Positions 1 through 53,928 of a DNA stretch of 53,928 bases are shown piece after piece. A program made the translations under genes and the position numbers. The notes under the pieces are model-generated. The model was not told the DNA's origin. It saw only the letters and a list, made by a program, of their open reading frames with translations, and ran no database searches. Numbering within the stretch: the first letter of the stretch is position 1; each line of letters starts with the position of its first letter. This DNA is from Candidatus Hydrogenedentota bacterium (lineage in GTDB: Bacteria > Hydrogenedentota > Hydrogenedentia > Hydrogenedentales > SLHB01), in NCBI GenBank assembly GCA_045863335.1, contig BTVY01000029.1, positions 30,997-84,924 of the forward strand, in the 5' to 3' direction.

Positions 1-54
1 CTGTGTATCGTTTAAACGCCCTGGACTGGTCACCAATTTAGCATATTGAGTGTG

Positions 55-102
55 TTGTGGTGCCGGCTTCCAGCCTGCGCTGGCTGGAAGCCTGCACCAC
101 AA
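55..102. repeat. REP-like palindrome (21-bp arms, 6-nt loop)
   Basis: TTGTGGTGCCGGCTTCCAGCC-tgcgct-GGCTGGAAGCCTGCACCACAA; the arms are complementary with one mismatch; intergenic. Confidence 0.8.
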
Positions 103-364
103 TTTGCGATACGACAAATATCGCGGGATTCCCCTTCCGAGTAGCCTGGATTTCCGCCTGTGTGAACGGCATATCCCTTCGGCGTTGACCTCTGTTTGTG
201 TTGCTGGCCCGAGGCACGTACACTATCCCGTTGGAGCGTGCCTGTCACGGTCGTTTTGTGACACAACGGTATCGGGTGTGCAGTCTTGGCCCGCTCCATA
301 CAACCCGTAGAGTTTTGGAAAACGGCCATGGTTTTGCGCCGTTGCGCAACTTAGGAGTCTTGTC

Positions 365-901
365 GTGTCTGAACCAGCTATGCATTCGCCGGATTCTCCA
401 CAGCTCGCGCCATCGTCCGCCAAGAAGCCGGACAAGAGCGTCTTGGCCAAAGGATGCCTCATCGGGTGCGGCGTGCTTGTGGTATTGGCCATTTTTGGCG
501 GAATCGGCGGATTCTTCGTCTTTCGCTCCTTCATGGAAAAGATGGGCGATGCCATGGGCAAGCAACTCCTCGAAGAGTTTGCGGTCATGAAAGACACCGG
601 CCAAGTTCCCGAGGAGCACATGGCACTCTACCAGGAGGTTGTCGATCTCACGACCCGGCCGGAAACCACCTTTACCGCAGCCATGGTTGCGTCTACCGTC
701 GTAAGGACCAATCTCGAAGACAGCCAGGTCACCCACGAGGAGCGGCAGGAAGCGGAAGACATGCGTGACTTCCTCTCCGAGAATCCGGAAGCGGGAATGT
801 GGGCGATGGACAGCTATCTGAAGGATCACCCGGAACTCAAGGAACGGGTCGAACAGGCGCAACGCAGTTTCAATCCGACGACCCTGTTGGGACCCCAATA
901 A
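365..901 (+). CDS. Hypothetical membrane-anchored protein
   Basis: 178-aa ORF; AGGAG at 353-357 precedes the GTG; single N-terminal TM segment GCLIGCGVLVVLAIFGGIGGFFVF, followed by an acidic helical domain. Confidence 0.75.
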   Translation: MSEPAMHSPDSPQLAPSSAKKPDKSVLAKGCLIGCGVLVVLAIFGGIGGFFVFRSFMEKMGDAMGKQLLEEFAVMKDTGQVPEEHMALYQEVVDLTTRPETTFTAAMVASTVVRTNLEDSQVTHEERQEAEDMRDFLSENPEAGMWAMDSYLKDHPELKERVEQAQRSFNPTTLLGPQ

Positions 902-920
902 CCCACCAGTCTTCGCCGGG

Positions 921-2417
921 CTAATTTCGCCAGAATCCCGGCATAAACAGGACGAGAATGGCGATCATTTCCAGGCGGCCCAGCAGCATGGTGATCGAGA
1001 GGAACATCGTGCCCGGAGCGCCGATGAGGTGGTAATCGCGAATCGCGCCTACATGCTCCAGCCCCGGGCCGATGTTGTTGAGCGTGGCGATCATCGCAGT
1101 AATGGCGCTCTCAAAGGGCAGGCCCAGCCAGGACAGGAACAGGCAGCCCATGAAGAACCACATCACGTAGAGATAGATGAACGCGGAAGTTCTGCGCTGC
1201 ACGTCTTCGCTCACCACGTCGCCATCGATGCGCAAAGGACGGACCGTCTTCGGCCGGAAGGTGGACTCCAGCCGCCAATACACGACCTTCAGCATCATCA
1301 GCACGCGGACCACTTTGATCCCGCTGCCCGTGGAACCGGCGCAACCGCCAAAGATCATGACAACTACCAGCAGCATTCGTGAGAAATAGGGCCAACTGTC
1401 GAAGTCATCGGTGACGAAGCCGGTGGTTGTCATGCACGACACGACATGAAACGCCGCAATGCGGAGGGAATACCCGGCGCTATGCGTTTCGTGGCTGTCG
1501 ACCGGCTTGTAACTCTCGCCGCCCACCGGGAAATCGCCGCGGACTCCCGCGAGGTTGATGGTGATGGCAACGGTGGCCAGCGCCAGGATGGCGATATAGA
1601 GCTTCCACTCAGAGTCCCGCCAGAGGGCTTTCCAATTGCCCATCCCCATGTCCGCGAAGAGGGCGAAGTTCGTGCCGCCCACGATCATGCACGCGATGAG
1701 AATGACTTCTATCGTCAGACTGTCAAAGGCGGCCACGCTGGCCTGGCGGTTCGAGAACCCGCCGGTGGCGAGGCCGCCAAAAGTGTGGCAGAGCGCGTCA
1801 TAGAAGGACATGCCCGCGGCCATGAGCGCGATCGTGAAGATGACGGTGAACGCGGAGTAGATCTGTACGATGAGACTCGCGTTCTTCCGGAAGCGGGGCC
1901 GCAATCGGCTCGGCGAAGGTCCGGTGGCTTCCGACTTGGCGATGAGTTTGCCCCCGGAACCGAAATAGGGGAGTACAGCCACGAACATGATCACGATGCC
2001 GATGCCGCCGATCCAGTGGGTGAAGGACCGCCAGAAGAGGATGCTCTTCTCCATGGCCTCGATATCCGGGATCACGGTGCATCCCGAGGTCGTGAACCCG
2101 GAGGCGCTCTCGAAATAGGCGTCGATGAAATCAAGCGATCCGGCGAAGTAGAACGGCAAGGCGCCCAGGGCGCTCGTCACGATCCAGGACAGACCAACCA
2201 GTCCAATGGCCTCGCGCTCATAGATGCGGTTCGGCGCGCCTTTGCCCAGCCGCAGCAGGATGGCGCCGACCACACCGCAGACCACGCTGGAGGCCAGCAA
2301 CGCTTCGATGGCATGCCATTCCCTGAAATAGACGGCCCAGGCCGCCGAAGGCAGCATGGCGATGCCGATGGCGATGCAAATGAACCCGTTATAGCGTGCG
2401 AGAATTCCGTAATTCAT
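921..2417 (-). CDS. trkH: TrkH family potassium uptake membrane protein (paralog 1)
   Basis: Pore loops FESASGFTTSG, LATGGFS, MTTTGF, LNNIGPG; GGCAGSTGSGIKV; C-terminal MLLGRLE. Confidence 0.95.
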   Translation of the reverse strand: MNYGILARYNGFICIAIGIAMLPSAAWAVYFREWHAIEALLASSVVCGVVGAILLRLGKGAPNRIYEREAIGLVGLSWIVTSALGALPFYFAGSLDFIDAYFESASGFTTSGCTVIPDIEAMEKSILFWRSFTHWIGGIGIVIMFVAVLPYFGSGGKLIAKSEATGPSPSRLRPRFRKNASLIVQIYSAFTVIFTIALMAAGMSFYDALCHTFGGLATGGFSNRQASVAAFDSLTIEVILIACMIVGGTNFALFADMGMGNWKALWRDSEWKLYIAILALATVAITINLAGVRGDFPVGGESYKPVDSHETHSAGYSLRIAAFHVVSCMTTTGFVTDDFDSWPYFSRMLLVVVMIFGGCAGSTGSGIKVVRVLMMLKVVYWRLESTFRPKTVRPLRIDGDVVSEDVQRRTSAFIYLYVMWFFMGCLFLSWLGLPFESAITAMIATLNNIGPGLEHVGAIRDYHLIGAPGTMFLSITMLLGRLEMIAILVLFMPGFWRN

Positions 2418-2478
2418 GTCCGTAAAGCTTACCAGAACCGCAGGGCTGCTCCCACTGAAAGATTCGCCCCGGCAGTCC

Positions 2479-3978
2479 CTAGTTCCGCCAGAAGGAGGGC
2501 ATGAATAGCACGAGAATCGTCACGAGTTCCAGCCGGCCCAGCAGCATGGTCAAGGAGAGAAAGGCCGTACCCACCGGGCCGATAAGATGGAAATCCCGGG
2601 CGGCTCCCACATGTTCGAGGCCGGGTCCGCAGTTATTCAGGCAGGCAGTCATGGCGCTCACCGCGCTGTCGAAGGGGAGACCCTGTAACGACAGGAACAG
2701 ACACCCGAACACAAACCAGCCCATGTACAGCAACAGAAACGTTAAGGCACGGTGTTGCACCGTCTCACTGATGACTTCGCCGTTGATGCGGAGCGGCCGG
2801 ACGGTCTTCGGCCGGAACGTGGACTCCAAGCGGTGGTACGCCAGCTTCCCGTACATCATCAAGCGCACGACCTTGATGCCGCTCGACGTGGAACCCGCGC
2901 TGCCGCCGATGACCATCACCACGATCAGCATCATGCGTGAGAAGAAGGGCCAGCGGTCGAAGTCGTCCGTGACGTAGCCTGTATCGGTCATACAGGAAAC
3001 GACCTGAAAAGCGGACACGCGCAGGGCATGCCCGAAGCCGTAGTGCTGGGGTTCCGAAATGGGTTCGTAGGATTCGCCGCCGCCGTGGGGGAACGGTGTG
3101 TGCAGTCCCGTTAAGTTCGCCGCAACCAACAGGGTGGCGATGACGAGAATCGCCACGTACCAGCGCCATTCGCTGTCTTTCCAGAGCGCATTCCGCTCGC
3201 CCAGCCACATGGCAGCGAAGAGGCCGAAGTTGGTGCCGCCGATGACCATGAAGGCAATGATCACGGCCTCGACGGCTATACTGTCGTACTCGGCGATGCT
3301 GCCCTGGCGGTTGGAGAACCCGCCGGTGGCCAGGCCGCCGAAGGCGTGAATAAGCGCCTCGAACAGATCCATGCCCGCCCACATGAGCGCGGCCGTATTG
3401 AGAATCGTGAGGGCAACATAAATCTTAAAGATCAGTGTCGCACTCTCGCGGAAGCGCGGCAAGGGCCGGCTGGCGGTCGGTCCGGTCGTTTCGGACCGGA
3501 CGATAAGTTTGCCACCTGCTCCGATGTACGGCAGCACGGCGATGAACAGGATCACGATCCCGATCCCGCCCAGCCAGTGCGTGAGTGATCGCCAGAACAG
3601 CAGGCTCTTGTCCACCGACTCGATGTCGGGAAGCACGGTGGACCCCGTCGTCGTAAATCCCGAGACGCTCTCGAAGATGGCGTCGTTCAGTCCCAGCACA
3701 CCGTGAAATACGAATGGCAACGCGCCGAACACACTCACTAGAATCCAGGTAAACCCGACGAGACCGATGGCTTCGCGTTCGAATACCTTCGCCACCGCGC
3801 GCCGTCCCCACCAGGAAAGCGCAAGGCCGGTCGCAAAGGATAGTGCGGCCGAGGCGAGCAGGCATTCGAGCGACAGGTATTCGCGGAAGTAGATGGCCCA
3901 CGCCGCACAGGGCAACATGGCCGCACCGTTGGCGATGCAGATGAGGCCCAAGTACCTGGCCATGATGCGATGGTTCAT
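2479..3978 (-). CDS. trkH: TrkH family potassium uptake membrane protein (paralog 2)
   Basis: FESVSGFTTTG, LATGGFS, MTDTGY, LNNCGPG, GGSAGSTSSGIK, MLLGRLE; tandem paralog of the adjacent gene. Confidence 0.95.
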   Translation of the reverse strand: MNHRIMARYLGLICIANGAAMLPCAAWAIYFREYLSLECLLASAALSFATGLALSWWGRRAVAKVFEREAIGLVGFTWILVSVFGALPFVFHGVLGLNDAIFESVSGFTTTGSTVLPDIESVDKSLLFWRSLTHWLGGIGIVILFIAVLPYIGAGGKLIVRSETTGPTASRPLPRFRESATLIFKIYVALTILNTAALMWAGMDLFEALIHAFGGLATGGFSNRQGSIAEYDSIAVEAVIIAFMVIGGTNFGLFAAMWLGERNALWKDSEWRWYVAILVIATLLVAANLTGLHTPFPHGGGESYEPISEPQHYGFGHALRVSAFQVVSCMTDTGYVTDDFDRWPFFSRMMLIVVMVIGGSAGSTSSGIKVVRLMMYGKLAYHRLESTFRPKTVRPLRINGEVISETVQHRALTFLLLYMGWFVFGCLFLSLQGLPFDSAVSAMTACLNNCGPGLEHVGAARDFHLIGPVGTAFLSLTMLLGRLELVTILVLFMPSFWRN

Positions 3979-4015
3979 GGAGTGTGCGCTCCCGCGCAGA
4001 TATATCCGGTTCGCC

Positions 4016-4990
4016 TTACGCGCCGGTTGTCAGGACCACTTTCCCCACACTTTTCCGGTCGGACACAAACTTCTGCGCTTCAGCGGCCGACTCCAGGGGG
4101 AACTGGTGACGCGCCACGATGCGGAGTTTGCCTTCCCCCAACCATTGCTGGAGATCGCGCAACGCATTTGCCATGGCTTCCCGATCGGCCGTGTAGGCCA
4201 TAAGATGGAATCCGGAAACGGTAAGGTTGTTCGCCAGCAAATGAATCGCATTGACCGTCGCCGGCTGCCGGCTCGCCGCGCCCAAGGTAATCAGCCGGCC
4301 GCGGGTCTTGATGCAACGCATGCTCTTGTCGAACACTTCGCCCGCCACGGATTCAACGACCAATTCGCAGCCCTGGCCATTGGTAATCCGTTTCACCTCC
4401 TGCACGAAGTCCTTCTTCGCGTAGTTCACCGGATGATCGCAGCCGAGTTCCGTCAGCAATTCGACCTTCTCTTCCGAACTGCAGGTGCCGATCACCGTGG
4501 CACCCACGTTCTTGGCGATCTGCACCATCAAGGTGCCGAGACCCCCCGCCGCCGCCTGCAAGAGCACGTTCTGCCCCGCGGACAAGTTGCCGAGCGTGAT
4601 GAGCGCGTGGTACGCGGTCAAATACTGGCAAGGCACGGCCGCGGCCGCCGCAAAATCGAGACTCTCCGGCTTCGGAAGGAGCCGCGCAGAATCCGCGACC
4701 ACGTATTCGCTGTAGCCGCTCTCGCAAAAGCCCATGACGGCGTCGCCGGGCTTGTACGCGATTTCGCCGGAGCCCACCGCATCGATGACACCCGCGACTT
4801 CGAAGCCTACGCCGAAGGGCGGTTTCGGGCCGTTCGGATAAAGCCCCTCCCGCTGCATGATGTCGGCGTAGTTCAGGCCGGCCGCATGAACCTTGATGCG
4901 AACCTGCCCGTCGCGCGGTTCGGGGACGGGCACGTCACGGACTTCCAGAACTTCCGGTCCGCCAAACTTCGTTGCAATAACCGTTTTCAT
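4016..4990 (-). CDS. NADPH:quinone oxidoreductase (zeta-crystallin/MDR family)
   Basis: FGGPEVL, GLNYAD, GFEVAG, AAAGGLG nucleotide-binding motif, C-terminal GKVVL. Confidence 0.9.
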   Translation of the reverse strand: MKTVIATKFGGPEVLEVRDVPVPEPRDGQVRIKVHAAGLNYADIMQREGLYPNGPKPPFGVGFEVAGVIDAVGSGEIAYKPGDAVMGFCESGYSEYVVADSARLLPKPESLDFAAAAAVPCQYLTAYHALITLGNLSAGQNVLLQAAAGGLGTLMVQIAKNVGATVIGTCSSEEKVELLTELGCDHPVNYAKKDFVQEVKRITNGQGCELVVESVAGEVFDKSMRCIKTRGRLITLGAASRQPATVNAIHLLANNLTVSGFHLMAYTADREAMANALRDLQQWLGEGKLRIVARHQFPLESAAEAQKFVSDRKSVGKVVLTTGA

Positions 4991-5023
4991 AGCTGCCTTC
5001 CGATGGTTGGGTTCCGGTTGCCT

Positions 5024-6298
5024 TTACGAATGCGCGGCGATGCGTTCAAGCCCGCCCATGTAGGGACGCAAGGCCTCGGGCACGATGACCGTGCCGTCTT
5101 CCTGCTGGTAGTTCTCGATAACGGCGATGAGCGTGCGGCCCACTGCGAGCCCCGACCCGTTCAGCGTGTGCACGAACTCCGGCTTCTTGTCGCGGCGGAA
5201 GCGGATGTTCGCGCGCCGCGCCTGGAAGTCCGTGCAGTTCGAGCAGGAGCTGATTTCCCGGTAGGTGTTCTGTCCCGGCAGCCAGACTTCGATATCGTAG
5301 GTCTTCGCCGAGCAGAAGCCCATATCGCCCGTCGACAGCGTGACGACCTGGTAGGCGAGTCCGAGCTTCTGGAGAATGGTCTCTGCGTTTCTCGTGAGCT
5401 TTTCGAGTTCCTCTGCCGAATCCTCCGGCGCGGTGAACTTGTACAGCTCGACCTTGTCGAACTGGTGTTGCCGCAACATGCCGCGGGTGTCTTTTCCGTA
5501 GGACCCCGCCTCGCTGCGGAAGGATGGCGTGTACGCTGCGTAGCAGACGGGTAACGCGTCGCCGCTCAAGATTTCATCGCGATGCAGGTTCGTGAGCGGC
5601 ACTTCCGCGGTCGGCACGAGCCATAGGTCACGATCCTTGATCGTGAACGCTTCTTCCGCGAACTTCGGCAACTGGCCGGCCCCTTCCATGCTCGCGCCCA
5701 GGACCATGAACGGCGGCAGGATTTCCGTATAGCCGTGTTCATTGACATGTGTGTCGAGCATGAAGCTGATGAGGGCTCGCTCCAACCGCGCGCCCAACCC
5801 TCGGAGCACCGTGAATCGCGCGCCCGAAACCTTCGCGCCTGCTTCAAAATCCAGGATGCCCAATTGCTCGCCCAGTTCCACGTGGTCTTTGGGTGTGAAC
5901 GAAAACGCCGGCGGAGTGCCCCACTGACGCTCGAGACGGTTCGCGCTCGCGTCGGGTCCAATCGGCACGCTCGCATCCGGCGTGTTCGGGATGATCAGCA
6001 TGGCCTCGCGCAGCGCGTTGTCAGCATCGCGCACTTTTTCTTCCAGCGCTTTCACCTTCTGGCTGACCTCTTTCATCGCCGCGATCGCGCCGGAAGCGTC
6101 CTCCTTGTTCTTTTTAAGGCGTGCGATTTCGTCGTTCGCCTTATTCTGTTCTGCGCGGAGTTGTTCTGCTTCGTGCAGCACCTGACGCCTCGTGCCCTCC
6201 AACTCGAGCACGGCGTCCAAATTGATGTCCGAACCGCGGTTGGCCAGGGCCGTCCGCAGGGCGTCCAGGTTTTCGCGAATCAATTTTACATCGATCAT
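5024..6298 (-). CDS. serS: Serine--tRNA ligase
   Basis: [59 protein letters not shown]. Confidence 0.98.
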
Positions 6299-6406
6299 TT
6301 CAGGTTCATTTCCTTTCGGGAGTCGCCGCGAATTGTAGAATGCGGGGAGTATGCATACCGCAGAAGCAGCGTGCGTCGCTCTCGGGACTTTCGTCAGATT
6401 GTCTTG

Positions 6407-7312
6407 CTAACGCGATACGCGAAACAAGTCGAGGATGCGCTCCAAATCGTCCAGCGAATAGTACTCGATCTCGATCTTGCCCTTGCTGGCGTCCGTGCCC
6501 TGCGTCCGCAACGAAACCTTGGTACCAAGCGCCTTGCGCAAATCGTCTTCAATCGCGGCTACGTGCGGGTTCCGTTCCGGCTCGCGCCGGGAGCGCGGCT
6601 TCGCGGGCGTCGCCAGTTTCTCTACCTGGCGCACCGACAGGCCCCGTTCGATGGCCAACCGGCAGGCGGCGCTCTGGTCCTTCGGCGATTCCAGCGCTAG
6701 TAACGCGCGCGCATGCCCCATGCTGAGCGCGCCTTCGGCGACGGCCCGCTGCACGTCGGCGGGCAGGTTCAGCAAGCGCAATGTATTCGTGACCGTGGCG
6801 CGTTTCTTGCCCACTTCGGCGGAGAGTTCTTCCTGCGTCCAGCCGAACTCGTTGATCAGCGCCTGGTACGCCTCGGCCAATTCAATGGCATTCAAATCCT
6901 CGCGCTGGATGTTTTCGATCAGGCCCAGCTTCAACATATCCGAATCGGACACGTCGCGGCAGACGGCCGGAACGGTCTCCAATCCCGCCATGACGCTCGC
7001 GCGTACGCGACGCTCGCCGCTCACCAGTTCATACCCGCCGCCGCGCGCCTTGCGCACGATCACTGGTTCGAATACGCCTTCCCTGCGGACGGACTCGGCG
7101 AGTTCTTCCAGCGCTTCTTCGTTGAAGGTCACGCGGGGCTGTTTCGGATTCGGCTTGATACCGTGTGGATCGAGATGGAGGATGCGGCCTTCGTCGGAGT
7201 CTACGCCGGCCTGCGTGCTCGGAACGACGGGAGCCGGTTCTTCGTCCCGGGCCGGACCCGATATCAGCGCGCCCAGCCCTCGGCCCAGGCCACCCTTCTT
7301 CATTTTAGCCAC
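6407..7312 (-). CDS. parB: ParB/Spo0J chromosome partitioning protein
   Basis: GLGRGLGAL, PNPKQPR, GERR, LIENIQREDL, HTH and GHARALL; GTG at 7312 follows a GGGAGGT RBS. Confidence 0.95.
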   Translation of the reverse strand: MAKMKKGGLGRGLGALISGPARDEEPAPVVPSTQAGVDSDEGRILHLDPHGIKPNPKQPRVTFNEEALEELAESVRREGVFEPVIVRKARGGGYELVSGERRVRASVMAGLETVPAVCRDVSDSDMLKLGLIENIQREDLNAIELAEAYQALINEFGWTQEELSAEVGKKRATVTNTLRLLNLPADVQRAVAEGALSMGHARALLALESPKDQSAACRLAIERGLSVRQVEKLATPAKPRSRREPERNPHVAAIEDDLRKALGTKVSLRTQGTDASKGKIEIEYYSLDDLERILDLFRVSR

Positions 7313-8063
7313 GGGCAATTACCTCCCTCGCCAACGCCAGATACGCCGTCGCACCCGGCGATTTCGCATCGTACAGGATTACGGGCTTGCCGAAACTCGG
7401 CGCCTCGCTCAATGTCACATTCCGCGGCACAACGGTTTCATACACCTTCTCACCCAGATGGGACCGCACGTCTTCCACAACCTGCCGCGACAGATTTGTG
7501 TGCTGGTGCATCGTCAGCAGCACGCCTTCGATGCGCAAACCCGGATTGAGATTGTCTCTGACCAGTTTGATGGTTTGCAGCAGCTCGCTCAAGCCCTCGA
7601 GGGCGTAATACTCGCACTGCAACGTGATCATCACCGCAGTCGCCGCGACCAGCCCGTTGACGGTCAACAGGCTCAACGACGGCGGACAATCGATGATGAC
7701 GTAGTCGTACTCGTTCTGGAGCGGCTCCAGGCAGCGCCGCAGCCGGTATTCCCGGGATTCGATGCCGACGAACTCTACCTCCGCGCCCACCAATTGACGG
7801 TTGGACGGCACCAGGAAGAGACTGTCCAGCATGGTCCCTTGCACCACTTGGCTCAGGGGCACGTGCTCCACCATGGCGTCATAGAGCGTGTGGGCGAGGG
7901 TATTCTTGTTCACGCCCAAGCCGCTCGTCGCGTTCCCCTGGGGGTCCAGATCGATTAATAAGACGCGGCGACCGGCCGCGGCGATGGAAGCGGAAAGGTT
8001 GACCGCCGTCGTGGTTTTACCCACGCCGCCCTTCTGATTCGCTATCGCGATGACTCGGCCCAT
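7305..8063 (-). CDS. parA: ParA/Soj ATPase
   Basis: MGRVIAIANQKGGVGKTTT, DLDPQGN, IDCPPSL, QCEYYALEG, EAPSFG; start trimmed to the ATG at 8063. Confidence 0.96.
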   Translation of the reverse strand: MGRVIAIANQKGGVGKTTTAVNLSASIAAAGRRVLLIDLDPQGNATSGLGVNKNTLAHTLYDAMVEHVPLSQVVQGTMLDSLFLVPSNRQLVGAEVEFVGIESREYRLRRCLEPLQNEYDYVIIDCPPSLSLLTVNGLVAATAVMITLQCEYYALEGLSELLQTIKLVRDNLNPGLRIEGVLLTMHQHTNLSRQVVEDVRSHLGEKVYETVVPRNVTLSEAPSFGKPVILYDAKSPGATAYLALAREVIARG

Positions 8064-8168
8064 ATTCTCCGCCGCACCGTACGGGCATACCCCTGCTGTC
8101 CGAGGAGTTAGTGCCCCCAAAAGGACAACAAAAACGGCGCGCAAATGCGCCTGCCCTGTAAGCCGCGT

Positions 8169-8198
8169 ATGATACGGTTCGGGCTGTAGGGGAGTCAA
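8169..8198 (-). promoter_or_regulatory. Putative sigma70 promoter of parAB
   Basis: Minus strand reads TTGACT-N18-TATCAT, about 105 bp upstream of the parA ATG. Confidence 0.55.
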
Positions 8199-8216
8199 TT
8201 GGAGGGTGGCGCGGGC

Positions 8217-8427
8217 GTAGGTACCGATGCGCACGCGGACCTACACGGACCTACACGGACCTACACGGACCTACACGGACCTACACGGAAGGCACGGAAG
8301 GCACGGAAGGCACGGAAGGGCACGGAATGGCACGGAAGGGCACGGAAGCAACGGAAGCAACGGACCGGTACGGGAGGGCACGGAAAGACACGGCGGCGCG
8401 TCCGTGTAGGTCCGTGCAGGTCCGTGT
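8217..8427. repeat. CACGGA-core tandem repeat array with inverted terminal copies
   Basis: CTACACGGAC x4 plus a variant (8241-8290), then about 10 degenerate 9-10-bp GGCACGGAA units, then inverted TCCGTGTAGG-TCCGTGCAGG-TCCGTGT (8401-8427). Confidence 0.9.
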
Positions 8428-8431
8428 TCCC

Positions 8432-8875
8432 CTACACCCCGAACTGCCTCAGATGATGCTCAAAATGCACCACATGCAGCTTCGCCCAACCGTCGACGCC
8501 GATGTCCCCGAAGAAGGGGTGGGGGGGAGGCTCCAGGTCGCCGCTCTGGACGAGCGTCAGGTACTCCTCCAGGACGGCGTGGAACGTCTCTGTGTCTCCT
8601 GGCGGGCAGAGTGCTTCGGCGGCCGCCGGGCCGGTGACGTTGCGCGGCATACGCACGATTCCGTTGATGATGAGGGGCCCGAGGATCCGGCGAATGAACC
8701 AGTTTCCACGGACGGGCATGGACTTGCCACGACCCATCGAGTATCGGACGATTACCATGAGGTGTCCGATCATGCGGTCCGGAGTCAAGGTTCCCCACGC
8801 CGGTTTGGCGTCGGGTCGCAATCGGCCCAGTCGGGCGATCAAGTCGTTTACGTAGTCATGGTCAAGCGGGCGCAT
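8432..8875 (-). CDS. DUF1569/DinB-like protein
   Basis: PAWGTLT..MIGHL, PHPFFG, HFEHHLRQFG motifs. Confidence 0.85.
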   Translation of the reverse strand: MRPLDHDYVNDLIARLGRLRPDAKPAWGTLTPDRMIGHLMVIVRYSMGRGKSMPVRGNWFIRRILGPLIINGIVRMPRNVTGPAAAEALCPPGDTETFHAVLEEYLTLVQSGDLEPPPHPFFGDIGVDGWAKLHVVHFEHHLRQFGV

Positions 8876-8881
8876 GGCGGC

Positions 8882-10093
8882 CTACTCGTACCGCAAGGCT
8901 TCAACCGGATCGACGCTAGCCGCCTTTACCGCAGGGTAGGCCCCAAAGAAGACGCCCACGGTAGCGCTGAACCCAAAGGCCACGAGAATCGACCACATGG
9001 ACGCCTGAATGGGGAACTGGGGATAGAAGAAGCCCATTACGAAGGTCCCTCCGTACGCGAGCAGGATTCCCGCCACGCCGCCGATGCAACTCAGCGTGAT
9101 GGATTCGATCACGAACTGAAGGCCGATATCCTTTCGCGTCGCACCGACCGCTTTTCGGATGCCCACTTCCCGAGTCCTTTCGCGTACGGACACGAGCATG
9201 ATGTTCATAATGCCGATGCCGCCAACGAGGAGGGAGATGGAGGCGATGCCGGACAACATGACCTTCAACGCAATGAAGATTTTGTCCAGCGTTTGCAGCA
9301 TGGTGGTCTGGTCGATGATGGTGAAGTCTTCGGTGTAGTCGTGCGCCGCGGTGAGGATCTCGCGCACCGATTCCGTTGCCGCCGCGGTCTCATCGGGACT
9401 GCTCGCCTGAATGACGATTTGGTACAATTCGTCTTCGCCGCCGTAGAACATCTGCTGGGCGCTCAACAAGGGCACGACCGCGATGTCGTCGATGTCGATG
9501 CCGAGCGTCACGCCTTTGGGCTCCAGAATTCCGACGACGAGGTGCTTGCTGCGGTTGATGGACACCTTCTCGTACATGGCGTTGTTCGTGCCAAACAATT
9601 CGTCTTTCAATTTCGCGCCCAGCAAGCAGACCTTCATGTTCTTGTCGAGGTCCGTTTCCGTGATGAACCGGCCCCGCTCCACATGGATATCCCGGATGCG
9701 TTCGATGGCGGGGGACACGCCGAAGACCATGCTGTTCCGTTCCCGGTTGCCATAACGGATCGCGCCGGCGCCGACGACCTCGGGCGACACGTCCTTGATG
9801 CCCACCCCGCGACGTTCGATTTCTTTGGCGTTTTCGTAGGTGAGTTTCCGGAAACTGCCGGCCACGATGGGCATCATGCCGGAAGTCTCCTGTTTGCCGG
9901 GAGTTACAATCAGCAGGTTGGTGCCAAGGTCGGCAAATTCCTTGGAGACATAGGCTTGCGCACCTTCGCCGAGCGCGACGAGCAGTACGACCGACAACAC
10001 GCCGATGGTTACACCGACCATCGTCAAAAACGCCCGGACCCGGTTTTGGGTGATAGACTCGACGGCTACGTTGAAATACTCAATCCAGCCCAC
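8882..10093 (-). CDS. ABC transporter permease (MacB/FtsX family)
   Basis: RAFLTMVGVTIGV, periplasmic core, ISLLVGGIGIMNIMLVSVRERTREVGIRKAVGA, DPVEALRYE. Confidence 0.93.
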   Translation of the reverse strand: MGWIEYFNVAVESITQNRVRAFLTMVGVTIGVLSVVLLVALGEGAQAYVSKEFADLGTNLLIVTPGKQETSGMMPIVAGSFRKLTYENAKEIERRGVGIKDVSPEVVGAGAIRYGNRERNSMVFGVSPAIERIRDIHVERGRFITETDLDKNMKVCLLGAKLKDELFGTNNAMYEKVSINRSKHLVVGILEPKGVTLGIDIDDIAVVPLLSAQQMFYGGEDELYQIVIQASSPDETAAATESVREILTAAHDYTEDFTIIDQTTMLQTLDKIFIALKVMLSGIASISLLVGGIGIMNIMLVSVRERTREVGIRKAVGATRKDIGLQFVIESITLSCIGGVAGILLAYGGTFVMGFFYPQFPIQASMWSILVAFGFSATVGVFFGAYPAVKAASVDPVEALRYE

Positions 10094-10309
10094 CTGGGCC
10101 TCCTCAAAAACACAGTGCCTTCTGCATTAGACCACGAATCCGGTCTGACAGATTCAGTCCCCGGATATCCGCAAATCTTATCACATCAACGAAGGCGACC
10201 GGAACGGCCGCCTTGAACCTCGTGACCCTGGGTTTTACGATAAATCCCATCAGGTTGGCGGGCGATTCGCTTCAAGTACTCACCACGACTCATCGATTGG
10301 GAGTTCACC

Positions 10310-10972
10310 ATGTACTACATCATCGTGGGCGCCGGGCATGTTGGTTCCAATCTGGCGCACATCGCCCTCGAGGACGGCCACGAGGTTGCCCTGGTCGAAA
10401 AGGACGAAGAGCGCGCAACGGCAGCGAGCGAACGGTTCGACGCGCTCGTCCTGCACGCCGATATTGCCGAAAGTGGCATTCTCAAGGAAGCCGGCATCGA
10501 ACGCGCCCACTGTCTCGTCGCCACAACCGGCGATGATTCGGCCAATCTCATGGCCATGTTTCTTGGCAGCGAGAACGGGGTGAAGACACTCATCAGCATC
10601 GTGAACGACAACGGTCACACGTCCATGTTCGAGCGTTTGGGCGTCAAGGTCTTCTTCGATCCCGATCTGCTCGTTGCTCAACAACTCTACCGGATGATTC
10701 GTACGCCGAGCGCCCGCGAGCTGGTCGCCTTGCCGGATGGAGGTGAGATGTTTGATGTGACAATCCCAGAAACGGCGCCCATTGTGGGGATGACCCTGGC
10801 CGAAGCGGTGAAGAAGAAAATTTTGCCCCACGGGTTTGTCGTAGTCTCTTTACGGAGAGGCAAAGTAGTTCGCGCGCCGAATGGCGAGAGTAAGGTTGAG
10901 AGCGGGGATCAACTCACCATCTTTTCCGAGAAACGCGTCAGCGAAGAACATCTCAAGAATCTGACCGGTTAG
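10310..10972 (+). CDS. trkA: TrkA family potassium uptake regulatory subunit (RCK N + C)
   Basis: IIVGAGHVG Rossmann motif, ATTGDDSAN, C-terminal RCK_C domain; upstream of a trkH. Confidence 0.92.
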   Translation: MYYIIVGAGHVGSNLAHIALEDGHEVALVEKDEERATAASERFDALVLHADIAESGILKEAGIERAHCLVATTGDDSANLMAMFLGSENGVKTLISIVNDNGHTSMFERLGVKVFFDPDLLVAQQLYRMIRTPSARELVALPDGGEMFDVTIPETAPIVGMTLAEAVKKKILPHGFVVVSLRRGKVVRAPNGESKVESGDQLTIFSEKRVSEEHLKNLTG

Positions 10973-10980
10973 CCATCACT

Positions 10981-12492
10981 TTGAATACCTACATCAAAAT
11001 CGTGCTCCGCGACCTCGGCCTCGTGCTGCACGTCCCTGGCGCCATGGCGCTGCTGATGGTGCCGCTGTGCTTCTGGTGGAGCGAAGATTACGCCGTGGCG
11101 TACTTCGGCGGCACCGCGCTCGCCGCGTTGGTCGCAGGGCAAGTTCTGTATCACATGCTTCGCGACGCCGGCGAAACCCGGCTGAGCCACGGGATGATGA
11201 CGGCGGCGTTGGCATGGTTGATCGTTCCGATCTTCGGTGCGGTTCCCATCTGGGGCGCGGCAGAATCATTGGCGTCGTTGCGGCTGACACCGGAAACCGT
11301 GCGCGAATTTCAGGATCCCTTGAATGCCCTCTTCGAGTCCTTCTCCGGCTTCACGGGGACCGGTCTCACCATGGCGTTGCGCCCGAGCCGGCTGCCCGCC
11401 TGCATCCAGTGGTGGCGCACGTTCACCGAGTGGATCGGCGGTGTCGGCGTTATCGTGCTGATGCTGACCATCGTCCGGCTCAATGCCGGCGCGTTCCGTC
11501 TCTACTTCTCCGAGGGCCGCGAAGACAAGATCGCGCCGACGGTCCGGTCCACCGTGCGGACGATCTGGTGGATCTACCTTTTGCTGACCGGGGTCAGCAT
11601 CGTTCTCTTCCGCGCCTTGGGGATGGAATGGTGGCCGGCCATCAACTACGGGATGACCGCGATCGCCACCGGCGGGTTCGGCGTCACCGATCGCAGTTTT
11701 GGTGATTACGGCAACGCCATCAAGGTCGCGGGTATGGTGGTTATGCTGGCAGGCGCCGTGAGTTTCGCCGTCCACTTTCAGATCCTTCGGTACGGCCGGT
11801 TTTCCGCCTTCTACAAAGACACCCAGCACCGCTTCCTGGCCCTGTTGACGGTCGCCGGGGTCCTGCTCGCGACCCTCGAACTACGCTGGTACCGGGGCGA
11901 ATGGACGTTTGTCGATCCCGCGTTCCAATGGATATCCGCGCTGTCGACCGCGGGGTTGCAGTCCGTCGATCTGAACGCATGGAGTCCCAGCGCGCAACTG
12001 CTGCTGGCACTGGGCATGCTCATCGGGGGCGCGGCGGGTTCTACGGCCGGCGGATTGAAGCTGGTCCGGGTTGCCTTGCTGGAACGCGGCGTGGCGTGGC
12101 GGTTCAAGCGGCTGCGCAAGAAGCCTCACCAACTGCCCCGGTACGAGTTCAACGGGGGCGTGCTGTCGGAAGAAGAGGCGCAGGACAGGATTGAATCCGC
12201 GGCCATACTCACCATCATGTGGGTTGTGGTGCTTTTCTTCGCGGTCGTCATCCTGATTCACTTCGTACCCGAAAACTATACGCTGGGAGAAGTGGTGCTT
12301 GAAGTGGCGTCCGCGCAGAGCAATGTGGGCCTGTCCACGGGAATCACGAATCCCGATTTACACGGGTTCGCCAAGGGGATCCTGATACTTGTGATGTGGA
12401 TGGGGCGGCTGGAGATCGCGCCCGCGTTGCTGCTGTTGCTGGCGCCGATGCATCACCTGCGAAAACGTGCGGAGACGCGACTACGCGTTTGA
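10981..12492 (+). CDS. trkH: TrkH family potassium uptake membrane protein (divergent paralog 3)
   Basis: FESFSGFTGTGLT, IATGGF, LSTAGL, GGAAGSTAGGLK, SAQSNVGLS, MWMGRLE. Confidence 0.92.
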   Translation: MNTYIKIVLRDLGLVLHVPGAMALLMVPLCFWWSEDYAVAYFGGTALAALVAGQVLYHMLRDAGETRLSHGMMTAALAWLIVPIFGAVPIWGAAESLASLRLTPETVREFQDPLNALFESFSGFTGTGLTMALRPSRLPACIQWWRTFTEWIGGVGVIVLMLTIVRLNAGAFRLYFSEGREDKIAPTVRSTVRTIWWIYLLLTGVSIVLFRALGMEWWPAINYGMTAIATGGFGVTDRSFGDYGNAIKVAGMVVMLAGAVSFAVHFQILRYGRFSAFYKDTQHRFLALLTVAGVLLATLELRWYRGEWTFVDPAFQWISALSTAGLQSVDLNAWSPSAQLLLALGMLIGGAAGSTAGGLKLVRVALLERGVAWRFKRLRKKPHQLPRYEFNGGVLSEEEAQDRIESAAILTIMWVVVLFFAVVILIHFVPENYTLGEVVLEVASAQSNVGLSTGITNPDLHGFAKGILILVMWMGRLEIAPALLLLLAPMHHLRKRAETRLRV

Positions 12493-13845
12493 GGCCGTTG
12501 TCTCGATGGACCCTACGCGTTTGGCCAATTGCTTGGCGAGCGCGTCTGCCGTCTTCGGCTTGTCGTGCTGCACCATCACGCGAACGATGGGTTCCGTGCC
12601 CGAGGGGCGAATAACCACCCGGCCGTTCCCCTGCAGTTCTTCCTCCGCGGCCTGCCGGACGGCCTCGAGTTCCGCGTCGGAAGGCACCGGCCTGCCATTC
12701 AGGGGAACCGAAACATGGCATTCCGGCAGTGGCTGATAGACGCTGGCCAGCGCGGAGAGCTTTTGGTCGCGCCGGATCATGGTCGCCAGGACCTGCAGCG
12801 CCGCGATGAGCGCGTCGCCCGTTACATTGTGTTCGAGCATGACGAGGTGGCCGGACGACTCCCCGCCGACGATCAGCCCGTGTTCGCGCATGGCTTCCAC
12901 CACATGCCGGTCGCCCACCTTCGTCCAGATGACCTTGCCGCCCAGCGGTTCGATGGCCCGTTGCAGACCGCCATTGGCCATGATTGTGGTGGCGATCGTC
13001 TTGTGGGGGAGGGCGTTCCGTTCCAGCAGGTCCACGCCGAGCACGGCGAGCAACGCGTTGCCATCCAGCAGCCGGCCCTCTTCATCAGCCATCACGATGC
13101 GGTCGCCGTCGCCGTCGAAGGCCACGCCCACGTCCGCGCGTTCGCGAATCACCGTGGCCCGCATGTCTTCAGGATGGACTGAGCCGCACGCTTCGTTGAT
13201 GTTGCGGCCGTTCGGCGAGCAGTGGATGGGGATCACTTCCGCGCCCAGTTCGCGCAGGCTGTACGGCGCAACCTTGTACGCCGCCCCGTTCGCACAGTCG
13301 CACACGATACGGAGCCCGTCCAACCGCATGCCTTTCGGAAACGAGGCTTTCGCGAATTCGATGTAGCGGCCTACCGCGTCATCGATACGGCGTGCGGTGC
13401 CAATCTCCTCATGGGTCGGTCGCATGCCGTCGATCTCGCCGTTCACAACCAAGCGTGAGATCTCGTCCTCCATGTCGTCGACCAGCTTGAACCCGTCCCG
13501 GCCGAAGAACTTGATACCGTTGTACTGAAACTCGTTGTGGGACGCGGAGATCATGATGGCGGCATCGCAGCGCAGACTGCGCATGATGTACGACACGCCC
13601 GGCGTCGGCAGGGGACCCACCAGCAACACGTTCACGCCCATGGAGCAGAGGCCCGCCGTGAGAGCGTTCTCAATCATGTAGCCTGAGATGCGCGTGTCTT
13701 TTCCGATAAGGATGGTGTGGCGCCGGGCCTCCTGCTGAAAGATGTACCCCGCGGCGCGGCCCACTTTCAGGGCCGTTTCCGCGGTCATGGGATGGACGTT
13801 TGCGACGCCCCGGATCCCGTCCGTGCCAAACATGCGCTCACTCAT
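12481..13845 (-). CDS. glmM: Phosphoglucosamine mutase
   Basis: FGTDGIRG, ISASHN, DGDGDR, GGESSGH, RPSGTEP. Confidence 0.96.
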   Translation of the reverse strand: MSERMFGTDGIRGVANVHPMTAETALKVGRAAGYIFQQEARRHTILIGKDTRISGYMIENALTAGLCSMGVNVLLVGPLPTPGVSYIMRSLRCDAAIMISASHNEFQYNGIKFFGRDGFKLVDDMEDEISRLVVNGEIDGMRPTHEEIGTARRIDDAVGRYIEFAKASFPKGMRLDGLRIVCDCANGAAYKVAPYSLRELGAEVIPIHCSPNGRNINEACGSVHPEDMRATVIRERADVGVAFDGDGDRIVMADEEGRLLDGNALLAVLGVDLLERNALPHKTIATTIMANGGLQRAIEPLGGKVIWTKVGDRHVVEAMREHGLIVGGESSGHLVMLEHNVTGDALIAALQVLATMIRRDQKLSALASVYQPLPECHVSVPLNGRPVPSDAELEAVRQAAEEELQGNGRVVIRPSGTEPIVRVMVQHDKPKTADALAKQLAKRVGSIETTASNA

Positions 13846-14674
13846 GACTCCCCCGTCCTATAATGGCGTCGCTCATGCGAGCCACGCGTGCCATTCGTTT
13901 CGCGTCGTGAACGCGCACGGCATCTGCGCCGTTCGCAATCCCGATCGCCACGGTCGCCGCCGTGCCTTCCATCCGGTCGTCAACCGGTACATCCAGGATG
14001 ACGCCGATGGTTGATTTATTCGACGTTCCAATCAACAGCGGCCGCCCGAACCGCTTGAACTCTCGTAGCCGCCTTAGCATGGTCAAATTATGCTCCGGCG
14101 TCTTGCCGAATCCAAACCCGGGGTCCAGCCAGATCGCGTTCTCCGCGATGCCGCGGCTGACCGCGAACGCCATCCGTTCCTCAAAGAACGCGCAAATGTC
14201 ATCGACGACGTCATCGTAGCGCGGGTCCTGTTGCATCGTCCGCGGCATGCCGAGCATGTGCATCAGCACGACATCGCAGCAAGATTCCGCGACGACCTCT
14301 GCCATGGCCGCATCGCCGCGCAACGCGGTGATGTCGTTGACCATGGTTGCGCCCCGCTCCAGTGCGGACTTTGCCGTGGCGGCGTGATACGTGTCCACCG
14401 AGATCGGTACGCCCAACGGAGCCACCCGCTCGATGACCGGCAGAACCCGTTCCTGTTCAGCGGTGGGAGAGACCGGTGCTGCGCCAGGCCGGGAGGACTC
14501 ACCTCCCACATCCAGTATATCCGCGCCGTCCCGGATCAGGTTCCGCGCGTACGCCGACGCGGAGTCGGGATCGGTAAGGAGTCCTCCGTCAAAAAAGGAA
14601 TCGGGCGTGACGTTAATCACGCCCATGACCAGAGTCTTATGACCGACGTGCGCCTGAATGGCAGCCGTATTCAT
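13838..14674 (-). CDS. folP: Dihydropteroate synthase
   Basis: GVINVTPDSFFDGG, GGESSRPG, DPGFGFGK, VRVHD. Confidence 0.96.
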   Translation of the reverse strand: MNTAAIQAHVGHKTLVMGVINVTPDSFFDGGLLTDPDSASAYARNLIRDGADILDVGGESSRPGAAPVSPTAEQERVLPVIERVAPLGVPISVDTYHAATAKSALERGATMVNDITALRGDAAMAEVVAESCCDVVLMHMLGMPRTMQQDPRYDDVVDDICAFFEERMAFAVSRGIAENAIWLDPGFGFGKTPEHNLTMLRRLREFKRFGRPLLIGTSNKSTIGVILDVPVDDRMEGTAATVAIGIANGADAVRVHDAKRMARVARMSDAIIGRGSHE

Positions 14675-14680
14675 GGCAGT

Positions 14681-16642
<1,962 letters not shown>

Positions 16643-16830
16643 AAGAGATACATATTCCTTATCTTACGGCAGGTGAGGGCGTACGGTTCGCCCATGATAG
16701 CTTGTATCATAACACACGCTGGGGGGGTGAACAATCCCGCCCCGGCGAAACAACGCCCGTTGCACCTTGTCACGTCAGAAGTTACCATACCGCATCCTGC
16801 ACGAAGCGGTCTTACCTCCGGGAGTTGACT

Positions 16831-17949
16831 ATGAAAAACCAATCGGGGATTCAGCGCGTCGGCGTTGTCATGGCGGGAGGGTCCGGTGAACGGTTCTGGC
16901 CCCTGTCCCGCAAACACCGGCCCAAGCAGCTTCTCCAGTTGACCAGTCAGGACGAGAGCATGCTTGGCGAGGCCGTGTCCCGGCTTTCGCCCCTCATCCC
17001 GGCGGAGCATATTTACGTGGTTACCGGCGCCCACCTTGTCCGGCCCATCCGGGAAGCTGGAGTCGGAGTGCCACCCGAGAACGTCATCGCGGAACCCTGC
17101 AAACGGAATACGGCGGGGGCCTTGACGTATGCTGCGGCGGTCCTGCTCGCCAACTACGGCGGGGACGGTACAAATCTAAGCATGGCCGTTATCACGGCAG
17201 ACCACCAGATCGGCGAGCCCGAGCTGTTCCGGAAAACCGTCGACAGCGCGTTGACGGCGGCGGAGAAAGACGATGTGCTGGCAATTATGGGCATCGCGCC
17301 CTCCCGGCCCGAGACTGGGTACGGCTACGTCCAGGTGACCGACGATGCGTCCTCGGTAAACGATGGGATCTCCGTCCATCCGGTCAAAGCGTTCCACGAG
17401 AAGCCCAGCCGCGAGCGCGCCGAGGACTTCATCGCCACGGGCCAGTACTTCTGGAACAGCGGCATGTTCTTCTGGAAGGTGTCCGTCTTTCTTGATGAAC
17501 TGCTCCACGCCAGCCCGAACCACGCCGCCGCCGTGTCCGCCATGGCCGAGGCGCAACGCAAGGGCGACGCCGATGCCGTCCGCGCCCAGTTCGAGCGCCT
17601 CGAAGACATCTCCATCGACTACGCCCTCATGGAAAAGGCCCGCCGCGTGGTGATGGTCCGCGCCGACTACCCCTGGGACGACGTCGGCGCCTGGACGGCC
17701 TTGGACCGCACCTACCCCAAAGACGCCAACGGCAACGTATCGGTCGGGAATCCCGTCCTTATCGATACCAAAGACTGCATCGTCTACAACGAACCCGGCG
17801 CGACCGACATGGCCGTAAGCGTCGTCGGTGCGCAAGACCTCGTCGTGGTCGTCACGAAGGACGCCGTCCTCGTCATCCCCAAAGACCGCGCCCAGGACGT
17901 GCGGCACGCGGTGGAGGAGTTGAAGCAGAGGAGGGCGGGGCAGTTGTAA
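16831..17949 (+). CDS. manC: Mannose-1-phosphate guanylyltransferase
   Basis: MAGGSGERFWPLSR..PKQ, EPCKRNTA, ETGYGY, FHEKP, WNSGMF, WDDVGAW; start trimmed to the ATG at 16831 after GGAG. Confidence 0.93.
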   Translation: MKNQSGIQRVGVVMAGGSGERFWPLSRKHRPKQLLQLTSQDESMLGEAVSRLSPLIPAEHIYVVTGAHLVRPIREAGVGVPPENVIAEPCKRNTAGALTYAAAVLLANYGGDGTNLSMAVITADHQIGEPELFRKTVDSALTAAEKDDVLAIMGIAPSRPETGYGYVQVTDDASSVNDGISVHPVKAFHEKPSRERAEDFIATGQYFWNSGMFFWKVSVFLDELLHASPNHAAAVSAMAEAQRKGDADAVRAQFERLEDISIDYALMEKARRVVMVRADYPWDDVGAWTALDRTYPKDANGNVSVGNPVLIDTKDCIVYNEPGATDMAVSVVGAQDLVVVVTKDAVLVIPKDRAQDVRHAVEELKQRRAGQL

Positions 17950-18029
17950 GAACGGATCGACAACGTACCGCCGTGTTCGACGAACCCGGCGCCTTGAGTG
18001 GGTGGTCTACCTAACGCTGTGGCTGAACC

Positions 18030-18057
18030 GTCGCGCGGTCGTCGACCGAGCGACTAC
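18030..18057 (-). repeat. GTAG-led hairpin (REP-like or terminator) at the mannosidase stop codon
   Basis: Minus strand GTAG-TCGCTCGGTC-GAC-GACCGCGCGA, between convergent genes. Confidence 0.45.
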
Positions 18058-21000
18058 GCGAACTTCACCTTAAACGTCCGCAGCTCGTAGGGCGTCACGT
18101 AGAAGCTGATCCGGTTGCCTTGTGTCTTCACCGGTACATCGTTTTCTTCCATAAGATCGCATTCGCTGACGGAAACGGGTTTCCGCTCGAAGGTGAGCGT
18201 TACGTCACCCCGCTGGCCGTGGGCTTCGTAGAGCCGGACGATGACGGCGTCGGAATCTTCGTGTTTCTTCACGTGGTCGATGATGACGTTATCGTTGTCC
18301 ACGCTGGCGAAGGTGCCCACCGGGGACCGCGCGCCGTTGGTCTTTTCCGCGGGCACAGCGATGAGGGGCGTATTGAGCTGATGCCCCTCGTGGACCGATC
18401 CGTTGCGCCAGCCCCAGGCGTGGGGAAGAAGCGCGTAGGTGAACTCGTGCGCGCCTTCGTCCGCATGAGGATCGGGATCGACGGAGGACCGCAGCAGCGA
18501 CATGCGCAGGACATTTTCCTTCACGTCGTACCCGTACTTGCAGTCGTTGAGCAGGCTCACGCCGTAATCGCCTTCCGACAGGTCTACCCAACGCAGGGCC
18601 GTATTCTCGTACCGGGCCCGGTCCGCCGCGTCGTTGGTGTGCGTGGGCCGTTCGATGGCGCCGTATTGGATCTCGTAAGTCGCCCGCGTCGCGCGCACGT
18701 CCACGGGGAACGCTACTTTCAGCAACACCCGCTTCTCCCACCAATCGACTTTGGTGACGAAATCGATGCGGGGCGACGTGGCGTAGAGCGTCACATCCTG
18801 CGTGATGGTGCTGCGTTCCGTCTTGCGCACGATTCGCACCACCGCGCGTACGGGGCCGCTCTCAATGACTTCAATGCTTTCCGCCGGACCCGGCTCCCAC
18901 ATCTGGACCTCGTAATTGTGGTCGATGTCCCAGGCGTCGTGTTCCCAAGGGCGGTCGTCGAACAGTTGCAGGACGTTGGCCCGCGCGCCCTTTGGCAGAA
19001 TCTCCCGTTGTTCAACCTTGTCGTAGACCTTCGTCAAGGCGCCAAACTTGTCAAAGCGGATGCGGATGGAATCGTTCTCCATTCCTGTGCCCGTGGTGCG
19101 CAGGAGACCGCTGGGTTCGGCGTGGCGCGTGCCCGTGACGATTCGATAGACCGCGTGTCCAAGCGGCGGCACGTTCCGCGTCTCGAAAATGATTTCGTTT
19201 TTCCCGATCTGCTGACTCGGTACCGGATTCCCGGCCGTGTCGACGACGCAGAATTTGTCCGGCAGATTGGGAACCTTCGCCGTTGCGATATCGTCGCGCA
19301 CCCAGCCCAGGGTGTTGAATACCACAATGGGAACACCTTCCCCGGCCGTGGCGATGGTGCCGAGAATGTGGTCCAAGGCCGTATCCCGAATGGATGCAAT
19401 GATCGTGTTGGCCACCGCATAGTCCTTGTCGGCCTGCGCGTAGACCTCATTGATCGACGATCCCGGCAGGATGTCGTGGAATTGGTTCGTCAGGACATGT
19501 TTCCACGCGTCCCACAGACGCGCGTGGTCGTACTTCCCATCCGAAAGGTGGGCCAGAACGCTGAAGAATTCCGCGTCGCGCAGGGCGACTTCGCACTTCC
19601 GGTTGTTCCGCTTCGTGCGAGCCTGCGTCGTCTGGCAGGCGCGATGGAGTTCGAGATACAACTCGCCGTTGTACACCGGGAGCGTTTCTTTCTCGGCCCG
19701 TTTACGCATGCGCTCGACGCTGTCCGACAGCCGTCCGAACTCGCACTTGGGCACGCCCACGATGTTGCCAAGCCGTTTGCCGTGCTCGATCATGTTCATC
19801 GTCGGACCGCCCCCGCCGTCGCCCCAGCCGAAGGCGAAGGGGATTTCGTCCGCCTTCTCCTTCTGCTTGAACTGATTCCACTGGGCGATGCAGTTCTTCG
19901 GGATTGGATTGCCGTTGTAGTTCAAGGGAGGCATCAGCGCGAACGTGCGCGTGCCGTCCGTGCCTTCCCACTGGAACATGCTGTACGGAAACTCGGTGAA
20001 CATGTTCCACGCGATCTTGGTTGTGACGAAGGCCGTGAGTCCCGCCTTCTTCATGATCTGCGGGAGCGCCCATGTGTACCCGAAGGAGTCCGGCACCCAT
20101 GCGATGAGCGAACGCTTTCCGAATTCGCGTTCGTAGAAGCGGTTGCCGTAGAGGTACTGCCGGATCAGCGATTCGCCGGACGGCACGTTGTGGTCCGGCT
20201 CGATCCACGGCGCGCCGCAGAGTTCCCAACGCCCTTCTTTCACGCGCTTCTTGATGCGCTCGTACAACTCGGGGTAGTACGTCTTGATCCATTCGTACTG
20301 CACCGGCTGACTGCACGAGAAATGAAACTCGGGATAGCGGTCCATCAGGTTCAGCACCGTGGAGAACGTGCGCGCGCACTTGCGTTTGGTCTCGCGAAGG
20401 GGCCACAACCACGCCGTGTCGATGTGGGCATGACCGGCCAGAACAAGCTTGCCCATCCCGTAGCTGGTCTCGAATTCCTTGAGTCCCCGCTGCAAGGCCC
20501 GGCGCGCTTTCACAAGGGATTCAAAATAGGCCTTCTCGCCTTTGTGTTGGAGGTCGACTATCCGCACGCAACGGTCCAGAAGTTCCATGAGCTTCCGCGC
20601 CGGCGCGAAGTTGGTATCCAGTTCCTGAATGACTTCCCATACAACCTGCGCGTCCCAGAAGAAGTCCCAGGCTTCCGGGTGCATGACCGCGATGTCGGCA
20701 TATCCAAAGGAATGGTAGTAGTCGTGGCGCGTGCTCGGGCAGGCTTCGAGGACGATCTCGAAGGTGTCTCCGCCTTTCGCTTTGTCGGTCAGGAACAGCT
20801 CGTCACGGTTGCGGTCCAGTCCCTGGAACGGAACGCCGTTCACGTAGGCGAGCGATTCGCCCCCCTCGTTTACATCCGGCGCGCCGTGGACGTAGGAAGA
20901 TGAAATCGTTCGGACCAGCGCGACGACTTTCTTGCCCTTCATGCTTGCCGGGATGGTGGCTTTCATGCGAAACCACGTGGTCTGATCGTACCCGCCCCAG

Positions 21001-21188
21001 ATGCCCCGAATTTGGAAAGCTTTCCAGCCCGTCTTCGGCGCGCGTTCGGGTCCCTTGCCGGTCCCGGTAACGCAGCATTCAAGGTTGCCGATGGGTTCGC
21101 GGTCGCTGTAAATGGTCTGCTCGATCTCTCGAATGATCCGCTGAAGTTGCAGCGATTCAATCCGGCGCTCGGCGTCGAAATTGGGCAT
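18054..21188 (-). CDS. Alpha-mannosidase, glycoside hydrolase family 38
   Basis: GHAHIDTAWLWP, WVPDSFGY, GWGDGGGGP, GELYLELHR, NQFHDILPGSSI; ATG at 21188 after AGGAG. Confidence 0.95.
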   Translation of the reverse strand: MPNFDAERRIESLQLQRIIREIEQTIYSDREPIGNLECCVTGTGKGPERAPKTGWKAFQIRGIWGGYDQTTWFRMKATIPASMKGKKVVALVRTISSSYVHGAPDVNEGGESLAYVNGVPFQGLDRNRDELFLTDKAKGGDTFEIVLEACPSTRHDYYHSFGYADIAVMHPEAWDFFWDAQVVWEVIQELDTNFAPARKLMELLDRCVRIVDLQHKGEKAYFESLVKARRALQRGLKEFETSYGMGKLVLAGHAHIDTAWLWPLRETKRKCARTFSTVLNLMDRYPEFHFSCSQPVQYEWIKTYYPELYERIKKRVKEGRWELCGAPWIEPDHNVPSGESLIRQYLYGNRFYEREFGKRSLIAWVPDSFGYTWALPQIMKKAGLTAFVTTKIAWNMFTEFPYSMFQWEGTDGTRTFALMPPLNYNGNPIPKNCIAQWNQFKQKEKADEIPFAFGWGDGGGGPTMNMIEHGKRLGNIVGVPKCEFGRLSDSVERMRKRAEKETLPVYNGELYLELHRACQTTQARTKRNNRKCEVALRDAEFFSVLAHLSDGKYDHARLWDAWKHVLTNQFHDILPGSSINEVYAQADKDYAVANTIIASIRDTALDHILGTIATAGEGVPIVVFNTLGWVRDDIATAKVPNLPDKFCVVDTAGNPVPSQQIGKNEIIFETRNVPPLGHAVYRIVTGTRHAEPSGLLRTTGTGMENDSIRIRFDKFGALTKVYDKVEQREILPKGARANVLQLFDDRPWEHDAWDIDHNYEVQMWEPGPAESIEVIESGPVRAVVRIVRKTERSTITQDVTLYATSPRIDFVTKVDWWEKRVLLKVAFPVDVRATRATYEIQYGAIERPTHTNDAADRARYENTALRWVDLSEGDYGVSLLNDCKYGYDVKENVLRMSLLRSSVDPDPHADEGAHEFTYALLPHAWGWRNGSVHEGHQLNTPLIAVPAEKTNGARSPVGTFASVDNDNVIIDHVKKHEDSDAVIVRLYEAHGQRGDVTLTFERKPVSVSECDLMEENDVPVKTQGNRISFYVTPYELRTFKVKFA

Positions 21189-21268
21189 GGAACGGCTCCT
21201 GTACATCGTGCGGTGCGAGGGCGTCCCTGTGGAAGTTCTTCGTGGGGGACCCCAGGTAATGGGGGCCA

Positions 21269-21298
21269 ATTATAGAGAGGGATTCAGGGCTAGAACAA
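21269..21298 (-). promoter_or_regulatory. Putative sigma70 promoter of the alpha-mannosidase gene
   Basis: Minus strand reads TTGTTC-N18-TATAAT, about 80 bp upstream of the ATG. Confidence 0.45.
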
Positions 21299-21374
21299 AT
21301 CGAACCTGTGGGAGCGAAACGTACTGACGCACCACCGGGCGCGGTGCGGCCAAGGCGTCCCGTGATGAACCCGC

Positions 21375-21539
21375 TTAACTCCCTTCGCGGCGTTCTCTTC
21401 GACTCGGCCTACTATCGGGAGTCGAGTCGTCAGAAGCGGCCGCGGGCGAATCCGAGGAGCCGGAATTCTTGTGGTCTTCACAGCCGCTTCCTCCGACTAA
21501 CAGCGCAAGAACTGTACAAGTACCCAAGAACCACTTCAC
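21375..21539 (-). CDS. Small putative lipoprotein (54 aa)
   Basis: AAGGAGGA lies 7 nt before the GTG; MKWFLGTCTVLALLVGGSG-C signal/lipobox-like sequence, then a Ser/Asp/Arg-rich tail. Confidence 0.6.
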   Translation of the reverse strand: MKWFLGTCTVLALLVGGSGCEDHKNSGSSDSPAAASDDSTPDSRPSRRERREGS

Positions 21540-21933
21540 TTCCCAATCCTCCTTCGGGCGGTGACCGAGCCAGACCATGCGGTGCGTACTCGAACGAAAC
21601 CAGGCAACCCCTACGTCTGGTCAGTATATTCGATGAACGCAGGGTTTTGTGTCATCCGAAATCGCCGGAAGCATCTGTAACGCCGCTGCCGGGACATCGG
21701 TACTGTAGATGCGCCCGAACCGCGGGTTTGCCTTACGACGCGTGTGCAAAGGCTGAGCGAAAGCAGCTTTGCCTTCAGCCCCGGTACGTGGTGATTTCAG
21801 GAAGGAGTGCGTCGCGTGCGGCGTGGCGTGCGAATTCAAGTGCGCCGCGTCGTTGCGGAAGACGTGCTGATTTTTCGTCGGAGGCGCAATCGATTCGCTT
21901 CGCTACCACAGGCGGAGCGATCGAGAGCGGCGA

Positions 21934-22050
21934 ATGGCGAACATTGTGGGTCCGGCTGGGATCGGGTCGCACACGTCACAAGGGGATTTACAACAGGTCC
22001 AGGCCCAATACCCTTTGTTGCCGGTCCCAGTCCGGAATCCACAATGCCAT
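21934..22050. ncRNA. Long imperfect hairpin; candidate structured RNA or non-autonomous element
   Basis: CATTGTGG-GTCCGG-CTGGGATCGG pairs with CCGGTCCCAG-TCCGGA-ATCCACAATG; inner ACAAGGGGATT pairs with AATACCCTTTGT. Confidence 0.4.
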
Positions 22051-22052
22051 CC

Positions 22053-22072
22053 TAAACCCGGCTGCGGCCGGG
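22053..22072 (-). terminator. Putative terminator of the FNR gene
   Basis: Minus strand CCCGGC-CGCA-GCCGGG-TTTA, 8 nt after the stop codon; the U tract is short. Confidence 0.4.
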
Positions 22073-22080
22073 AAGCAATC

Positions 22081-22944
22081 TTAGTAGATCAGCTCCGCCC
22101 AGCGGTCGCAGGCGATAAGGTGCTTCTTCAGCCGGAGCCATTTCTCATCCGACCCAGCCATCTTCGCGAGCGCCTTGTCGAGCATGTCGCTTACCTGTTC
22201 AAGACCGGCCACATAAACGTACGTGTTCGGGTCCTGCAACATCTCCCAGACTTCCGAGGCGTTCTCCGAAAGGGTGCGCTCCAGATCGACGGGCTCGTTC
22301 AAATGCGGCCGTGGGCTGACTGACTCGAAGGCCTTGAACGTTTCCTTGTCGTAATAATTCCCCAAGTCGTTCTTCTGGTCGTTCATGTACAACAGTTCCA
22401 TGCCGCGCTTCGCGCCGTAGAACAGCCGCACCTTGCCCTTCCACTCGCCGACCTCGTCGTAGATGTGTTTCACGAACGCGCGGAACGGGGCAATGCCCGT
22501 GCCCATGCCGATCATGAGGATGTTGGCCGTGGGATCTTCCGGCAGGGTGAACGCGATGCCGTAGGGCCCCGTCAACGTAATCGTGTCGCCGGGCTGCAAA
22601 TCGCACAGATAGTTGGACGCGACGCCGGGATACCGTTCGCCGTTGACTTCGTCGATGTAAAAACAGCGCCGCACGCACAGCGACATCGTCGACGTGCCCG
22701 GCTTCTCGCCTTTCTCGGTGCTGGCCACCGAGTAGAGGCGGAAGTGGTTCTCATTGCCGAACTCGTGAGGTCCCGGAATGAGCAGGCCAACGCTCTGGCC
22801 GAGTTTGAAGTGAAACTCCCCCTTGTCGACTTCCAGGACAATGTGCCGGACTTCGTCCGGGGAATCTTCCGGGGTGATGCGGGTGCTTTCGAGGACTTTA
22901 CCCTCGAAGGTGGTGGAAACGTCGTACTCTTGCAGGCGCGCCAT
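22081..22944 (-). CDS. Ferredoxin--NADP+ reductase, plant/BoxA-like type
   Basis: RLYSVAS, GVASNYLCDL, TGPYG, MGTGIAPFR, YVAGL, C-terminal ELIY; AAGGAG RBS. Confidence 0.88.
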   Translation of the reverse strand: MARLQEYDVSTTFEGKVLESTRITPEDSPDEVRHIVLEVDKGEFHFKLGQSVGLLIPGPHEFGNENHFRLYSVASTEKGEKPGTSTMSLCVRRCFYIDEVNGERYPGVASNYLCDLQPGDTITLTGPYGIAFTLPEDPTANILMIGMGTGIAPFRAFVKHIYDEVGEWKGKVRLFYGAKRGMELLYMNDQKNDLGNYYDKETFKAFESVSPRPHLNEPVDLERTLSENASEVWEMLQDPNTYVYVAGLEQVSDMLDKALAKMAGSDEKWLRLKKHLIACDRWAELIY

Positions 22945-23129
22945 GACCGTAATCTCCTTTGTTCACTCGCGCCTGGCGGCGGAGAAGTTAAAGGCTCCAG
23001 CTACTGAATTCGATCCCCCAACCCGTTGCCGGGTAGACAGTAAGCCGGATACGGCCCCGCGGAATGCGCGTTTCGCGGTGTCGGATTCGCTTCCCAAATT
23101 CCCCCCGGACGGGCGCGATCAGTACCGGT

Positions 23130-23159
23130 ATTGTAAGGGGCGGGGGTGAGATCTGTCAA
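23130..23159 (-). promoter_or_regulatory. Near-consensus sigma70 promoter driving a structured leader and the FNR gene
   Basis: Minus strand reads TTGACA-N18-TACAAT. Confidence 0.7.
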
Positions 23160-23177
23160 TTTTTCCGGAAGAAATAC

Positions 23178-23213
23178 AATAGGACTTATAGGACGAATAG
23201 GACCTATAGGACG
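23178..23213 (+). repeat. 9-bp TAGGAC tandem array 1 (downstream of the four-helix-bundle gene)
   Basis: AATAGGACT-TATAGGACG-AATAGGACC-TATAGGACG. Confidence 0.92.
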
Positions 23214-23301
23214 GATCGGGAGACGGCGTATTCGCCAATTCGGCGAGGATCCGTGGGTCGAGCGAGGATTCATTGCCTTTGGTGACGTCATACAGGATGG
23301 A

Positions 23302-23883
23302 CTACTCGTCTTGGGCGCGTTTTCGGCGCTGTTCCTCGCGGCGGTGGAGGCGCGCACGGGTCATCCGCTCGCGGACGCCGCCTTCTTCGAGAAAGTCCTG
23401 TTCGAGCCGGCGAACCTGCTGGTCGAGCAAGTAGTTCGTCTGGTGAATCAGGCAGATGACAATATTCGCAACAATCTCGGGGGGTCGAGTCTCGACAATT
23501 GTCTTATACGTCTCATAGGTCCTATTCGTCTTATATCCCATTTTGCGCACATACAAGGCCTCTTCGCTGTCTTTGTTCCAGAGCAGATGACCCCTTGTCC
23601 TCAAGAAGTCCGTGTAGTCGACGAGCAATTCCTCCAGACTCGCGCGCGCTACCTTAGTTAGCTTCAGCTCGGTTTCCTTCGATGTACCGGAGGCTTGGCT
23701 TCCTTCGACAATGTTCTGCTTACCCGACCGGGCCGCTTGGATCATCTGCCCGTGCGTTCGGTCGCGTTTCACGTCCAAGAAATTGTTGCAAAAATAGACC
23801 GTTGCGTCATAGACAATTTCGGCGTTCTGGTAGGAGCGGAGTTGGGCGTAGCCGCCATGGGGTGGAATAAACCCGTCGGCCAT
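23302..23883 (-). CDS. Four-helix-bundle protein with suffix domain (23S rRNA IVS protein/Avd-like fold; TIGR02436 + TIGR04258-like)
   Basis: MADGFIPPHGGY, QMIQAARSGKQNIVEGS, SKETELKLTKVARASLEELLVDY, HQTNYLLDQQ..LEQDFLEEGGVRERMTRAR; AAGGAGGT RBS at 23891-23898 supports the ATG at 23883 (193 aa). Confidence 0.9.
   Translation of the reverse strand: MADGFIPPHGGYAQLRSYQNAEIVYDATVYFCNNFLDVKRDRTHGQMIQAARSGKQNIVEGSQASGTSKETELKLTKVARASLEELLVDYTDFLRTRGHLLWNKDSEEALYVRKMGYKTNRTYETYKTIVETRPPEIVANIVICLIHQTNYLLDQQVRRLEQDFLEEGGVRERMTRARLHRREEQRRKRAQDE
23501..23536 (-). repeat. 9-bp tandem array 2, in frame inside the four-helix-bundle CDS
   Basis: GTCTTATAC-GTCTCATAG-GTCCTATTC-GTCTTATAT; encodes YKT-NRT-YET-YKT. 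Confidence 0.85.
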
Positions 23884-23901
23884 GATTAACACCTCCTTAA
23901 A

Positions 23902-23938
23902 CCTATAGGACCTATAGGACTCATAGGACCAATAGGAC
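23902..23938 (+). repeat. 9-bp TAGGAC tandem array 3 (abuts the RBS)
   Basis: CCTATAGGA-CCTATAGGA-CTCATAGGA-CCAATAGGA-C. Confidence 0.92.
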
Positions 23939-24028
23939 CAACAGACCGAAGTCACTCGAAAACGGAACTTTGCGGGACCATCTCCTGGAGTATTGCTCAA
24001 GCGTTCGCCCAAGGCCCGCCCATCCCGG

Positions 24029-24064
24029 GTCCTATACGTCCTATTTGTCCTATAGGTCCTAATT
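24029..24064 (-). repeat. 9-bp GTCCTA tandem array 4 (inverted relative to arrays 1 and 3)
   Basis: GTCCTATAC-GTCCTATTT-GTCCTATAG-GTCCTAATT. Confidence 0.92.
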
Positions 24065-24187
24065 CTTCATTGTCCAACGCGATCTACCATATCAGCAGCA
24101 CCTCAATCGACTCCCCCTCCTGTTCTTGCCCAAGCAGATACCTTAGCGCTACGATTCCGGAAAGAACAGCATCCTGTGGAGCAAACC

Positions 24188-25792
24188 ATGAAACCGTTCT
24201 CAGTAGCACGAGCGATCGTTCTGACCCTGATAGCCATACCCGCCTCCTACCCCGAAATCACCCACGACCTTCCCGCCTCTGTCTTCGTCGACAAGTGCAA
24301 AGGCGCGTGGGCAGGCCAGATGATCGGTGTCTGTTACGGCGCGCCGTACGAGTTTCGCTCGAATGGTGAACCCATCACGGATGATCTTCAGCCTTGGTCG
24401 CCGGAGCGCGTGGCGGGCGCTATCGGACAGGACGACTGCTATGTCGAGATGACCTTCCTAAAGGCCCTGGAGGACTACGGACTCGACATCACCTATGCCG
24501 AAGCCGGAAAGGCTTTCGCGGATACGCAGTATCCCCTGTGGCACGCGAACCTGTACGGACGCGAAAACTGCCGTCGCGGGATTTTACCGCCGCTTTCCGG
24601 GCACCCCGACTTCAACCGTCATGCCGACGACATCGACTTCCAAATCGAAGCAGACCTGTTCGGCATCGTGAGTCCGGGACTGCCGCGGGAATCGAACCGG
24701 ATGTGCGGCATATTCGGCCGGATCATGAACTACGGCGATGGCCTCTATGGAGGGATGTTTGTCGCCGGGATGTATTCGGCGGCCTACCTGCGCGACGCGG
24801 ACGAGATTCCCGCGATCATCGATGAAGGCCTCGCCTGTATCCCTTCGGAGTCGGAATACTATCGCTGCATCTCCGACGTCGTCGCCTGGCACCGCGAGAA
24901 TCCCGGTGACTGGATGGCCACCTGGCAGCGCATTGAAGACAAATGGCAGGACGACGTCGACTGCATGCGCGGAAATGACTTCAACATCGACGCCAAACTG
25001 AACGGCGCGTACATCGTCATGGGGCTGCTGTACGGCGAAGGTGACCCCGTCAAGACCATGGAAATCGGCACCCGTTGCGGGCAGGACGCGGACTGCAATC
25101 CTTCCAATGCCATGGGCGTGCTGGGCTGCGCGATGGGGTACGAAGGCTTGGGCGAGGCGCTAACCGGCGGTATCGCCGCCATGCGCGACGAAAACTTCTC
25201 CCACACCGACTACTCGTTTGACACGTTGATCCCTGCCTGCCAAACGATCGCAGAGTCGATTGTCCGCCGCGCCGGCGGAACGATTGCGGGCGACACCTAT
25301 ACGATCCCGATCCAATCGCCGCAGCCGCCGGATACGCTTGAACAGTGGGTTCATCAAGTCGAAGCGCTGGACGAGGCATTACCACAAAACGTCGTCGACC
25401 TGTGGAATCCCGCGTGGCGCGTCATCGCCTGCGGGCACGACATGGACCCCGGACTTCGAAGTCAGGAGTTTGGACGCGAGAGCGTGTTGGTCCTTCACCC
25501 GGTGAACGAACAGACGCCCGCCGCCATCGTTGGTTCGTTCTCCATCCCTGGCGGCGGCAGTCCTCGCCTTGCCATTGAGACCACCTCGCACCCGCGCGGC
25601 GACTACCTCCTGCGCGTCTTCATCAACGAAGAGTTGAAATTGGAACGCGTCATCGAATCGAAGGGGGAATGGACGAACGTCAAAGTCGATCTCATGCCGT
25701 ACACCGGAAAAGGCATCGACGTTCGAATTGAGAATGCAGCAAACGGTTGGTCCTTTGAAGCGGCGTACCTCGCGCGGATCGCCATTGAATAG
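24188..25792 (+). CDS. Secreted ADP-ribosylglycohydrolase-family protein with C-terminal beta-sandwich domain
   Basis: Signal-like N terminus; DKCKGAWAGQMIGVCYGAPYEF, QDDCYVE, DDIDFQIEAD, CGQDADCNPS. Confidence 0.8.
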   Translation: MKPFSVARAIVLTLIAIPASYPEITHDLPASVFVDKCKGAWAGQMIGVCYGAPYEFRSNGEPITDDLQPWSPERVAGAIGQDDCYVEMTFLKALEDYGLDITYAEAGKAFADTQYPLWHANLYGRENCRRGILPPLSGHPDFNRHADDIDFQIEADLFGIVSPGLPRESNRMCGIFGRIMNYGDGLYGGMFVAGMYSAAYLRDADEIPAIIDEGLACIPSESEYYRCISDVVAWHRENPGDWMATWQRIEDKWQDDVDCMRGNDFNIDAKLNGAYIVMGLLYGEGDPVKTMEIGTRCGQDADCNPSNAMGVLGCAMGYEGLGEALTGGIAAMRDENFSHTDYSFDTLIPACQTIAESIVRRAGGTIAGDTYTIPIQSPQPPDTLEQWVHQVEALDEALPQNVVDLWNPAWRVIACGHDMDPGLRSQEFGRESVLVLHPVNEQTPAAIVGSFSIPGGGSPRLAIETTSHPRGDYLLRVFINEELKLERVIESKGEWTNVKVDLMPYTGKGIDVRIENAANGWSFEAAYLARIAIE

Positions 25793-25810
25793 GTCTGCAA
25801 ACGGCGGATC

Positions 25811-27040
25811 TCAGGTTTGGGCATTCGCCAACCGGCTTCCCGCCGGCGATCCCTCCCTGGCAAGCCGTTCAAAAATGTCCGCGGCTGCGGCTGCCCCGTC
25901 CGCGTTCTTCACGGCCTTCGATAACCCGCGCGCCGCCTCGGCATACGAAGAGTCCGACATCAGGCGCTCGAGATTTCGCAACAGCTTTCGCGCCGAGACC
26001 CGTCGTGCCCGCATCTTGATGCAGAACCCGTGGCGGACCCCGACCTTCGTGATCACGTCTTGCTCCAGGTGGGAGGGTAGCGCGATCATCGGCACGCCGG
26101 CCTGGAGCGCCTGATACATGGTGCCATTGCCGCCGTGGAAGATCAGCGCTTTGCTGCGTTTGAGGATTTCCAGGCCTGGCGCGTAGTCGGTGATGCGGAA
26201 GTTCGGCGGCGCCTTCCGAATTGTCTCCTCCCGGGCCTGGCCGCCCGTTGTGACGACGAAACGATAAGGCGCGTCTTTCAGCACGCGATACACCCGTTGC
26301 AGGAAATCGTCCAGGAACCCGGTCGACCCCATGGTGATGTACACGTTCGGCGTGCCGTCATCGAGTTCGTCGACCCAGCCCGGCAGCGGCCCCGGCACTT
26401 CAGAACGGATGGGCCCCACCGTTTGAAAATGCGGGAAATAAGAGGGGGCCTCGTACAACTCTGGCAAGTCAGGCGAAACCAGCGGAATGGACCTTAACAA
26501 CTGCAGCGCATTGACCGGCTCAACGCCATAGCGATCGTAGACCCGCGTGCGGATAGGCGCCAGTATCAACCGGTCGTACAACCGTGCCAGCGGATGGAAC
26601 GCGGACTGCGGCGAAAGGAAATGGCTGGCGTATGCGTTCATGATGCAGGCGGCGGGCGTAGCCGTTATATATGCGGAGGTGGAAGCGCTGATGGACGCAT
26701 CGCCGATCACCAGGTCCGGTTCTTCCCGGCGTATGAGTTCCACCTGGTCTTCGATGATTCCTTGCAGGGGTACCCACTTGTGCAGGGTGTGGAGATCGAG
26801 GGCCGAAGCGGTCCAACCGTATTTCTCGAATCGATCCCAGCCATAGGGATGGAACGGCTCCCGGACCCGCTCCAAGCGGAAGCCGGCCTTTCGCACAAGG
26901 CCAAGCTTGGAGCGCGGGTGCTGGGGATCATCGCCGGCAAAAATCACTTGGTGGCCCTGGGCGCGCAGGACCTTTGCTATCTCCAGGCAGCGAGAGGTGT
27001 GGGCGAGTACGTACCCCAGCGGGAAGAAGATGAACTTCAT
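25811..27040 (-). CDS. GT1/MGT-family glycosyltransferase (GT-B fold)
   Basis: LAHTSRCLEIAKVLRAQGHQVIFAG, VYITMGSTG, IFHGGNGT, GVPMIALPSHLEQ; start trimmed to the ATG at 27040. Confidence 0.88.
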   Translation of the reverse strand: MKFIFFPLGYVLAHTSRCLEIAKVLRAQGHQVIFAGDDPQHPRSKLGLVRKAGFRLERVREPFHPYGWDRFEKYGWTASALDLHTLHKWVPLQGIIEDQVELIRREEPDLVIGDASISASTSAYITATPAACIMNAYASHFLSPQSAFHPLARLYDRLILAPIRTRVYDRYGVEPVNALQLLRSIPLVSPDLPELYEAPSYFPHFQTVGPIRSEVPGPLPGWVDELDDGTPNVYITMGSTGFLDDFLQRVYRVLKDAPYRFVVTTGGQAREETIRKAPPNFRITDYAPGLEILKRSKALIFHGGNGTMYQALQAGVPMIALPSHLEQDVITKVGVRHGFCIKMRARRVSARKLLRNLERLMSDSSYAEAARGLSKAVKNADGAAAAADIFERLAREGSPAGSRLANAQT

Positions 27041-27209
27041 CCGTTCGAAAGATCCGTCTCGGTACGCGTCCCGCGCCTTCGGGGTATGACTTGATAAACT
27101 GACGTAGCTGCTCACGATCACAAACGCAAATGCTCTGCTTCTCTAACCACCGCTCCGCAGCGGCGCACTGGAAATCGGTGCGAGGCGCCGCGCGAAGGCC
27201 AGCCGTATT

Positions 27210-30200
27210 CTACACGACCGACGCTTCCTCAGCGACAGGCACCGGTTCCGCCTCCCAACGGCGGTCCGCAACGTCCAGGCAGTCCTGGATCTCCGCTGCA
27301 ACGCCTTTGGCGTCCGGATCGGCCAACATGGAAATGTGGTTCCCTGGCACCGGCCTGGAATCGATTCGGCCTTTCACGAATGGCTTCCACCCGAGGGTCT
27401 TGTCGGTAAGCCACCGTCGCAACAAACCGCTTCGCGTCGAGGTGACCCACGTGTCGCGCGCAAGTTGAGGGAGGCCGCGCACCACGGCGCGCCAGTCGCG
27501 CTTGACCAGGGCCCAGATCTGGCGCATGGACGGCACAAAGGAATCTTCGGGGATAACCGCGAAGAACCCGCTCGTATACAAATACGCTACATTGCCGGAG
27601 TAGGGTTCCGGACAATATCGCATCGATGCCTTCATTCCCGCGCGGCAGTTCTCGACCAGGCCGGAGATCGCGCCGGGTCCCGCGCTTGGCGCGAGAAAGT
27701 TGACGCGCTTCAACTCCTGAAGGACGGCCTCGTACTGGGCGTCGTGGTCGAGCTTGCGCAGGTGGCGATAGCGCAACTCGATGGGCGTCGAGAAAAAGTA
27801 CTCCACCATCATCATCACGCTCGCCAACCACATGGCGTCGTCCGCCGCGTCCAACAAGAGATCGTAAAGGTTATTGCCGCGGTCGCCGGGGATCGGCGCG
27901 AAGCTGTCCATGAGGACGATCGCGCCGACTTCATGCCCCTGTTGTTCCAGTTGTCTCGCCATTTCAAACGCAATCGTGCCGCCGGACGAGTGGCCGCCGA
28001 TATGGTATGGACCTTCCGGCCGGACGGATCGCATCGCCTCGACGTAGCACGCCGCCGTTTCTTCGATGGTGTCGAATATGCGGCCCACGCCATTGATAGC
28101 GGGCGCCTGCAAGCCGTAGAAGGGCCGATCGGAGTCGATATGTTGCGCGATTGGGATATAGCAGAACACCGTGCCGGGAGCCGGATGCACGCAGAAGAAA
28201 GGCGCTTTCGAACCTTCCGGCCGTATGGGGACCAATACGGAATCGGAGACGCGGTTCTGCGAACGCAAAATGCACGCAAGCCGCTCGATCGTGGGCGCCT
28301 CGAACAGTTTCGCCGGCGCCAAACGCTGGCCAAACCGGCTCTCGATCTCGTCCATCAATTGGACCGCCGACAGCGAGTGCCCGCCCAAATCGAAGAAGTT
28401 GTCGGTAACGCCGACCGGCCGCACATCCAGCACGTGTTCCCAGATGCGCTCCAATTCCAGTTCCAGCGAATCCCGCGCGGCTTGCGCGGTCCCGCTGACT
28501 TCGCGCGCGCTGCGCGTGGGCTGAGGCAGCGCCTTCCGATCCACTTTGCCATTCGGGGTTAGCGGTAGCGTGTCCAGGGCGACAAATGCCGACGGCACCA
28601 TATACTCCGGCAAGGCGTGCCGGAGATACGCTCGCAGCTCGCCGTTGAACGACCGGCCGTTGGACTTGGTCACGACGTAGGCCACAAGGCGATGATCGTC
28701 AGGCACGTCTTCCCGCGCGATGACCACGTTGTCGGCAATGTCCGGATGCGCGGCGATTCGCGATTCGATCTCGCCAAGCTCGATTCGGTACCCGCGAATC
28801 TTGACTTGGTGATCCTTCCGCCCCAGGAACTCGATGTCCCCATTCAAGCGGTAGCGCGCCACGTCGCCCGTGCGGTAGAGGCGGTCGTTCGCTCCTGAAC
28901 CGAAGGGGTTCGGGATAAATCGTTCCGCCGTCAGGCCGGCGCGATTGAGGTAACCGCGGGCAACGCCGATGCCTCCGATGTACAGCTCGCCCGCGATACC
29001 CGGCGGCGTCACGCGCAGGGACTCGTCGAGGATATAGACCTGGGTATTCGCAATCGGTCTTCCGATGACCGGATCTTCAGTCGATGCTCCGTCGCATTCG
29101 GCAATCGTCGCGCACACGGTGGCCTCGGTAGGGCCGTAGGCGTTCAGAAACCGGCGGCCGGGCGCCCATTTCCCCACCACCGACGCTGGACAACGTTCAC
29201 CCGCCGCAATGACGGTCTTCAACTCCGAAAGATCCACCGGGTCGATAACCTTCAGCACAGACGGCGGAAGCGTGACCGTTGTGATCCGTTCATCACGCAA
29301 TACGCCTGCGAGGTCGTCAGCCGATGCCATGGTCTCCTGCCGGGCCAGGCACAAGGTCGCCCCGGCACACAGTGCCGTGAAGATCTCCGATACGGAAGCG
29401 TCGAAACTCAACGAGGCGAACTGGAGCAGGCGGCTGTTTCGGTCGATCTGAAAGGCGCTAATCTGCGCCGCGATCAGATTGCACAGTCCGCGGTGTTCTA
29501 AGAGGACGCCCTTCGGCGTTCCCGTCGACCCCGACGTATAGATAACGTACGCGAGATCGCAGGAGGTCGTGCTGCCATTCGGATTCGTGTCAGGGCAAGT
29601 GGCAAGAGTTGCCCAATCCGTGTCCAAGCATATTGCGCGCACCCCTGAGGCGGGTAGTAACTCCGATACTCGGGCCTGCGTCAGCAGCACGCGCACCTGC
29701 GCATCCTGGATCATAAAGGCCAGTCGTTCCGGCGGATACGACGGATCCAATGGCACATACGCGCCGCCCGCCTTCAAGATGCCGAGCACGCCCGCAATCA
29801 TGTCCAGCGAACGCTCGACGCACAACCCGACCATGGTTTCCGGACCAACACCTTCCAAGCGAAGGAAATGGGCGATTTGATTGGCCCGGGCGTTCAATTC
29901 CGCGTACGTTAGGGTGTTGGACTCAAAGACAACTGCGGTCGAATTGGGAGTCTGCTTCGCCTGCGCTTCAAACCATTCATGAGCGGTCTCGTATGGAGGA
30001 AGCGGCGCGTCAGTGCGATTGAGATCATCGACCAGACGCGTGCGCTCGTCCGCAGATAGCAACTCCATAGCGCTCACGGATCGAGACGGATCGTCGATCA
30101 TATAGTCCATGGCGCGCACGAACTGGTCGACCGTGAGTTGTTGCGCCTCGTCGTTGAACAGTGCGGTATTAAAGTCGAAGGTGATTCCCATGTTTCCGGA

Positions 30201-31385
30201 CACGGGATGATCGTAGAAGCTGATGACCAGCGGATCGGCGCCGTAGCCGGAATGTATCCAACGAATTTCGCAATTCGCGCCTTGAAATCCCGGCATCGCC
30301 CATAGCAGGTAATTCAGCAGGATGTCGTGCGACTGCGTATCCGCCAGATGGTGCAAATAGGTTCCGCAATTCCGAAGAGAGGCCGAGGCGTCCTCAGCAA
30401 CCTTCTTGATCAGCGTGAACGCCGTATCCCCGTCGTCCACACGAACGCGCAAGGGGAGCACGCCGATGAATATCCCCGGCGTTTGCTTATGGACATCGGG
30501 ACGGCGATTGTGAAAAGGCATGCCGATTGCAATGTCCCGGTTGCCGTTCATGCGATGGACGTACCCCGCAAGCACTGCGGAATAGATGTTGAACGTCGCC
30601 GCGAAGGGGGTCTTCGTCGCCACATCCTCATGCTGCGCGAGCCGCCGGATCCGCTCCGAGCGTTCCGGCCCCAAGTCCACCCGACGATGAACGATGCGCC
30701 CCGCGGTGCGCTGGAGGGGCGCGCCGTAGAACGACATGGGCTCCGGCGGAGAAGCTGACTTGGCTTTCCAGAATTCCAATTCCCTGGGATCGGCGTCCTG
30801 ATTTCTCCGGTCCATGCTATCGGCAACATAGTCGGCGAACGCGGGAACTGCCGGCGCTCCGTCAAGCCTGCCTTGCGTGGCCAGTCCGTAGTACTCGTCC
30901 ATGTACCGCATGGTAATGAGAACGGAAAATGCATCGGTAATGATGTGATGCTGGGCGAGATACCAGGCGCATTTCTCGGGTCCCAGCCGCACCAATGCGG
31001 AATCGAACAATCGTTGACCGAAATCGAAAGGCCGGCGGCAACGTTCCTGCGCCCACGACTCGAACGCTTCGACCGGATCCGCCGCACTCGAGAGATCGAC
31101 CTCGTCCAGGGTAAATTCCACACGCGGCAGGACCCGCTGCTGCGGCACCCCGTCAATGATCTCAACCACCGTGCGCAGGGCGTCGCATCGTTGAATCAGC
31201 GTATCAAAGGCTTGGCGAAACAGCGTTGTATCGAGAGGAAGAGGGATGATTAACGCGAGCGCGTTGTTGTACAGGGGGACATCGGGGTTGAGCTTCTGAC
31301 CGAGCCAAAAGATCCATTGCGTCTTCGTCAGATTCGATCGGCGGTAAATATCCAACCCGTGAACTCCAGACAAACGCGTGGCCAT
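27210..31385 (-). CDS. Single-module NRPS: C-A-T-TE
   Basis: C: HHIITDAFS. A: YTSGSTGTPKG, FDASV, NAYGPTE, YRTGD, RGYRIELGEIE, NGKVDR. T: FFDLGGHSL. TE: GHSSGG, PGNH. Start estimated at the ATG at 31385. Confidence 0.93.
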   Translation of the reverse strand: MATRLSGVHGLDIYRRSNLTKTQWIFWLGQKLNPDVPLYNNALALIIPLPLDTTLFRQAFDTLIQRCDALRTVVEIIDGVPQQRVLPRVEFTLDEVDLSSAADPVEAFESWAQERCRRPFDFGQRLFDSALVRLGPEKCAWYLAQHHIITDAFSVLITMRYMDEYYGLATQGRLDGAPAVPAFADYVADSMDRRNQDADPRELEFWKAKSASPPEPMSFYGAPLQRTAGRIVHRRVDLGPERSERIRRLAQHEDVATKTPFAATFNIYSAVLAGYVHRMNGNRDIAIGMPFHNRRPDVHKQTPGIFIGVLPLRVRVDDGDTAFTLIKKVAEDASASLRNCGTYLHHLADTQSHDILLNYLLWAMPGFQGANCEIRWIHSGYGADPLVISFYDHPVSGNMGITFDFNTALFNDEAQQLTVDQFVRAMDYMIDDPSRSVSAMELLSADERTRLVDDLNRTDAPLPPYETAHEWFEAQAKQTPNSTAVVFESNTLTYAELNARANQIAHFLRLEGVGPETMVGLCVERSLDMIAGVLGILKAGGAYVPLDPSYPPERLAFMIQDAQVRVLLTQARVSELLPASGVRAICLDTDWATLATCPDTNPNGSTTSCDLAYVIYTSGSTGTPKGVLLEHRGLCNLIAAQISAFQIDRNSRLLQFASLSFDASVSEIFTALCAGATLCLARQETMASADDLAGVLRDERITTVTLPPSVLKVIDPVDLSELKTVIAAGERCPASVVGKWAPGRRFLNAYGPTEATVCATIAECDGASTEDPVIGRPIANTQVYILDESLRVTPPGIAGELYIGGIGVARGYLNRAGLTAERFIPNPFGSGANDRLYRTGDVARYRLNGDIEFLGRKDHQVKIRGYRIELGEIESRIAAHPDIADNVVIAREDVPDDHRLVAYVVTKSNGRSFNGELRAYLRHALPEYMVPSAFVALDTLPLTPNGKVDRKALPQPTRSAREVSGTAQAARDSLELELERIWEHVLDVRPVGVTDNFFDLGGHSLSAVQLMDEIESRFGQRLAPAKLFEAPTIERLACILRSQNRVSDSVLVPIRPEGSKAPFFCVHPAPGTVFCYIPIAQHIDSDRPFYGLQAPAINGVGRIFDTIEETAACYVEAMRSVRPEGPYHIGGHSSGGTIAFEMARQLEQQGHEVGAIVLMDSFAPIPGDRGNNLYDLLLDAADDAMWLASVMMMVEYFFSTPIELRYRHLRKLDHDAQYEAVLQELKRVNFLAPSAGPGAISGLVENCRAGMKASMRYCPEPYSGNVAYLYTSGFFAVIPEDSFVPSMRQIWALVKRDWRAVVRGLPQLARDTWVTSTRSGLLRRWLTDKTLGWKPFVKGRIDSRPVPGNHISMLADPDAKGVAAEIQDCLDVADRRWEAEPVPVAEEASVV

Positions 31386-31459
31386 GCCGGGGTCGCGTGC
31401 TAACGTCTCATCGTATACGGGGCGAGCAGGAGCCTCGTCTGCGAGGTCTGCCCCGTAGA

Positions 31460-32410
31460 TTATCCATGCTCCGGTATGGAACTCGTTCCGGTCTCCACCA
31501 TCGGACGATCGGAGGGCGGCTGGTTCGGCGCGATTGCGAAACCGCGTTCCCTCAGCACGGTCCGAATCTCTTCGTGCAGTGCGGGCGCAAGTTGCCCGCG
31601 CTCCTTCAAATGGCCGGGGCAATTGTGCCGGCCAGTTGCCACCGGAACCAATTTGATCTCCGGCAAATGTTCAACCAGTTTCGCCTGGTCCGCGTCAGGT
31701 TTGCAGTACTTTCCGTAGAAAATCGTCCCCCGCGGACGGGGAGAAGCGTTCTCGTATTCAGCAAGCACGTCGAAGAACCCCTTGTCGCCAAGCTGCTTTT
31801 TGCACCAGTGGGTGATGACGTTTGCCGACAACGCGACAAGCACCACTTCAATGTATTCCGTCGGCCGCGTGAAGAGTTTCTTGAAGTTGAACAAGGCATG
31901 AAACTGGGGCCCAAGACCGGTCCATACGGTCGGCGGGAATGCCGGCGCGAATCCGATGACGTGATCCATGCCACAGCGGACGCCGAAGTAGAAGGCGGCG
32001 CTCCCACCGCCGGAAGCGCCCATGGCCACATGATGTGTCGCGCCAAGTTGATCGCAGATTTCCTTTACTTTGCGCGTGTAGTATTCGAGGCCGGTGGGCT
32101 TCCCGTCGGGCGCTACGTGATAAGCCATGCGGCGCAGGTCCCGGACGAACACCAGGTTTGTGTTGTGCCCGAGGCCCGCCAATTGCTTGCGCATCTCGAA
32201 GCGCGGCTCGCCTGCGAACAGGACGTCCATGCCCGAAAATATTACGATTGTCACGTCCGCGCCGCGATCTTCAATCCGGAAGTAGTCCTCCTCGTTCGAG
32301 ATGGCGTTCTCGCCTTCGAAGACCTTGAAGGTGCCCTCTTCCTCCATGTTGCGAGCCAGGCTCGGCAGGAACATGCGCGTAAGAACGCGAAAGACCTTTT
32401 CTTTCAGCAT
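31460..32410 (-). CDS. Alpha/beta-hydrolase-fold protein
   Basis: IFSG, GASGGG nucleophile elbow, C-terminal GRHN; ATG at 32410 after GGAGAGG. Confidence 0.7.
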   Translation of the reverse strand: MLKEKVFRVLTRMFLPSLARNMEEEGTFKVFEGENAISNEEDYFRIEDRGADVTIVIFSGMDVLFAGEPRFEMRKQLAGLGHNTNLVFVRDLRRMAYHVAPDGKPTGLEYYTRKVKEICDQLGATHHVAMGASGGGSAAFYFGVRCGMDHVIGFAPAFPPTVWTGLGPQFHALFNFKKLFTRPTEYIEVVLVALSANVITHWCKKQLGDKGFFDVLAEYENASPRPRGTIFYGKYCKPDADQAKLVEHLPEIKLVPVATGRHNCPGHLKERGQLAPALHEEIRTVLRERGFAIAPNQPPSDRPMVETGTSSIPEHG

Positions 32411-32420
32411 GACCTCTCCG

Positions 32421-33584
32421 TTACCCGTTAGCGTTGCCAACGTCTTGCGTCGCCGCGCGTGAGTCAAGTACTTCGTTGTACAGTTGCCGGACGGTTCTCG
32501 CCTGAACTTCCAGCGAAAACTGCTCGACCGCCTTCGTTCGGGCGGCCCGGCCCATTTCAAAGAGTCGCTGTCGATCCGCCTGCAGCGCGTGAAGCGCCTC
32601 GAATAGCCCGTTGGCGGAACCGTCAAAGACGAACCCGTTTACCCGGTCGTCGACAATTTCGGACAGCATGCCGCGGTCGGCCACGACGGCCGGTTTACCC
32701 ATGGCCATGGCCTCGCGAACGGCGCGACAGGTTCCATCGCTGCCCGGTACCAGGAACACCTTGGTCGAAAAGGCCTTTACCATCCCGACGTAGTTCTCGC
32801 CGGCGACATAGCCTGGAAAATGGACCCGGTCCGATAATCCCAGTGTTTCGACAGGTTGCCATCCCACACGTGCTTGATTGGTGCCTCGACCCACTACTAT
32901 AGCATGAGCATCGCATCCGGCGTCTACCAATCGACGAATTGCGTGGAAGAAATCCTCGTAGCGCCGGTGCAACTGCATCCGGGCTACGATTCCAACCACA
33001 AAAGCCTGCGGTCCGATTCCAAGCCAGCGGCGGCCATCCGGGACCTCCCGGGACGGGTCGAACCGCTCCACATCTACCGCTCCTGGAACTACTTGCATAG
33101 ACTCGCGCGGGTAGCCGTAGGTTTCAGCGTCATGCTCCAAAGCGATGCGCGACGGTTCCAGCAGGCGGGCCGTTCGCATGAGGAGCGGGCCTTGCCGCGC
33201 CGGCTTTTGTAACCCCGTGCCATCGTAATTTGAGCGGACGAGCGGAATCCCGAGCCGCCCGGCAGGACCGGCCGCGATGCGGTGGTCGTTTTCGAGATGG
33301 CAATGGACGAGATCGTACGGAGTCGTTTTGAGATGGCGCGTTAGCGCCTGCGAATCGAAGAAATTGGCCACCGGATTGCGGTGCTTGTTTAGCCGGAAGG
33401 CAAGGATTGGCTCCACCCCCCGGTCGCGGGCGGTCTCCAATAGGGTATGCTGGGTGCCCGCCGGGAGATTCGGGAACGCCAAGTCCGCCTCGACCCCAAG
33501 CTTTCGCAGCGACACCACCAGGTTCAGCGCGGGCTCGGCGGGTCCGGTGTACTTCGCATTGCTGAAGAGGTGAAGGACTTTCAT
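32421..33584 (-). CDS. Glycosyltransferase family 4
   Basis: MKVLHL, GAVDVERF, GIVARM, EAMAMGKPAVV..GMLSEIV..NGF. Confidence 0.9.
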   Translation of the reverse strand: MKVLHLFSNAKYTGPAEPALNLVVSLRKLGVEADLAFPNLPAGTQHTLLETARDRGVEPILAFRLNKHRNPVANFFDSQALTRHLKTTPYDLVHCHLENDHRIAAGPAGRLGIPLVRSNYDGTGLQKPARQGPLLMRTARLLEPSRIALEHDAETYGYPRESMQVVPGAVDVERFDPSREVPDGRRWLGIGPQAFVVGIVARMQLHRRYEDFFHAIRRLVDAGCDAHAIVVGRGTNQARVGWQPVETLGLSDRVHFPGYVAGENYVGMVKAFSTKVFLVPGSDGTCRAVREAMAMGKPAVVADRGMLSEIVDDRVNGFVFDGSANGLFEALHALQADRQRLFEMGRAARTKAVEQFSLEVQARTVRQLYNEVLDSRAATQDVGNANG

Positions 33585-33635
33585 ATCGTGTCATTCCCGG
33601 TCCCGAGTCGACATGGAGGACGGGGCGTCCGCGAG

Positions 33636-36600
33636 CTAAGCCGCGCCGTCGAACCGGACGCTCACCAACTGGGAGACGCCGCGCTCCTGCTGTGTTACCC
33701 CATAAAGCGCGTCGGCCTTCGACATGGTCTGTTTGTTGTGGGTGATAACGACGAATTGGCTCGACGCCGTGAACTCGGACAGCAGCGCCAGGAACCGTCC
33801 GATATTGGCATCGTCCAGGGGCGCGTCGACCTCGTCCAGCACGCAGAATGGGCTGGGCTTGGCCTTGAAGATGCTAAACAGCAGCGCCACCGCCGTCATC
33901 GCGCTCTCACCACCGGAGAGCAAGGAGATGGACGTGGGTTTCTTTCCGGGAGGCCGCGCTTCGATTTCGATGCCCGATTCCAGCGGATCGTCCTCGTCGA
34001 GCAGGTAGACCCGGGCTTGACCGCCATTGAACAGGCGGCGGAAGAAATTGCTGAAGTTGTCGCTGATGCTCTTGAAGGTCTCCAGGAACATCTCGCGAAT
34101 CTTTTTGTCGCTGCGTTCGATGACGCCCATCAGCGCCTCGCGCGCCTGATGCAGATCCTGAGACTGGGTTTCGAGGAAGGCGTTGCGCTCTTCCAGCGCC
34201 TCGTACTCCTCGATGGCCATCAAGTTAACCTCGCCCATGCGCTGGATACGCTGCCGCAAGTCGTCGACCAGCTTGTGGCGCGTCTCGTCGTCGTGCTCAT
34301 CGGTGCCGACCTTCTCCGCGTCAAGGGAGGCAAGCGATACCTGGTACTCCGACGCAATGCGTTCCTGGAAGAACTCGACGCGGTCCTCGTCGTGGCGCAG
34401 GTCCAGTTCGAGCTTATGCACCTGGGATTGCACCGAACGGGCCTCTTCGCGATGCTGCTTCAGATCCTTGTCGATGGCGTCGCCTTCGTCCAAGAGCGCC
34501 TGCAACTGGTTCTGCGCCTCAACGGCCTTGCGCGTGGCTTCTTCCTTCGTTTCGGACAAGGCCTTAGACCGTTCGATGTGCAGCGCGATCTCGTTGTCGA
34601 GCGTCTTCTTCTGCTCTTCCAGTTCCGCGATCAGTTCCTTACGCCGCTCGGCCTGCGCGAGTGCCTCGGTACGCTCGCGATCTTCGCGCTGCCGGTCACG
34701 CTCGATCTCTTCGAGGCGCTGCGCGGTGCCGGCTTTCTGGACGCGCAGATCGGCAAGCGCGCTTGCACATGCCGATAGCGCCTGGCGCGCGTTGGACGCG
34801 GCTTCCTGCGCTTCGGACATCTGCTGCTCCAGGATTTCGTCGTCGCTCTGGATCGTGTCGGCGCGCTGCAACGCCTCACGCCGCTGCTGCTCGAGTTGCT
34901 CGCGCCGCGCGCCCAATTCATTGCGGCGCTCGTCCAGGGCGCGTCCGGACTGGACCAGGTTGTCCAATTCCGCGCTGGCACGCGCGATGGCAACGCCCAC
35001 ATCGCCCACTTCCTTGCGAAGGCCCGTCAGCCGGGCGTCCAAGTCCCGCAGCTCCTGCGCGGACCCCGTCAGCGCCTCCGCCAATTGCTGCCGCTCCGAC
35101 GCTATCTCGCCAATCCGTTTCTCCGTCTGGGCGGTGCGCTCTTCGAGTTCCGTAATCTCCGCGCTCCGTCCCAGCAGCCCGCGGCTCTCGTGCCGGGTCC
35201 GTCCGCCGGTCACCGCGCCGGCGGCCGATACAACCTCGCCGTCCAACGTGACGAGACGGGGATGACTGGTGCGCGTCCGCGTGATGCGAATGGCATCGTC
35301 CAAAGTTTCGACGATTACGGTGCTGTACAGCAGGTACTCCACCGCGCTGCGCAGCTTCGGCTCGAATCGCACGAAATCGATGGCGGCGCCGATGACGCCG
35401 GGCTGGTCTTTCAAGGAGGATCCATCGTCGCGTAGTCCGCCGCGGATGGTGTCGAGCGGCAGAAACGTCACGCGGCCCGCATTGTGCTGTTTCAAGAAGC
35501 CGATGGCGTCTTTCGCCGCGTCGGCCACGTCCACGACGATGTTATTGATGTTGCCGCCGAGCGCGGCTTCGATGGCTTTCTCGAACTTCTTGTCCGACGA
35601 GAGCAGGTCGCCGACCGGGCCAATGATGCCCTTGAGCATATCCTTGCTGCTTGCCTTCATGATGGCGCGCACGCCGACCGCGAACCCTTCGTAGTTGTCA
35701 CGGAGTTCGCGCAGGGAGTTCAGCCGCGCTTCGATACTGCTTTTCTCTTCGCGCTGCGTGCGCCACTGCTCGTCCAGATCCTGCAACGAAGCCGTCTGTT
35801 GTTCGCGCGTGGCGCTGACCTCTTGACGGCGCCGCTCCGCATCGGCCAATTCCGACTGCTTCTCGGTCTCGCGCGCCCGGTCCGTTTCGAGGACAGACAG
35901 CAATTCCTCGCGCCGCGTGGAAACGCTGTTCTGTTCTTCGTAGACCCGTTCGAGTTGTGCGTCGATCCCGCCGATGTTCTCGGCAAGCGTTTCGATGGCG
36001 CTCTGGGTGCGTGCGCGATCCGTCATGCGCTCGGCCGCCAACTTGCGCATGTGTTCCAGGTGCTCGTCGGTCTTGGCCACGCGGTCCGCGAGTTCCGCGT
36101 GCTCCGCACTTTGCCGTGCGATGCTTTCTTCGTGCGCCGCCAGTTCGCGCCGGACATCCTCCGCGCGCCCGCCGGTACCGCTTATCTGTTCGACCAGGGC
36201 GTTCGCACGCTGCTCCAGATCGGCCTGGTCCTCTTGCGCCTGTTCCCGCTTCTCGTCGGCGTAGGCGATCTGCTGCCGCAGGAGCGCGATCTGGCGCTCG
36301 ATCTTCTCCATTTCCGAGTCGATTTCGTGGACGCCCTGCTGCCGGGCCAACCGCACGCGTTCGACCTCAAGCCGGCTCAGGCCAACTTCTTCCTGGCGCG
36401 CTTCGAGCTTGGTGATTTGCGTCGTCAATTGTTCGAGCCGTTTGCCCGACGACGCGAAGTTTTTGCGGAGTTCCGCAATCTCGGTGGTCAATCGAACGAA
36501 CTCAAACCAAGCCGCGCGGATTTCGATATCCCGGAGCTGGTCGCTCAGTTCCCGGTATCGGATCGCCGCGTTGACCTGCCGCTTTAAGGACCGCATCTGG

Positions 36601-37199
36601 CGTTGCACTTCCGCGATGATGTCGCCCAGGCGAAGGAGGTTTTGTTCCGCCGATTCCAGCCGCCGCATGGCGAGACGCTTGCGGTTCTTGTATTTGATGA
36701 TTCCCGCGGCTTCCTCGAACAAGTACCGCCGATCTTCCGGCTTCGAGCTGAGGATCATGTCCATCTTGCCCTGGCCGACCATGGAGTAGGCTTGCGTGCC
36801 GATCCCCGTGTCCATGAACAGCTCATGGATGTCCTTGAGCCGGCACGGGGCCTTATTCATGAGGTATTCGCTTTCGCCGGAGCGATAGACGCGGCGCGTG
36901 ATTTCCACTTCTGCAAAATCGACGGGAAGCGCCGAGTCGGCGTTGTCGAAGGTGACGGAGACTTCCGCCATGCCGAGGGCATGCCGGTTTTCGCTTCCGT
37001 TGAAGACAACGTCCTGCATGTGGGAACCGCGGAGTTCCTTCGCGCGCTGTTCTCCCAGCACCCAGCGCAAGGCATCGAGAATATTGCTCTTGCCGCAGCC
37101 GTTCGGGCCGACGATCGCCGTGACGCCCGGCTCCATACGAAGGATCGTCCGGTCCGCGAACGATTTGAAGCCGGTCATCTCAAGTTGTTTGAAATACAT
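33636..37199 (-). CDS. smc: Chromosome segregation protein SMC
   Basis: GFKSFA, GPNGCGKSN, long coiled coils with hinge GRVTFLPL, LSGGE, LDEVDAPLD; ATG at 37199. Confidence 0.97.
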   Translation of the reverse strand: MYFKQLEMTGFKSFADRTILRMEPGVTAIVGPNGCGKSNILDALRWVLGEQRAKELRGSHMQDVVFNGSENRHALGMAEVSVTFDNADSALPVDFAEVEITRRVYRSGESEYLMNKAPCRLKDIHELFMDTGIGTQAYSMVGQGKMDMILSSKPEDRRYLFEEAAGIIKYKNRKRLAMRRLESAEQNLLRLGDIIAEVQRQMRSLKRQVNAAIRYRELSDQLRDIEIRAAWFEFVRLTTEIAELRKNFASSGKRLEQLTTQITKLEARQEEVGLSRLEVERVRLARQQGVHEIDSEMEKIERQIALLRQQIAYADEKREQAQEDQADLEQRANALVEQISGTGGRAEDVRRELAAHEESIARQSAEHAELADRVAKTDEHLEHMRKLAAERMTDRARTQSAIETLAENIGGIDAQLERVYEEQNSVSTRREELLSVLETDRARETEKQSELADAERRRQEVSATREQQTASLQDLDEQWRTQREEKSSIEARLNSLRELRDNYEGFAVGVRAIMKASSKDMLKGIIGPVGDLLSSDKKFEKAIEAALGGNINNIVVDVADAAKDAIGFLKQHNAGRVTFLPLDTIRGGLRDDGSSLKDQPGVIGAAIDFVRFEPKLRSAVEYLLYSTVIVETLDDAIRITRTRTSHPRLVTLDGEVVSAAGAVTGGRTRHESRGLLGRSAEITELEERTAQTEKRIGEIASERQQLAEALTGSAQELRDLDARLTGLRKEVGDVGVAIARASAELDNLVQSGRALDERRNELGARREQLEQQRREALQRADTIQSDDEILEQQMSEAQEAASNARQALSACASALADLRVQKAGTAQRLEEIERDRQREDRERTEALAQAERRKELIAELEEQKKTLDNEIALHIERSKALSETKEEATRKAVEAQNQLQALLDEGDAIDKDLKQHREEARSVQSQVHKLELDLRHDEDRVEFFQERIASEYQVSLASLDAEKVGTDEHDDETRHKLVDDLRQRIQRMGEVNLMAIEEYEALEERNAFLETQSQDLHQAREALMGVIERSDKKIREMFLETFKSISDNFSNFFRRLFNGGQARVYLLDEDDPLESGIEIEARPPGKKPTSISLLSGGESAMTAVALLFSIFKAKPSPFCVLDEVDAPLDDANIGRFLALLSEFTASSQFVVITHNKQTMSKADALYGVTQQERGVSQLVSVRFDGAA

Positions 37200-37341
37200 C
37201 GAGTGTTCGTATGTTCCCAAACCGCGTGACGCGGGTGTAACGTTCTTTGTTCAGTGACGACAAGCTGCGGTGGGGCGATACCCATCGCGGAGGCCCAAGC
37301 CTCGGAATGTTGCCGCCCGCATGATATGCGGCAAACGGCCA

Positions 37342-38142
37342 CTACGCTTCCGGTGAATCCTCATTCAGCACACGCTGCACGCGCGTAATGCTCCGGGCGC
37401 AGCCGGTGTTATCGTCCGCATCAATCACCACCGCACATACCCCGGGCCGCTCGTTTGCCACCGTATGGGGTACCGGCATTCCCGTCAGAAACTTCTGTAC
37501 GCTTAAATGGCGATCCAACCCGATCACAGAGTCGAAAGGTCCCGTCATTCCCACGTCGGTGATGTACGCCGTACCCTTAGGCAGTACCCGCTCGTCGGCG
37601 GTTTGCACGTGGGTGTGCGTCCCCACCACCGCGGTGCACTGTCCGTCCAGGTACCAACCCATCGCGACCTTTTCGGCGGTGGCCTCCGCGTGGAAGTCCA
37701 CGAGGATAAGCGCTGTCTCCTCCCGGAGTTTCCGCACCTCGCGCAGGCCAACCTCGAAGGGGCTGGCAAAGGGTTCCATATAGACCCTGCCGATCAGGTT
37801 TACGACCCCGACTTTGCGGCCATCATCCAGCGCGACGACCATGCTGCCCTGTCCGGGCGCCTGTTCTGAATAGTTCGCGGGTCGAATCACGGGGCCTGCC
37901 GAATCGATGCCCTGCACGAGTTCGCGCTTGCGCCACGTATGGTTCCCCATCGTGATCCCCTGGATCCCCATTCCCTGGAGTTCCTTCAGGATCGATGGCG
38001 TAGCGCCCAGCCCGCCCGCGGCATTCTCCCCATTCGCCAGAACCAAGTCAATCGCGTACGTTTCCCGCAGCTCGGGCAACCACCGTTTGATGCACCCGCG
38101 GCCAACGCTTCCAACAATGTCGCCGATGAACAGGATACGCAT
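37342..38142 (-). CDS. ymdB: YmdB-like metallophosphoesterase (TIGR00282)
   Basis: GDIVG, NGENAAGG, GNH, DFHAEATAEK, GTHTHVQT; directly downstream of rny. Confidence 0.93.
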   Translation of the reverse strand: MRILFIGDIVGSVGRGCIKRWLPELRETYAIDLVLANGENAAGGLGATPSILKELQGMGIQGITMGNHTWRKRELVQGIDSAGPVIRPANYSEQAPGQGSMVVALDDGRKVGVVNLIGRVYMEPFASPFEVGLREVRKLREETALILVDFHAEATAEKVAMGWYLDGQCTAVVGTHTHVQTADERVLPKGTAYITDVGMTGPFDSVIGLDRHLSVQKFLTGMPVPHTVANERPGVCAVVIDADDNTGCARSITRVQRVLNEDSPEA

Positions 38143-38152
38143 CGGACCGGAA

Positions 38153-39718
38153 CTACTTCGCCAATTCGGATGCGCGCGTCTCGCGAATCACCGTCACCCG
38201 GATCTGGCCGGGATACGTCATTTCGGCTTCCACCTTGCGCGCTACGTCGCGCGCCAACTGCATGGCCTCGGCATCGGTGATCCGATCGGGCTGCACGGCG
38301 ATTCGGATCTCCCGTCCCGCCTGCAACGCGTAGGATTTTTCCACGCCCGGGAACGCGTCGGCAATCTCTTCGAGTTGTTCGAGGCGCTTGATGTACGTTT
38401 CCACCGTCTCGCGCCGCGCGCCGGGCCGCGCCGCCGACAAGGCGTCCGCCGCCTGCACGAGGACCGCCATGACGGTCTTCTGTTCCATTTCGTTGTGGTG
38501 CGCGCCGACCGCGTTCGCGATCGACTCGCTTTCGCCGTACTTCTTCACGAAATCGTGCCCGATTACGGCGTGAGATCCTTCCACTTCGTGGCTGATGGAT
38601 TTCCCGATATCGTGGATGAGCGCGGCCCGTTTCGTTTCCGGCACGTTCAGCCCGAGTTCAGAAGCCATAATCCCGGCAAGGTGACAGACTTCCATCGAGT
38701 GCTTCAGCACGTTCTGACCGTACGAGGTCCGGTAACTCAGGCGTCCCAGGAGCTTGATGATCTCGGGGTGAAGGCCGTGAACGTCCACTTCAAGGCAGGC
38801 CTGTTCGCCCATCTCCTTGATCGTCTTGGCCATCTCTTCTTTGACTTTTTCGACGACTTCTTCGATGCGTGCGGGGTGGATGCGGCCGTCCGTAATCAAG
38901 CGTTCCAGCGTGATTCGGGCGATCTCCCGGCGCACGGGATCGAATCCGGACAGAATGACTGCTTCCGGGGTGTCGTCAATAATGATGTTGATGCCGGTGG
39001 CGCTTTCGAGGGCGCGAATATTCCGGCCTTCCCGTCCAATGATACGCCCCTTCATTTCATCATTGGGCAGGGGAACGACGGACACCGTGGTCTCCGCCAC
39101 GTGGTCCGCTGCGCAACGTTGTATCGCCTGCGCGATCACCCACTTGGCCTTCTTGTCCGCGTTCTCGACGAGTTCCTCTTCGATTCGCTTTAATCGTACC
39201 GCGGTGTCACGGCGAACCTCGGTTTCGAGCTGCTGGAACAATTCCTTGCGCGCTTCGTCCGCGCTCATGCCGGAGATGTACTCCAGCTTCTGGGTCTGCT
39301 CCGCGATGACGTGGGTGAGTTTTTCCTTTTCTTTGCCGAGCGTTGCTTCTCGTACACCAAGATCGCGTTCTTTCGCGGTCAATTCTCCGGCTTTGCGCTC
39401 GATGGTTTCGACGCGCTTGTCAACCGTTTCTTCTTTTGCCAGGATTCGCTTTTCGAGGGCCACGAGTTCTTTTCGAAATTCTCGCGCTTCCCGTTCCGCC
39501 TCTTCCCGAAGTTGGATTCGCTGTTCCTTGATGGTTGTGTTCGCTTCTTTGATGATCGAAGCGGCTTCGCGCTCTGCGTCTGAAATAGTCTGGGCCGCGT
39601 CGCGACGCGCCTTCCCCAGCAAACTCCTCCCGAACAAGCTGGCGCCGACTACGGCGACGACCAGCCCCGCCACGAAACCCGCTCCGATCCACGCGAAAAT
39701 CAGTGGATCAGAAAACAT
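38153..39718 (-). CDS. rny: Ribonuclease Y
   Basis: N-terminal TM, coiled coil, KH ([13 protein letters not shown]), HD domain (HDIGK), [11 protein letters not shown]. Confidence 0.97.
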
Positions 39719-40253
39719 GTACTAGACCTCCATCCCGACTTGGGACGTCTGTTGTGAGCCCTGCTCAAGGCATTGAGGAGGTCAAAGGGAAGGGTGAGTC
39801 GCAGTTGTAATGTCTATACTATTGTCAGATATAAGGTTAGCTCGAACAACCCCGCGTTCGGCCTGGCCAGTCTAACAGCAGAAAAAACGCCACTGCGGCG
39901 AGTGAAACCCATGTCACCGGATCCCTTTTGCTCCGAAATGCGTCGTAGAGCGAAAAAGTAACTTCCTTGACTCCGAGCGTAAGTATAAGGATCGGTCCGT
40001 CCTCAAGTCAATCATTGCGGACGCGGGTCTTTCGCGGCTTTCACCAGTTGGGCGGAAGACGCAAAGGGTAAAGGCGGGACGGAGAATTTCGATAGGTATA
40101 CGTAAAGTGCGAGTCTCCAGATTGTCTCCTCGTATAGCAATGCTCTTACGAAAGTCCGCCGCCACCGCACTTTTCTGTTGTGCAGCGACAATGGTATGCT
40201 CTCGTCGTTAGGGGATTTTCTTTATCCGGCCCAAGACTAGGAGAAGGCGCTGC

Positions 40254-40742
40254 TTGAACGTCGAGTTCGTCAATCCGTTTGTCGAGAGCATATACGAACT
40301 GTTTGGTACGCTCCTTTCCTCTAAAGTGGTAAGAACCGGGCTTTCCATCACAGAGGGCCACCAGATGCCCCATGAGGTCATGGCCCTCATCGGATTCAGC
40401 GGTGTCATGCGCGGAACTGTCGCGCTGGCGCTTCCTGCGCACACCTGTCAACAGATGGTCGCGCGTCTCCTGGGCATCGAAGTGGCGGATGACGATGAAA
40501 GCGTGTCGGATGCCATCGCCGAAATGGTGAATATCGTCGGAGGGTCGGCGAAAGCCAAGCTCTCCCAAAAAGTCAAACAAACGCTGGAACTGAGCCTACC
40601 GGTCGTCTTTCGAGGCGACGATTTCGACGTGTACTCGCCATCCAAAGCGGTTTGGGTAGAGGTCCCATTCGAGAGCGAACTGGGACCCCTGCGTCTTCGG
40701 TTGTCATTCAAGTCGAACCAATCCGTCTCGCATCCCGTCTAA
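40254..40742 (+). CDS. cheX: CheX-like chemotaxis phosphatase
   Basis: MNVEFVNPF, IGFSG, DAIAEMVNIVGG (ExxN motif), LSLPVV. Confidence 0.85.
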   Translation: MNVEFVNPFVESIYELFGTLLSSKVVRTGLSITEGHQMPHEVMALIGFSGVMRGTVALALPAHTCQQMVARLLGIEVADDDESVSDAIAEMVNIVGGSAKAKLSQKVKQTLELSLPVVFRGDDFDVYSPSKAVWVEVPFESELGPLRLRLSFKSNQSVSHPV

Positions 40743-40993
40743 ATGAAATCCATAACCTCCGGAAATGATGCAACTTTTCGCAGAGTTTCAGTATATAGTA
40801 TGCAGGTACTGGTTGATCCGTTTGGGGAAAGCTGCAAGCGAACGAGGGTGTCGATCATATCTAAGCGGCTAGCTTCATGTGATTTATGCCGTTTCTCCGC
40901 TGAAAGTTCCGTCTGAGGGGACTTCCATCCTTGCGCGATCCCAGCAGCGACCGCATGATTATGGCGTAATGCCTTGAAAAGGGAGGACTTGAC

Positions 40994-42328
40994 GTGGCGG
41001 ACTCGAAGCATGAGCGACACCAGGGATGCCAGGGCTATCACCAATTCCAACGGATGCAACGCCGCGAATTTCTGAAAGTAGGCGTGATTTCCGGCCTCGG
41101 GTTGACGCTCGGCGACTATTTCCGGGCCTTGGACGCCAGTGGGCAGGAAGCGGAGAATAGCGCCAAAGCCCAGTCCGTCATTTTCATCTATCTCGCCGGC
41201 GGAATGAGCCACGTCGATACCTTCGATCCGAAACCTTATGCGCCCGTCGAATATCGGGGAGAATTGGGGACGGTCAATACGAACACGGGTGACGTGTTCG
41301 GCGGGTTGATGAAGAACATGGCCAATTGTGCCGACAAGCTTTGCGTACTTCGTTCCGTGACCCACGGCGAAGCTGCTCACGAGCGCGGCACCCATAACAT
41401 GCTGACCGGATACCGGCCCAGCCCCGCGATCGTGTACCCCAGTATCGGTTCGGTCGTGGCCCACGAGTATGGTCCGCGGAATGACCTTCCGCCGTATATT
41501 GCCATCCCCGGCGCCGGCGACCCCTTCATGGGCACGGGTTATCTCAGTTCGGCGTATGGCCCGTTCAGTGTCGGTGGAGAGCCGTCAGCGAAAAATTTCC
41601 AGGTGCGCGACTTGAACCTTCCGGAAGGCGTCGATCCTGCCCGCATGGAGGCCCGGAAGTCGCTGTTGGCCACGGTTGACAGCCATTTTAAGGAACTGGA
41701 AAGCGGCGACTCCCTCGACGCCATGGACAGTTATTATCAGCGCGCCTACGCGCTTATCAGTTCTCAGTCCGCGCGCGAGGCGTTTAATGTGGCCGCAGAA
41801 CCGGACGAGATCAAAGACCGCTATGGGCGCAACGCCATGGGGCAGCGGTTGTTACTTTCCCGCCGGCTCGTGGAAGCAGGCGCGCGGTTTGTCAGCGTCA
41901 TTGACGGCGGCTGGGACCATCATGAGAAGATCAAAGCCGCCATGGAAGGCCGCGTGCCGCCGCTCGATCAGGGGGTGGCGACGCTCATCGCCGACCTCGA
42001 TAGCCGCGGTCTGCTGGGAAAGACGATGGTTGTTTTGTCGACCGAATTCGGCCGGACCGTCCGGATCAACAAGGACGGCGGCCGCGACCATTGGCCCAAG
42101 GCTTTCAGCGTCGTGCTGGCTGGCGGCGGCGTCAAAGGCGGGGTGATTCACGGCAAAACCGACGCGTATGGTTCCGAACCGACAGATTCCCCCGTGGGTC
42201 CCGGCGATATCGCGGCGACCATCTTTTCGCAGTTGGGCATCGACCCGACACGTAAACTGATGAGCCCGGGCGACCGGCCCATCGACATCGTTCGCGGCGG
42301 CGATCCCATCGCAAACGTCATTGCCTGA
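40994..42328 (+). CDS. DUF1501 family protein, Tat-exported
   Basis: QRREFLKVG twin-arginine signal, GGMSHVDTFDPKP, GWDHH, EFGRT, GRDHW, GGGVKGG. Confidence 0.9.
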   Translation: MADSKHERHQGCQGYHQFQRMQRREFLKVGVISGLGLTLGDYFRALDASGQEAENSAKAQSVIFIYLAGGMSHVDTFDPKPYAPVEYRGELGTVNTNTGDVFGGLMKNMANCADKLCVLRSVTHGEAAHERGTHNMLTGYRPSPAIVYPSIGSVVAHEYGPRNDLPPYIAIPGAGDPFMGTGYLSSAYGPFSVGGEPSAKNFQVRDLNLPEGVDPARMEARKSLLATVDSHFKELESGDSLDAMDSYYQRAYALISSQSAREAFNVAAEPDEIKDRYGRNAMGQRLLLSRRLVEAGARFVSVIDGGWDHHEKIKAAMEGRVPPLDQGVATLIADLDSRGLLGKTMVVLSTEFGRTVRINKDGGRDHWPKAFSVVLAGGGVKGGVIHGKTDAYGSEPTDSPVGPGDIAATIFSQLGIDPTRKLMSPGDRPIDIVRGGDPIANVIA

Positions 42329-42360
42329 TCCGATTTCATTAGAAACGACGCGGGGACACG

Positions 42361-44718
42361 ATGTATCGAAGTAGTTTGGCTATAGCGATTATGTTCCTGA
42401 CGGCTGGCGCGGTTGCGTCCGCGGCGGTTCCCTCCTTGGGGGATATCGTACCGCGCGGCGCATCCCGTGGTGGCCAAGCGGAGGTCGAGTTCCAGGGGTC
42501 GAATCTGAAGGACGCTGTGGACCTCATGTTCCATGACCCGGGCATTTCCCTGGCCGAGCTCACGCAGGTGGACGACGGCAAAGTGAAATGCAAGCTGGAT
42601 ATCGCAGCGGACTGCCGGCTCGGTACCCATGCGATTCGCATACGCACGCGTGGCGGCGTTTCCAATCTGAAGCTGTTCAGTGTTGGAACCTTGACCGAAA
42701 TCAATGAAGATGAGTCGACTAACAACGATGCGGCTACCGCAGCAGCCATTCCCGTAGGGACCACCGTTAACGGTGTAATCGGCGGAGAAGACGTGGATTA
42801 CTTTGCCGTCGAACTGGCTGAAGGTGCCAGGTTGGCTGCTGAAGTGGAAGCCATGCGGCTTGGCGGTCCTCTATTTGATGCGAAACTGCGCTTGTTCAGT
42901 CCGTCCGGCCATGAGATTATCGCGGAAGACGACACGGCCTTGCTCAAGCAGGACGCGGCGTTCGTGTACACGGGCGGCGAAGCCGGGCGCTATGTCGTCG
43001 CCGTGAGCGAGTCGGCCTACGGTGGAGGCGGCGGTTATCACTACCGGCTGCACGTCGGGCAGTTTCCCCGGCCGATGATGGTGTCGCCCCTGGGCGCGGC
43101 CCCGGGCGCGGAAGTAAACGTGTCGTGGCTCGGCGATCCCGTGCTCGCGGCGCAGACTGTGACCGCGCCGGCCGCTGAGTTCGGCACGGCCTTGCTGCAA
43201 CCGGCCAGCGACGCGGGGACGGCGCCCTCTCAGATTCCGTTCCGTATAAACGACCTTCCCAACATCGTGGAAACCGAACCCAACAATGCGCCCGATCAGG
43301 CAACCGCCGGTCAGGCGCCAGGCGCGTTTAATGGCGTGCTCGCGGAGCCCGGTGATGCGGACTGGTTTTCCTTCGAGGGCAAAAAGGATCAGGTCTACGA
43401 CGTCCGCGTGTTCGCGCGCGAATTGGGCTCGCCCTTGGATAGCGTGCTTGTTATCAATAACCCGTCCGGGAGTCAGCTGGCAGCCAACGACGACGGCGCG
43501 GGCGTGGATAGTCTCGCCCGGATTACCCTGGCGGAAGACGGCGTGCACACCGTGCGCGTCACCGATCATCTGAGCGGCGGCGGGGCCACCTTCGCGTATC
43601 GCGTGGAAGTCGCGCCCGTACAGCCTCGCCTGAAATTCGGGTTCATCGAGAACGACGCCGCTCATATGAACGTGCCTGCGGGGAATCGCGCGTTTACGAT
43701 TGTTTCGGCGACGCGAGCCGACTTTGATGGACCGCTTACGATCGGTGTGGATGGATTGCCGGAAGGGCTGACCGCCGACATGGATGAATTCCCGGCGGGC
43801 CAGCCGACGATGCCGATGGTGATTGAAGCGACTCCGGAAGCACCGGTGGCCGGCGGCCTGCTCGCATTCAATGGAAGCCTGAATCAGGAAGGCGCGGATG
43901 TGAAGGGCGGCATCAACTACGATGTCGAGTTGATTCACGGGAACAACAAGGTCGTGTTCTGGGCGCGTCCTGTTGAGCGTCTTGCGCTCGCCGTCACCGA
44001 TGCGATCCCTTTCAAGATCGATCTGGTCGTCCCCAAAGCGCCCATCGTGCAGAACGGATCGCGGCAGTTGAAGGTGGTGGCGACGCGTGCCGAGGGATTC
44101 AATGAGAAGATAACGTTGCGCATTCCGTGGCTTCCGCCGGGACTCGGCGCCGGTACGGCGGAGATTCCGCCGGATGCAACGGAAACGACTATCCTTATCA
44201 ATGCCAACAACAATGCTCCCGCAGGCACGCGCCGGCTCGCCGTAGTCGGTTCGAGCGCAGGTTACACCGTGAGCACGGCGTTGACGCCTGTCACCATTGA
44301 AGCCCCCTGGGTCACCTTTGAAGTGACGAAGGCCGAGACCGAGCAGGGCAAGCCGACGGAACTGGTGGTGAACGTCGCCGAAGCCCAGGCGTACGAAGGC
44401 ACATTCAAGGCGGAATTGCTCGGGTTGCCGAAAGGCGTAACCGCGGCCCCGCAGGATCTCGCCGCCGGCACGACGGCGCTGAAGTTTCCCATCGAAGTGG
44501 CAGCGGATGCGCCGGATGGAAAATTCGAGAATCTCTTCGTCCGGACCACGCTGGTCAAAGAGGGCGAGGATGTATTGCATCAGTCCGGTGGTGGAAGCCT
44601 TGTTATCTACAAACCCTTGCCGCCGGAGTTGAAAGAGGCCGCGCCGCCTCCGCCCAAGCCGGAGGAGAAGAAACCGGACGAACCCGCGCGGAAGACGCGT
44701 TTCCCAACCACGACGTAA
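42361..44718 (+). CDS. Secreted PPC (pre-peptidase C-terminal)-domain protein
   Basis: Signal peptide, GEDVDYF, ETEPNN, DADWFSF, GSPLDS; repeated beta-sandwich domains. Confidence 0.8.
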   Translation: MYRSSLAIAIMFLTAGAVASAAVPSLGDIVPRGASRGGQAEVEFQGSNLKDAVDLMFHDPGISLAELTQVDDGKVKCKLDIAADCRLGTHAIRIRTRGGVSNLKLFSVGTLTEINEDESTNNDAATAAAIPVGTTVNGVIGGEDVDYFAVELAEGARLAAEVEAMRLGGPLFDAKLRLFSPSGHEIIAEDDTALLKQDAAFVYTGGEAGRYVVAVSESAYGGGGGYHYRLHVGQFPRPMMVSPLGAAPGAEVNVSWLGDPVLAAQTVTAPAAEFGTALLQPASDAGTAPSQIPFRINDLPNIVETEPNNAPDQATAGQAPGAFNGVLAEPGDADWFSFEGKKDQVYDVRVFARELGSPLDSVLVINNPSGSQLAANDDGAGVDSLARITLAEDGVHTVRVTDHLSGGGATFAYRVEVAPVQPRLKFGFIENDAAHMNVPAGNRAFTIVSATRADFDGPLTIGVDGLPEGLTADMDEFPAGQPTMPMVIEATPEAPVAGGLLAFNGSLNQEGADVKGGINYDVELIHGNNKVVFWARPVERLALAVTDAIPFKIDLVVPKAPIVQNGSRQLKVVATRAEGFNEKITLRIPWLPPGLGAGTAEIPPDATETTILINANNNAPAGTRRLAVVGSSAGYTVSTALTPVTIEAPWVTFEVTKAETEQGKPTELVVNVAEAQAYEGTFKAELLGLPKGVTAAPQDLAAGTTALKFPIEVAADAPDGKFENLFVRTTLVKEGEDVLHQSGGGSLVIYKPLPPELKEAAPPPPKPEEKKPDEPARKTRFPTTT

Positions 44719-44774
44719 ACCCGGCGGCTGGATTCAGGCAAATCGCAACGACAACGAAGAGGTCGAGCGTTACG

Positions 44775-47225
44775 ATGCGGATCGATAGACGAACAAACGT
44801 GAGCACATTCGCGATGTTGGCTGTTGCATTGGCAATAGCCGCACCGTTCGCGATGGCCGATACCTTCACTGTTTTCCCTGCCAACGTGCAGTTGGACAAC
44901 CAGCGCGACGTACAGCGAATCGCGGCCGTAGCGACGCGCGATGACGGAGTGACCCTCGATCGCACCCCGGAAGTCTCCGTAACGTTTGCCCAGGAAGGGA
45001 TCGCCGCGTGGGATGCGGAAACCCGTGAGTTCCGGCCGGTCGCGGACGGAGAAACGACCGCGACGATAGCTGTCGGCGATCTTACGGCGACCATTCCGGT
45101 GAACGTGCAGAACGCGGGTGTCAATCCGTCGCCCAGTTTTCGCAATGATATCGAACCTGCTCTCATGAAGGCGGGCTGCAACTCGGGCGCTTGTCACGGC
45201 AGCGCACAAGGCAAGAACGGGTTCCGCGTAAGTCTGTTCGGGTTCGACCCGTCCATGGACTACATCAACCTCACGCGCGACAACCGGGCGCGGCGGCTCA
45301 ACGCGGGCAGCCCGGACGACAGCCTGATGTTGACGAAGGCGACTGGCCAGGTGGACCACGAAGGCGGCGAACGCTTTGAAGAAAGCAGCGCGTTGTACGC
45401 AACGATTCATCGGTGGATCGCCGACGGCGCGAAGAATGACCCGGGGGAACCTCCGGCCTTGACCGGTGTTGAGATCTTGCCCAAGGCCTCGGTTCTCGAA
45501 GGGACCGGCGCACAGCAGCGCTACGTCGTGCGCGCGACGTACGCTGACGGAACCGATCGCGACGTGACCAGTCTCGCGATCATGAGTTCCAGCGATGAAC
45601 TGACCGTTGGCTTCGATCCGGAGAAAGGCGTTGCGACGGCCGGCGAGCGGGGCGAGGCTTACGTGATGGCCCGGTTCGGCACCTTCGCCGTCGTGTCCCA
45701 GGTGATCGTCCTTCCGCAGGGGCTGACCATGGAATGGCCGCAGGACGCCGTCCCCGCGAACTTCATCGACGAATTGATATTCGACAAGCTCAAGAAGCTT
45801 CGCATCCCGCCCGCGACCCGCTGCTCGGACGAAGTGTTCGTGCGGCGCGTGTATCTTGACGTGCTCGGTGTGCTCCCAACCGTGGAAGAGACGCAGGCAT
45901 TTCTGGCCGACGAAGGCGCGGACAAGCGCGAGCGGCTCGTCGACGCGCTGTTGCAGCGGCCCGAGTTCACCGAACTCTGGTCCATGAAGTGGGCGGATCT
46001 GCTTCGCGTTCAGACGGCCGCGAATGTGATCGATCGAAAGGCGTTGCACCGGTACAACGATTGGTTGCGTCAGTCCTTCACGCAAAACAAACCGCTGGAC
46101 CAGCTTGTACGTGAACTACTGACCGCCCAGGGCGGGAACTTCACTTCGCCCGCGACCAACTTTTACGTGGCGGAACCGAATCCCACCAAGATGGCCGAGA
46201 ACGTGGCACAGGTGTTCCTGGGCATTCAGTTGCAGTGCGCGCAGTGCCACAACCACCCCTTCGAGCGCTGGACGATGGACGACTATTACTCCTTCTCCGC
46301 CTTCTTTGCCCAGGTGGGCCAGAAAGGCTCGACGGATCCGCGAGAGAAGATTATTTTCGACAAGCGCTCCGGAGACGTAAATAACATCAAGGACAACTCC
46401 GTCGCCAAGCCGAAGTTCCTCGGCGGGGAATACCCCGATGTCAGCAACCGGGACCGTCGCGCGGCACTCGCGGAATGGATCACGGCCCCCGACAACCCAT
46501 GGTTTGCCGAGTGCGTAGCAAACCGGGTCTGGGACCAGTTCTTTGGCAGAGGGATAACCGATCCTCCCGACGACGTCCGTGTCACCAATCCGCCGAGCCA
46601 TCCGGAATTGCAGGAGAAACTCGCCGATAAGCTCCAGGAATACGAGTACGATCTTCGGCGTCTGGTGCGGGACATCTGCACGTCGTACACGTACCAGATG
46701 AGCACGCAGCCTCGCGATCCATCTATCAAAGACGAGCGCAACTTCTCCCGCGCGCTGGTCCGGCGGTTGCCGGCGGAAATCCTGCTGGACGCGATCAGCA
46801 AGGTCACGATGAGCAAGGTGAAGTTCCCGAGTCTGCCGCTCGGCGCACGCGCGGTGGAAGTGGCTGACGGCCCGTCGGGCAACTATTTCTTGACCCTGTT
46901 CGGGCGCCCGGCGCGCGACACGGTCTGCGCGTGCGAACGCCGCGCGGAGCCCACGCTGGCACAGGTGCTCCATCTTGTGAACGGCGACACCGTGCAGTCC
47001 GCCCTCAAGGCCAAGGAAGGCCGGTTGGAGCAACTCGTGGCGAGCGAGACGGCTCCGGCGGATGCGATCCACCAACTGTGGCTGGCCGCCTATTCGCGAC
47101 CGCCCACGGACGCGGAGAAGCAGCAAGTCGAGACCTATATCGCATCCGCTGAAGACAAACGAATTGCTCTGGAGGACACATTCTGGAGCGTATTGAATTC
47201 AAAAGAGTTTATTTTCAATCACTAG
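44775..47225 (+). CDS. DUF1549/DUF1553 protein with Ig-like (Big_2) domains and c-type heme motifs
   Basis: Signal peptide, GCNSGACHG, NFIDELI, FVRRVYLD, CAQCHNHPF, NPPSHPEL, LNSKEFIFNH. Confidence 0.88.
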   Translation: MRIDRRTNVSTFAMLAVALAIAAPFAMADTFTVFPANVQLDNQRDVQRIAAVATRDDGVTLDRTPEVSVTFAQEGIAAWDAETREFRPVADGETTATIAVGDLTATIPVNVQNAGVNPSPSFRNDIEPALMKAGCNSGACHGSAQGKNGFRVSLFGFDPSMDYINLTRDNRARRLNAGSPDDSLMLTKATGQVDHEGGERFEESSALYATIHRWIADGAKNDPGEPPALTGVEILPKASVLEGTGAQQRYVVRATYADGTDRDVTSLAIMSSSDELTVGFDPEKGVATAGERGEAYVMARFGTFAVVSQVIVLPQGLTMEWPQDAVPANFIDELIFDKLKKLRIPPATRCSDEVFVRRVYLDVLGVLPTVEETQAFLADEGADKRERLVDALLQRPEFTELWSMKWADLLRVQTAANVIDRKALHRYNDWLRQSFTQNKPLDQLVRELLTAQGGNFTSPATNFYVAEPNPTKMAENVAQVFLGIQLQCAQCHNHPFERWTMDDYYSFSAFFAQVGQKGSTDPREKIIFDKRSGDVNNIKDNSVAKPKFLGGEYPDVSNRDRRAALAEWITAPDNPWFAECVANRVWDQFFGRGITDPPDDVRVTNPPSHPELQEKLADKLQEYEYDLRRLVRDICTSYTYQMSTQPRDPSIKDERNFSRALVRRLPAEILLDAISKVTMSKVKFPSLPLGARAVEVADGPSGNYFLTLFGRPARDTVCACERRAEPTLAQVLHLVNGDTVQSALKAKEGRLEQLVASETAPADAIHQLWLAAYSRPPTDAEKQQVETYIASAEDKRIALEDTFWSVLNSKEFIFNH

Positions 47226-47278
47226 CGGCCGCGCGAGCGACGTCGGCGGTGACAACCCAGGGTAGGAGGTTTGAGTTC

Positions 47279-47770
47279 ATGAGTGAGAATCGACCCTTTC
47301 GCGCATTCCTGGCGTTTGCCTTGATTGCGGGTTCATTCATGGCGGTAGGAGTTTCTGCAATCGCGGAGGAAGCTGCCCCAGCCGCGCCACCGGCCGAAGC
47401 AGCGCCCGCCGAGGCTCCTCCGGCCGAAGCCGCACCTGCCGAGCCAGCGCCCGATCCCGCCGCACAGGCGGATAAGGTGCTCGAGGAATTGGCCAAGCTC
47501 GGTCCCGAAGCGCTGAGCGCGCGCGTGACCGCGTTGCAGGAACAGATGGGTCAGCTTACGGCCGAAGCCCAGCAACTTCGCGAGAAGGCTAACCAGATCG
47601 AAGCGCAGGCGAATGCGCTGAAAGCGCGCATGGCCGCGATGCAGGCGTTTACGGGGGCCATGGCCGCCGCAGCGGCGCTGCCCGCCGAACCACCTGCTGA
47701 AGCGCCTCCAGCCGAAGCGCCGGCCGAGCCCGCGCCCGAGAAGCCGGCCGAGCCCGCTCCCGCTGAGTAA
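47279..47770 (+). CDS. Secreted coiled-coil protein with Pro/Ala/Glu-rich linkers
   Basis: AGGAGG RBS, signal peptide, PAEA repeats flanking a heptad-repeat helix. Confidence 0.7.
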   Translation: MSENRPFRAFLAFALIAGSFMAVGVSAIAEEAAPAAPPAEAAPAEAPPAEAAPAEPAPDPAAQADKVLEELAKLGPEALSARVTALQEQMGQLTAEAQQLREKANQIEAQANALKARMAAMQAFTGAMAAAAALPAEPPAEAPPAEAPAEPAPEKPAEPAPAE

Positions 47771-47796
47771 CTGCAACCGTAAGGAAGCCTGAAGCA

Positions 47797-49635
47797 ATGA
47801 TTGGTATGCAACGCAATTGCCGAATGCGCCTGCAAGGTCTGTCGCTGAATCGCGTCCTGCATCGTCTGTGCAGTTCCGCGCTCATCTTCGCGCTGGTCTT
47901 TGGCGTCGGCACTGTCCCCGTACAATCCGATCCACCCGCGCCCGAAGCGGTGGACGCGGTCATCGACCAGTTGGTCACGCTTGATCCTGCAGTCGTGAAA
48001 GCGCGCATGGACGAGTATCAGAAACAGTCCGACGCCTTGACAGCCGAAGCCAACGGCTTGAAGCAGCAGGCCGACGAGCTGGAAAAGAAGGCGGCCGGTA
48101 TCGGCACGCAACTGGAGCAGATCAAAGCCGCGACGGCCGCGCTCAGCAAAGTTTTCGGCGGCGGCGAGATGGCCATGGCGAAGGCGGAAGCTCCTGCGCC
48201 CGCTCCCGAGGCCGCGCCCGCCATGGAGATGAAGAAGGAAGAGGCCGCAGCTCCCGCGGTCAACTACCAGGATCACATCCTGCCCATATTCAAGCAGCGC
48301 TGCGCCAAGTGTCATAACCTCGACACGCGCCGTAGCGGGCTTGCGTTGGACACGTACATCAATCTCATGGAAGGTGGCAGTTCCGGCGCCGTGATTGCCG
48401 CGGGCCAGGCGGGAGACAGCCGTCTGTACCGCCTTATCAGCGGCGCGGAAGAACCCAAGATGCCGCCGTCCGGCGACCCCTTGACGGCGGAACAGTTGGC
48501 GCTTATCGAGCAGTGGATCAACCTTGGCGCGCCGGCTGACGCCAATGCCAAGGTTGCCATGAAGGCGGAGACGAAAGAAGAAGCGAAGGACATGGCGGTT
48601 TTCGTCGCGGCCGAGATTGTCGATGGCCCGCCGCCCATGCCGGAGGCTCAATTGCCCGCGCCCGCGCCGGAATTGGCGAAGGCCGTGGTTGCGCGCGCCG
48701 TGGCGACGAATCCGCGCTCGCCGTTGGCGGCCGTGGCGGGGTACCGGCAGGTTCTTCTGTATGACCTGACCTCGTACACGCTGCTCGGTGCGCTGCCCTT
48801 CCCTGAAGGCGAAGTCTATTCCATGACCTTCAGTGTGAATGGCGAGGTCCTGGTGGCCGCCGGCGGCATTGAAGGCGACTCCGGCCGCGTTGCCGTGTGG
48901 AACGTCCGCTCGGGCGAGCGCGTCGGCACCTATGGCGAAGAGTACGATTCCATCATGGCCGTGGACATCAGCCCCGACCATCGCATGCTCGCCCTTGGTG
49001 GGCCCAGTAAAGTCGTGAAGGTCTATTCCGTGGAAGACGGCTCGCTCTTGTATCGTATGACCGATCACACGGACTGGATCTACTCCGTGAAATTCAGCCC
49101 GGACGGTGAATTGCTCGCCAGTGCCGATCGCAGTGGCGGGCTGCTCTTGTGGCAGGCAGCCAACGGACGGGCCGTAGAAGCACTGCGCGGGCACAACGGC
49201 GCCGTGAACGATTTGTCGTACAGCGCCGATTCCGTACTCCTTGCTTCCGCGAGCGACGATGGTACTGTGCGCCTCTGGGACACGTGGAAGTACAAACAAG
49301 AGCGCTCGATTAACGCCCATGGTGGCGGCGTGCTCAGCGTGGACTTCAACGCCGCCAACGAGCTGGTCACGACGGGCGTCGACAAACTGACCAAGCGCTG
49401 GGATTCGGCGGGCAAAGAGCTCGCCAAGTACGAGCAGCTGCAGGATTGGGGATACCAGGCCTGCTTCGGCGCAGAAGGCTCGCTGGTGCTTGCCGGAAGC
49501 TGGACCGGGCGTGTGGCCGTTTGGGACGTGGCATCCGGGTCCCAGGTCGCAGAGGTTTCGACCGCGCCGGTCACTGGGGACGCAGCGAAGGTCGCCGCGC
49601 TTCCGAAAGAAGGCGAACCGGCCGGCGGGGCTTAG
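47797..49635 (+). CDS. Coiled-coil + planctomycete-type cytochrome c + WD40 protein
   Basis: CAKCH heme motif, KMPP, multiple WD40 repeats (HTDWIYSVKFSPDG, GHNGAVNDLSYS..VRLWD); exact start uncertain. Confidence 0.85.
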   Translation: MIGMQRNCRMRLQGLSLNRVLHRLCSSALIFALVFGVGTVPVQSDPPAPEAVDAVIDQLVTLDPAVVKARMDEYQKQSDALTAEANGLKQQADELEKKAAGIGTQLEQIKAATAALSKVFGGGEMAMAKAEAPAPAPEAAPAMEMKKEEAAAPAVNYQDHILPIFKQRCAKCHNLDTRRSGLALDTYINLMEGGSSGAVIAAGQAGDSRLYRLISGAEEPKMPPSGDPLTAEQLALIEQWINLGAPADANAKVAMKAETKEEAKDMAVFVAAEIVDGPPPMPEAQLPAPAPELAKAVVARAVATNPRSPLAAVAGYRQVLLYDLTSYTLLGALPFPEGEVYSMTFSVNGEVLVAAGGIEGDSGRVAVWNVRSGERVGTYGEEYDSIMAVDISPDHRMLALGGPSKVVKVYSVEDGSLLYRMTDHTDWIYSVKFSPDGELLASADRSGGLLLWQAANGRAVEALRGHNGAVNDLSYSADSVLLASASDDGTVRLWDTWKYKQERSINAHGGGVLSVDFNAANELVTTGVDKLTKRWDSAGKELAKYEQLQDWGYQACFGAEGSLVLAGSWTGRVAVWDVASGSQVAEVSTAPVTGDAAKVAALPKEGEPAGGA

Positions 49636-49658
49636 GCGCACAAGAAGATTTTCTCTCG

Positions 49659-49705
49659 CAAAACAGGCGGGGCGCTCCACGGTGAGCCGCCCCGCCGTTG
49701 TTTTG
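49659..49705. terminator. Rho-independent terminator, possibly bidirectional
   Basis: CAAAACA-GGCGGGGCG...CGCCCCGCC-GTTGTTTTG after the WD40 gene. Confidence 0.65.
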
Positions 49706-49867
49706 TGGAATGTGGGCCGCAGACCACGAGGCCGGCGAGACCACAGCGACCGCAGGAACGAGGTGTCCCTGACGTCCCTCAGTTCTTCCCGCTCACCAAA
49801 TCCCATTCGGCGTCGTTAACCGGGTAGAGTAGATGTTGAGATACCCGATACGAGGGGACGACGCACG

Positions 49868-52800
49868 ATGTCACAATCCGACGCGGCTTTGATGCTCCGA
49901 TGGCGCCGCCGATCCGACGCGGAAGCTTTTGCGGAACTGGTACAACGCCATGTGGGCATGGTCTACGGCACCTGCCGCAGGATTCTCGGCGACTCCGAAG
50001 CGGAGGACGTGGTCCAGGAATGCTTCGTCAAGTTGAGCCAGTCCGAGTTGCGTCACGACCAGGCCATTGGTGGTTGGCTGCACCGGGTCGCGACGAACGC
50101 TTGCCTCGACCGCATGCGCGCGACCAATCGCCGCCGCCAGCGCGAAGAAGCGTACGCGGCAGCGCGCCCCTCGCAAGAAGTCAGTTGGCAGGATTTGCAG
50201 GAGCATGTTGACGAGGCGGTTGCGGCGCTCCCCGACGAACTGCGCCTGCCCATCATCTATCACTTCCTCGAAGGGCGCACACACGAAGACGTGGCGTCCA
50301 CACTGCACATCACCCGGTCCGGTGTGACGCGCCGCATTCATCGCGGCGTTGAAGCGATTCGCACGACGCTCAAGGAACGGGGCGTGATCGTGCCCGGCGC
50401 CGCCCTTGGCGCGATGCTGGGCGCCCATGCCGCCGAAGCGGCCCCGCCCGCGACCATCGCGGCATTGGCCAAGCTCGCCTTGGCGGGCACCGGCGTGAAC
50501 GCAGGCGCAGCGGGTGGAACGGGTGTCGTGGGATGGTTGACGGTGAAAGCTGCTGCGGTAGCCGTTGCCGTCGCGTCTACCGCGATCGGCGCCGGTGCAT
50601 GGTATGTAGCGTCCAACCGGACCTTGGCCGATTCTGGCGTTGCGACGGCTGTCGAAGATCCGGCGCCTCCCGCGCAATTGGCTCAAGCGCCCCAAGCTGG
50701 CCCGGCAGAAGATACCACGCCGACTTTTCCAGGAATTCACGGTGTCGTCGTAAGCGCGGACGGCTATCCACGTCCGGATATTCAGTTTCTCCGAAACTTT
50801 CCCGACGATCTCTGGGAAGGTCCAACCTCCGATGTGGACGGGCGATTCACGTTACCGGAGGACGTTGCGGGAACGAAGTGGGTGGCCTATTCGCACGTCT
50901 TCAATCGAGCGGCCTTATTCACCGTGCCTAGTTCGCCGCAGGAAGAACCGTTTCGTGTAGTCCTCGAATACGGGGTCTCGCACTTCTACGGCCGCGTGGT
51001 CGATGCGGAGGGCAAGGGCGTTCCGCTGGCCCACGTCCAGGTCCGCGCCACAACCGCCGGAGGCGAGGCCTTTGAGCTTGGCCTTTATCCAGCGGACATG
51101 AACGGCCATTATGAAACCAGCGATCTTCCGGTTGGCGAAGGCCTCGCGATCGAAGCTCGGGTCTTGCCCCCGGGCGATGAAGCGCCGGGTGCATGGTCGA
51201 CGCCGACCGTACTGAAGGACCCGCCGCGGAGTCTGACACTCCCGAGCTTAACGATCTCCGAAGCGACGAAGCAGAACATCCTCCAGAATCAGAAACTCGA
51301 GGGCCGGAACGAGCGGCTGATGAGCGCGCTGATGGGACGTCCGAAAACCGACCAGTACGGTGGGTTCGTCCGGGATCCGTCAGGTCAAGCAATCGCTGGT
51401 GCATCCGTGGAAGTGATGTACCACTTGCGCGAAGGATTTGTAGAACAGGCGTACGCCGCGACTGATGACGAAGGAAGATGGAGTGTGTGGTTGCCTGCGG
51501 GCCTTAATCAGGCAGACTTACGCATCCAACACGCGGACTATGTGGGATCGGTTTTGACCTGGCCTCCCGAAAGTCCGCCACTCGAACGGCTTAAGGACGG
51601 AACCGCAGTCTCAACCCTCGCACGCGGACTTTCCGTGAGCGGCACCGTCCGCAACGCCGCAGGCGAACCGATTGGAGACGCGTTGGTGCTGCCTCACGCC
51701 TACTATGGATCGAACGCGGGAGGACCCGAACCCACCGCGAACGCGCCCATCGAGGACCGGTACAGCGTGAGGACGAAATCGGATGGAGCGTTTACGGTAC
51801 TCGGACTTCCCGAAGGCGATCGAAACCTCCAGATCAGCGCGCGTGGATATGCGCCGCGTGTTCTCGCGGTCGATGTTCGATCGGATGCGCCCGTTGAGGT
51901 GGAACTGAGCGAGGGCGGCACGATTCTTGGCCGCATCACCGATATGGACGGCCAGCCGCTCCCGACTGCCTATATCTATGGATCGGAATGGCGGCTCGAC
52001 CGGCAGTACCGGATTTCGATGGGCGCGCATGCGGACAGCGACGGGCTGTTCGTCGTGCATCATGTGCCGCTCGAAGGCGTGGTTGAGTTTTCATTCGGGG
52101 TGGAACGCGGGACAACCGATCGCAAATTCCTCAGCATGTCGAGCGACGTGCTGGTTCCGCGCGACGAACCGTACGCCATCGTCATGTTCGAGCCGCCGTT
52201 GTTCGAAGGCACGGTTTTGGATGACGCAACCGGGGAACCTGTCCCCGAGTACAAGGTCCGGACAGGTTGGTACATGCCGGACATGGACCTCAACTACTGG
52301 AACAGCATGGGTCGCGTCAACGAGATCAATGACGAGAACGGACGTTTCTCCGTTCGGGTGACGGGGTTCCATGCAAGCTGGCCCAGCGCGATGGAGTTCG
52401 TTGCCGGCGTCTTTGCGGATGACTACCTGCCCGCCGTGACGCCGTCGCTGCAACTCGGCGAGAAGGGCGAGCCCGTCGTGATCCGGCTCACGCGTGGGGA
52501 GCCATGGACCGGCACCGTGAAGTATGCCGATGGACGGCCCGTGGCGGGTGCGAAGGTCGCATGGGTTGGGAAAGGCCGGAAGGCGTTCATGCTGAACGGC
52601 CAAATGGAACCGGGGTATGTCGCCTCTCCGGACGTGGTGGACGAGACGAATGCGCAGGGCCAATTCGAGCTTCCGCCGGACGTGGGCCCCGCGTATCTGT
52701 TTGCAACGTACCAAGACGGCTACGCCTGGGCCTCTATCGAATCGATGCCGCGAGGCGGCGCGCTTACGCTGACCCCATGGGCGCGGGTGAGAGGATCGGT

Positions 52801-53857
52801 CCGGCAAGGCGGGCAACCCATGGCGAATGGCCGTATCTTTGGCGAAGTATTGTCCATTGACGATGCGGCAGTTCAGCCGCCGGTGCAGTGGATGCTCAAC
52901 ACCGTAACGCACGTGGACGGCAGTTACGAATTCGGTCATCTGCCTGCGCAGCCGATTCGCATCGGGTACCAGGTTGTCGGGGACCGGCATGCCGAGATGT
53001 CGCATACCGGCTTGATCGTTCCCGATCCCGGCGAGATGTGTACGCTAGATATTGGGACCGCCAATGGCGCCGCGCAAGGGCGTATCGATCCGGATAACGC
53101 GGAAGCCTTGGATGCGTTTCGCGAGGCGGTTGAAAAGAAAGTTGTGATCGCCGTCGCCGAACGGCTCCCGGACGACGGCGAGGAAAGGCTCGAAGGGTAC
53201 CATGAGGAGTATGTCCCCTCGATCGATACGGACGGCAGATTTACGCTCGACGGATTGCCCCCGGGGAACTATCACCTTCGCATCGAAGTCCGCACGCCGT
53301 CACCCGACATGACCTGCGGGGTAGGCCGCGCGCGTTGGACCGGCGAGCAGGAGTTCATCGTCGCACCAAATGCAGACACGGCCGCGCAGATCCCACCGGT
53401 TATTCTGGAGCCATCACCGGTCCCGGTCGAGGGTGAGCCTGCGCCGGACCTTCGAGCGTGGACCTTCGGCAAGGAGGAATTCGACCTGGCGCAGTTGCGC
53501 GGCCGCTGGGTGCTCCTCGATTTCTGGGCCATGTGGTGCGCGCCATGCCGGCAGGGGCTTTTGCGGCTGAAGCCCTTGTGGGAGGAGTTCGGCGAAAACG
53601 GGAAGGCCGCGTTCGTCGGCGTGAACTTCGATCAGGAAATCGAGGCCCCAAAACAGTTCGTGGATCAGCAACACCTTGGCTGGACCCAAATCGGTGGCGA
53701 CGGCTGGGGTCCCGACAACGTCATCATTGGAGAGTGGGGCATCACGGCCATCCCGTCACTCTGGCTCATTGGCCCCGACGGCACCATCGTCGCCCGCGAC
53801 CTCAACCTCGAGGAGGCGGCTGTCGCGTTGAAAGCCGCAATCGGCGGAACGAGCTGA
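49868..53857 (+). CDS. ECF sigma factor fused to a TM helix, carboxypeptidase-regulatory-like repeats and a C-terminal TlpA/thioredoxin domain
   Basis: AEDVVQECF..WLHRVATN (sigma region 2), region-4 HTH, Ala/Gly-rich TM, repeated GxVxDxxGxP units, LDFWAMWCAPC. Confidence 0.88.
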   Translation: MSQSDAALMLRWRRRSDAEAFAELVQRHVGMVYGTCRRILGDSEAEDVVQECFVKLSQSELRHDQAIGGWLHRVATNACLDRMRATNRRRQREEAYAAARPSQEVSWQDLQEHVDEAVAALPDELRLPIIYHFLEGRTHEDVASTLHITRSGVTRRIHRGVEAIRTTLKERGVIVPGAALGAMLGAHAAEAAPPATIAALAKLALAGTGVNAGAAGGTGVVGWLTVKAAAVAVAVASTAIGAGAWYVASNRTLADSGVATAVEDPAPPAQLAQAPQAGPAEDTTPTFPGIHGVVVSADGYPRPDIQFLRNFPDDLWEGPTSDVDGRFTLPEDVAGTKWVAYSHVFNRAALFTVPSSPQEEPFRVVLEYGVSHFYGRVVDAEGKGVPLAHVQVRATTAGGEAFELGLYPADMNGHYETSDLPVGEGLAIEARVLPPGDEAPGAWSTPTVLKDPPRSLTLPSLTISEATKQNILQNQKLEGRNERLMSALMGRPKTDQYGGFVRDPSGQAIAGASVEVMYHLREGFVEQAYAATDDEGRWSVWLPAGLNQADLRIQHADYVGSVLTWPPESPPLERLKDGTAVSTLARGLSVSGTVRNAAGEPIGDALVLPHAYYGSNAGGPEPTANAPIEDRYSVRTKSDGAFTVLGLPEGDRNLQISARGYAPRVLAVDVRSDAPVEVELSEGGTILGRITDMDGQPLPTAYIYGSEWRLDRQYRISMGAHADSDGLFVVHHVPLEGVVEFSFGVERGTTDRKFLSMSSDVLVPRDEPYAIVMFEPPLFEGTVLDDATGEPVPEYKVRTGWYMPDMDLNYWNSMGRVNEINDENGRFSVRVTGFHASWPSAMEFVAGVFADDYLPAVTPSLQLGEKGEPVVIRLTRGEPWTGTVKYADGRPVAGAKVAWVGKGRKAFMLNGQMEPGYVASPDVVDETNAQGQFELPPDVGPAYLFATYQDGYAWASIESMPRGGALTLTPWARVRGSVRQGGQPMANGRIFGEVLSIDDAAVQPPVQWMLNTVTHVDGSYEFGHLPAQPIRIGYQVVGDRHAEMSHTGLIVPDPGEMCTLDIGTANGAAQGRIDPDNAEALDAFREAVEKKVVIAVAERLPDDGEERLEGYHEEYVPSIDTDGRFTLDGLPPGNYHLRIEVRTPSPDMTCGVGRARWTGEQEFIVAPNADTAAQIPPVILEPSPVPVEGEPAPDLRAWTFGKEEFDLAQLRGRWVLLDFWAMWCAPCRQGLLRLKPLWEEFGENGKAAFVGVNFDQEIEAPKQFVDQQHLGWTQIGGDGWGPDNVIIGEWGITAIPSLWLIGPDGTIVARDLNLEEAAVALKAAIGGTS

Positions 53858-53892
53858 GCGACGCGGAATTCGGCTCAAACAAGTCATCCCCC

Positions 53893-53920
53893 GTAGTGGC
53901 GCGCGCGCACCGCGCGCGCC
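53893..53920 (+). repeat. GTAG-type REP-like hairpin
   Basis: GTAG-T-GGCGCGCGCG-CAC-CGCGCGCGCC; a partner copy may lie beyond the window edge. Confidence 0.55.
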
Positions 53921-53928
53921 CGCATGAA

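Follow-up and report, generated by a model that had tools for sequence, protein, structure and literature searches.

A stand-alone NRPS module with a probable starter condensation domain, apparently inserted between a hydrolase gene and a glycosyltransferase gene in Hydrogenedentota

The window analysed here is a stretch of 53,928 nucleotides from a bacterium of the uncultured phylum Hydrogenedentota. Four co-directional genes were confirmed on its minus strand with the list of open reading frames (ORFs) and Pfam: a GT4-family glycosyltransferase of 387 aa (32421..33584), an alpha/beta hydrolase of 316 aa, hereafter ABH (31460..32410), a single-module nonribosomal peptide synthetase (NRPS) with a putative starter C domain in the order C-A-T-TE, of ~1391 aa when read from the conserved ATG at 31385 (27210..31385), and a GT1-family, MGT/UDPGT-like glycosyltransferase of 409 aa when read from MKFIFF (25811..27040). 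Chance is no concern for these four genes because their ORFs are long and the domain matches strong. They lie behind rny, the RNase Y gene (38153-39718), ymdB (37342-38142) and smc (33636-37220), all recognized on the minus strand by Pfam and synteny; this block (33636..39718) provides syntenic anchors and no role in the pathway is claimed for it. The gene arrangement is thus the one given in the original prediction. GT4 is the first gene past smc and its end is separated from the start of ABH by 10 nt. The ABH ORF extends over 31460-32626, with the conserved start at 32410. The longest NRPS ORF (27210-31622) runs into the 3' end of ABH, and the longest GT1 ORF covers 25811-27121, a start at 27040 being likely.

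The gaps flanking the NRPS are short (~74 and 169 nt) and contain no terminator-like site; a scan for promoter and terminator consensus gave counts at the level of shuffled sequence and no site in the intergenic gaps. The ABH/NRPS junction is spanned by a contig from an RNA-labelled run, in which DNA carry-over is possible. The NRPS/GT1 gap is spanned by none of the listed contigs from RNA-labelled runs, which, as contigs, are silent on expression level and transcript ends. Most of GT1 is uncovered in X17, which proves nothing. The contigs matching the window stretch originate from sludge, bioreactor and wastewater runs of 14 studies.

The NRPS is an intact, stand-alone module in which the domain order and the catalytic motifs are complete. 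Pfam detected, in this order, Condensation (6.5e-52), AMP-binding (7.9e-89), AMP-binding_C (4e-14), PP-binding (5.4e-15) and Thioesterase (2.2e-27), and the motifs HHIITDA, GGHSL and GHSSG are visible in the translation. The condensation domain with HHIITDA occupies 30033..31331 (residues 98-530 of the ORF), the adenylation domain, defined by AMP-binding and AMP-binding_C, 28545..29972, and the thiolation (PCP) domain with GGHSL 28275..28454, all on the minus strand. The thioesterase domain with GHSSG (27213..28202, minus strand) is matched by Pfam over residues 1141-1252, corresponding to profile positions 2-113 of 226; its long C-terminal half extends beyond the Pfam model and is kept in the orthologs as far as residue ~1376-1394 of the trimmed protein. 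At the other end, the alignment of the orthologs begins at residue 8-10 of this trimmed protein. The features expected of a functional type I NRPS are present, namely the A domain, the T-domain serine in GGHSL, the GxSxG motif of the TE and a phosphopantetheinyl transferase (PPTase) in the genome. The latter is an Sfp-type enzyme of 266 aa (ACPS + AASDHPPT_N) encoded on another contig, C18, whereas the families of PPTases or acyl-CoA ligases gave no match among the 31 window ORFs scanned, as had been anticipated for the window. MbtH (PF03621) gave 0 matches in the genome, which is 99.4% complete, and control genomes were positive. A second lone C-A-T-TE protein is encoded in the same genome on contig C38, with no glycosyltransferase nearby.

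The ten pocket residues of the A domain were extracted by script after placement on the motifs FDxS, TLPP, IAAG, NAYGPTE and GKxDRK, and read DASTIAAVCK, in agreement with the pocket proposed earlier by eye. All 4 genomes of the same genus (g1) that were examined carry DASTIAAVCK or DASTVAAVCK, the latter being found in genome G106. DASTVAAVCK is what we take to be the Stachelhaus code for tyrosine, and the tyrosine reading of DASTIAAVCK relies on this code; literature searches on specificity codes found no papers. The pocket suggests tyrosine as the substrate of the A domain in genus g1. The ranking of solved A domains in the PDB (LgrA, McyB, ApnA-A1, TycA and GrsA at the top) was considered as a guide to the substrate and discarded as not diagnostic.

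The C domain opens the first module, and the gene upstream encodes ABH rather than an NRPS. HHxxxD is retained in 10 of the 10 syntenic orthologous C domains inspected. In a phmmer search of the PDB, RzmA-Cs came first (7c1k, 1e-26; 7c1h, 2.4e-26), followed by CDA-C1 (5du9, 4.7e-24); these top-scoring solved C domains reach only 97 and 88 bits, respectively. Weaker matches were ObiF1 (8.8e-23), Txo2 (1.1e-20), SrfA-C (5.7e-14), EntF (1.5e-12) and TycC (2e-7). Both 7C1H and CdaPS1 are described as starter domains in PMC7804268. An internal C domain taken from the same genome as a control retrieved Txo2 first (7e-101) and 7c1h at just 9e-17, and the C domain of the lone C38 paralog resembles the query (7c1k at 7e-30). 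In a FastTree phylogeny of 252 C-like domains, the query falls in a clade of 17 leaves (support 0.946) composed of 15 first-in-line domains, one at a contig edge and one second domain of an N-terminal C-C pair; none of the 110 domains that follow a T domain and none of the 35 continuation domains belong to it. This starter clade is small, the loci of the tree were picked by similarity to the query, and 8 other first-in-line C domains fall outside it. The C domain thus has a starter affinity and looks like a starter-type, lipoinitiating domain; given this affinity and a clade without internal elongation domains, N-acylation is the best reading, and the starter role foreseen for the lone N-terminal C domain is upheld by the PDB ranking, the two controls and the tree.

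As in RzmA-Cs and CdaPS1-C1, HHxxxD is kept. A small or hydrophobic residue occupies the position of the RzmA gate: the residue aligned to R148, the chain-length gate, is Val in the query, and shorter side chains at this gate are reported to allow longer acyl chains (PMC7804268). Those two domains belong to multi-module lipopeptide lines, whereas the present module is single. Two observations count against lipoinitiation: the gate residues are bulky (F or I) in the orthologs, and no acyl ligase, ACP or FAAL gene, candidates for acyl donation, is present within the window.

The missing acyl-activating gene would also be in line with a C domain that does not lipoinitiate at all, but accepts an aryl or aminoacyl group delivered by a carrier protein from another locus, in the manner of EntF or MxcG, or iteratively condenses two carrier-bound residues, leading to a siderophore-like product or a dipeptide. 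EntF and MxcG indeed share the C-A-T-(TE/R) layout, and the NCBIfam models of both find the protein, at scores far under their cut-offs (EntF 482.8 bits vs 2400, MxcG 550 vs 2300). However, the EntF C domain is a distant relative (1.5e-12, against 1e-26 for RzmA-Cs), families of aryl carrier proteins, isochorismatases and DHB-AMP ligases are absent among the window ORFs, and the genome lacks MbtH. This explanation is consequently held to be very improbable.

GT4 is recognized by Pfam as Glycos_transf_1 (4.1e-18) and Glyco_transf_4 (3.7e-12). Against NCBIfam no model exceeded its cut-off, EpsE, MshA and BshA reaching ~56-70 bits, and the closest solved relative is MshA (3c4q, E 7e-9). GT1 matches EryCIII-like_C (7.4e-15, 55.6 bits for a cut-off of 31.7) and UDPGT (6e-10, 39 bits for a cut-off of 19.5). 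With 109.8 bits against the NCBIfam MGT model, whose cut-off is 260, it falls outside that subfamily. Its closest solved relatives are YjiC, OleD/OleI and CalG (E ~1e-16), so that on sequence grounds GT1 is of the small-molecule type, as originally predicted.

ABH itself was assigned to no family by Pfam or NCBIfam, and neither were five other members of its family; remote relatives alone give weak matches to Abhydrolase_6, Hydrolase_4 or UPF0227. The protein has a GASGG elbow, and Ser133, Asp239 and His262 are invariant across 22 aligned homologs. Its AlphaFold model (AF2, pLDDT 83.8) aligns best with EstE1 (2c7b, Z 17.0, rmsd 3.9, 242 residues aligned); 421 chains were found at Z>=8, with HSL-type esterases at the top, and a Foldseek search of the PDB returned generic alpha/beta hydrolases only (TM 0.40-0.51). 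As judged from this model, ABH has an alpha/beta-hydrolase fold and a Ser-Asp-His triad whose residues come in the canonical order. The family is rare: 56 cluster representatives were found at E<=1e-30 among 1.84 billion proteins, an Atlas search gave unnamed clusters only, and a word-indexed homolog search returned 34 proteins, of which those named by their source are all 'hypothetical'. The homologs named by NCBI are from Candidatus Hydrogenedentes, and a search through 135 genomes of the phylum found ABH in 54. This uncatalogued family is worth characterising for its own sake.

A syntenic ortholog of the NRPS was found in 13 genomes belonging to the genera g1, g14 and g18. On an SMC tree including 5 outgroups, these genera fall together in a single clade (0.996) that nests within relatives lacking the NRPS; the NRPS at this site therefore has a single origin, which points, on phylogenetic grounds, to one later insertion between ABH and GT1, at the base of this three-genus clade within one family. 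The neighbouring genes have a wider distribution. ABH and GT1 are directly adjacent without NRPS in 12 pairs from 11 other genomes (families f1, f7, f10, f12 and f13), and 5 further near pairs lie 0.9-1.5 kb apart, the spacer being a GT2 gene in the three of these loci fetched and a DUF1559 gene in a fourth. In f10 the pair has housekeeping-like neighbours (GroEL, L/F-transferase, M16 peptidase, GFO oxidoreductase), which give no clue to a pathway. The order SMC-GT4-ABH-GT1 without NRPS occurs in sister genera and is contiguous in genomes G117 and G118. The ABH-GT1 pair is thus an older, widespread unit, apparently of the phylum Hydrogenedentota, and the NRPS looks like a recent add-on. In all 14 fetched loci of family f1 that include smc, GT4 directly follows it, and SMC-GT4-ABH is the best conserved portion of the locus, at odds with the initial suspicion that GT4 might be unrelated.

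The position and orientation of the NRPS are constant across the three genera although its pocket has diverged: the syntenic orthologs have DAMLIGAVYK or DAMLVGAVYK in g18 and DPCLEGAVCK or DPLLEGAVCK in g14, GT1 being kept in both. The Tyr-type pocket is thereby confined to genus g1 and is not conserved across the orthologous clusters. Identity between orthologs is 55-58% for the A domain and 42-48% for the C domain; a swap of the A domain was rejected on these values. Since the A domain is not less conserved than C or TE, the pocket must have changed by point substitutions. At the g18 locus ABH is missing. GT1 is duplicated in the NRPS-bearing lineages, and the g18 copy beside the NRPS groups with second-copy paralogs and not with the GT1 of g1 and g14.

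These data bear on the proposal of a dedicated minimal cluster in which GT1 glycosylates N-acyl-tyrosine on its tyrosine, the hydrolase assists and GT4 is unrelated. The cluster itself is real, and the co-directional genes, the starter-type C domain, the small-molecule type of GT1 and the pocket shared by the four g1 genomes are all compatible with such a role. However, the hydrolase-GT1 pair is older than the NRPS, which entered it later, and of all neighbours GT4 has the most stable linkage. As the g18 and g14 pockets differ while GT1 persists, glycosylation of the tyrosine phenol is unlikely as the conserved chemistry, and the acyl-tyrosine glycoside first put forward as the product does not survive as a conserved one: if the product is glycosylated, the tyrosine phenol is excluded as the conserved site of attachment. 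The proposal as a whole is quite improbable. The expected co-occurrence of GT1 and hydrolase with NRPS homologs was found in g1, g14 and g18 and did not extend further, so that conservation of the cluster outside the phylum was rejected: near 71 distant NRPS loci there was no homolog of GT1 or ABH (0/71), and four weak GT4 matches had 25-29% identity.

The same distribution can be read as two independent functions sharing one operon site. The NRPS product would be an N-acyl amino acid in free form or, as with SwrW, a dimer joined by the TE, and GT4-ABH-GT1 would make or modify an unrelated glycoconjugate, such as an envelope glycolipid or glycan with O-acyl groups; the insertion would have been tolerated without functional meaning. 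The NRPS-less pairs and contiguous loci described above, the 71 distant relatives without GT1 or ABH and the C38 protein, a lone C-A-T-TE without a glycosyltransferase nearby, are in agreement with this possibility, as is a weak likeness of ABH to sugar O-acetyltransferases, namely to the CsaC fold (Z 14.5) and to Asp2, a feature in 11% of one Atlas cluster. Against it stand the position and orientation kept in three genera while the pocket diverged, the short gaps devoid of terminator-like sites and the duplication of GT1 in the NRPS-bearing lineages. We regard this reading as possible but rather unlikely.

Alternatively, ABH-GT1, with GT4 or GT2, could form an undescribed glycolipid pathway of the phylum with an arrangement like that of rhlAB, in which ABH, as a new hydrolase family, would serve to build the lipid or the sugar or to O-acylate it, and in one clade the NRPS would cap the glycolipid with an N-acyl amino acid tuned to the genus (Tyr-like, Leu-like or other). 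RhlA has an alpha/beta-hydrolase fold, and rhlA and rhlB are adjacent. The locus is like rhlA-rhlB in that an alpha/beta-hydrolase gene lies beside a GT1 gene, an analogy of arrangement only. RhlA is not among the top 50 listed fold matches of ABH, which has no named Pfam or NCBIfam family. In rhamnolipid synthesis, according to PMC12964202, a first enzyme builds the hydroxy-fatty-acid dimer and a second one glycosylates it. This pathway is considered unlikely.

The explanation retained, to which we give about even chances, is that the NRPS is a lone lipoinitiation module inserted once between ABH and GT1, whose product is perhaps a glyco-lipoamino acid. The most likely product of the NRPS is a fatty-acyl tyrosine. 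The A domain would load an aromatic amino acid, tyrosine in g1, onto the carrier domain, and the starter C domain would N-acylate it from a fatty acyl-CoA or acyl-ACP presumably supplied by primary metabolism. The TE would release a free N-acyl amino acid or transfer the product to a hydroxyl. The gene would have landed at the base of the three-genus clade, in a family where the ABH-GT1 pair sits with GT4 directly behind smc, and the amino-acid pocket has since diverged between genera with position and neighbours retained. It is possible that the glycosyltransferases encoded nearby decorate or receive this acyl-amino acid; the result would be a glyco-lipoamino acid, and ABH may also be involved.

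Several known systems resemble this scheme in part. Variovoracin glycolipopeptides are made by RlpB, an NRPS with a starter C domain, and the GT1 enzyme RlpC, and single-module variants giving one amino acid have been predicted (PMC12964202). In both cases there is an N-terminal starter C domain, or a probable one here, a GT1 gene directly downstream of the NRPS gene and lipid genes outside the cluster, whereas release relies on a TE here and on a terminal R domain there, and the MbtH-like gene conserved there is absent from the present genome. The uncatalogued hydrolase and the GT4 upstream also set the present locus apart, and its GT1-hydrolase pair exists without NRPS as well. The variovoracin hosts described there are Pseudomonadota and the present host is an uncultured sludge bacterium; the likeness is drawn from gene layout. 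SwrW, the serrawettin W1/serratamolide synthetase, builds units from serine and 3-hydroxydecanoate, two of which are joined by its TE (PMC7767323). Like SwrW, the present enzyme is a stand-alone C-A-T-TE protein, predicted to join one amino acid to one fatty acid into an amino lipid; unlike SwrW, it has a Tyr-type pocket and linked glycosyltransferases, none being described for SwrW (PMC7767323). N-acyl tyrosines such as stieleriacines and thalassotalic acids are produced by the NasY N-acyl amino acid synthases (PMC12479983). The predicted core product would be of the same class, a long-chain N-acyl tyrosine, formed by an NRPS instead of the stand-alone N-acyl amino acid synthase described there (PMC12479983).

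The locus is therefore a variant of the lipo-amino-acid or glycolipopeptide kind, and a literature search combining the name of the phylum with nonribosomal peptide found no paper on such a cluster. The ABH family, whose genes pair with GT1 in at least 16 genomes, is a target for characterisation in its own right. If the glycolipid-capping reading were true, the three genera would offer a naturally occurring set of surfactants or envelope lipids of the glyco-lipoamino-acid type. If the retained explanation is true, the module would be an NRPS route to N-acyl tyrosine with an enzymology different from that of NasY, the four genes would be a compact glyco-lipoamino-acid system of interest for biosurfactants, and the locus would represent a natural case of an NRPS module inserted into an older glycosylation operon and re-tuned by point changes in its pocket.

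A scan of ORFs and domains recovered, all on the minus strand and in transcription order, RNase Y (rny; 38153-39718), YmdB (37342-38142), SMC (33636-37220), a GT4 glycosyltransferase (32421-33584), the 316-aa hydrolase gene product ABH, which has no Pfam or NCBIfam family (31460-32410), a C-A-T-TE NRPS (27210-31385; maximal ORF to 31622) and a GT1 glycosyltransferase (25811-27040; maximal ORF to 27121). A convergent ADP-ribosylglycohydrolase gene comes after GT1 on the plus strand. Genes and domain order were as described in the original prediction, and the HHIITDA, GGHSL and GHSSG motifs are present in the translation of the NRPS; the enzyme is intact and the locus is real. No PPTase or acyl-activating enzyme was found among the 31 window ORFs scanned. 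The source genome (6.75 Mb, 99.4% complete) contains one Sfp-type PPTase, on contig C18, and no MbtH homolog. This PPTase is the last gene of an olefin-synthase-like set at C18:56001-76000 (locus L129; 5406-6206, 6252-13091 and 13128-14921, all minus), after a FAAL (AMP-binding plus DIP2-like domain) and a 2279-aa PKS (KS-AT-KR-ACP-sulfotransferase-TE), a layout similar to that of the CurM/Ols terminal-alkene synthases. Elsewhere in the window, a stretch of 12 kb holds one TrkA and three TrkH-family genes (921-3978 and 10310-12492), with four ORFs without Pfam family between them (3893-10216). The gene at 23302-24012 (minus) encodes a four-helix-bundle protein of the 23S rRNA intervening-sequence protein family, with a TIGR04258 suffix domain and two paralogs on contigs C30 and C25.

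The C domain of the NRPS was compared with all PDB sequences by phmmer. The top matches were the starter domains RzmA-Cs (7c1k, 1e-26) and CDA-C1 (5du9, 4.7e-24), and elongation-type domains ranked lower (Txo2, 1.1e-20; SrfA-C, 5.7e-14; EntF, 1.5e-12; TycC, 2e-7). In an excerpt of PMC7804268, 7C1H is identified as RzmA-Cs and CdaPS1 as a starter domain. As a control showing that the ranking discriminates, an internal C domain of the large NRPS of the source genome ranked Txo2 (7e-101) far above 7c1h (only 9e-17). The C domain of a second stand-alone C-A-T-TE NRPS of the same genome, the C38 paralog, behaved like the window domain. In a midpoint-rooted FastTree phylogeny of 252 C-like domains, labelled by position in the protein and taken from related loci chosen by similarity to the window C domain, the latter falls in a 17-leaf clade (support 0.946). 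Orthologs make up 11 of these leaves, one genome contributing two; the others are the C38 paralog, three further first-in-line domains, one contig-edge domain and one second domain of an N-terminal C-C pair. After-T domains (110 in the tree) and continuation domains (35) are wholly absent from this clade; eight other first-in-line domains fall outside it. The position of the RzmA chain-length gate R148 is occupied by Val in the window domain, by F, I or V in the orthologs and by Arg in none. The starter-like ranking and a clade free of after-T domains support the lipoinitiation that had been proposed. N-acylation by a fatty acyl thioester is the best-supported chemistry of the NRPS, and it is reasonably likely that the enzyme makes an N-acyl amino acid. 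The same C-A-T-TE layout is found in SwrW, which makes an amino lipid according to PMC7767323; known N-acyl tyrosines come from NasY synthases and not from NRPSs, as stated in an extract of PMC12479983. The C38 paralog (C38:13571-17683; locus L084, 10571-14683, plus; 1370 aa) is 34-38% identical to the window NRPS, and has a starter-like C domain and a DAFFLGVTFK pocket. Its neighbours are a PfkB kinase, RidA and a TPR-peptidase, and they include no glycosyltransferase; the gene likewise stands alone, and is conserved, in the other members of the genus.

Extraction of the A-domain pocket by script gave DASTIAAVCK, exactly the earlier by-eye call. DASTVAAVCK presumably stands for tyrosine in the Stachelhaus table, and one or other of these two codes was present in 4/4 genomes examined of g1, the genus of the source genome, for which a Tyr-type pocket is supported. 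In two other NRPS-bearing genera, the ortholog pockets are DAMLIGAVYK/DAMLVGAVYK (g18) and DPCLEGAVCK/DPLLEGAVCK (g14). The g18 code DAMLVGAVYK matches 8/10 positions of DAMLVGAICK, called leucine by antiSMASH in a section of PMC12964202. Identity of the window NRPS to the g14 and g18 enzymes is 42-48% for C, 55-58% for A, 62-67% for T and 49-52% for TE. An A-domain swap as the source of the pocket change was rejected on the A identity (55-58%, versus 42-48% for C); since the A domain is not less conserved than C or TE, the pocket changed through point substitutions. GT1 is kept in the g18 and g14 orthologs, whose pockets are not Tyr-like, which speaks against the tyrosine glycoside initially envisaged: judged from these pockets, a phenol glycoside could not be what the orthologous loci have in common. 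Should GT1 use the NRPS product as acceptor, the sugar would more likely go onto the lipid (e.g. onto a 3-hydroxyl, on the model of variovoracins and rhamnolipids) or onto the carboxyl end.

Among 135 genomes of the phylum searched, a syntenic full-length NRPS ortholog (46-99% identical) was detected in 13, which belong to three genera (g1, 6/6 with the source genome included; g14, 5/5; g18, 2/3). The order rny-ymdB-smc-GT4-(ABH)-NRPS-(GT1) was observed in 9/10 fetched loci, the tenth holding a 38-40% relative with none of the neighbours, and ABH is absent from the locus in both NRPS-bearing g18 genomes. No GT1 or ABH homolog was found near any of 71 more distant NRPS loci in public genomes. 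ABH occurs in 54 of the 135 genomes and GT1 (E<=1e-40) in 43. Without NRPS, the two lie within 150 nt of each other in 12 pairs from 11 genomes (families f1, f7, f10, f12 and f13); they are 0.9-1.5 kb apart in five further genomes, with a GT2 between them in the three fetched loci of these five; in a fourth locus, a DUF1559 gene takes this place. SMC-GT4-ABH-GT1 is contiguous in genomes G117 and G118, and SMC-GT4-ABH is found without GT1 in G082, G101 and G093. An SMC tree with five other families as root unites g18, g1 and g14 in a single clade (0.996) nested among NRPS-less genera. The simplest history would be one insertion of the NRPS into an older glyco-module, between its ABH and GT1 genes. 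The suspicion that GT4 was the unrelated gene is inverted by this history: SMC-GT4-ABH is kept without NRPS, and the newcomer would be the NRPS itself. The original prediction was thus half right, lipoinitiation and the Tyr-type pocket in g1 being supported, the tyrosine glycoside and the dedicated minimal cluster not, the latter because the ABH-GT1 pair appears older and also stands alone. The same locus, with a 94% identical NRPS, is carried by public contig CAZWDH010000099.1 (locus L006), titled "uncultured Nitrospiraceae bacterium"; as every other close relative bears the label Hydrogenedentes or Hydrogenedentota, this contig is probably mislabelled or misbinned.

The AlphaFold model of ABH has an alpha/beta-hydrolase fold (pLDDT 83.8, pTM 0.84), and Ser133 (in G-x-S-x-G), Asp239 and His262 are invariant across 22 homologs; the "alpha/beta hydrolase" label is therefore correct. 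The closest structures are hormone-sensitive-lipase-type esterases (EstE1, 2c7b: Z 17.0, rmsd 3.9, 242 residues aligned), with sugar-/lipid-acyl transferases lower in the list (CsaC, Z 14.5; FbpC1, Z 13.9). ABH belongs to a small, uncatalogued family: a profile run against 1.84 billion representatives gave 56 at E<=1e-30, and no Pfam family was found in the members tested. A 39% identical paralog in the source genome (C1:171999-177807; locus L081) adjoins a PaaK-like ligase (AMP-binding plus AMP-binding_C_2), a GT9 and a Glyco_trans_1_2/DUF3880 protein, and two large NRPS genes (C1 196465-214589) lie about 20 kb away.

Glycosylation of the NRPS product by the neighbouring genes would fit the position and orientation of the NRPS, kept through three genera, the short gaps that flank it (about 74 nt and 169 nt), both free of terminator-like sites in a consensus scan, and the duplication of GT1 in NRPS-bearing genomes. 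Among contigs from RNA-labelled runs, in which DNA carry-over is possible, one spans the ABH/NRPS junction and two span GT4/ABH. However, none of the contigs listed spans the NRPS/GT1 gap, the ABH-GT1 pair is distributed more widely and independently of the NRPS, the g18 locus has lost ABH, and the g18 GT1 clusters with second-copy paralogs and not with the g1/g14 GT1. Such a coupling is regarded as rather doubtful. The nearest known counterparts are the variovoracin clusters, in which, according to PMC12964202, a GT1 likewise follows immediately after a starter-C NRPS and for which single-module variants are predicted; as described there, they use R-domain release and an MbtH gene without hydrolase, whereas the present locus has a TE and ABH and no MbtH. 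The ABH-GT1 adjacency resembles rhlA-rhlB in gene arrangement only. A GT1 paralog of the source genome (47-48% identical; C42:26456-30274, locus L085) stands beside a short-chain dehydrogenase, a 188-aa protein without family and an aldo-keto reductase. Three window genes, 5-13 kb downstream of GT1, encode a phosphomannomutase/phosphoglucomutase (12481-13845), a mannose-1-phosphate guanylyltransferase-like protein (16702-17949) and a GH38 alpha-mannosidase (18054-21269), and could possibly supply sugar nucleotides. The chief interest of the locus resides in the uncatalogued hydrolase-GT1 module and in the contribution that the inserted NRPS may make to it.
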